A DNA stretch of 47,343 nt, filler included, from Jimgerdemannia flammicorona (lineage: Eukaryota), in assembly GCA_003990765.1 (NCBI GenBank). It is 2 parts of 2 records of this genome, joined end to end, with 100 filler letters (N's around TTAATTAATTAA, not from the genome) between each part and the next. Parts side by side here need not be neighbours in the genome. Positions count along the whole stretch, not along the records: positions 1 to 23,627 come from RBNJ01001088.1; 1 more part is not named here. One strand, 5' to 3'. This document shows positions 1 to 47,343 of the stretch, in pieces. Made by a program: the position numbers and the translations under genes. Position 1 is the first letter of the stretch. Every line of letters starts with the position of its first letter. Under the pieces are notes generated by a model. It saw only the letters and a list, made by a program, of their open reading frames with translations. It ran no database searches and was not told the origin of the DNA.

Positions 1-18
1 ATAAAGACTAATATATAT

Positions 19-278
19 TATAACATAGTAGATATCTAATCTCAGAAGTATGGCAAATTTCTACATTTTGAAAACTTAACTTGTTCTGACTCTTGTAGAG
101 TTCTCAGAGTATAGGAGAGTGAGTTTGAAGTATATTTGCCTGCAGACTTACTAGTTTCTTTGCTTTTTTTTTACTTTTGAACTATTTCAATTTGAGGTTT
201 CTTTACTCTGAGATATTGAGTTATTTATATAAGTTTGCTAGCTAATAGAGTGGCTAAGTTATGACTATATTTCCTATA
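19..278 (-). repeat. Family-B LTR, first part (split by element A; resumes ~6725-6810)
   Basis: TATAACATAGTAGATATC... matches LTRs at 32363, 39603, 42823 and 43746 (TGTAACATAGCAGATGC). Left flank is ATAT. Confidence 0.8.
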
Positions 279-740
279 TATAACAATTTCACAGTCATAT
301 TTAGTCTTAGTATATTTTTGTGTCTTTTAGTTAGTCTTTTCTTATTATTTTGAACATTCTACTATATTCTGCCACCTTTAACTTACTTAGAAACCTTCTC
401 TCAGTACCTAGATACCACTAAAACATTCTTGTCTTTCCTTGGTACCAAGTATCTTATCTTAGCTAGTTATGGAACCTTTTAGAACATTGTAGAATAGTAT
501 TAGTTAGCTTTGCTGAGAACTTATTTTTTAGCATTTCTCTTTCTTTCCAAGATCCTTCTGGATCTTTCTTTCAGATCTTATATAAATATTCTTGATCTCT
601 GTCTGAATAAAGCTCAGAATATTTTCTCTCAGAAATCCTTCAAGAACACTTGAACCTTTAAGTATCTCTTCAAGCTACTTTAGGCCAACTAGAACTTCCA
701 GATTTAGCTACTTCCTCTTTAAGAAACTAGAACCATTATA
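279..740 (+). repeat. Element A 5' LTR
   Basis: T(A)TAACAATTTC...CCATTATA (TG..CA termini mutated), with TATAAATA ~581 and AATAAA ~606. Homologous to 5907-6719 and 26072-26535. Confidence 0.93.
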
Positions 741-742
741 CT

Positions 743-756
743 TAGTAGCAGCAGTG
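743..756 (+). promoter_or_regulatory. Primer-binding site, initiator-Met-tRNA-like (TGGTAGCAGC)
   Basis: TAGTAGCAGCAGTG lies 2 nt after the LTR. The same motif reads TGGTAGTAGC at 26538 and TGGTAGCAGC at 10520. Confidence 0.7.
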
Positions 757-830
757 TCATTACACTTTGCCTTATTAAGAAACCTCACACAAATTCAGAA
801 ACCAGTCACAAATAGTCTCACAAACTCAAA

Positions 831-1790
831 ATGAGCTATGAAGAGTCAGTCTACCAGCCAGACTCCTCTGCTACAGAAGAAGCAGGAGGACAGCAACTCA
901 GCATAGAGGACATAATCAATGCTATGACCTACCAAATCTAAAAACTTCAAGCACAACTAGAATAGCAGAAAATACAAACTGCAGGTACATCATATCTTAC
1001 TATAGTACTAGTCAGTTTTAAGTCACTCAAGTCAGATATCTTCAACAGCTATTGAGAAGGACTATCTATAGATGTATGGACCTTCCAGTTAGACCATCAC
1101 AAGAGTGAAAGATGATATGTAAGTCCAATTTGCCATCACACTTCTCTGAGAAAATACAGCCATCTGGTAATACAATTATATAATAGTTATATCTATATAC
1201 TCATATGTACAAATCAGAGATTGGGAAGCTTTCAAGAGAACCCTTTATAAGTAGTTCAAGCCTACTAATACCACCAAGCTAGCCAGGGACAAGCTAGTGA
1301 ATATCAAGCAACTCAAGTCTATACAAAGCTATAATATACAATTCTTGTTAATCCTACTTGAGCTATCAGCAATATCTGAGAATGAAAAGATAGACTGCTA
1401 TATCTGAGGCCTGAAGAGAAACACACTAGTCAAGGTCAAGCTAGAAGAGTTCAAAAACCTTAATAAAGCCATGAGAATCACTGATAGGTTTGATGTTATC
1501 ACCTTTGGTAACTGCTTCAAACCAGAACATCACAAGAAGAACCACTTCAAGAACTACTACAAGAACTAACTAAGAACAGTTGGCCTGGCACCAATGAACC
1601 TAGATACCATAAACAAAAAGAACACCAAGCTCACTCCTGAAGAAAAGGACTACCTGAAGAAATCTAGAGCCTGTTTCTTCTGTTGTCAAATAGGACATAT
1701 TGCAACCAAATATCCTAGAAAGAATAGCAAACCCTCAAGACCAGTCACCATATTGTCCAAGGACACATCTGTCAACCCCACCATCAGTCA
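831..1790 (+). pseudogene. gag: Element A gag with CCHC zinc knuckle
   Basis: ATG at 831, PMNLD motif and CFFCCQIGHIATKYP knuckle in ORF 1594..1953; many in-frame stops. Confidence 0.85.
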
Positions 1791-1791
1791 A

Positions 1792-2203
1792 CCTGAGCTT
1801 AAGATCAAGAAGCTTCATCCAAAGGCCCAGATCTCTCAATATCAAATAGAAGAAGCCATTGGTCTTGACCTACACTCAGTCAAACAAGTCACTATTCCAG
1901 CCAAGGACTATACTCTGGTGCCTACTGAAATTGCAGTTCAATGTCCTAAATGATATTATACCAGAATTGCACTATGATTAGAACTCAGTATCAAACATCA
2001 GTTAGATATAAGTACTAGTATCATTGACTCAGACTTTTAAGGACAAGTCCAAGTTCTACTTATCAACTAGAAGAATCAAGACTATACAGTCAAGGAAGAA
2101 GACCAAGCAAATGATTCTAGAAAAAGCCAGTCAACTCAAGATTATAGAAGTCCAAGAACTCTCTAAAACCAAATGTGATCAAAAGAGTTTTGGTAGCACT
2201 GAT
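1792..2203 (+). pseudogene. dut: Element A dUTPase domain between Gag and protease
   Basis: LKIKKLHPKAQI..AIGLDLHS..LVPTEIAVQCP..IIDSDF*GQVQVLL..QMILEK..SFGSTD, i.e. trimeric dUTPase motifs. Confidence 0.9.
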
Positions 2204-2239
2204 CAAGCAGCAAGTCTTAGTGAAAATCGAGCTCAAGCT

Positions 2240-5200
2240 ATGCTCATTTTCAAAGGCCTAGTCAAAGGAAAAGAAGTTCAAGTACTCATAGACAGCAGAG
2301 CTGCAGGGAACTTCATCAATCAGAATCTCATCAAAAGTCTCAAGATCCTCACCAAGCCTGTATCCAAGAATAATAGTATAGTTACTACAGATGGTACTCT
2401 ACACCCCATTGAGTCAATTACTACTAAACTGCCTATCAAAATCTAGAAATATTGGGAATGAGTAGACTTCGAGGTTGCATCACTAGGAGATCATAACCTG
2501 ATCTTAGAAAAACCCTAGCTTACAAAACACAACCTAGATATTGATTGGTGTAAAAATGAAGTCACCTTACTTTAAGATGGAGCCAATATCACTATTAAGA
2601 CAAATAAGACCACAAGCAAGATCTAGATTGTAATACTGTCAGCTATACAGTACAAGAGAGTACTCAAGAAGACAATGCATGCCTTTATTATAATGATTCA
2701 TTCCAAGAAACAAGACAAGAGACTATCAGTTAATGAAAGTGTCAAGTTACTGCTAGAAGAATTCAAGGATATCTTTCCAGACAAGCTACCTGATCTACTA
2801 CCTACACAAGAAATTAATCATGAAATTGAACTAATCTCAAGGGCTGTACCATCTAAGAAACACATATACTACATATCATCACTTGCAATTGAAGCAGTCA
2901 AGAAGGAACTAGAAGAACTACTTATATGAGGAGCCATCTAGTCAAGCAAATCTCCTTATGACTCACCAGTCTTATTTATCAAGAAGAAGGATAATACTCT
3001 GTGAATGTGCATAGACTACCATGCACTCAACAAACTCACTGTCAAGAACTGCTATTCACTACCCTTGATTGATCAAATCTTTGATACTCTCAAGAATGTC
3101 AAGCATTTCACCAAGTTAGACCTTATATCAGAATACCACCAGATTCAAATCAAGCCAGAAAACATTCCCAAGACTGCATTCATGACTCTCTTTGAACTCT
3201 ATGAATTCCTGGTCTTAGTATTTGGTCTCACCAATATACCTGCCACATTCTAGACTCTGATGAACAAGATATTCAAGGACTAACTATTTATTTCCTGTTG
3301 GTATATCTTGATGATATCCTGATCTTTAGTACAACTAAAGAAGAACACCTCAAACACATTCAAATAGTCCTGGAGATCCTGCAAAAACACAAGCTTTATG
3401 CTAAGCTCAAGAAGTGTGAATTCTTCAAGGAACAAGTCGAATACCTTAGCCACATTGTCTCTGCACAAGGAATTCAAGTAGACCTACACAAGATAGAAGC
3501 AATTGAAGAATGTCCCATTCCATTGAACCTCACAGAACTCTGATCCTTCCTTGGTCTAGCTGGCTACTACTACTACTTTGTTAGAAACTTCTTTGGTATT
3601 GCCAAATCACTGACTAATCTCATGAGGAAGGCCCTATACTCAGATTACTATATATCCTACATCTGAGATCTCTTCTGTCAACAAGCCTTTCAAGAACTCA
3701 AGAACCACCTGACCCATGCTCTAGTTCTGCATAATGCAGATTGAGACCTAAAATTTATAGTTACTACTAATATATCAAATTTTGCCATTGGAGTAGTCCT
3801 GTTACAAGATGATGGCAAAGGACATCACTCTAATGCTTTTGAGTCCTGCAAGCTAGCCCTAGCTGAACAAAAGCCAGCTACTCATGAGAAGGAACTACTA
3901 GCAATAATACATGTACTAGATTACTGGCAATGCTATCTAGAAGGTATTGAGTTTGATATCATTTCCAATCATCAATCTCTCAAGTACATCAACACTCAAT
4001 CTACTCTGTTATATCTATAAGCCAAGTAGAGCCTCAAGCTTCAAACCTTGAATCTGGTGATTATATACAAGCCTGGAAAGATACTTATAGTATCAGATGC
4101 CTTATCAAGATGCCCAGATCTCACCACAATTATACAGGTCACCTTGGCATCAGAATTCCTAGACCAAATCAGACAAGCTTACAAAGAAGATATAGTTGCT
4201 ACTAGAGTTTTCTCAAATGAGCTCAAGGATACATATACTGTCAAGAACAACCTGATCTATCATCAAGATCAAGTCTACCTATCTGAAAACATGAACCTAT
4301 GCTATAAGGTTTTACAAGAACACTATGACTCCCCTCTTGCTGGTCACCTGGGAATTGAGAAGACTATTAAGAACATCCAATGCTACTACTATTGGCCAAA
4401 TATGGTCAAGGAAATCAAGAACTATATTACCAGCTATGATCTATATCAGTACAACAAGTCTACCAACTAAGCACCAGCTGATTTTCTAAAACCACTGTCA
4501 ATTTCTACTAAGAAATTCAAGTAAGTCATGATGGACTTTGTAACTTAACTACCCCAAACTCAATCTGATGCTAATGCTATTGTCATATTCATTGACCACC
4601 TAATCAAGACTATGGTTGCTGAACCAACTACTATCAATACTACTGTATCTGAAATTGTAAGAATCTTCTTCAAGTCCATCTTCTGTCACTATGACCTACT
4701 ATGAGTAATTGTCAGTAATCATGATCCCAAGTTCACCACTCACTTCTGGCAAACTCTCTTTAAGACTCTGGAAACCCAATTGGCTATGTCTACTGCCTTT
4801 CACCTACAAACTGATGAACAGACCAAGTGCATGAATAGAACCCTAGAACAAATACTTAGAAACTATGTTTCTTATAAGTAAGATGATTGAGATCACTATA
4901 TGACTTATGTAGAGTTTGTATATAACAATGCCATCCAATCATCTACTAGTCTTTCCCCTTTCCAGTTACTCTACAGTTAAGATCCTGAGACTCCTGCAAG
5001 TCTATTCTTTTAAGAAAACCAGTCAAATACAAGTCCCAACTACTAAGAACCTTATAGACAAAATGGATGAACTACTCAAGATTGCTACCATGAATCTTCA
5101 AAAGACTCAACAGTATCAAGCTAAGTATGCTGAAAAGAAATATTATGATATCACTTATACTGTTAGAGATCAAGTTCTACTATCTACCAAAAATCTCAAG

Positions 5201-5605
5201 ATACAATCTCAAGTCAACTGCCCTTTGAACAAGTTCCAACCCAAGTATATCAGATCTTTTGAGATTACTGAACAAGTCTCTGCATCCTCCTACTGTCTCA
5301 AGCTATCTGAAACCATGAGAGTACACCCAGTCTTTCATGTGTCACACCTCAAGACCTAGAACTAGTCACTACTCTACCCTGGTTGAATTCCTAAGCCTTC
5401 TGCCCCTGTGATTATTGAAGACCATATTGAGTATAAAGCTGAGAAAATTCTTGACAAACAAATCTACCACCACTGTTCTGAATATCTAGTCAAGTGGATG
5501 AGTTATCCTGAATATAATGCTACCTAAGAACCACTGGTCAACCTCAAGAACTCTCAAGATCTAGTTCAAGACTTTAATACAAAATATATTGCCCAATCCC
5601 TATAG
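2240..5605 (+). pseudogene. pol: Element A pol (aspartic protease, RT, RNase H, integrase, chromodomain)
   Basis: VLIDSRAAGNFI; MCIDYHALNK; VYLDDILIFS; HYDSPLAGHLG; VHPVFHVSHLK; chromodomain YKAEKILD..YLVKWMSYPEYNAT*EP at ~5430-5580. Confidence 0.95.
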
Positions 5606-5714
5606 TGACTTTCTTGAATTATTGATGACCTATGGCAATGACCAGTACCTTATATATCAGATATTTACTTTGGGACCCTGGAACCAGCAGAATATTTAAT
5701 AAACAAGAAGTCTA

Positions 5715-5825
5715 CCAAAATGAAGCTACTAGCTGGGTTTGAACCCCTCTCAGTTGGTTAGTCTGATAATAGGCCCTCTGCTCTATATGAGGATTGCCAA
5801 TCTCTGTCAATGCACTAATACAAGT
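5715..5825 (-). other. Degraded antisense A-box/hairpin/B-box (tRNA-like) module
   Basis: GGTTTGAACC at 5736-5745 (decayed GGTTCGAACC) and GAGGATTGCCAATCTC hairpin at 5789-5804; collinear with 14005-14100. Confidence 0.4.
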
Positions 5826-5893
5826 TTGAGAAATTTTGGTTAAGTATATCTAGTCTTGTGTTACCTAAGAACTCAATAAGGATATTGGTTCTT

Positions 5894-5906
5894 AAGAAGA
5901 GAGGGA
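5894..5906 (+). promoter_or_regulatory. Polypurine tract of element A
   Basis: AAGAAGAGAGGGA immediately before TGTAAC. Confidence 0.85.
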
Positions 5907-6719
5907 TGTAACAATTTCACAGTCATTTTTAGTCTTAGTATATTTTTACATCTTTTAGTTAGTCTTTTCTTGATATTTCTTGAACATTCTACTATGTTCT
6001 GCCATCTTCTACTTACTTAGAAACCTTCTCTTAGTGCTCAGACATCACTAGAACATTCTTATCTTTCCTTAGCACTAAGTATCTTATCTTAGCTAGTTAT
6101 GGAATCTTTCAGAATATTTATTATATCTAATACTCTCAAATAAATTAAATCAATTTAAATCAAATCAAATTGAGAGTGATTCAAATTAAATTGAATTGGG
6201 AATTTTTCAATTCAAATTAAATTGAGATCTGATTTGATTTAAAATTGAAAGTCAAACTTTGAAATACAATAACTTGATGAAAACATGTATAAATTTGATG
6301 AATTTTAGCTTGTTGGATTTATCTTGATAAGGTGAATCCAGTACAATAAAGATTATTAAATTTGGATATTTTTCAATCAAGTTATTGAATTTTAAAAATT
6401 TAGATTCAAATTGAAATTCAAATCAAATTAAACCTTAATTTGATTTGAATCAAATTGAATTGAGCTATTGTAGAATAGTATTAGTCAGCTTTGCTGAGAA
6501 CCTATTTCTTGATATTTCTCTTTCTTTCCAAGATCCTTCCAGATCTTTCTTTCAGATCTTATATAAATATCCTTATTCTCTGCCTGAATAAAGCTCAGAA
6601 TATTTTCTCAGAAATTCTTCAAGAATACTTGAACCTTTAAGTATCTCTTTGAGCTATTTTAGGTCAACTAGAACTTTCAGATTTAGCTGCTTCCTCTTTA
6701 AGCAACTAGAACCATTACA
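5907..6719 (+). repeat. Element A 3' LTR (contains a ~350-bp insertion)
   Basis: TGTAACAATTTC...CCATTACA; collinear with the 5' LTR except 6119-6465. Confidence 0.93.
6119..6465. mobile_element. Non-autonomous foldback/MITE-like insertion with central ~120-bp hairpin
   Basis: Absent from the two sister LTRs and flanked by TATT/TATT. Hairpin CAATAACTTGAT(6267)...ATCAAGTTATTG(6387) with inner TGGATTTATCT/AGGTGAATCCA. Flanks are TCAAA/TTGAA pentamer arrays. Confidence 0.75.
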
Positions 6720-6810
6720 CTGTAAGTCATTTTTCACAAGTATTAAATCTTTTAATATCTGCTAAAACTTTGACAATTGCCAAAAGTTTAACATCTGTGA
6801 AATCTTCAAT

Positions 6811-7980
6811 ATTTTTTTTTTTTTTTTTTTTTTTTTTCTTTTTTTTTAATGGACTCAAAGTCCCATGGATTTTTATTAGAAGGAAACCTAGACTATATAG
6901 GCCAAAACCCTCTCCCACCACCTATCAAGCACTGCTCTCTCATTAATCTAGGCTAGTTATTGTCCAGCAGCTTGACCATATTAGATATAGCAGGGCCTAT
7001 AGTGGTCCATACCTCATTCTATACACTATGCTCTCTCTACTATCAGGGAGAACTCAGCCATATATTAATAACTAAAAGTGTATACCCAAAACTCCAATGT
7101 ATATATAAGGTCATATCTGAGCTAAATAGAATAGTCCCTACCACTCCAAGGAGAATGACAGGTAAAGAAAAAACCCTCATCAAAGTATATTACAGTGGAT
7201 AGGGCCTAGTTCTCTCAGATGAGGTAAGTAAACAACTTACATATAAGGCAGGAGGAGACCTCCAATACTCAAGTCTGTAGACCTTGATCACATTATTATA
7301 TTAGCTCCTGGTTCTAGTTGAGTATAGTCAAGACACCTTAAATAGATAGCTTCAGGCCCCCCAATCCCCCTCAATGACCAGAGCCCAACCCCACATATTG
7401 CTAAAAGAAGTTGAGAGTAATACCTACCACCTAACTGCTCTGCATCAATCAAAAGACCCCACCAAAGTAGCACTTGCCCCAGCCCTGATGACTGCCCTCA
7501 GCCTAGCACCCTATTGGTTTACTGTAATTGTTCTTCCTCTTATCTATGATGGCCATCTCTCCTTTCATCCTAACAATACCCAAAAAACAGTTATCTATAC
7601 TAGAACTGTGCTTGCTGAGAAGCTTGCCAAAGCCAGAGAGCCCTACTATAGATACTGAGGACCTATAGGTAGTCTATACTGGGCACTTGATGCCCAAGGT
7701 TGGCCAACTCCCTATGTAATCTGTAACATACCAAGACAACATCTTGTTATTGATAGCAAAAGAAAGAAAGTTCTACACCAAAATGAGTACACTCCAGATA
7801 TAGCCAAAGATACTAGAAACTGTGAAAAAGTAGAGAAGATACCAATCAAATACTGATAAAAGGGCAACTCATCACCATTGTCTCTCTCCCACTGCTCTGC
7901 AACAGGTACAGCAAACCAATCTGAGATAGAGGGGGTATTAATTGTAGAAAGTAGACTCAGAATATTACCTACCAAACTAT
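6811..7980 (-). mobile_element. 5'-truncated non-LTR retrotransposon (LINE) 3' fragment
   Basis: Poly(T) at 6811-6848 is a poly(A) tail on the minus strand. The degenerate minus-strand coding has a ..FFFTC.. zinc-finger-like remnant. The right boundary is approximate. Confidence 0.55.
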
Positions 7981-9753
7981 TATAACTGATAAGGTAGTAG
8001 AGAAAGAGATATTGTATCTTTTTTAATCTTAATAAATATTATAAATATATTTCTATCTTTCTTATTCTCTTTTATTTTCAGAATTATAATTATCTTTTAG
8101 ATATTATAACTCTCATATATATTCTTTTTTTATTAGTTTATTTATTTAAATTTTAGTTAATAGATTTCTCTTCTTTAATTTTTTTTTTGAATTATAGTCT
8201 ATTTTAAAGTACTATCCTCTTTCTCTAACTTCTCAATATTTTTCTTAATTATTTCTTTTTGTTTCTCTCTCTCTTTCTCTTATAAATCATATTTCTCACT
8301 CTTATTTTTATTAATAATATTATATTTATCTTTCTAATAGTTACATCTCTATGATATAATATATATTAATACTTATATCAAATAAATCTGTACTAATAAT
8401 ACTATATTCAATCTCTCTAAATCTAATGTTTTTTTCTCTATCTCTCTCAATCAATATTTATAGATATGTTCTCTCTTTTTTCTCTTTATATATATATATA
8501 TATATATTAGTTACATATATATTATATAACTTTGCTAGTTAACTTAACTATTAAGATTTTAAATCATTTTGATAAAACTTCTTTTATATTAAAAGATATT
8601 TAGTTCTTTAGTAATAGTTATATTTTTATAATATATTTTTTATTTTATTATATATTTATATATTTTTAACTTAATTATATACTTTTATTCTCTTTTACTA
8701 TCTCTAGTAGCTCTCTCAATCTCTCTTATCTTTTTACTGATAACTGAAATATTGATACTCTATATTAATATCTTAATCTTCTCTATATTATTTACTTATA
8801 CTATTATCGAAATTATTATTATAAATAAAATTTGATATCTCAGTTATTATAACTATTAACTTATTAGTATCTTATATTATTTTTAATAATATAACTAAAT
8901 TTCTATTTATTCTCTTATTTATTAACTTAAAGTTATTAATTATAATAATATCTCTTTTTTCTTTTCTTAATATTTGACTATAGTTAAATTAATTAATCAG
9001 ACTTTTCTCTATACTTTTTTTAACTATAGTACTTTTGTTTTTTGTTTTTTATTTTTGTTTTTTTTCCATAAGTACTAGACCTCTTTATTATATAACTAAT
9101 CTATAACAAATAAATAGTTCTCATACTACACCAGTAGCCTCAACCCAAATTTACTCAACTCTACCTCACCTCAATATATTCTCTCTCCTCTACTCTCTTT
9201 TTTTAAAAAACTATCAGACTATTAATTATCTCAATCTATCCATTACTCCTCTCATATATCTCTTCTACCAGATGATGATAGTAACTTCTTTAAGAGTTCT
9301 ACTTCATCAGTCTGATAGAATATCTATCATCAATTGTCTCTATCTCACTATTCTTTTCCCAAAAACCATCTGTCTTCTATCCTCAAATATATATAGTCAG
9401 TATCTAGTCAACCCTACTCATACTGTCAATATCCACCCAAAAGGAAGCTACTCATTATTGACATATTTCACCAACTACTCTCTCAAGTTATTGCATCTTT
9501 CCTTCTCTCTACCATCTTACTGTCTCACTTTTAAATAACTCCCAACTATTGCTCAGAAGTCACCAAGTACCTAATACTCACTCAGCCAATGTTCAGATAT
9601 CTGTACAATCTCTCTCTTCAGCTCTACATTATAACAATTCTTATACTTGAAAATTCCTCCTTTTATTAAGTATCTTGATTAAAAGTTTAACATAATATTT
9701 CTCCTCAAGATATACTATTACATATATCACTCAGAACTTTAGAAGAAGTCACT

Positions 9754-10516
9754 CGAACAGATACGACGCGACGAGCGATCACGTGACCCGGCGATGACGT
9801 CATCATACGATCGAGCGCGACATATGAATAGTGAGTGACGAACGAACGAACGATGCGAAACGACGCGGAAAACGATATCCAGCTTATCCCCAACAATCGG
9901 CGCCGCAGCAACAGTTGCCACAGCAGCTGATCATTGCCTAGTAATTGAGGTCCTGATCACAAAGTTGTTTTTACCAAAAAAACCACCTGACAAAGGTCAC
10001 CATCACAAACCTCATTATAGTTACCAAATTAGTCACTCATACTTAGTCAGAAATCGCGGACCAACTTGTATAAATACCCCCCAGTTTCTATCCGAAATAA
10101 AGCAGTTTTAGTTCAGTCCTTGATACAAGAATCAAGTCCCCCCCACACACACACATTCCCCTGAGTCTTAGTAATGACATCTAAGTGACTCTAGTGTTTC
10201 TGACTAAACTCCAGAAGCCTAGCTAACTTCTGCCAGAACTGAGACCGATATATAAATCCCCAAAGACTTAAGTAAACCCATTGAACCTGAATTCCAAGGC
10301 GAATTCAGTCTGTGCACAGCAAAGAACAAGACCCTCAAAATAGGGCACAAGAGAAAGACCTTTGAAAGATAAGGCACTGTCACTACAACTACTTTAAGCA
10401 AGCGCTTCCTCAACTGAAGGCTTCTTGGTACACATTGTGTACTAAGTCCCTAAGTAATAGTCCACTTCCCTAAATATCCAAAGGATAAGAGAGGGATAGA
10501 AGTGAGAGTTATTACA
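9754..10516 (+). repeat. Element C 5' LTR, CpG-rich U3
   Basis: Near-identical to 15203-16002; ends GTTATTACA; TATAAATACCC at ~10069. Confidence 0.93.
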
Positions 10517-10569
10517 ACTTGGTAGCAGCAGATTACCAGCTAAGAAGGCACCAAAGAACACACTCCTGA

Positions 10570-13500
10570 AGTTAGAACAAGACCAACCTTGGACAGGAGT
10601 AACCCCCAGAACCAACTGGAGAACCAACAAGGTTAACCTGACCCACGAAGGCAGAAAGATCACCCTGATACCCCAGGAAGGTACCAACCACCAAGGAATC
10701 GAAATCATCTCTGCCATTCAAATGAAGAGACTCTCTCAAAAAAAGGGAAACACCTATTTCATCTGTACAGTACAAGAAGTCACTGAAGCTACAAGTAGCC
10801 CAATTCCAACAGAAGCTCAAGAACTGTTTGAAGAATTTCAAGATGTATTCCAAGATCCTCAAGGACTTCCACCCAAGTGCCAAATCCAACATGGAATTGA
10901 TCTTATTCCAGAATCTGAACCCCCATACAAGAGTATCTACCAACTGGCCCAACCTGAGCTCAAGACCCTCAAGGATGAGTTGACCAAACTACTGGCCCAA
11001 GGATATATTGAACCTAGCCGCTCCCCATTTGGAGCCCCCATTCTATTTATCAAGAAGAAGGATGGCTCTCTGCGAATGTGTATTGACTACAGAGCCCTCA
11101 ACAAGATCACCATTAAGAACCGGTATGCCTTGCCTAGGATTGATGAGTTGCTACACCAAATCTTCAAGGCCAAGACCTTTTCTCTACTAGATTTATGAAA
11201 TAGCTACCACCAGATTCTCATTGATGAGAAGGACATTGAGAAGACAGCTTTCTGAACACGGTTTGGACACTACCAGTTCCGAGTCATGTCTTTTGGATTG
11301 ACCAATGCACCAGCAACATTCCAGTATCTGATGAACGATATCTTTGGACCACTCCTCAACATCTGCATCCTTGTGTATATTGATGATATACTAATCTACA
11401 GCGAGACAGTAGAGCTACACTACACCCACCTTAGACAAGTACTGACCCTTCTGCAAGAACACCAGCTCTATGCCAAGATGAGCAAGTGTAAGTTCTATCA
11501 AGACCAGATCGAGTACTTAGGACACATCATCTCTGCTGAAGGTATCAATGTGGACCCCCGAAAAGTATCAGCCCTTAAGAATATCCCTATCCCTACTACC
11601 CTCAAGCTGCTCCAGCACTTTCTGGGTATTGCCAGTTATTACCGAAGGTTTATCCAAGGATACTCTGCTATTGCAGCCCCATTGACCAGCCTGGCCCATA
11701 AAGGAGTGAACATCAAAGCCGAATGGACCCCCGAATACACCCTGGCTATGGACCATCTCAAGAGACTCCTTACCAAGGCCCCAGTGCTAATTGCACCTGA
11801 TCCTACCAGACCATTCACTCTGACCACAGATGCCTCTGACATTGCTATTGGAGCAGTACTCAGTCAAGAAGACTGCCCAGTGGCCTACCTTTCCCAGAAG
11901 CTCAAGCCAGCTGAGACCCGGTATACCACCCACGAGAAGGAACTCCTGGCTATTGTCACTGCACTCCAGGAATGGCACCACTTCCTCCTAGGACAGCCAT
12001 TTGTGGCCTACACTGACCACCATGCACTGCGGTATATTCACACACAGCCCATGCTGACCCACAGACAAGCCCGCTGGATGGAAATCATTGCCAACTTTGA
12101 TATGGAAATCAAGTATATTCCAGGCAAAACCAACCATGTGGCTGATGGTTTCTCCAGATACATGGAAGACGAACTTGTCTTCATGGTCGAAGTAATTGGA
12201 GACCTTACCCAAATGATCAAGGATGGCTACCAGCAAGACAACCCCCTGATGAACTTCCTTCAATTCTGCCAAGATCCTGAGGCCAAGGTTCCAGAACCCA
12301 TGAGGCAGATGGCCAAGAGATTTACCTACCATGATAGACTTATCTACAGGGACCATGACAGAGTGGTTGTACCCAACAATGATACTCTGCGACTCAAGAT
12401 CATGCAGGAACTCCATGATACTCCTGCAGCAGGACACTTTGGTTTTGAAAAGACCTACAACCTCCTCTCAAGAGAGTTCTATTGGTCAAAGATGACCAAG
12501 GATATCGAAGACTTTGTGGCCTCATGCGAGATGTGCCAAAGGTTCAAAAGTGGTAACAAGCTACCAGCAGAACTCCTGCAACCCTTGCCTATCCCGAGTC
12601 ACAATTGGGACCAGATTGTAATGGACTTCATTGTCCAACTCCCCAAGACCAAGGCAGGATGAGATGCCATTGTGGTATTCATAGACCGCCTAAGTAAACA
12701 AGCTCATTTTGTACCCACCAAGACCACTGCTACAGCACCAGAGATTGCCGAGATTTTCCTCAACCAAGTATTCAGGCTACATGGCATGCCTAGCACTATT
12801 GTATCTGACTGAGATGCCAAGTTCACAAGCAATTTCTGGAAGGCATTCTTCTCCCTCCATGGAACCAAGCTGAAGTTCTCTACTGCCTACCACCCTCAGA
12901 CTGATGGTCAAACCGAGCAAACCAACAGGACTCTCAAACAGATGCTTAGTATCTTCTGCTGTTACAAGCAAAATGATTGAGACAAGTACCTAGCCCATGC
13001 CGAGTTTGCCTACAACAACAGTCAGCAAACCTCTACAAAGAAGACTCCATTCTTCCTGAACCATGGTCAACACCCAAGGACCCCTAGTACTACCGTGAAA
13101 TCAGCAGTCCCAGTAGCCCAAGACCTGGCCGAGACCATTTCTGACCTTACGCGAATGACAAGAGATGCTCTCATAGAAGCACAAGACTACCAGACCAAGT
13201 ACGTGAACTTGAAGTGAAGAGAAGCATCCTACAATATTGGTGATATGGTCATGCTTAGAACAGACCACCTCCACCCTGACACCCTGGCACAACAACTAGC
13301 CAAGAAACTCCATGCTAGAAGAATTGGACCATACAAGATTGTGGAAAAAATCAGCGAAGTTAACTACAAGTTGCAACTTCCCCACAATATCCAAGTACAC
13401 CCAGTATTCCATATCAGCCAATTGGTGGACTACCATGAAAACCCATTCTCCGAGCATACAGTTCCACCACCACCCCCAATTAGGATCAATGATCATGAGG

Positions 13501-13703
13501 AATTCGAAATTGAGGAAGTACTTGACCACAAGGTCTGCAAATATCCTAAAACAGTCAAGCGCTTTTTCCTGATCAAGTGGAAGGGTTACCCCACCCATGA
13601 TGCCACCTGGGAAAAAGAAGAAGCTCTGAAGAATACACGTACAGCCCTCCAGGACTACATGGAAACACTCACCCCCCAGCAAAGGAAGGAACTACAGCTC
13701 TAA
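10570..13703 (+). pseudogene. pol: Element C pol (PR C-terminus, RT, RNase H, integrase, chromodomain)
   Basis: [77 protein letters not shown] few TGA stops from CGA/TGG. Confidence 0.97.
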
Positions 13704-14004
13704 GTATAGAAGCACACAGCAAGCAGAAGGATACCACATATTTTTATCTGGAAATATATAATACTGAATATTGTGAAAAAAGGAACACTATGGATAACCA
13801 ACAAGAAGATATCTGAATAAAAGAACAATCTAGTACTATATAGCAAAATGCATTTGAACAACTCCATTTCATGCCATCTGTGTCATCTCCGCAGGATGAT
13901 GACGGATGCTTCATGTGAAACTTAGGAAAGCCAACAATGTCGAAACCAGTCTAAGTCCATCCACATGACAGATATTGTTACTAGGAATTGCCTCAGATTA
14001 CAAG

Positions 14005-14100
14005 AAAAGTCTATTTCTGAGAGGTTCGAACCCCCAGCCACGACAATGGGAGCCCTCACCCTAGACAAGGATGGCCAGTCCTCGCAAATGCGCCAACCAG
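14005..14100 (-). ncRNA. Putative Pol III-type tRNA-like module (A box, 7-nt-loop hairpin, B box, T4)
   Basis: Minus strand reads TGGCGCATTTG, GAGGA-CTGGCCA-TCCTT, GGGGG-TTCGAAC-CTCTC, then TTTT. There is no good acceptor stem, so this is not a canonical tRNA. Confidence 0.45.
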
Positions 14101-14274
14101 ATAAAAAAAAAATGGACCAAGACCTGTTAACTCTATATAACCACAGATGGGTGACGAGATCTTTGAAATCAGGATTTTCCTCATGTGACCAGCATATGCT
14201 CCGCTTACAGCACAGGTCATGCATTTTGCCAGAAAGCGTGACCAAAGGAAGGTCACATCAGATGGGCGAATAAG

Positions 14275-14285
14275 TATAAATACCC
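14275..14285 (+). promoter_or_regulatory. Internal TATA box upstream of ORF-X
   Basis: TATAAATACCC, identical to the LTR TATA context, 73 bp before the ATG at 14348. Confidence 0.55.
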
Positions 14286-14347
14286 AAGGCAAGAATACCC
14301 CACAACTCTCATCCCCCTTTTCCTTACAAAGAAAAGACAAGACAAGA

Positions 14348-15178
14348 ATGCCTGCTACCCGCCGCCAAACTGCCCACCATAGCCAGCCCCTCCCAAGTCA
14401 GGTTGACTGCCTCTTTGGACATATCCAGGTTGCCATCCAAGGAAGGAACCGCCACTCAGAGGCCCTTAACCTCTCCAGCCAGGATCTAGGACACTATGTC
14501 CTCAACCGCCATGAAGTCATCGAAAGAGCCTACCTTGCCACTAGCCACCTAGAGATCTGGCATGAATATGAGATTGGCCACCAACTTCTCCAACATACAA
14601 AGGACCTACCCACAGATCAAGTCTCTGATTGGACTCACCTAGACAGGCATGAGCAAAGACTTACCAAGAAGGTCCATCAAATCATGCGCCATGTACCCTT
14701 CGCAATTCCCAACCTCAACTACATACAACTGAAGGACTTCCAGAACCTCTCTTTCCCTGAGGTCGATGCCCTAGAAGTCAAGGTCGCCCAAGAAGCCAAC
14801 TCCTGGATTGCCCTCAAGTCTACTGACTGTAAACCCTACTGGAGCCCCCTCCTGAATGACAATCCTGACCAATGGCTCCAAGGTCTCTCTGACCTCTTTG
14901 AAGGACCACCTATCCGAATGAATATTCCCAGGCATGAAGATCAAGAGCCCTACTTGGATGGCCCCAACTGCATCAGATGGAGAACCCCTACACTAGCACC
15001 TATTCCATGGCAAGAACCATTTGCAGACCTCATTGACTTCTCCATCCTGGACAGCGAGCCACCTGCAACCACCACCCCCCCTACCCCTGAAGAAGATGGT
15101 AATAACCCTGAGGAGGATTCCCCACCTTTCTCTCCCCTGGTTCTCAATTTCTCAATCAATGAGAACATTGATTTCTAA
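14348..15178 (+). CDS. ORF-X: intact 276-aa accessory protein of unknown function (acidic/Pro-rich tail)
   Basis: Stop-free ORF (MPATRRQT...) between pol and the PPT; aligns clearly with 41219..41566 (e.g. IPNL, NPDQ[WF]LQGL..[LV]F). Confidence 0.85.
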   Translation: MPATRRQTAHHSQPLPSQVDCLFGHIQVAIQGRNRHSEALNLSSQDLGHYVLNRHEVIERAYLATSHLEIWHEYEIGHQLLQHTKDLPTDQVSDWTHLDRHEQRLTKKVHQIMRHVPFAIPNLNYIQLKDFQNLSFPEVDALEVKVAQEANSWIALKSTDCKPYWSPLLNDNPDQWLQGLSDLFEGPPIRMNIPRHEDQEPYLDGPNCIRWRTPTLAPIPWQEPFADLIDFSILDSEPPATTTPPTPEEDGNNPEEDSPPFSPLVLNFSINENIDF

Positions 15179-15189
15179 GGAGGGAAGGA

Positions 15190-16002
15190 TGTAATAGAAT
15201 GACAAACAGATACGACGCGATGAGTGATGAGCGATCACGTGACCTGGTGATGATGTCATCATACGATCGAGCACAACATATGAATAGTGAGTGACAAACG
15301 AACGAACGATGCAAAATGACGCAGAAAACGATATCCAGCTTATCCCCAACAATCAGCACCGCAGCAACAGTTGCCACAGCAGCTGATCATTGCCTAGTAA
15401 TTGAGGTCCTGATCACAAAGTTGTTTTTATCAAAAAAACCACCTGACAAAGATTGCGATCACAAACCTCATTATAGTTACCAAATTAGTCACTCATACTT
15501 AGTCAGAAATCGCAGACCAACTTGTATAAATACCCCCCAGTTTCCATCCGAAATAAAGCAGTTTTAGTTCAGTCCTTGATACAAGAATCAAGTCCCCCCC
15601 ACACACACACATTCCCCTGAGTCTTAGTAATGACATTTAAGTGACTCTAGTGTTTCTGACTAAACTCCAGAAGCCTAGCTAACTTCTGCCAGAACTGAGA
15701 CTGGTATATAAATCCCCAAAGACTTAAGTAAACCCATTGAACCTGAATTCCAAGGCGAATTCAGCCTGTGCACAGCAAAGAACAAGACCCTCGAAATAGG
15801 GCACAAGAGAAAGACCTTTGAAAGATAAGGCAAACCAGAAAGACCTTTGAAAGATAAGGCACTGCCGCTACAACTACTTTAAGCAAACGCTTCCTCAAAC
15901 TGAAGGCTTCTTGGTATACATTGTGTACTAAGTCCCTAAGTAATAGTCCACTTCCCTAAATATCCAAAGGATAAGAGAGGGATAGAAGTGAGAGTTATTA
16001 TA
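15190..16002 (+). repeat. Element C 3' LTR
   Basis: TGTAATAGAATGAC...GTTATTATA, with a private tandem duplication of AAGACCTTTGAAAGATAAGGCA at ~15810-15861. Confidence 0.93.
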
Positions 16003-16896
16003 GTACTCTAAGACCAAACTCCAGCTCAGTCTCATATCTTATCAATATTTACCAACTATTAGTCTATTGGCTATAGTTTCTGTACAACCTCTTATTGATA
16101 CTTTATATCAATACTAATCTCAAATTCTATCAATAGTGAAATGCTCAATAGAAGTCTGTCTTATCTCTATATTACAGATCTCCATTGTATCACTCTCTCA
16201 TTACCAGACTAATGAAAACCAATATAGTGAGCTCTCTCTACTATATCCTACTAAAATCCCCTATACTGCAAGCACTTACTACTTCTAAGTTCAACTATCA
16301 ATAATAGATCTCCCAAAGAGCCTAAAGATGAGAACCTTGCCTCTTAGACCTTCTATATCCAATGTAACTCTCTGCCTCATAACTTAATAGCTATAAGAGA
16401 GTTACTTGTTAAAAGTACTGTTACATAGTTCTGGAAGAGGTTTCTGGAAGTTCTGGATATTCTGAAAGACTGTTTTCTTTAGGTCAAGATCAATCTTGTA
16501 TAGAGTACTTCCTCTATGCTTATTGATTTCAAGATCAGATTGATGTCTCAACCAAAGTCCTTTATTGGACTTATTCTGAATGTTCAGGATTTTCTATATT
16601 TCAGGAAGTTCAAGAAACTAAGACCAGCTTAGTTGAATCAGTATATCACTACTGACAATATCCAATTAGGAAATTTTATGATATGGTTAGGAGTGAGACC
16701 AAATAGAATACAGATTTGCTTAAGAGTAATTTGGGGTTTATTAAATAGGTTTATTTACTATTCATGATATTACTATACTAGGAGTAGTATGTGAACAGAT
16801 ATTGAGAGGGAGTGTTCAGGAGTTCTTGTATTTGGATCTGTTCAAGTCTGAGTTTCTGAGTCTGAGAGAGGAGGTATTTATACTAATAGAGGGCTA

Positions 16897-17471
16897 TCTG
16901 AACTAGTACTCCTAATGAGTCAATTTAATCTAGATTGGATTCAGATTGATTCAGATTGAATCTCATCCAGATCAACTCAGATGGGATTTGAATCCCATCT
17001 GGATGGATTTGAATCAACCATTGTTTTGATTTCCAAATTAGACAATTAAATGTTTACATCAATAACTCGATGAATAATCATCCAAATTTAATGATCCTGA
17101 TGTAATTTGAAAGCCCTTAATAAGGCCTATCTAATGACACTAAGAACATTGAAATCGAATCATATGTTGCTGAGTTATGAAGGAAAATGTCTGAATTACC
17201 AATTTTGGAAATTATTTGATTTGCCAATTTTGGAAATTTCATCAAATTGAACATTTTCCTTAATATCTTAGCAACACGTCATCCGATTTTAATGTACTTA
17301 GTATCATTAGAGAGGCCTTATTAAGAGCTTTCAAATAACACCAAGATCATTAAATTTGGATAATTATTTATTGAGTTATTGATGTAAACATTTAATTGTC
17401 TAATTTGGAAATCAAAACAATAGTTGATTTGAATCCCATCCAGATTGACTCATTTGGAGCACTAATCTGGA
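16897..17471. repeat. ~575-bp foldback (long inverted repeat) with hairpin-forming arms
   Basis: 17012-17190 is the reverse complement of 17251-17430. Outer arms are TAGTACTCCTAATGAGTCAAT/ATTGACTCATTTGGAGCACTA, with a possible CTA/CTA TSD. Confidence 0.9.
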
Positions 17472-17949
17472 CTATGCTAAATATGGATGTAGTACTTAGT
17501 ATCTTGCTGAGTCAGAATGCAGTCACATAGTGCAAGTGTGAACTAATATGTCAAGAGATCATCTGACTGTTGAGCCAGTATATAGTCATATTATATGATG
17601 CTAATCTAACTATACTAATGACTGCTGAGCTATCTATAGATTTAGATACTGTCTGGGTAGTCTTTGATGACATCACTATCAATAATATTATCTTTGATAA
17701 AGTAGTCATCTAGAAAGAGTGATTCTTGGATTACTTCTTTCTGTTTACTCAGATAATAATATATTGGGACTATATTACTATCTTACAGGATAGTATCATC
17801 TGTTTCATATACCAGATAAGGTATCAGTGGGCAGAGAAGGGATATATCATCTTCACTTTTATCAGATTCACTATCTGTATACCTTTTATAGATAACAGTG
17901 CTATAAGTTACAGAGTTGTAGTATGCTGACAGCTGTGACTTATTTCATT

Positions 17950-18718
17950 TATACTTGGAAGGTGGGGTTGTTGGTTTGATCTTGAGGGTTGTCTGGAGAT
18001 ATAGGTTATGTTCTCATTGTAGTTAAAGTAATTGAGCATAAATATAGGTTGGTACTCATACCAGTAGTCATTATCTCAATAGATCTCATAGGTGGTTATA
18101 AACTATTATAAGTTCATCAGTAGTGATCAGGGCTGGTAGAGATCCTTGGCTGGAGGTTATGTCAGCATTGGAGGGATCATTATCTTCTACTTTATTATTA
18201 TCGAACTAGATTATATTATAGATATCCTTCATAGTGTATCCAACTTAGGACATTTGTAGGATATAGTCATGGGAATATAGGAAGGTTCTGTCTGTGGTTT
18301 GAATATACTCAATATATTTGTAGTTGAGTTCTTGTACTATATCATTGATTTGACCATAGGACAGAGTGACAACTATTTCAGTAGTGGTAACTTAGAGATA
18401 GAGAATAAAGATACTATACTTATAAAAGAGTTCTTAGTGTTTATGGACAATGAGTTTCTGGTGTTGAGATATTTGGATAATATCTATATCATAGTAGTGT
18501 TCAATCATATCTTTCAGAAGACAGCTGATCTGGTAGTAGCTTGAGATTTGTCTGATTCAGTAGGCTTTGCTGAGCATGTTCAGGACATTCCATTGGACTT
18601 CTAGAAAGTAGAGAGGTACTAGGCTATGGATATTTATGAGGAGCAGAGGAGGTGTGGCTCGGTTAACAATGGTATTTCAAATGTCAGCATTGATATAGTT
18701 GTAGATCTCAGTAATCAT
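17950..18718 (-). pseudogene. ORF-X homologue inside family-D LTR
   Basis: MITEIYNY...ISSYYQISCLLK...KLIVHKH*ELFY...IL.L*VTT..IV.TLSYGQIND; the 3' end is approximate. Confidence 0.6.
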
Positions 18719-21700
18719 GTTTGTGTATATATTTAAGAGTTGTAATTGTTTGTTTAGTTTGTTGTAGTTCTCTGTTTTGATGTATCTGAGTGCTCAGTAT
18801 ATATACATTCAGTTCTGATTGGTAAGGTTCTGTTTGTATAAATATTATATTCCATGACTTCAAGTTAACTCAGCTTTGTATTCTGTGACCTCAGTTTGAC
18901 TCAGCTTTATGATCTTACATATAATTTCCAGATTTGTTCTAAGGGTGATGTATGATTTCAGTGACTTAGAGGTTGTGTACTTATAACAGCTCTCTTTAAC
19001 TACTAAGCTCTAAGGTAATACATCCTCTTTAGGAAGTCCACCAGACCTAGATCTCCTCTACCTACTGAAGGTACTAATATCTTCTAACTTATCTGACTCT
19101 GCCTCTCAGTCAATTTCAGTCTTTAGCTATCTTCAATAATCACTTCACTACTTAAGCCAGAAAGTTCAAGTAATATTCCAGATATTATAACTTTGGCAAC
19201 CAGTAGATATTAAGGATTGATATCTGTCTGGTAAGAGAAATGTGACACTCCTCTCAACCTCTAAGAACCTCTTCTCATTTCACCACCACTAAGCTCTAGG
19301 CAGGACTGATCTATATACTAATAGTAATATATCCAGATATCATATTATCTCTCCTATAGAGACAATAGTTCCTACAATATCTCTATCTATCAAACTATTT
19401 CTCAGTACTATTATCTCATACTTATACAAGTTCACAGCAGCCCTCAGCTCATAATATCAGTAACTAAACCAAGCCCAATTATCATATTATCAGCAAAGGC
19501 CTCAATCTTCCAGATAATCTTTAAGAATAAAAGCTCTAATATCTTATAGTGAATCCTGTCTATCAATGGCTCTAATAATAAAGTATATAGAATAGGAGAT
19601 AGTAAGTCTCTATGAAGAACTCCTCTCTCTAATAAGAATAAGACTCTATAATATCTATTATACAAAATTGCTATCAGGCTGCTCTCTAATAGACTAATTA
19701 TTAATAATTAGAATTAGTAAGAAATATCAATCCTTATCAATATCTTCTCTAGCCAGATGTATCATATCTAATTATAGGTCTTCTTCTGAACCAGGAAGAC
19801 TAATTGTCCATTCAGTCCACTAGTTTTTATCTTCTCAATTATGCTATAAGCCCAGGTCATCTCATCTCTAATCAGCCTATCACTAACAAAATCTCTCTGC
19901 TCAACTAACACCTATTGAGCACAACAATCACCTTTATGACCAACTTTCTGTCTATATCTAGAAGTATAATCAGCCTCCAATTCTTTCAATCCTCTCTCCT
20001 ATTCTTATATTTATACAGCAGTGCTTCTAGACTGAGATCCTGACCTCTAACTCACTCTCCAGATATAAGGATGAGATCATATAGTACTGTCATCTCCCCC
20101 AATACCCCTGGAACTCTCACCATCTTCTTCCAAAAGGTCCAAGATAGGCCATCTGTGCCAAGAGCCATGCTCTGTTTTGTTGCTAACAAGACTCTCAAAA
20201 TTTTGTCCTTCTGGACTAGTTGAATCAAGTCTCCAAAACTATTAATCTGTAGAGAGTACTAATCCTTCAGAGAGTACTCAATAGCTTTCTTATTAGCACT
20301 CTCTTCTTTCTTACTCTACAGACCTCATCTATTCTTCAAAGAACTCAGAATCCTCTGCATTCTATTTACTAGAGTACTCTCCTCATCAAGTACTTTATTT
20401 CACTACTATCTCACTCTCTTTATCTGAAGAAGTCTAGACAGATACCTAGTAGGTCTCTTGCCTTTCTCAAGCCTCTACCACTATAGCCAAGCTACCATAC
20501 TCTACACCCAAGTCTATTTCTCCTCTCTCAACACTCTCTTCAACTCCTCTACCTCCAGTTAGGCTTATTCTAACTATCATCTCACTTCAACATTTCTGCC
20601 TACTCTAACTATAACCTCTTCATCCTATGGGAGACCCACCTCACTCTCTATCTCTGCTGGACCCCTTTAAACCTACCAGGCTTACTCTAATATACTCTGA
20701 CTACCTTCTTTAGCTTTACTCAATAGACTCCTACTGAAGATCTCTCTCATTTCCAGCAAATAAATCTTCATCCCAATATCCTCTACTCAAGTATCCCACA
20801 ATCTCTTCTTCTCTAACAATAAAGAATTAAAATATTAATATTCAGTCTCATTCTACTCTCTTCTAACTAGCTATATCTCAATAGTTTCTAATAATCAGAC
20901 CATGAACACCACTCTACCTTTAAAGCTACCCAGATATTTATCTTCCATCATTTGATAGTCAGTATCTATTTACTCAATAAGTATAAACCCTCTAGTCACT
21001 CCACACTATCCTGCTAGTATTTACCAATGAACTTAGATGCTCTACATTCTCTCAAACATCCAGACTATCACTATAGCCTACTATATATCTCTCTCTATAA
21101 GTTCTATCTAATTGTATATTTTGTACTATTAAAGTCTTCACCCAATATATCTACACTAGCTTCAGCAAGTATATCATACTCATGAAATCTATCTAGCTAC
21201 TCTACTCAATCACTTCTAACTGCTGAGCAATAATAAGAGCCTACTACTACTGGATCTCACCCTGGCCTTTGCTACTCACTCTATACCAAGTAGTCTCTTT
21301 ATCCCCCAACTCCTCATAGTTCTCTCTTACTTCTTCATACCAGAATCCTCACCTTATTCCTCCAAACTACTATACTACCCCACTCTCTTATCTATATCAA
21401 TTTATTCAATTTTTTCTTACAGCATATATTCTATAGCAGAAAAAGATATGCCTCTAAACCCCACTGCTAAGCAAAAATGTTTTGACATCTCAAAGAGCCC
21501 TACAGACTATTCATATTCAATAAGAAAATTTTAGTTATACTATTTATAAAGAAATATTATTATGTTGCAGTTCTATCTCCTTCACAGTTCTACACTTATC
21601 TCCTTTATAGCTAAGTTCAGACTATACTCTATAATTGCTTCCTCTTCTTAGTATCTAATCCAGCCAGTATCTTTACAATCTTCTTATCATCCTTGACCTC

Positions 21701-22175
21701 TATCTCCTCCTTATACTTCTCACACACTATCTGTCAGAGCTACAATCTATACCTCTGCTTCTATCAGAAAGCAATACACTCTCTAGTAACTACTACCAAT
21801 TTAGCCTCTCTTATCATATCTACCTCATAATCTTCCTCTTCCAAAAATATAGCCTAAATCTCAGCTTTTACCTTGTCAACTACTCCATCACTCCTCAATA
21901 TCTTTGTCCAGAGTTCCTCACTAATATGTACAAGTCTACCTCTCTCAGCTCCTCTATAGCCAACTCATTCATCATTATACTCATCTATTACATATTACTA
22001 ATATATTTTCCTCCAGAGTTTTAGACCTCCTCTCTATCAGTAGTAGAGTATCTGTACTAGTTCTAGTAGACTCATTCTACTCCTTCTTAGGATCATACAA
22101 CTCATTCTCCTCTACTTCAATCATCTGCTCTCTCTTCATCATATATCTGATACTCTAAACTAGACCCTATATATG

Positions 22176-22721
22176 TTTTTTTTTTTTTTTTCACTTAAAC
22201 TCCTGTATTTATTACCAACTATTCTATATTATAATAATATAAAATAGCCTGCCCCTACCTAATCCTACAGGAGTTCTGCCCCCCTCCCCTCCCTCTCTCC
22301 ATTTTGCTAGAAGGTAACTACTCCTCTAGATATCCCAATTCTCTTCCCACTCTTTACATATATTGTTTTTATCAGTCTATGATAAAGATCTCCTATGGAT
22401 CTCCATCTCATCTACTAACCATTCAACAACTCCAATCAATAACTCCCACCTCACTACTCTTACCCTCAGTGCCAGCTTCTAGCTCTTCTCAAAAATATAC
22501 TACTAATGTTCAGAGAGCCCAATCCAAATGACAAGGGCCCACCCTACTGAAAGTTATTTATTACTAACTCCCACCACCAGCTACTCCTAAAGAGCATCCC
22601 ACCACTCCTCTGCTACTCCCATAAGAGGTCACACCCCAGCCAGTCATCAATCATCTATCAGTTGTCAAGAGTTCACACTCACTCAATCAATGTTCTTGAG
22701 TCTGAACCACCCCTCTCCTAC
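22176..22721 (-). mobile_element. LINE 3' end (same superfamily as 35802-36850)
   Basis: Poly(T) at 22176-22191 followed by CACTTAAACTC..TTTATTACC as in the young copy; encodes EGVVQTQEH*LSECELL. Confidence 0.75.
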
Positions 22722-23224
22722 TGTAAGTGCACAACCTTCAAGTCATCAAAATCTCATGTCACTCTCAGAATAAATTCAGAAATTACCTGCTAGATCATAT
22801 AGCTGAGTTAAACAGAAGTCACAGATCATAAAACTGAGTCAACTTGAAGTCATGGAATATAAGATTCATAAAACCAGGATCTTACTAATCAGGACCAAAA
22901 GCATATATTCTAATATATAGTATATCAAAATGAAGAACTATAATAAAACAAATAAACAACCACAACTCTCAAATATATACTCAGCTATGACTACTGAAAT
23001 CTATAACCACATTTATACTGATATTTAGAATACCATTGTCAATAAAGCCACAGCTCCCCTACTCCTTATAAATATCCATAACCTAGCACCAAGAACTCTT
23101 CTATGAGTAGAGCACCATTATTCCTCACCTCTAAGTTACTACTGTCAAAATGGTTGCAACCCTGTCCTATGGCCAAATTGATGACATGATATAAGAACTC
23201 AATCACAAGTATATTGAGTACATT
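22722..23224 (+). repeat. Family-D LTR 5' part with internally deleted ORF-X (ATG 22987)
   Basis: TGTAAGTGCACAACC start; reverse-complement homologue of 18300-18985; encodes TVKMVATLSYGQIDDMI*ELNHKYIEYI. Confidence 0.8.
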
Positions 23225-23627
23225 TGTAATAGAATGACGAACAGATGGGACACAACGAGCGACGAACGACGAACAGATGGGACACGACGAGCGACGAACG
23301 ACGAACGACGAATGACGAACGACGAGCAATCACGTGACCTGGCGATGACGTCATCATACGATCGAGTGCGACATATGAATAGCAAGTGACAAACGAACGA
23401 AACGACACGGAAAATGATATCCAGCTTATCCCCAATAATTGGTGCCGCAGCAACAGTTGCCACAGCAGCTGATCATTGCCTAGTAATTGAGGTCCTGATC
23501 ACAAAGTTGTTTTTACCAAAAACCACCTGACAAAGGTCGCGATCACAAACCTCATTATAGTTACCAAATTAGTCACTCATACTTAGTCAGAAATCGCGGA
23601 CCAACTTGTATAAATACCCCCCAGTTT
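23225..23627 (+). repeat. Family-C LTR (cut by gap) with expanded GACGAAC array
   Basis: TGTAATAGAATGACGAACAG...; homologous to 15190-15543. Confidence 0.93.
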
Positions 23628-23727
23628 NNNNNNNNNNNNNNNNNNNNNNNNNNNNNNNNNNNNNNNNNNNNTTAATTAATTAANNNNNNNNNNNNNNNNN
23701 NNNNNNNNNNNNNNNNNNNNNNNNNNN
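23628..23727. other. Assembly gap with artificial TTAATTAATTAA linker
   Basis: 44 N + TTAATTAATTAA (23672-23683; stops in all six frames) + 44 N. Confidence 0.95.
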
Positions 23728-23895
23728 CCCCCCTCCAGTCCCACTCCTCACCAATTCCAACTCCTTGCCAACCGCTAGGCCACAGATCCTGGCCTGGTCC
23801 CCTTTGGCACTCGATGCCATCACTAATGTTGAACTCCATTAAAGGCACGCCTCCCAGAAGAACGCTATCCCATCTCCACATCTCCGGGCCCTGGA
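23728..23895 (-). mobile_element. Young LINE fragment (5'-truncated end)
   Basis: MWRWDSVLLGGVPLMEFNISDGIECQRG.. is nearly identical to ORF 36314..36658. Confidence 0.88.
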
Positions 23896-23910
23896 AATAA
23901 ATTCTCATTT

Positions 23911-26063
23911 AAGAAGGAACCTAAGTAGATATTGTATGAATTTGAAGATATCTTTATACTAATTTCAAGAATTTAAAAAAAAGATACTATATTACTATCA
24001 TGATCTAAATATAAGAGATATGGAGCCAATCTATCAAATAGCAAGACCAATTCTAACATTATATCATAAATAGTTTAGAGAAGAGATCAAGCAGATATAA
24101 GAAGCCAGCATTATTAAGAAGGCTATAAATCCATAGTTTTCACCAATTATACTAACTCTGAAAAAAGAAAGCAAGCTAGAAGAATTTATCTCAAGACTCT
24201 ATACAGACTATAGAAAGCTCAATGAGATTGCTAAGAAAGATCACTAACTATTATCCCTCATTAGTAATATCTTAGAAACACTAGGATATGAAATATAATA
24301 CTATACTATCTTATATTTATACTCAGAATTCTATCAAATTAGTCTCACTAAAAAAGCTAGTAAAAGTCAGCCTTCATTATCTCAGATGGAATCTATGTCT
24401 AGCTTTAAATACTATTTAAATATCTAATATCTCACTAAGTTTTCAGAGAATAATAAATAAGATCTTTTGAGATAATATGAGAAAATAAATAATAGTCTAT
24501 ATAGATTATACAATTATCTTCAGTAAGACAGTTAAAGAATATCTGAACTATATCTACTAAATCTTGCAGATATTGAGAGAGTGTAATATATTCATCAAGT
24601 TTAAGAAGTATAAATTTGCAGAAATTGAAATCTTCTACCTTGGACATATTTTCAATCAGACTGAAACCTATACAGACTCTATTAAGATTTAAGCAGTGAT
24701 ACCTTATCTAAGACTCACCATAGTTACTGAAGCTCAAGCCTATATAGGACTTACTACTTATTATAAGAGGTTTATTAAAGTATTCAACAATATTATACAT
24801 TATATCTATATATAAACTATTTAAGAAGGATACTAAGTTTAAATGAACTAGCAGGTTGTAATAAGCTTTTAAATATCTCATAGTCTAATTAATCCAAGCA
24901 CTCATCTTGAGAAGGTCTAACTAGTTTTAAGAATTGATCTTGCAGAGAGATATGTATAAGCTAAAAGGATACAGTTGAATATATAATTATATATCTCAGC
25001 TATAGAACTTATAGAGGAGAAAGAGTATATGAATTCTATAAGTTGAAGTACTTTATAGTTATTTGGACTGTAGAAAAGTTTCACTACAACCTTACAAGAA
25101 GATACTTTACTATTCTAACTGACTATTCAGCCTTCACTTAGCTATTAATCATAAGTAAACTTAAAGAAATATTTGCAAGTTAGATCATAAAGCCATATAT
25201 AAGTCTATGATATCATATATTACCTAGAAAGAACTAATGCTAATATAGATACTCTCTCACAGATCTTCCAAAGAATCTACAACCAGTAAAATAAAAATAA
25301 AATAAGAAACACTACTATAGAATTATCAACTATTTGAGACAGTAAAAGATATTCTAATATCTGAAAGAATAGATATAAACAATTATCAACAGAATCGGAA
25401 AATAATTTGAAACTAGTAAAGATATACTAAAAAAAGAAAAATTACTAGTTAAATCAAAGTATAAGAAGGAATAAGCAATAAAGTTAGTATATAAACTTAG
25501 TTATCTAGAAGAAACAAATACCTATTATAAAGTAAGAAGAAAAATATACATAGTAGTCAGGAATAGTGAAAGATATTAGATAATTTATCAAGACCTATAA
25601 TAAATACCAAAAACAGAAGCAATCAAATACTAGAGTCAGTAGATATAGAATCATTATTATTTACTAATATTGTAATATGTATATACAATTAGTCCCCTAT
25701 CTCTGATATTAACTGATAACTAATATGTCATTATTATTATAGACCTCTTTATGAAATTGATAGAAGCAGAATCTCTCACAGAAGCCAATATATAGTCAAT
25801 TACTGATTTCTTCTGTAGAGAAATCATCTGCTGATTTAAGACTTCAGAAAAAGTAATAATAGAGAGAAGAATAAAATTTATGAACCAGCTCTCTAAGATT
25901 TTCTACAAGAAGTATAAAATTTGATACATTAGAATCATAGCTGCTTATTATTCTTAGAAAAATAGATAGATAGAAAGAACTAATAAGACTCTCAAGAATA
26001 TTATTACTAGGATCTATAATAACTATGAAAATTGGGACCACCATCTGTAAATAGCATTATCTG
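23911..26063 (+). pseudogene. pol: Highly degenerate family-B-related pol (RT-RH-IN)
   Basis: Collinear with the reverse complement of 33690-35780 (e.g. ..RLYTDYRKLN.., IWTVEKFHY, RTNANIDTLSQ). Confidence 0.85.
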
Positions 26064-26071
26064 ATGGAGAT

Positions 26072-26969
26072 TGTAACAATTTCACAATCATATTTAGTCT
26101 TAGTACATTTTTCACATCTTTTAGTTATTCTTTTCTTGTCTTTTCTTGAATATTCTACTTTGTTCTGTCACCTTCTACTTGCTTAGAAACCTTCTCTCAG
26201 TGTCCAGACACCACTAGAACATTCTTGTGTTTTCTTGGCACCAAGCACCTTATCTTAGCTAGTCATGGAACCTTTTGGAACATTGTAGAATAGTATTAGT
26301 CAGCATTGCCGAGAACTTATTTTTGGCATTTCTCTTTCTTTCCAAGATCCTTCCAGATCTTTCTTTCAGATTAAGTATAAATACCCTTGTTCTCTGCCTG
26401 AATAAAGCTCAGAATATTTTCTCCCAGTAATCCTTTGAGAATACTTGAACCTTTAAGTATCTCTTCAAGCTACTTTAGGCCAACCAGAACTTCCAGATTT
26501 AGCCACTTCCTCTTAAAGAAACTAGAACTATTATACTTGGTAGTAGCAATATCATTACACCTTGCCTTATTAAGAAACCTCACAGAATTCAGAAACCAGT
26601 CACAACTAGTCACATGAATCCAAAATGAGCTACGAAGAGATAGTCTACTAGCCAGACCTCTTGGCTACAGAAGAAGCAGGAGGATCACAGCTCAACATAG
26701 AAGATATGATCAATACTATGGCCTACCAAATTCAAGAACTTCAAGTACAACTAGAATAGCAAAAAACACAAACTATAGAAACATCACATCCTGCCATAGC
26801 ACTAGTCAGTTTCAAGCCACTCAAGCTAGATACCTTTGATGGCCATTGAGGAGGACTATCTACAGATGCATGCATCTTCCAATTGGATCAATACTTTGAG
26901 CTCACAAGAATGGAAAATGACATGTAAGTCCAATTTGCCAGCACACTCCTCCAAGGAAACGCAGCCATC
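26072..26969 (+). mobile_element. Family-A 5' LTR (26072-26535), PBS and gag 5' part
   Basis: Collinear with 279-1164; homology stops after GCAGCCATC. Confidence 0.92.
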
Positions 26970-27254
26970 AGAGGGCCCCACCTTTCTCAGCTACCATTCA
27001 CATTACACACACTTTACAACACACTTTCAAGTCATTTATTGGAGAAAGGTACTAAGGCAATGCTCACTAAGAATGGGTAGAAGATGCCACCAACTTCATG
27101 GAAGCCCTAGATCCAACAGGAAGAAGAGGAATCAACTATCTCCAAGACCCCTCCACTGGAGCCAGATGGGCACACCTCAACCTCAGAGCTTAGAGGCTCC
27201 CTGCTATTAGAGCCTCAGCCCAAGGACAGCCTGAACTCAGTAAAAATGTTGCCC

Positions 27255-27657
27255 AGTATGCTCTGCTACATCCAAAGGCCAAACCCCCGACCAAAGCTCA
27301 TCCAGTAGATATAGGATATGATCTTCACAGCCTGGAGGATGAATCCATTAAGCCTGGAAAAACATTCATGATCAGAACAGGACTAGCCATGCAGTCACCC
27401 CAAGGAGCTTTCGTCCTATTAATCTCAAGGTCTGGACTTACCTGACAAGGAATAACTGTAGAAGGAGGAACCATTGACCCAGAATATATAGGTAAAATCA
27501 AGGTCATCCTATACAATAGCAGTATAGAATGGTACTGAATTATTAGAGGACAGAAGATTGCCAAAGCAGTCTTCAAGAAGGTTAAGACTCTACAATTACA
27601 AGAAGTCTCCAAACTGACTGAAGGAACAAGACAAGCCAAAGGATTTGAAAGTTCAGA
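27255..27657 (+). pseudogene. dut: Element E dUTPase upstream of RT
   Basis: LLHPKAKPPTKAHPVDIGYDLHS..IRTGLAMQSP..SRSGL..EGGTIDPEYIGKIKVIL..GFESSD. Confidence 0.92.
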
Positions 27658-30520
27658 CAAGAAGGAAGTACATCTCCTTCAAGTCAACCACCTCAAGAGG
27701 AATGTCCCCCAGCAAGTGTACCACAAACCAGTCAAACTGCACAAGAATCTCATCCTGGAACCTGGAGAACAAACCACCTTCAAAATCTTTGCACCACCTG
27801 ACCCCAGAAACCTTTTCTTTGAACCCAATGAAGATATCCCATACCTGGATATAGAAGGACACACCTTTCCTGACAAGATGAATCCAGTACACTCCTGAGC
27901 AACCAACCAAAGTTGGAAAACCATCATCTTGCTGAAAGGAACCATCATAGGGCATCTGGTGTCTTTTCTCAACCGAACTCATAGAGAGGTTTATGAACTA
28001 AACTTATTGGAAAACAGCAAAAGGTCCCAGAAGAAAGGGAAGGCCCCTCTGTGACCCAGGAGACAGTGAAGCTTTCCACCAACAATGGAGAAGAATTGAC
28101 ACCTCAGCAATGACAACAACTAGTAGAAATCCTCAACAAATATCAAGATATCTTCACCACTGATTATGGCAACCTACCATACAATCCATCATATCACCAT
28201 AGCATAAATACAGGAAATGCAATACCTATCTGGCAGAAATCCTATAGAATACCCCATTACTTAAAAACATTCAAAAAGGAGCACATTCAAGAACTCTTAG
28301 ACAATGGGATCATCCAACCCTCTACCAGCCCCTGGGCCAGTCCTATACTTATTGTGCCAAAGAAAGGAGGATGGAGACTTTGTGTAGATTACAGGAAACT
28401 CAATTCAGTTAACAAAAAGGATACCTATTCTTTGCCCAGAATCGATGACCTTTTGGACCAGTTACAGGATACCAGATACTTCTGTAGTATAGACCTTTTT
28501 GCAGGATTCCACAAGATCCCCATGGACCCCAAAGACATTCAAAAGACAGCCTTCCTTGCTCTAGGAAAACTGTTTGAATACCTCTGAATGCCTTTTGGAC
28601 TTTGAAATATACCCCCCACCTTTCAGAGGATGATGAATTCAGTCTATGCCCCTTTGAGCCATAACTGCCTGATTGTATACATGGATGATGCCAATATCTA
28701 TTCAGCAAATTTCAAGGAACACCTGCACCATCTAGAGGAATTCTTCAAGCTCACCCACAAGAACCACTTGAGACTCAATGCAAAGAAATGCTACTTTGGG
28801 AAACAGAAACATAAATTCCTTAGATTTATAGTTTCGAAAGAAGGAACTCATGCAGACTCAAAGAAAACCAAAAAGATCAACAATTGGCTAGTACCCAAGA
28901 CCCCAAAGGAAATATTATCATTCCTGATACTGATATCCTACTACAGAAGGTTTATTAGAGATTTTTCCCAAATTGCTGCCCCAATCTGGATCCTTCTCAA
29001 GAAAGGAGTGCCATTCAAATAGACAGAATCACAAGAAAGAGCCTTCAAAGAACTCAAGAACCACATGACTACAGTACTGATCCTTGTGTGCCTCAATCTA
29101 CAGAAGCCATTCATCTTATATACAGATACTTCCAAAGATGGCCTAGGAGCAGTTCTAGTTCAAAAAAAACCTGACCAACAATACTATGTGATAGCTTATG
29201 CAAGCCAGGCTACCAATCAGCAGCAGATGAACTATGGTAGTACCAAATGGGAATGCCTTATAGTTATATGGGCAGTTATCCTGTTCAAGCATTACCTTAT
29301 CAGAAAAAGGTTCACTCTGATCACAGACCATGTAGCCCTCAAATGGCTATTCAACTATAAGGAACCTACCAGAATCCTGGCCCACTGGATCCTTATCCTT
29401 CAGGATTACAAAATCACCATCATCCACAAAGTAGAGAAAGCTCACAACAATGTTGATGTACTTTCCCACCAGCCCCAATAAACCAGAAGAAGAGTGTCTC
29501 AAGGAATTACACCCTTAAGGAAGCTCCTCAGACCATCAAGGCATATGAAGATCTCATCTGAAAAGAACACCAGAAAGCCCACCAAGGACAAGTAAACATA
29601 GAAGAAAAGTTGTGAACAATACACTAACATTGGTCCAATCTCAGAACACAAGACTGAGACATACTCAAGAAATGTGACACCTGCTAGAAGTACCAAGGAA
29701 GGAAGAACTACCAAGCACCACTGCAACCAATTGCACCACTAGACAATATCTTTCAGAGATGGAGAGTAGATGTAATTGGACCTCTACTAGTTACACCAAG
29801 AAGAAACAAATACATCCTTGTATTTATAGAACATCTGACCAAGTGGTCTGAGGCTTTTCCAATGGAAATTGCAGATGCCCTAACCATTGTAGGACTCCTC
29901 CATGGACTTACACTCAGATATGGATCCCCAGAAGAACTCATCTCTGACTGAGGCACAAAATTCATCAACAACATAATCATAAGTTATGCCTGAATTCACA
30001 AGATCTGCCTCAAATGGATCACATCATACCACTCTCAGACTAATGGCATGACAGAAAGAATGAACCAGACCATCAAGAGGGGACTTGCCCAAGTCAATTC
30101 TACCAATTGGAACCTTTGCTTACCTGAGATCCTATGGGAGATTTGGAATACCCCTGCTGTCTCCACCAAATAAAAACCATTCGAAATGATGTTTACCAAG
30201 AAAACCAGAACTGCTGACCATGAGAATCTTGAAGACCTCCTCAAGAAGGCAGAACAGTTACATAATCAAGCCCAAGCCCAGATTATTAAGACCCAAGAAA
30301 GATAAAAGAAGTACTATAACCAAAAACAGAAGGATCAGGAGATCAAGATTGGAGAGAAATATGATTGAAATGAATTTTGCTGCCAAATTGGAGCCCAAAT
30401 GGGAAGGACCTTATCTTGTACACAACATCTGAGGTACCAGCATTTATTTAAGAAGCATGGATGAATGGACTCTCAGGACACTAGTATACATCAACTACCT
30501 CAAGATATACCTCTCCCATC

Positions 30521-31033
30521 ATGAACCAGACAATTGACCAGTGCCTCCAGACCCTTGTTCTGAGTTCATTCCAATCACTCCCAGTTTCTCTTCCACAATT
30601 TCAATAAGCCAATGAAAACCCCCTCTAGTGAATCCAGACCCACCAAGAGGACCTCACCTTGGCCAGACATTTACTGCAAGTCCACCAGCTGCAGGCCTAC
30701 TATGCAATTGGAGAGCAGTTGCAAAACCTCCCAGCAGCAGACCTGACCTATATCAGAAACTCCACTGGCCTCACTCAGAAAAATACCACTACTGCAGACA
30801 GATTATATATAATTTACAAATGAAATGTCCCAGCATTAACACAAGTACAATTCCTGCTGAATGATATTCAGAACATAAACCCTGCCATCTACTGGAGTTT
30901 CATTAACCATATTGAAATCCTGTTTCCAGAGGAAGAAGAAGAACCTGTTGAGTGGAGTGACTCTGATACAAATGAAGATACTGGTTCAGGTATTGATGCT
31001 GAAGATGCCTATGCACATTGAAATAATGACTAA
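30521..31033 (+). pseudogene. ORF-X homologue of element E (170 codons, 5 internal stops)
   Basis: MNQTIDQC...LQAYYAIGEQLQNLP...TADRLYIIYK*NVPALTQVQFLLNDIQNIN..., with an acidic tail. The ATG overlaps the integrase end. Confidence 0.65.
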
Positions 31034-31073
31034 AGGATTATCTGAGGACAGACCATCCTTTAGTAGGGACTGA

Positions 31074-32154
31074 TGTGATGAGCAACAGAATTGCACTGCC
31101 AAAATCATAAACTAGCCACATACTATATCTAGTGCACTAAGCAACTAAGACTGCTTTATTGTACCAACTTGTATTTTAGCCAGAGATATCAGAAACAGTA
31201 TGTTTACCTGTACCCTCCAGGTACACCATACCCTCAAGGTACACTGTACCCTCCAGGTACACCATACCCTCAAGGTACACTGTACCCTCAAGGTACACTG
31301 TACCCTCAAGCAACACTTACTATAGTTAGCAATCTATAGTTAGCAACATAGTAACCCATAGCAACTACAAATGTATAAAATACCCCAGAGACATGAGTGA
31401 ATAAACCTCAGTTCCAAAATACAAAGCAAAAGACAAGTCTGCCTACTACACTTCGAGAGATATGCCTGCCAAAAGCCACTTGATCCAGAAGAAGTGCGCC
31501 GATTCAGGAGAATCTGCATCATCTGCCGTTTTCGAGTTATCCACATTCCCAGAGAACCCCACCAATTCAGGAAGAATCCCCGACATCCATGTTATTTGAG
31601 TTATCTGAATTATCTGTGCCATCCGAGTTATTATTCCCAGAAGCCCGCTGATTCAGGAAGAATCTGCAACATCCGAGTCATCTGAGTTATCCAAGTTATC
31701 CGAGTTGTCTGCTGCCAAAATTGTTTGTCTGTTCCCAGTAAGCCTGATTCGGAGAACCTGCTGCCAGTATAATTCCCGATAAGCCACTGTTTTAGGAACC
31801 CACTGTGCTACACAGAGATCATCATGCCACACAGAAATCGTCACTCAGAAATTGCCTACTTTTGGAGATTGCTGTCACTCAAGAAGGAAACCATCGCACT
31901 ACACGAAATTCCACCAATTCCCAGTTGACCCAAGAAGGAAAACCATTCACAAATCGCTGCTACACCCAGAGAACCTGTCCCAATAAGGAAATCGCTCACA
32001 GCTATCCAGTTTTGACTATTATACCACTAAACACCAAGGACCTCAGGAATCTTAGAACATTTTGTTGCTTTTTGACAAAGTAACTGGGGGCTCAAGCCAA
32101 ACTACATCAATCCCCAACCTTGTAATTTGCCTCTATTGAGCCAGGCATGTTACA
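31074..32154 (+). repeat. Element E 3' LTR
   Basis: TG...CA termini, TATAAAA at ~31374, AATAAA at ~31400, and internal tandem arrays. Confidence 0.75.
31207..31310. repeat. 18-bp tandem array (CTGTACCCTCMAGGTACA) x~6
   Basis: Directly visible; each unit is a mini-palindrome TGTACC..GGTACA. Confidence 0.92.
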
Positions 32155-32830
32155 ATAGTATCTAAATCTAATTTCTAATATAGTATAATAGTATTATAGT
32201 TTAGCAGTTACTCAATCTTATTGTTATACAATTTTTATAATTATATAAAGTATAACTATGTAAAATTCACAATTATATAGATTATACAAATGTAGATTAC
32301 AGATCTCACAACTATATAAAATAACTTACAAGAAAATAAGTCTTAACTTAGTTACTATATAGTATAACATAGCAGATGCTTAACCTTAGAAGTATGTTGG
32401 ATTTCTGTATCTTGAAAACTTGATCTTCTTTGACTCCACAGAGTCCTTGGGATGCAAGGGTGGGTGAGTTCAAAGTAAATCTACCTGCAGACTTACTAGT
32501 TCCTTTGCTTTCTCTTTGCTTTGAACTATTTCAATCTGAGGTTTATTCACTCTAAGATACTGAGTTATTTATATGGGTTTGCTAGCTATGAGGTAGGTGG
32601 CTAAATTATGAGTTATTTCGAATATATTGAAATATTGCTATACTATATTGGGTCTTCAATTTCGAATCTTTTGAAATATTTAGAAATTGTCAAAATTGGG
32701 GACTGCTAAATATAAGGCTATGCTATTTGGGACTAGTGGTAATTAAGTGTCAATTCTCTATTTCCTTCTTCCAAATTTAGTTCTACCCTCACAACTTCCT
32801 CCTGAATAGATAGTCTTATCCCTGAAATAT

Positions 32831-33278
32831 CTATTCAAATTCCAAGATCTCAACAGTCTATATAGTCTTGTATTGTGAAATCTGTTGTATCACTGTCTTC
32901 TGATAGTATCACCTTACTAGCTCAAAATTGATAGAAGTTATTTCTCACAGATGGGCTAGTGCTGGTTCATCATCTCAGAATAACTTATGAATTCTTTTGA
33001 ATTCTTTTGGCAATAGTTATTTGTAAATAGAAAAGCTGATGTTCTGCAATCCAATCATTCTTGGTCATTTCTGGGCTCTTGTTGAGTATCTGTCCAAGTT
33101 TGAAGTACTCTTGGAACTCTGTCCAATCATGATAGGTCTTGATCTATATGATACTTTGGATACTATCATAAGATCCTTCTATAGTCAGGGGTTCTGTAGT
33201 GTGCCATTATCTCTTGATGACTCTTTAAGTAGTACTAGTGATCTTGAGTGCTGTTGCTGTACTTCAGTTATTAGCCAT
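32831..33278 (-). pseudogene. ORF-X homologue of element B
   Basis: MANN...FQEYFKLGQILNK...ITIAKRIHKLF*DDEPALAHL*EITSINFELV (read across small indels). The ATG overlaps the integrase stop (TATGGCTAA). Confidence 0.65.
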
Positions 33279-35801
33279 AGTACTTTTTGAGTCAGTTTCA
33301 GTAAATGGTATTGGAGATGATTGTGTCTGAGAGTTTTCATAGCCAAAAGGTGGTCTATTTTATATCTTGCACAAGGTAAGGTCCTTCCCACTTAGGCTCT
33401 AGTTTTCATGACCATGAAGCTTCTACTATATTCTGATACACCAGGACCTTGTCTCCTATCTTGATAATCTCCAGGGGCTTGTGAATCTTTTCTGTATTAT
33501 TCTACTATAGTACCTGTATCTTGATTATATAATCCTCAGATTTGATGTAGTCTCTATATTTCTCTGTCTACACATTTCTATACAGTATCTCTATTGGATG
33601 ATATGGTATCTTGAGAACTTTCTTCTCTAAACAGTATTTTCTGAGGGGTAAAATGGGTGCTTTGTAATTGGATATCCCAGAGAGCAGATAATGCTATTAG
33701 CAGATAGTGATCCCAGTTTTCATAGTTATTGCAGATCTTAGTAATATCATTCTTGAGGATCTTATTGGTCCTTTCTGTTTATCTATTTCTTTAAGGATAG
33801 TATACTGTAGTCTGAATATACTGGATCTTATACTTCTTATAGAGAACCTCAAAGAACTGGTTCACAAATTCTGTCCCTCTGTCTATGGTTACTTGTGTTG
33901 GGGTCTTGAACTGGCATATGATTTCTTTGTAAAAGTAATTAGCAATTGACTGTGCATTGACTTCCTTGAGAGGTCCTGTCTCTATCAATTTCATGAAAAA
34001 GTCTACAATGATGATGATATATTGGTTGCCAGTCAATATCAAGACTAGAGGGCTAATTACATCTATTGCAATATAAGTGAATGGTACTAGTTCTATGTGT
34101 ACTGATCCTGGAGCTTGATTTTGTTGATCTTGTTTCTATTTCTAGCATTTCTCACAGATCTTGACAAATCATCTGATATCTTCCTCTATTTTTGGTTACC
34201 ATATTGTTCTTCTTACTTTATCATATGTATTCTTTTCTTCTAGATGACTAAGTTCATATACTGATTTCATTACTTACTCCTTCTTGTATTCTGGTATAAC
34301 TAGTAGCTTTCCTTTCTTCAATATTTTTCTATGGATTTTGAATTGTTTCCATGTTCTGTTGATAATCATTTGTGTCCATTCTTCCAGATATTTGGGTATC
34401 TTTCACTGTCCCAAATAGGTGATAATTCCATAGTAGAGATCCTTATTTATGATTGATTTGCTGGTTGAGAGTACTTTGAAGTATCTGTGAGAGGGTATTT
34501 ACATTGGCATTGGTTCTTCCAGAGTAGTGCACAATGGTTATATCATAGGCTTGCAGTTTCATGATCCATCTGATATAGATTCCTTTGAGTTGTCTAGTGA
34601 TCAGTAGTCAGGTGAGAGCTGAGTAGTCTGTCTGAATGGTGAAGTATCTTCTGACAAGGTAGTAGTGAAACTTTTCTACAGCCCAGATAACTGTGAGACA
34701 TTCTAACTTATAGGATTCATATTCTTTTTCAGCTCCTCAGGTTCCTCAGCTGAGAAATGTGATAATATACTCCACTTTGTCTTTCTTTTGAGCTAGGACT
34801 GCTCTTATTCCCTCTGTGCTTGCATCTGTCTGCAGGATGAATTCTTGGGTCCAATCAGGTCTTCTGAGGATGGATGTCTGGGTCAGTCTGATGTTAGGGT
34901 CATCAAATGCTTTTTTTTATCTACCAGTTCATTGGAACTTGTTAACCTTCTTATTGAGTTCAAGATTGGGCCTACAATATTAGAGAATTCTCTATTATAT
35001 CAGTGATAGTATGTATGAGGTGAGCCCCATGAAGGCTTGGGCTTTGGTAACTGTGGTGGGTCTTTGGTATGCTGCTACTGCTTGAATTTTGAGGGGGTCC
35101 ATGTATGTTCCATCTCAGTTAATGATATGGCCAAGATAGGAGGTCTTGATTTCTGTGAATTTGCATTTCTTGGGCTTGATGTACAGGCTATGCTTTCTTA
35201 GCTTTTTCATTATCTGCTAGATGTGCTGCAGATATTCCTCTGGTGTCTTGCTGTAGATCATTACATCATCCACATAAACCATCATCTATCTTCCCATATC
35301 ATAGCAGAAGATTTTGTTCATCATTTGCTGGAAACTTGCTAGTATATTATACATTCCAAATAGCATTTGCAGATAGACATAGGTTCTGCCTGGGGTGATG
35401 AAGGCTGATTTCTCACTTGCTGTTTCTGTGAGTTCAATTTGGTGGAATTCTGAGTATAGATCTAAGGTGCTATAGTATTGTACTTTGTCTTCCAAAGTTA
35501 TTAGAATGTTACTGATGAGGGGCAGTGGTTGGCAATACTTCTTGGTGACTATGTTGAGCTTTCCATAATCAATATAGAGTGTTGGGGCAAATTCTCCAGG
35601 CTTGCTTCCTTTTTTTGAGACTAGTACAACTATTGAAGACCAGGGGCTGCTGGCCTCCTTTATGATACCAGCTTCTTCCATCTGTTTAATTTCTTCTCTG
35701 AGCCACTCTTGGTAGGCTGGTGAGACAGATCTTGCCTTCTGGTAAATTGGTTCAGTAATTTCAGTATCTATATCATAATAATAGTATGAAGTCTTTCCTT
35801 T

Positions 35802-36850
35802 TTTTTTTTTTTTTTTTTTTTTATAGTCACTTAGACTCTGCCATTTATTACCAGTCTATTGTTAAATATACAGTTTTCCACCTACTATCCAATCCCCATA
35901 GGAGGGCTATATCCCACCTCAACCTAAGTAAAGACCACCTTCTCCCCAACTACTCCCACCCTTCCCCCACTCTGCCTACAAATATTCTCCACCAGACTGC
36001 ACCTCTGACCCTGCTGTATCCCCCAACCGAGCCACCAGCCAGTCAAGGTATCCTCCATAAGGTTCTGCCACCGCTGCAGCCAGACCTCTAAGCCCAGTCT
36101 CCTCCCCTCCTTGAAAACAAATAACTAGTGTCCGGCCAACCCTACCCAAATGGCCAGTGCCCAGCTGAGCATGGGCCATTCCTTTCTCACCCCTCCCACC
36201 AGTCTGTCACTCAAGTCCTCCCACCACCCCTGCATACCAGAAACCCTGCCCCTCACCCCCAAACAATCCCCAACAGATTGCCAAAAGTCACAAAGTACCT
36301 CACACTCCCCTAGCTAATGTTCTGACATCTGTACATAACCCCCTTCCTGACCCACATTATAGCACTCCTTGCAGTCAAAACAACCCCCCTCAACAAGGTG
36401 ACCCAAGCAGTAATTGAGCATGACATTCCTCCTCAACATGCACCACCAAGTCACCCAATACTTTGGTGGCATCCATCTTTTCACCTCAGCACTCCATGCC
36501 CAGATACTCTGCCAGTCCCACTCCTCACCAATTCCTACACCTTGCCAACCACTGGGCCACAGATCCTGGCCTAGTCCCCTCTGGCAGTCTATCCCATCAC
36601 TAATGTCAAACTCAAGCAATGGGACCCCACCCAGTAGTACCCAGTCCCATCTCCACATCTCTGGGTCCCAATCTTCCTCCCCTTCATTTCCCTGCCAATG
36701 GATCCCAATGCGGTGTGCCCCCTCTGCTATCCCCCACCAGAAGTCTTTGAATCACAATTGAGCAGTGTTCTGAAGTCCAACCAAAGACAGGAGATTGCCA
36801 GTTGAACCCTCAGGTGTGGACCTCCTCTCCCAAACCTTCTGCAATAGGGG
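35802..36850 (-). mobile_element. Young 5'-truncated L1/Tx1-like LINE inserted in element B
   Basis: Poly(A) tail; 15-bp TSD TGAAGTCTTTCCTTT (35787-35801/36851-36865); C-terminal zinc finger CKEC..EH*LGEC. Confidence 0.93.
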
Positions 36851-37029
36851 TGAAGTCTTTCCTTTAATATCCTTGAAGTCTGTGGTGAGGGCATCCTCAA
36901 ATTTATAGAGTATTTCCTTGAGCTCTGTTTTGAGTGGGAATTCATTTCCAATAGTATAGCTGTGCTTGCTTGTAGTTTCCTCCTTCTTGTGCTCCAGCTT
37001 AGTGATCTTGATACTGGTGAATACTCCTC

Positions 37030-37450
37030 TTCCTGTAGATCCAAATCCATTCTTTCCTATCTCTCTTTCCTCTAGCTTCTTGACTTCTATGATCCTAGGT
37101 TATAGAATTGGAAAGATCAGCATCTGTATCAATCAGTCCTTCTTCTTGACTGGAAATGGTATTATAGGATTATGGTTTCTAGCAATGAGTAGAATTTCCC
37201 CAGTATAATCTGAATTGATGACTTCTCCTTCAATCATAATTTTACTCTTGGCCAGGCTGCATCTTATCTTGAGAATCCCAATATGATCCTTTGCGATTGT
37301 CATCTCCAGGCTGGTTGCAAGTAGAGTGGTTGTCTGAGGTTTGAGTATAGAGTCCTCTACTGTGGCAATATCCATTCTAGCTACATTTTCTGACTTATAT
37401 TCTAGTAGGACTGCATTAGGATAAATCTTCCAAATCTTGATCTTGATTTC
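37030..37450 (-). pseudogene. dut: Element B dUTPase between protease and RT
   Basis: IKIWKIYPNAVL..ARMDIAT..IRCSLA..EGEVINSDYTGEILL..NGFGSTG. Confidence 0.88.
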
Positions 37451-40054
37451 CTCTTCATCATCACTATCTTCAAGGAGAGCTGGGGGTTTGTCATTCTCTT
37501 CTTCTTTTATTTTCTTTTCTTCTCTTACCTGTTTCTCAAGAGCCTTCTCTCTTTTTTGGTAGTAGATCTCCTTGATTTTACCAGTGTACTGGTAATACTC
37601 ATTGATATACTCCATATAGTACATTTGGATCTCATGGAGACAGACTCCTTATTTCTATAATCTTCTTTCACTAGTCTTCTTCACTCATCTATCTGATTTT
37701 TTTCTTCTTTTTCTGAGTTGTCACCATATAGACTTCCTTTTGTTTACTCTCTTCTTCTTCCATCTCAGGCAGGACTCCTTTATTGACATTGATGGGAATT
37801 TACATCTTCTGTCTGCAGTAGATGATCTGTATCTTCTGAGCATTCAGATCAATTACTGTCTTGGCCTCATGAAGCCATTGATCACTGATAAGGATATCAT
37901 AGTTGATTATATTAGTCATGATTACATCTACTGAAATAGTTGCTCCTCTAAACTTGATGGGAACATCTCAGACCTTTCCCAGAGGTGTGGCTCTTATACT
38001 ATCTACTGTGATGAATACCAATTTGGTTACTTCTTCAACTTCTTAATCTAGGTGGTTTGCTGCTTTCTTACTAAGGAGGTATCCTCCTGCTCCTGTATCA
38101 ATGATAGCCTCAAAGACTCTATCCTCAATTTGATAGGTTGTATAAGCAAAGGTCTTATGGTTGTCTTTGCTTTCTTCTCCTGAGTCCTCTTGAACATTGT
38201 TGGCCTCAGTTATCTTCCATTCTTGCTCCTTAGTTGTTTCAGCAAGTCTATATCTCATTTGAGTCTAAATGTGGATATTTCTACTAGCTAGCTGAAGGTT
38301 GTATTGACCTTTTGTTGACTGAGATCCTTGAAGATATCATACTTGAAGATCTTAGTGTTGTAAAGCTTCTTCTCTTTTCCTCCTTCACTGGCTGGAGTGG
38401 TTCCTTAGATGATATTTTGAACAATCTGTTCTAGCTCCATATCTTGATCTATTTCTTTATCTTGACTTTCTGTAGCAGTCCCTATCTGCTTTTCTACAGA
38501 ATTCTTCTTGGGTCTCTCTAGTGGTCTCTTGTAGGGTTGTTTATAGATATCTTTTCTGATAGTCTCAGTTGGGTAAACTTCTCATTCCTTTTCATCTAAT
38601 TCTTCAATCTCCTTGAAGGTGATGATGTTGGCCAATTCCTTATTTTGAGTAGCATTGCTTGGCTGTGCCTTGCACTTAGTTTCACTCATACATTCACATA
38701 AGTAGTGACCCTCTTCTCTGCAAGTGTAGCAGATATCTCTCTTCTTGTCTGAGATGGTGGCAAATTTCTGAACTGGGTGACAGTCTCTTTCTTTAATTTC
38801 CTTTATCACATCTACTAGGTGGGCTGTCATTTTGGTAAACCTCTTGGCAAGTTCCTCCATGGGGTCACTATTTCTCTATTATTCAGTAGCTCTTGGTCGA
38901 GGTATATTTTGATTGATCACTGTGGTAGAGATTATACTAGTTACCTTGAGTGTTTTAATTCTGACTCCAGTGACCATCTCCATTGTATAGTCTTGTGGGT
39001 GTCTGGCTATCCAGTATTGCTGAGCATAGGTGACATTCTGTACAGATCCAGAACTATTAGTGCAGGGCTATCTCTGGATATATTCTTTTCATAAAGGTTG
39101 CTTTAGCTACTTAATTCCTGATGACAGCAGTATAATCTGTAAGGATTATCTGATATCAGATTCTAGTGTAAAATGTGTTTGAATCCTCACTCATTTCTTA
39201 GCAAGTTGTATTGAGCTGATCCTTCAGGGCTTGCTTGATCTCATCTGTATAGTAGGTAGCTCAGAGCCAGGTCTTCTGTACTGCTAGCATAGCATCATAA
39301 TTATTTCCTACATGAGTTGCAGCTATAAATACTGCTGTTATTGGTCCTCAGAGACTGAAGGGCATGAGAGTTACTTGCTGTCTTGCTGTCAGGTCCCTTA
39401 CAGTAGTGTATTGCTCAAAATCATCAATAAAGGTGATGATTGACTCACCTGAAGTATAATAATGGAATATTGGTGGTCTCATATCCATCTTGTCTGAATA
39501 TCTTAGTTCAATTTATATAGTTGTTCAGGTGGTGGCAGTTGTTCATTTTTCAGCTTGAAAGTGAGGAATTCATGTTGAATTACCAGCCAATGGGCACCAA
39601 GGTGTAACATAGTAGATGCTTAACCTTAAAAGTATATCAGATTTTTATATCTTAAAAACTTGATCTTCTTTGAATCAACAGAGTTCTTGGGATGCAGGGG
39701 TGAGTGAGTTGGAAGTGTATCTGCTCACAAGCTTACTAGTTCCTTTGCTTTCTCTTTGCTTTGAACTATTTCGATCTGAGGTTTATTCACTCTAAGATAC
39801 TGAGTTATTTATATAAGTTTACTAGCTATGAGGTGGGTGGCTAAGTTATGAGTTATTTTGAAAGTATTGAAATATTTTAACATTATCAAAATGCTATACT
39901 ATATTGGGTCTTCAATTTTGAATCTTTTGAAATATTTAGAAATTATTGAAATCAGAAACTGCTAACTATAAGACTATGCTAATTTGGGACTAGTGGTAAT
40001 CAAGTATCTATTCTCTATTTCCTTCATCTAAATTTAGTTCTACTATCTCAATAG

Positions 40055-40271
40055 TTTATAAACTAGTATAAATATTCTCAGTATCTAGAGTCAGTAAACC
40101 CCAGATCAAAATAGTTTAAATAAAGATGCAAGGAACTAGTATGCCTATAGGTAGATATACTACAAACTTACCTATTCCTATATCTGACGACTCTGAGGAG
40201 TCAAAGAAGATTAAGTATTCAAGATAAAGAAATCTACTATACTTCTATTAGTATATATCTGCTATATTATA
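40055..40271 (+). repeat. Old family-B-related LTR, 3' half (5' half at ~32155-32362)
   Basis: Degenerate reverse complement of the family-B LTR, interrupted by element B. Confidence 0.7.
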
Positions 40272-41021
40272 ATAATTCTCCATAATTTATCTTTTTATAT
40301 ATATTATTCAAAAATTAAATAAACTATAAGCTATAAATTTATTCAGTCAATCAATATCTTAACTATTCTATACTATATTATTAGTAATTTCTATTTTTAC
40401 TCATATATTAATAAAATAATATCTGAATTTAATGTATATATATACTTAATAGAAGATTCTAAATTATAGTTTTCAACAGATCTAAATATAATAAAATTAA
40501 ATATCATTTTATCTAAATATAAGTAAAATAACTTAAAATAAAAACTCAAGAACTAATTTATTTAAAACTTAAGCTTTTATCTTTATTACTAAATTCTTTA
40601 TATTAAAAATAAATTATTAAAAATTTATTTTTGTAGTTTAATTTAGTTATAAATAAATACTATCTAAAAAATACAGATTATTATTACTTTTACTATAAGT
40701 TAGTAAGAAGACAGTAATTAACTTTAAATATTAATCTTTTATATAAATTTAAAATATATAATTTAATAGTAATCTCTAAATAGTGATATCATCACAGAAG
40801 ACAGCCTTTCCTTATAAGCCATCAGATTGGAGTATAAGAAGATCATATGGCATAACTCACTCAGGCTACAATATGAGCAATAATAACTAACAATGAGTCA
40901 TAGTGACCATAAGATAGAGATCTCAAGGAATATAAAAGAAAGACCAGGAAACTACAGTTGTAGCAACTCAAATAAGACTCACAAAATCCTAAAATAGTTT
41001 GAAAGACTCACTATTAACAAA

Positions 41022-41716
41022 ATGCCTACTGCTTACCAAACCTCAAGGTCCAGGAACCACTAAGGCTTGAAAGGATGTTCTAAGACATCAGGAGAGTCAT
41101 AGAGACCTACACCAGAAGGATTTCTAGCCTTAATCTGGATACTGGTATCTTTTATCACTTTATCCTCTACTGCAACAAAATAGAGTCAAGGATTACTATT
41201 AATACCAAATACCTGTAGATGTGGCAGGAATATAAAATAGAAAACCTCCTCTGCTGGGAATTCTCTCAAGCAAGTTCCCAAGAGATACAAGATACCACTC
41301 CTATAAATATATATAAATTGAGAATAGCCAAAAAGATCCAACAGGTCTTCAGGCACACATATTGGTCAATCCCTAACTTAGAGTATACTAGAGTCTCAGA
41401 CTTCAAGGAATTGGCAGCCCACAACACAGATATACTAGAGGTCATGATGGCCACAGAAGCACAATCCACTATCACTCTCAAAAGTGATAAGATAGAAGAG
41501 TTCTGGAATCTCATCCTCCAGGACAATCCAGATCAATTCTTGCAAGGATTAATCTCAGTATTCTAAGGCCCCAGTATCCAGGTTAGACCCTTTCAAGATC
41601 CCACCTTTATCTCCTACTTTGTGGAGAAAATATCATAGATTAGAGAGCCCCTGATCTCCTTACTCTCACCACTACTGAACATGATGACATCATTAGTGAT
41701 GATATTATCTCACTAA
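41022..41716 (+). pseudogene. ORF-X homologue (closest to element C copy)
   Basis: MPTA...WQEYKIENLL..RIAKKIQQVFRHTYWSIPNLEYTRVSDFKEL..LQDNPDQFLQGLISVF*GPSI; TATAAAAG at 40931. Confidence 0.85.
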
Positions 41717-41717
41717 T

Positions 41718-41800
41718 TGATATGTATGAAATATATAAAACATACAAAATATGTGAAATGTACAAAACATATGAAATACTTGAAATATGCAAAATGGACA
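41718..41800. repeat. Decayed 9-bp tandem array (approximately AAACGTACG) x~9
   Basis: Units AAATATATA, AAACATACA, AAATATGTG, AAATGTACA, AAACATATG... Confidence 0.7.
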
Positions 41801-42822
41801 AAGATGCTTACAGAAACATTCACTGACCTTATTTTCTTCAAAGACATCCTGTCTCTAACCTCTAGTCTTGATGACAGTGACAAAGATGAAGTCCTCAGAA
41901 TTCTGAACATTCTGCTCTAAGTTCTTTATATAACTGTCAGAAATTATTCCAGCATTCTGATCTTGTATAATCAATTATATAGAAACTCAAATTTATACTT
42001 ACAACCTGAAATTTTCTATATTCAAATATCTTATTTGGTTATTGGAATCTATATTTAGTTTTAAAACTTAGCAATTATTGAATTATATATTATATAAATA
42101 CTCCTCTCATTTTCTTTGAAATAAAGTTAGTATTTAAATACTCAGTATTCAAACACTCAAGCATTCAAGTACCCAACTACTCAAGGAGTACAGAAGTTCC
42201 AGTCCTCTACTCAATTCCAAGCAAGCAAATCCAAGAGACAACAAAACTGTTTAAAGATAAGAATTTTGAGAACTATAAGACCTTAGGAAGGCACTCTAAT
42301 AGAACTTACTTATAGTTGATCTAAGAGATACATCTTAAAGAGAATCTGAAGTACTTGGAGAACTTAGCACCCACTATATGACAATAACTATCTAATTAAA
42401 TATTTATTTAATTATTTTTAAAGATTTTATTAAAAAAACAAATAGTTATTAATAATATATTAATAATAATTATATTAATTAATTTTCTAATATTATATTT
42501 AATATCTAGATCTAAACTAAGTTTATATTATAAGCTACTTAAAAGCTAGATAATTATAATTACAATCTATATATTAAACTATAAAAATAAAAATTTATAT
42601 ACTCTAGATATTATTTTTATTTTATAATAGTTAAGAAATTATACTAATATATAAATTATTTATTTATTTATTATAGATTCAATAAAAAATAATATATTTA
42701 TCTAAAATAAATATATAATATTCTGCTTTTGAAACTTCTTTCTAATATATTAAAGATAATTTGAATTAACTTAGACTCTGTAAATATAATATCATTCTCT
42801 AATATTAGAAAACCTTATATAT

Positions 42823-43280
42823 TGTAACGTAGTGGACGCTTACTCTTGAAAGTACGTCAGATTTCTGTATCTTGAAAACTTGACTGTTCTGACTCTCGCA
42901 GAGTCTCTTGAAGTTGCAGGGGAGGGTGGGTGAGTTCGAAGTGTATCTGCCCGCATGCTTTACTGTTCCTTTGCTATCTCTTTGCTTTGAACTATTTCGA
43001 TCTGAGGTTTATTCACTCCAAGATACTGGGTTATTTATACAAGTTTGCTAGCTATAAGAAGGTGGCTAAGTAATAAATGAGTCATTTGGACTTTGTCGAA
43101 ACATTTGGACAATGTCTAAAGGCTATACTAAATCAGGGTATTCGATTTGGATAATGTCTAAGAAATTAGGCAATGTCAGAATCGAGGACTGCTAACTATA
43201 ATGCTATACTACTTTGGGAATGAGTGCGATCAAGTGTCTATCCCCTATTTCCTTCTTCCAAATCTGGCTGTACTGTCACA
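42823..43280 (-). repeat. Young family-B solo LTR
   Basis: TGTAACG...GTCACA, ATAT/ATAT TSD, CpGs retained. Confidence 0.93.
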
Positions 43281-43745
43281 ATATATAGTTTTGAGGATTA
43301 ATATTTCCATGGAAATATACTTAAATTATTATATAAAAATGTTATCTATAAAATATTCACTAATATAAAATAAACTCCACTCATATATAATGATCAAATC
43401 TTATCTGTATTTTTGATATCTGTTTGCAATAATCTATATAAATAATTCAATTATATAAATGCTCTTTTATCTAGATAATTTCTATATTGAATCTCTACTA
43501 ATTAATATTAAACCTTTATAGCTTCAGACTCCTATTTTGATAATATAGTGACAAAATACTACTATGTGAAGATATCTTTACATGAAACTCCATTGATCAA
43601 TTTAAAGTATAGATATTTACCTATTAGTATGCTTCTTCTATTTAGGGCTATTCTCAAATTTGCATTTGATAGTTAGCTTTTATCAAAGTTAGACATAATT
43701 AGTATTTTGTATCAAGTATAAAGAATATGACAGTTGTATCAATAT

Positions 43746-46700
43746 TGTAACATAGCAGATACTTAATCTTAGAAGTATGTTGGATTTCTGTATCTTGAAA
43801 AATTGATCTTCTTTAACTATATAGAGTCCTTGAGATACAAGAGTGGGTGAGTTTGAAGTGTATCTGTCAACAGACCTACTAGTTCCTTTGCTTTCTCTTT
43901 ACTTTGAACTATTTTGATCTGAGGTTTATTTACTCTAAGATACTGGGCTATTTATATAAGTTTGCTAGCTATGAGGTGAGGCTAAGTTATGAGTCATTTT
44001 GAAAGTGTTAAAGCATTTTGATATTGTCAAAATGCTATACTATATCAGATCTTTGATTTCAAATCATTTGAAATATTTAGAAATTGTCAAAATCAGGAAC
44101 TGCTAACTATAAGGCTATGCTAATTTGCAACTGGTGGCAATTAAGTATCTATTACCTATATCCTTCTTCCAAATTTAGTTCTATCATCACAACTTCCTTC
44201 TGAATAGATAGTCTTATCTCTGAAATATCTATTCAAATTCCCTGGCCTCAACAGTCTGTATGGTCTTATACTGTACAATCTGTTATATCACTGTCTCCCA
44301 ATGGTGTCACCTTACTAGCTTGAAATTAATAGGAGTTATTCCATATAGGTAGTCTAGTACTAGTTCATCATCTTAGAATAACTTATGAATTTTTTGGACA
44401 ATAGTGATTTGTGAATTGGAGAGCTGACACTCTGCAATCCAATCATCCTTAGTTATTTCTAGTCTCTTGTTGAATATTTGTCTAAGTTTGAAGTACTCTT
44501 GGAACTCTGTCTAATGGTAGTAGGCCTTAAAGTCCAAAATTCAAGAGAGATGGGTCTGTACAATTCTTTGGATACTATCATAAGATTCTTCTATAGTCAG
44601 AGGTTCTGTGGTATTCCATTGTCTCTTGATGGTTCTTTGAGCACACCAGTGATCTTGAGTACTGTTACTGTACTTAGTTATAGACCATAGTACTTCTTGA
44701 GTCAGTTTTGGTAGATGGTAGTAGGGATGATTGTACCTAAGAGTTTTCATAGCCAAAAAGTGGTCTCTTTTATATCTTGTACAAGGTAAGGTCCTTCCCA
44801 ATTAGGTTTCAGTTTTCATGACCATGAAGCTTCTATAATATTCTAATATACTAAGACCTTATCTCCTATCTTGATAATCTCTAAGGGCTTGTGAATCTTT
44901 TCTGTATTATTCTGCTGTAGTGTCTGCACCTTGGTTATGTAATCCTTGACCTTCTTTCTGATTTGGTGTAGTCTCTGTATTTCTCCATCTATATGTTTCC
45001 ATACAGCATCCCCATTAGATGATAGGATTTCTTGAGAACTTTCTTCTTCAAAAAGTATTTTCCAAGAGGTGAAATGGGTGCTTTGTAATTGAATATTCTG
45101 GAGAGCAGATAATGCTATTGGCAGATAGTGATCCCAGTTTTTATAGTTATCACAGATCTTGGTAATAACATTCTTGAGAGTCTTGTTGGTCCTTTCTATC
45201 TGTCCATTTTCTTGAGGATGGTATGCTGTAGTCCAAATGTGCTAGATATTGTACTTCTTATGGAGAATCTCAAAGAACTGTTTCATGAATTCTGTTCCTC
45301 TGTCTATGGTTACTTGTGTTGGGGTCTTGAACTGGCAGATAATTTCTTTGTAAAAGAAATTAGCAACTGACTGTACATTGGCTTCCTTTGAGAGGTCCTG
45401 CCTCTATCTATTTTGTAAAAAGATCTATGATGACAATGATGTATTGGTTGCCAGTCAAAGTCAAGGGTAGAGGGCCAATCACATCTATTGCAATATGGGC
45501 AAATTGTACTAATTCTATGTGTACTGATCCTGGGGCTTGATTTCGTTAATCTTATTTCTGTTTCTAGCATTTTTCACAGGTCTTGACAAATCATCTGATA
45601 TCTTCCTCCATTTCTGACCACTATATTGTTCTTCTTACTTTATTATATATATTCATTCCTCCTAGATGGCTAAGTTTATATACTGATTTCATTGCTTGCT
45701 CCTTCTTTTATTCTGGTATAACTAGTAGCTTTCCTTTCTTCAATGTTTCTTCATTAGTTTTGAATTGTTTCCATGTTCTGTTGATAATTGATTATGTCTA
45801 TTCTTCCAGATATTGGGGCATCTTTTGCTGTTCCAGATAGGTGACAATTCTGTAGTAGAGCTCTTTATTTATGATTGATTTGCTGGTTGGGAGTCCTTCA
45901 GAGGGTCTGTGAGAGGGTATCTGCATTGGCATTGGTTCTTCCTGAGTGGTGCATGATGGTTATATTATATGCTTGCAACTTCATAATCCATCTGACATAG
46001 ATTCCTATGGGTTGCCCAGTGATCAGTAACCAAGTAAGGGCTGAGTGGTCTGTCTGAATGATGAAGTGTCTTCTGGAAAGATAGTTGTAAAACTTCTCTA
46101 CAGCCCAGATAACTGCAAGATACATATTCCAACTTATAGGATTCATACTCTTTTTTGGCTCCTTAGGTTCCTCAGCTGAGATATGTAATAATATATTCTG
46201 TCTTGTCTTTTTTTTGAGCCAGGACTGCTTCTAGTTCTTAGATACTTACATCTGTCTGCAGGATGAATTCTTGAGTCCAATCAGATCTTCTGAGAATGGG
46301 TGCCTGGGTCAGTCTGACCTTAAGCTCATCAAATACTTTTTGTTGTCTGCCAGTCTATTGGAACTTGGTATCCTTCTTGTTGAGTTTGTAGATTGGACCT
46401 GCAATATTAGAGAATCCTCTTATAAATCAGTAGTAGTATGAAGTGAGCCCTATGAAGGCTTGGGCTTCAGTAACTGTGGTAGGCCTTGAGTATGCTGCTA
46501 CTGCTTGTATCTTGAGAGAGTCAGTATAGGAGATCTCAATTTCTATGAATTTGTATTTCTTGGGCTTAATGTACAGACCATGCTATCTCAGCTTTTCCAT
46601 TATCTGCTAGATGTGCTGTGGATATTCCTCTGGTATCTGGCTATAGATAATCATATCATCTATATAAACTATCATCCATCTTCCTATGTTATAGTAGAAG

Positions 46701-47040
46701 ATTTTGTTCATCATTTGCTAGAAACTTGCTGGTTTATTACACATTCCAAATGGCATTTGCAGGTAGACATAGGTTCTGTCTGGGATGATGAAGGCTGATT
46801 TCTCACTTGCTGTTTCTGTGAGTCTGATTTAGTAAAATCCTGAGTATAGATCTAAGGTTCTATAGTACTATGCTTTGTCTTCCAGAGTTATAAGAATGTA
46901 ACTGATGAGGGATAGTGGTTGGCAATTCTTCTTAGTGACTATGTTGAGTTTCCTATAATCAACACAGAGTCTTGGGGTAAATTCTCCTAACTTGCTTCCT
47001 TTCTTTGGGATTAGTACAACTGGTAAAGACCAGGGGCTGC
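43746..47040 (-). mobile_element. Second family-B element (3' LTR 43746-44191, ORF-X, IN, RH, RT), interrupted at ~47040
   Basis: Collinear with 32363-35650; PRLCVDYRKLN; VIWAVEKF..QTDHSALTWL. Confidence 0.93.
44229..44688 (-). pseudogene. ORF-X homologue of second family-B element
   Basis: Collinear with 32831-33278 (EFQEYFKL..I...IHKLF*DDE). Confidence 0.65.
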
Positions 47041-47343
47041 CACCTCCCCATCTTTCTCTGATAACATTCAGGTTACACAACCCTTTGGCAACACTTTCGA
47101 CACAGTTTCTGGAGAAAAGCTACTAGTATCATGGAGACCAATGAGCATCTGGAGGTACATGCTGGGCAGGGTGGCCCTGGAGCGTTTGACTGGCAGCAAG
47201 TGGGGAGAGGCCCCAGCTTGGGGGGCAGTATGAGGGGCCTGCTGGTAGGGGGCCGCAGTGGAAGAGGGGCCTGCTGGTAGGGGGCCGCAGTGGAAGAGGG
47301 GCCTGCTGGTAGGGGGCCGCAGTGGAAGAGGGGGTGGAGCTGG
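47041..47343 (+). other. GC-rich foreign insertion, possibly the 5' end/ORF1 start of a LINE, with a 32-bp tandem repeat x3 (47232-47333)
   Basis: Abrupt loss of homology to element B; ATG at 47131; unit GAGGGGCCTGCTGGTAGGGGGCCGCAGTGGAA. Runs off the window. Confidence 0.45.

Follow-up and report, generated by a model that had tools for sequence, protein, structure and literature searches.

ORF-X, a conserved sense reading frame with its own candidate promoter between pol and the 3' LTR of a chromodomain Ty3/Gypsy element in Jimgerdemannia flammicorona

To our knowledge, extra genes are rare in LTR retrotransposons, and we know of a function for almost none of them. Foamy viruses carry the accessory genes Tas and Bet near the 3' LTR, with an internal promoter. 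In plant LTR retrotransposons, extra reading frames between pol and the 3' LTR (aORFs) form a recognised class, as set out in the parts of two sources that deal with them (Vicient & Casacuberta 2020, PMC7264820; Retand TRP28, PMC11963269). According to those parts, aORFs are conserved across copies and lineages, their function is unknown and suspected to be regulatory, and orientation separates two kinds, since those in sense are env-like and the well-studied non-env cases (Grande, RIRE2 and Retand) are antisense (PMC7264820, PMC11963269). A narrow full-text literature search yielded no account, for a chromovirus or a fungal element, of a sense, non-env ORF downstream of pol.

We analysed a stretch of 47,343 nt from Jimgerdemannia flammicorona (GCA_003990765.1), hereafter the window, which consists of two parts joined end to end, the first (1-23,627) being RBNJ01001088.1; parts that stand side by side here are not necessarily neighbours in the genome. 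An earlier note on this DNA had proposed that a single accessory protein family, called ORF-X, is shared by five distinct Ty3/Gypsy families. Our analysis points to a narrower conclusion: it is reasonably likely that ORF-X is a genuine sense aORF of one chromodomain Ty3/Gypsy lineage, with a putative TATA promoter and, as its most likely role, that of an adaptor or regulator. As an orphan, it is an addition to the known class of LTR-retrotransposon aORFs.

The window is AT-rich (GC 26-46%). Self-comparison and tblastn searches with pieces of the element C pol reveal that it is made up of LTR retrotransposons, nested and in part decayed. At the joint between the parts, two stretches of 44 N each (23628-23671 and 23684-23727) are filler. 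The elements and fragments are arranged as follows.

278-742 and 5906-6721, plus strand: LTRs of element A, with pol at 2543-5575 that ends in a chromodomain, and a gag, with zinc knuckle, in the customary position
9756-10514, plus strand: 5' LTR of element C, found by self-comparison, with a PBS-like TGGTAGCAGCAG after it at about 10519
10506-13703, plus strand: pol of element C, with protease tail, RT, RNase H, integrase, SH3 and chromodomain in one frame
15205-16000, plus strand: 3' LTR of element C, 91.8% identical to the 5' LTR
23320-23627, plus strand: third, partial LTR of element C, found by self-comparison
24077-26063, plus strand: B-like RT fragment
26074-27038, plus strand: A-type 5' fragment
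28126-30326, plus strand: pol in the internal region of element E
32359-40051, minus strand: element B1
40275-42815, plus strand: the F stretch, 2.5 kb of AT-rich DNA between B-type LTR pieces
43742 to the end of the window, minus strand: element B2

Across the window, transitions predominate among the differences between repeat copies. The two LTRs of element C differ by 27 transitions (16 of them at CpG) against a single transversion, and B1 and B2 by 403 transitions against 81 transversions, mostly in CpA/TpG context. Short, closely related contigs, again with mainly transitions as differences, span the whole stretch in all four sequencing runs considered (DNA or of unknown type).

Element C, the chromovirus in which ORF-X resides, is itself damaged. 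Its pol holds six internal stops in 1065 codons, and both gag and the N-terminus of the protease are missing, so that the protease tail follows directly on the 5' LTR and PBS. Since the protease is cut in mid-domain, the loss of gag looks like an internal deletion, and this copy, being a deletion derivative, cannot tell us if transposition requires ORF-X. Between the pol of element C and its 3' LTR we mapped the following features.

14040-14095, plus strand: conserved non-coding block downstream of the chromodomain and upstream of ORF-X, with counterparts in element A (5764-5815) and at the beginning of the metagenomic contig L001
14275-14280, plus strand: TATAAA box, a candidate internal promoter that precedes the ATG of ORF-X by 73 nt
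14348-15178, plus strand: ORF-X, from the ATG at 14348 to the TAA at 15176-15178, 276 codons with no internal stop
15177-15189, plus strand: polypurine tract, which overlaps the ORF-X stop codon and lies directly before the 3' LTR, where LTR similarity begins at 15205

The coordinates and the open frame are exactly as first proposed. ORF-X starts 645 nt past the pol stop. The absence of stops from its 276 codons, set against the broken pol of the same element, has a probability of 0.21 and is not significant. Scans of the window for tRNAs and Rfam families gave no matches, and the conserved block, which contains GGTTCGAACC, is therefore not a recognisable tRNA. Element A, a chromovirus related to C, has kept this block over about 50 nt, together with a similar polypurine tract, yet it lacks ORF-X. 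The strand in this region is compositionally skewed, being rich in A and C, and antisense frames of more than 100 codons are present as well.

A second, degraded member of the family occurs elsewhere in the window.

41022-41914, plus strand: copy F, a degraded ORF-X homologue with no pol adjacent

The homology of C and F, which had been called clear, is borne out by a tblastn search of the window with the C protein (34.7% identity over 176 aa, E 2.6e-33) and by a transition-tolerant alignment of the DNA (z = 19.5). Copy F carries four internal stops within 41021-41716 and two frameshifts, one just past its start at 41022, a conserved ATGCCT, and one within the tail; tblastn with the element C pol pieces found no pol near it.

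Relatives outside the window are few and environmental. A word-based search returned one relative of similar length, P0005, with 65% identity, and found no longer or fused forms. Searching 1,835,955,588 protein representatives by hmmsearch with a three-sequence profile, we obtained matches to five of them (E 1.7e-122 to 2.7e-13), or seven proteins when cluster members are counted. All seven are metagenomic (ENA, JGI/IMG), unnamed or labelled 'hypothetical', and all are open frames that can be aligned along their length. Three of them form a C-like group (P0005, P0010 and P0007) and three an F-like group (P0006, P0011 and P0008), with P0009 as an outlier, and the two lineages are 35-42% identical to each other. 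A scan of metagenomes with ORF-X recovered a single locus, the 1535-bp contig L001, with an ORF of 291 codons whose DNA is 69% identical to C over 636 nt. The junction of stop codon and polypurine tract is the same as in C (L001 1238-1269 against window 15165-15196, 90.6% over 32 nt). Scans of viral contigs with the family alignments of ORF-X and of the E-type frame discussed below gave no matches.

The ORF-X protein evolves under purifying selection. Over 269 codons compared between C and L001 by the Nei-Gojobori method (NG86), pN is 0.25 and pS 0.68, dN 0.30 and dS 1.8. The resulting dN/dS of about 0.16 comes from a single pair with dS near saturation (pS 0.68) and is thus approximate, but the direction is clear. 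By part, dN/dS is 0.08 for the core (the first 200 codons) and 0.52 for the tail (62 codons). That ORF-X is a chance frame in A/C-rich DNA and encodes nothing might be suggested by the skewed strand and the long antisense frames, but it is hardly credible in view of the excess of pS over pN, the dN/dS of 0.16 and the seven intact environmental ORFs, alignable along their length.

The same data bear on the origin of the gene. ORF-X could be a piece of a host gene that an ancestral element captured and carried along with no service to itself, and the absence of the frame from the related chromovirus A, with its upstream block and similar polypurine tract, would fit such an acquisition. Genes captured downstream of pol and ahead of the 3' LTR are known to give rise to aORFs, according to the parts of the literature that treat their origin, which also describe captured genes as typically present in one or few copies (PMC11963269, PMC7264820). 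ORF-X, however, comes in two lineages only 35-42% identical, with start context, TATA box and stop/polypurine junction conserved. Purifying selection is strong (core dN/dS 0.08), and neither the 1.84 billion representatives nor the proteins of near or greater length held a cellular homologue. We regard capture of this kind as distinctly improbable.

With respect to expression, the TATAAA at 14275 is the sole one in the 4690-nt interior of element C (GC 0.47), a placement with a chance of 0.022 by shuffling. L001 likewise has one TATAAA in its 1535 nt, 80 nt upstream of its ATG (chance 0.027, by shuffling). The corresponding box of copy F is as follows.

40931-40936, plus strand: TATAAA, 91 nt upstream of the copy F ATG

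By shuffling, its chance is 0.11, which is weak alone in AT-rich DNA. No ATG intervenes between the TATAAA and the start of ORF-X in element C, and the start context A-ATGCCT is common to C, L001 and F. We infer from this arrangement that ORF-X would be transcribed from its own TATA-box promoter some 70-90 nt upstream of the ATG. The putative mRNA would be subgenomic, starting shortly past the TATA box and ending at the poly(A) site of the 3' LTR. We also compared the context of the LTR TATA with that of the internal one and rejected a link between them, the 12-nt identity being within chance (score 24, against a null mean of 18.9 and a maximum of 32).

The protein itself resembles nothing characterised in the collections searched. 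Pfam gave nothing above cut-off for the window protein and six relatives, a PDB profile search with the family reached a best E of 1, and Foldseek with the ORF-X model gave no match at E <= 0.001. A match to an already characterised domain, one of the outcomes named in advance as fatal to the proposal, was accordingly not encountered by any of the three routes. In a protein atlas, both ORF-X and the E-type frame have only neighbours that are weak, unnamed or below 0.9; Closter_coat and Translat_reg are common to both queries, at 0.86-0.89 against a lead threshold of 0.9. No DNA-binding domain or NLS was identified in ORF-X. No TM-like segment was seen in three proteins of the C/F family, whose maximum Kyte-Doolittle 19-mer values are 0.43-0.72, and the earlier view that ORF-X is not gag, pol or env is upheld by this hydropathy (maximum 0.72) and by the lack of any Pfam match.

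AlphaFold2 models of ORF-X are of low confidence (pLDDT 33.6 with three sequences, mean 46.8 with nine). They suggest an all-helical core at about residues 17-185, followed by an acidic, proline-rich tail (about residues 190-276) that is probably disordered. The core is mildly acidic, with a pI of about 6, and the tail has a pI of about 4.1; tails of full-length family members bear a net charge of -13 to -19 and contain 8-18% proline. In the nine-sequence family alignment (A2), the end of the core is marked by a highly conserved LL(N/Q)DNPDQ(W/F)LQGL...F(E/Q)GPPI, and the tail holds three conserved short motifs: IRWR(S/T)P; DLIxF(S/E), behind which acidic residues stand; and P(L/M/W)VLNF, close to the C-terminus. 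We take the hydrophobic motifs in the acidic tail to resemble acidic activation domains and SUMO- or adaptor-binding motifs.

These properties have consequences for two ideas about function. The acidity of core and tail argues against the nucleic-acid binder that had been suggested, and with a core pI of about 6, a tail pI of about 4.1 and a net tail charge of -13 to -19 such a role is unlikely. A displaced or replacement gag-like capsid might be considered for an element that has lost its gag and in which the protease tail directly follows the 5' LTR and PBS, the more so as the low-confidence model is all-helical and a weak atlas neighbour (0.89) is a 'coat protein'. This idea is nevertheless very unlikely to be right: ORF-X has no match to Retrotrans_gag or any other gag family in Pfam, alignment A2 is devoid of a zinc knuckle or CCHC pattern, and the protein is acidic and has no basic nucleic-acid-binding part. 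Moreover, the missing gag of element C looks like the product of an internal deletion, with the protease cut in mid-domain, and in the related element A a normal gag, zinc knuckle included, stands where it is expected. Judged from its sequence, ORF-X is most likely not a structural, envelope or nucleic-acid-binding protein.

Taken together, ORF-X lies between pol and the 3' LTR, recurs across copies and lineages, is under selection and contains no known domains, gag and pol domains included. For the favoured reading of ORF-X as a sense aORF with its own promoter, the product would be soluble and in two parts, a helical domain at the N-terminus and a disordered, strongly acidic tail bearing short hydrophobic motifs. 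It may act in trans, as a protein-protein adaptor or as a regulator of the expression or chromatin state of the element, and the recruitment of a host factor by an acidic, activation-type tail is one possibility. Our best guess of a trans-acting adaptor or regulator draws on composition and on the likeness of its motifs to familiar ones.

The extent of the family is where our results depart most from the earlier note, which had drawn five further frames into it.

17950-18718, minus strand: D1, which forms an inverted-repeat pair with 22724-23224 and has no similarity to ORF-X
30521-31033, plus strand: ORF after pol in element E, a family of its own, with five internal stops and an ATG in the +1 frame relative to pol, whose last 17 nt it overlaps
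32831-33278, minus strand: post-pol frame of B1, with many stops and one frameshift, its putative ATG overlapping the pol stop
44229-44688, minus strand: post-pol frame of B2, with stops in frame, its putative ATG overlapping the pol stop

The peptides on which the proposal had been built are largely real, as 14 of the 15 quoted strings occur at the places and on the strands assigned to them; the exception, 'TIAKRIHKLF', is missing and spans a 10-nt indel in B1. The kinship read into them is another matter. Beyond F, tblastn with the C protein found nothing in the window below E 0.63. We scanned 3138 six-frame chunks of the window with the C/F HMM, using reversed sequence as a control, and the scores for E (9.6 bits, E 0.09), D2 (6.7) and B2 (3.0) compare with 6.8 reached by the control. 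The match in E falls at profile positions 154-192, outside the region of the proposed motifs. By tblastx among the post-pol regions only the integrase end shared by E and B was recovered, and DNA alignments of C and F with D1, D2, B1 and B2 gave z values of -1.7 to 1.4. The links of B, D and E to C/F are thus no better than chance by tblastn, HMM and tblastx and, for B and D, by DNA alignment.

For D, the two claimed copies (D1, and D2 at 22987-23224) are the arms of an inverted repeat, and no similarity to C/F is detected by HMM, tblastx or transition-tolerant DNA alignment. Six-frame Pfam searches of the D region (16001-23320, 7.3 kb) returned no domain above cut-off, and D as a Ty3/Gypsy element is therefore not supported. 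The count of five distinct Ty3/Gypsy families does not hold either: pol is present in C, E and B, there is none near F and no Pfam domain in D, and the integrase ends of E and B are related.

The post-pol ORF of E is a conserved family in its own right, not detectably related to ORF-X by sequence comparison. With X placed at its internal stops, it has five intact relatives in the database (63-70% identity), and the E-type protein is about 170 aa long with an acidic C-terminal tail. An HMM of this family matched only E in the window, the runner-up scoring 6.1 bits, less than the 10.8 of the reversed control, and no TATAAA occurs in the E region (27000-31100). The B frames may be decayed examples of an E-like arrangement, as in both of them a putative ATG in the +1 frame overlaps the stop of pol, by 8 nt in B1 and 11 nt in B2. 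Their scores do not exceed 3.0 bits with the C/F HMM, and with the E HMM they fall below the listed matches. Of the five stops in the B2 frame, two are sense in B1 by a transition, two are shared and one is of another kind, which is too weak to indicate an ancestral ORF.

It could still be argued that the post-pol ORFs of C/F, E and B belong to one very fast-evolving family whose homology lies below profile detection. All of them are in sense in the interval from pol to the 3' LTR, a helical N-terminal part is combined with an acidic tail containing W/F in the C/F proteins as well as in E, and visual inspection picks out, 22 residues apart, a Y-x-I-G-x-Q-L motif and a further helix-like motif in C, F, B and E. 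Furthermore, the best non-self match of the C/F HMM lies in E, in the very frame singled out earlier (9.6 bits, E 0.09), and the two queries share the atlas neighbours Closter_coat and Translat_reg, below 0.9. These regions were, however, picked by eye for their similarity, so that the recurrence of the motifs is not independent evidence, and the HMM match in E (profile positions 154-192) is not in the motif region. When the C/F family (A2, nine sequences) and the E family (A4, six sequences) were aligned by hhalign, the probability was 0.17%, with E 0.35 and a score of 14, and the best path differs from the alignment of the motifs, which it does not pair. The E HMM is without matches in C, F, B and D (6.1 bits against a control of 10.8). 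The architectures differ too, with ATGs that overlap the pol stop in the +1 frame in E and B, and a start 645 nt past pol with its own TATA box in ORF-X. A single hidden family is hence unlikely. The hhalign comparison was the very check by which the earlier note had proposed that its idea might fail, and its outcome for E, no significant match at 0.17%, leaves one accessory family in chromovirus and non-chromovirus lineages alike unsupported. What survives of the conserved or exchanged accessory factor then envisaged is a conserved accessory gene, on the strength of its recurrence and a dN/dS of about 0.16, while its sharing among five lineages does not. A single family exchanged among five lineages would have been far more surprising, and it is not upheld.

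A bolder reading can be speculated upon, in which ORF-X is a trans-acting regulator with its own promoter whose tail recruits a host transcription, SUMO or chromatin factor, thereby switching on the LTR or blunting silencing, and in which the Ty3/Gypsy lineages found here (C/F, E and perhaps B) either gained such regulators each on their own or share a single one, by now too diverged to be recognised. We consider this conjunction doubtful. Returning to the sense aORF of one chromodomain lineage, we contend that ORF-X, being compact, intact and selected, with a candidate promoter and natural variants, offers a practical entry to the function of retrotransposon non-structural proteins, and it could inform on expression control, host-factor recruitment or defence against silencing. 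The presence of a second, unrelated post-pol ORF family (that of E) within the same 47-kb window suggests that accessory genes may be commoner here than the gag-pol picture of textbooks would have it.

Compared with the plant aORFs, as far as they are covered in the parts of the two sources cited above, ORF-X is likewise an extra frame between pol and the 3' LTR that recurs across copies and lineages; it differs from them in being sense yet without a TM or signal segment, acidic, resident in a chromovirus and preceded by a candidate TATA box (PMC7264820, PMC11963269). The env-like ORF3 of errantiviruses and of Athila/Tat-type plant elements is, like ORF-X, a sense ORF after pol, whereas ORF-X has neither a signal peptide nor a TM helix (maximum Kyte-Doolittle 19-mer 0.72) and is an acidic protein of 276 aa that is predicted to be helical. 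Closer at hand, the post-pol ORF of E agrees with ORF-X in its sense orientation, its place after pol, its status as an orphan family with intact environmental relatives and its acidic C-terminal tail, but the two have no detectable homology, and the E frame overlaps the pol stop in the +1 frame, has no TATAAA and encodes only about 170 aa. As to the Tas/Bet genes of foamy viruses, no similarity of sequence or fold was found by PDB profile search or Foldseek and no DNA-binding region was identified in ORF-X; the likeness is one of analogy only, and it lies in a position just before the 3' LTR, a candidate internal promoter and an acidic C-terminal region. If the regulator reading were true, ORF-X would be a Ty3/Gypsy counterpart of the accessory genes of complex retroviruses.

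Element C, one of two related plus-strand chromoviruses (Ty3/Gypsy) in the window, is an internally deleted, non-autonomous copy, since its 5' LTR and the PBS-like TGGTAGCAGCAG abut the protease tail directly; both gag and the protease N-terminus are missing (9756-10560). Just past its 3' polypurine tract lie approximately 13 nt (TGTAATAGAATGA) that are not matched by any sequence ahead of the 5' LTR match. A third, partial C-type LTR (23320-23627) ends directly before two runs of 44 N that resemble an assembly gap (23628-23727), where structure is untrustworthy.

A block of non-coding DNA, about 50 nt long, is conserved in C, the related chromovirus A and L001, a 1535-bp metagenome contig carrying a homologue of ORF-X, the accessory gene of C:
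14040-14095, conserved block in C
5764-5815, conserved block in A
1-52 of L001, conserved block in the contig

Its position is the same in all three, following the chromodomain and preceding the polypurine tract, and in A and C it is itself preceded by a GGTTCGAACC-like motif. A has kept the block although it lacks ORF-X. Scans of the window for tRNAs and Rfam families gave no hit, so the block is no recognisable tRNA or Rfam family.

A-type sequence also occurs directly against the internal region of element E, an unrelated Ty3/Gypsy element:
26074-27038, LTR and some 500 nt of leader/gag, both A-type (84% identity to 281-1164)

Either the element is a chimera or the junction arose by nested insertion and truncation; no LTR pair of E was found within the window.

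Decay of the repeat copies is driven by transitions, both in C (9756-16000) and between B1 and B2, two minus-strand Ty3/Gypsy elements (32359-35650 vs 43742-47040). A CpG context accounts for 16 of the 27 transitions in the young C LTR pair, and the context between B1 and B2 is mostly CpA/TpG. The pattern fits deamination of methylated cytosine and/or a RIP-like process. Soil-metagenome contigs carry C/G at many positions where the window has T/A.

Two near-perfect palindromes were also observed (6201-6456 and 16997-17445), one of them inserted in the 3' LTR of A, together with a pair of inverted repeat arms (18302-18983 vs 22724-23224) in the domain-free D region, with about 4 kb between them.

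Downstream of pol, E carries a conserved reading frame matching no Pfam family:
30521-31033, plus strand, acidic-tailed post-pol ORF (about 170 aa)

Five intact environmental relatives (P0012-P0016) were found, of which P0015 reaches upstream across the integrase end. The start ATG of the ORF, in the +1 frame, overlaps the final 17 nt of pol. Putative start sites were likewise located in B1 and B2:
33264-33278, minus strand, putative ATG overlapping the pol stop of B1 (+1 frame, 8-nt overlap)
44674-44688, minus strand, putative ATG overlapping the pol stop of B2 (+1 frame, 11-nt overlap)

In B1 and B2, a TATAAAA occurs about 85 nt upstream of the putative ATG, within the end of the integrase coding region. 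The +1-frame overlap of these putative ATGs with pol resembles the arrangement in E.
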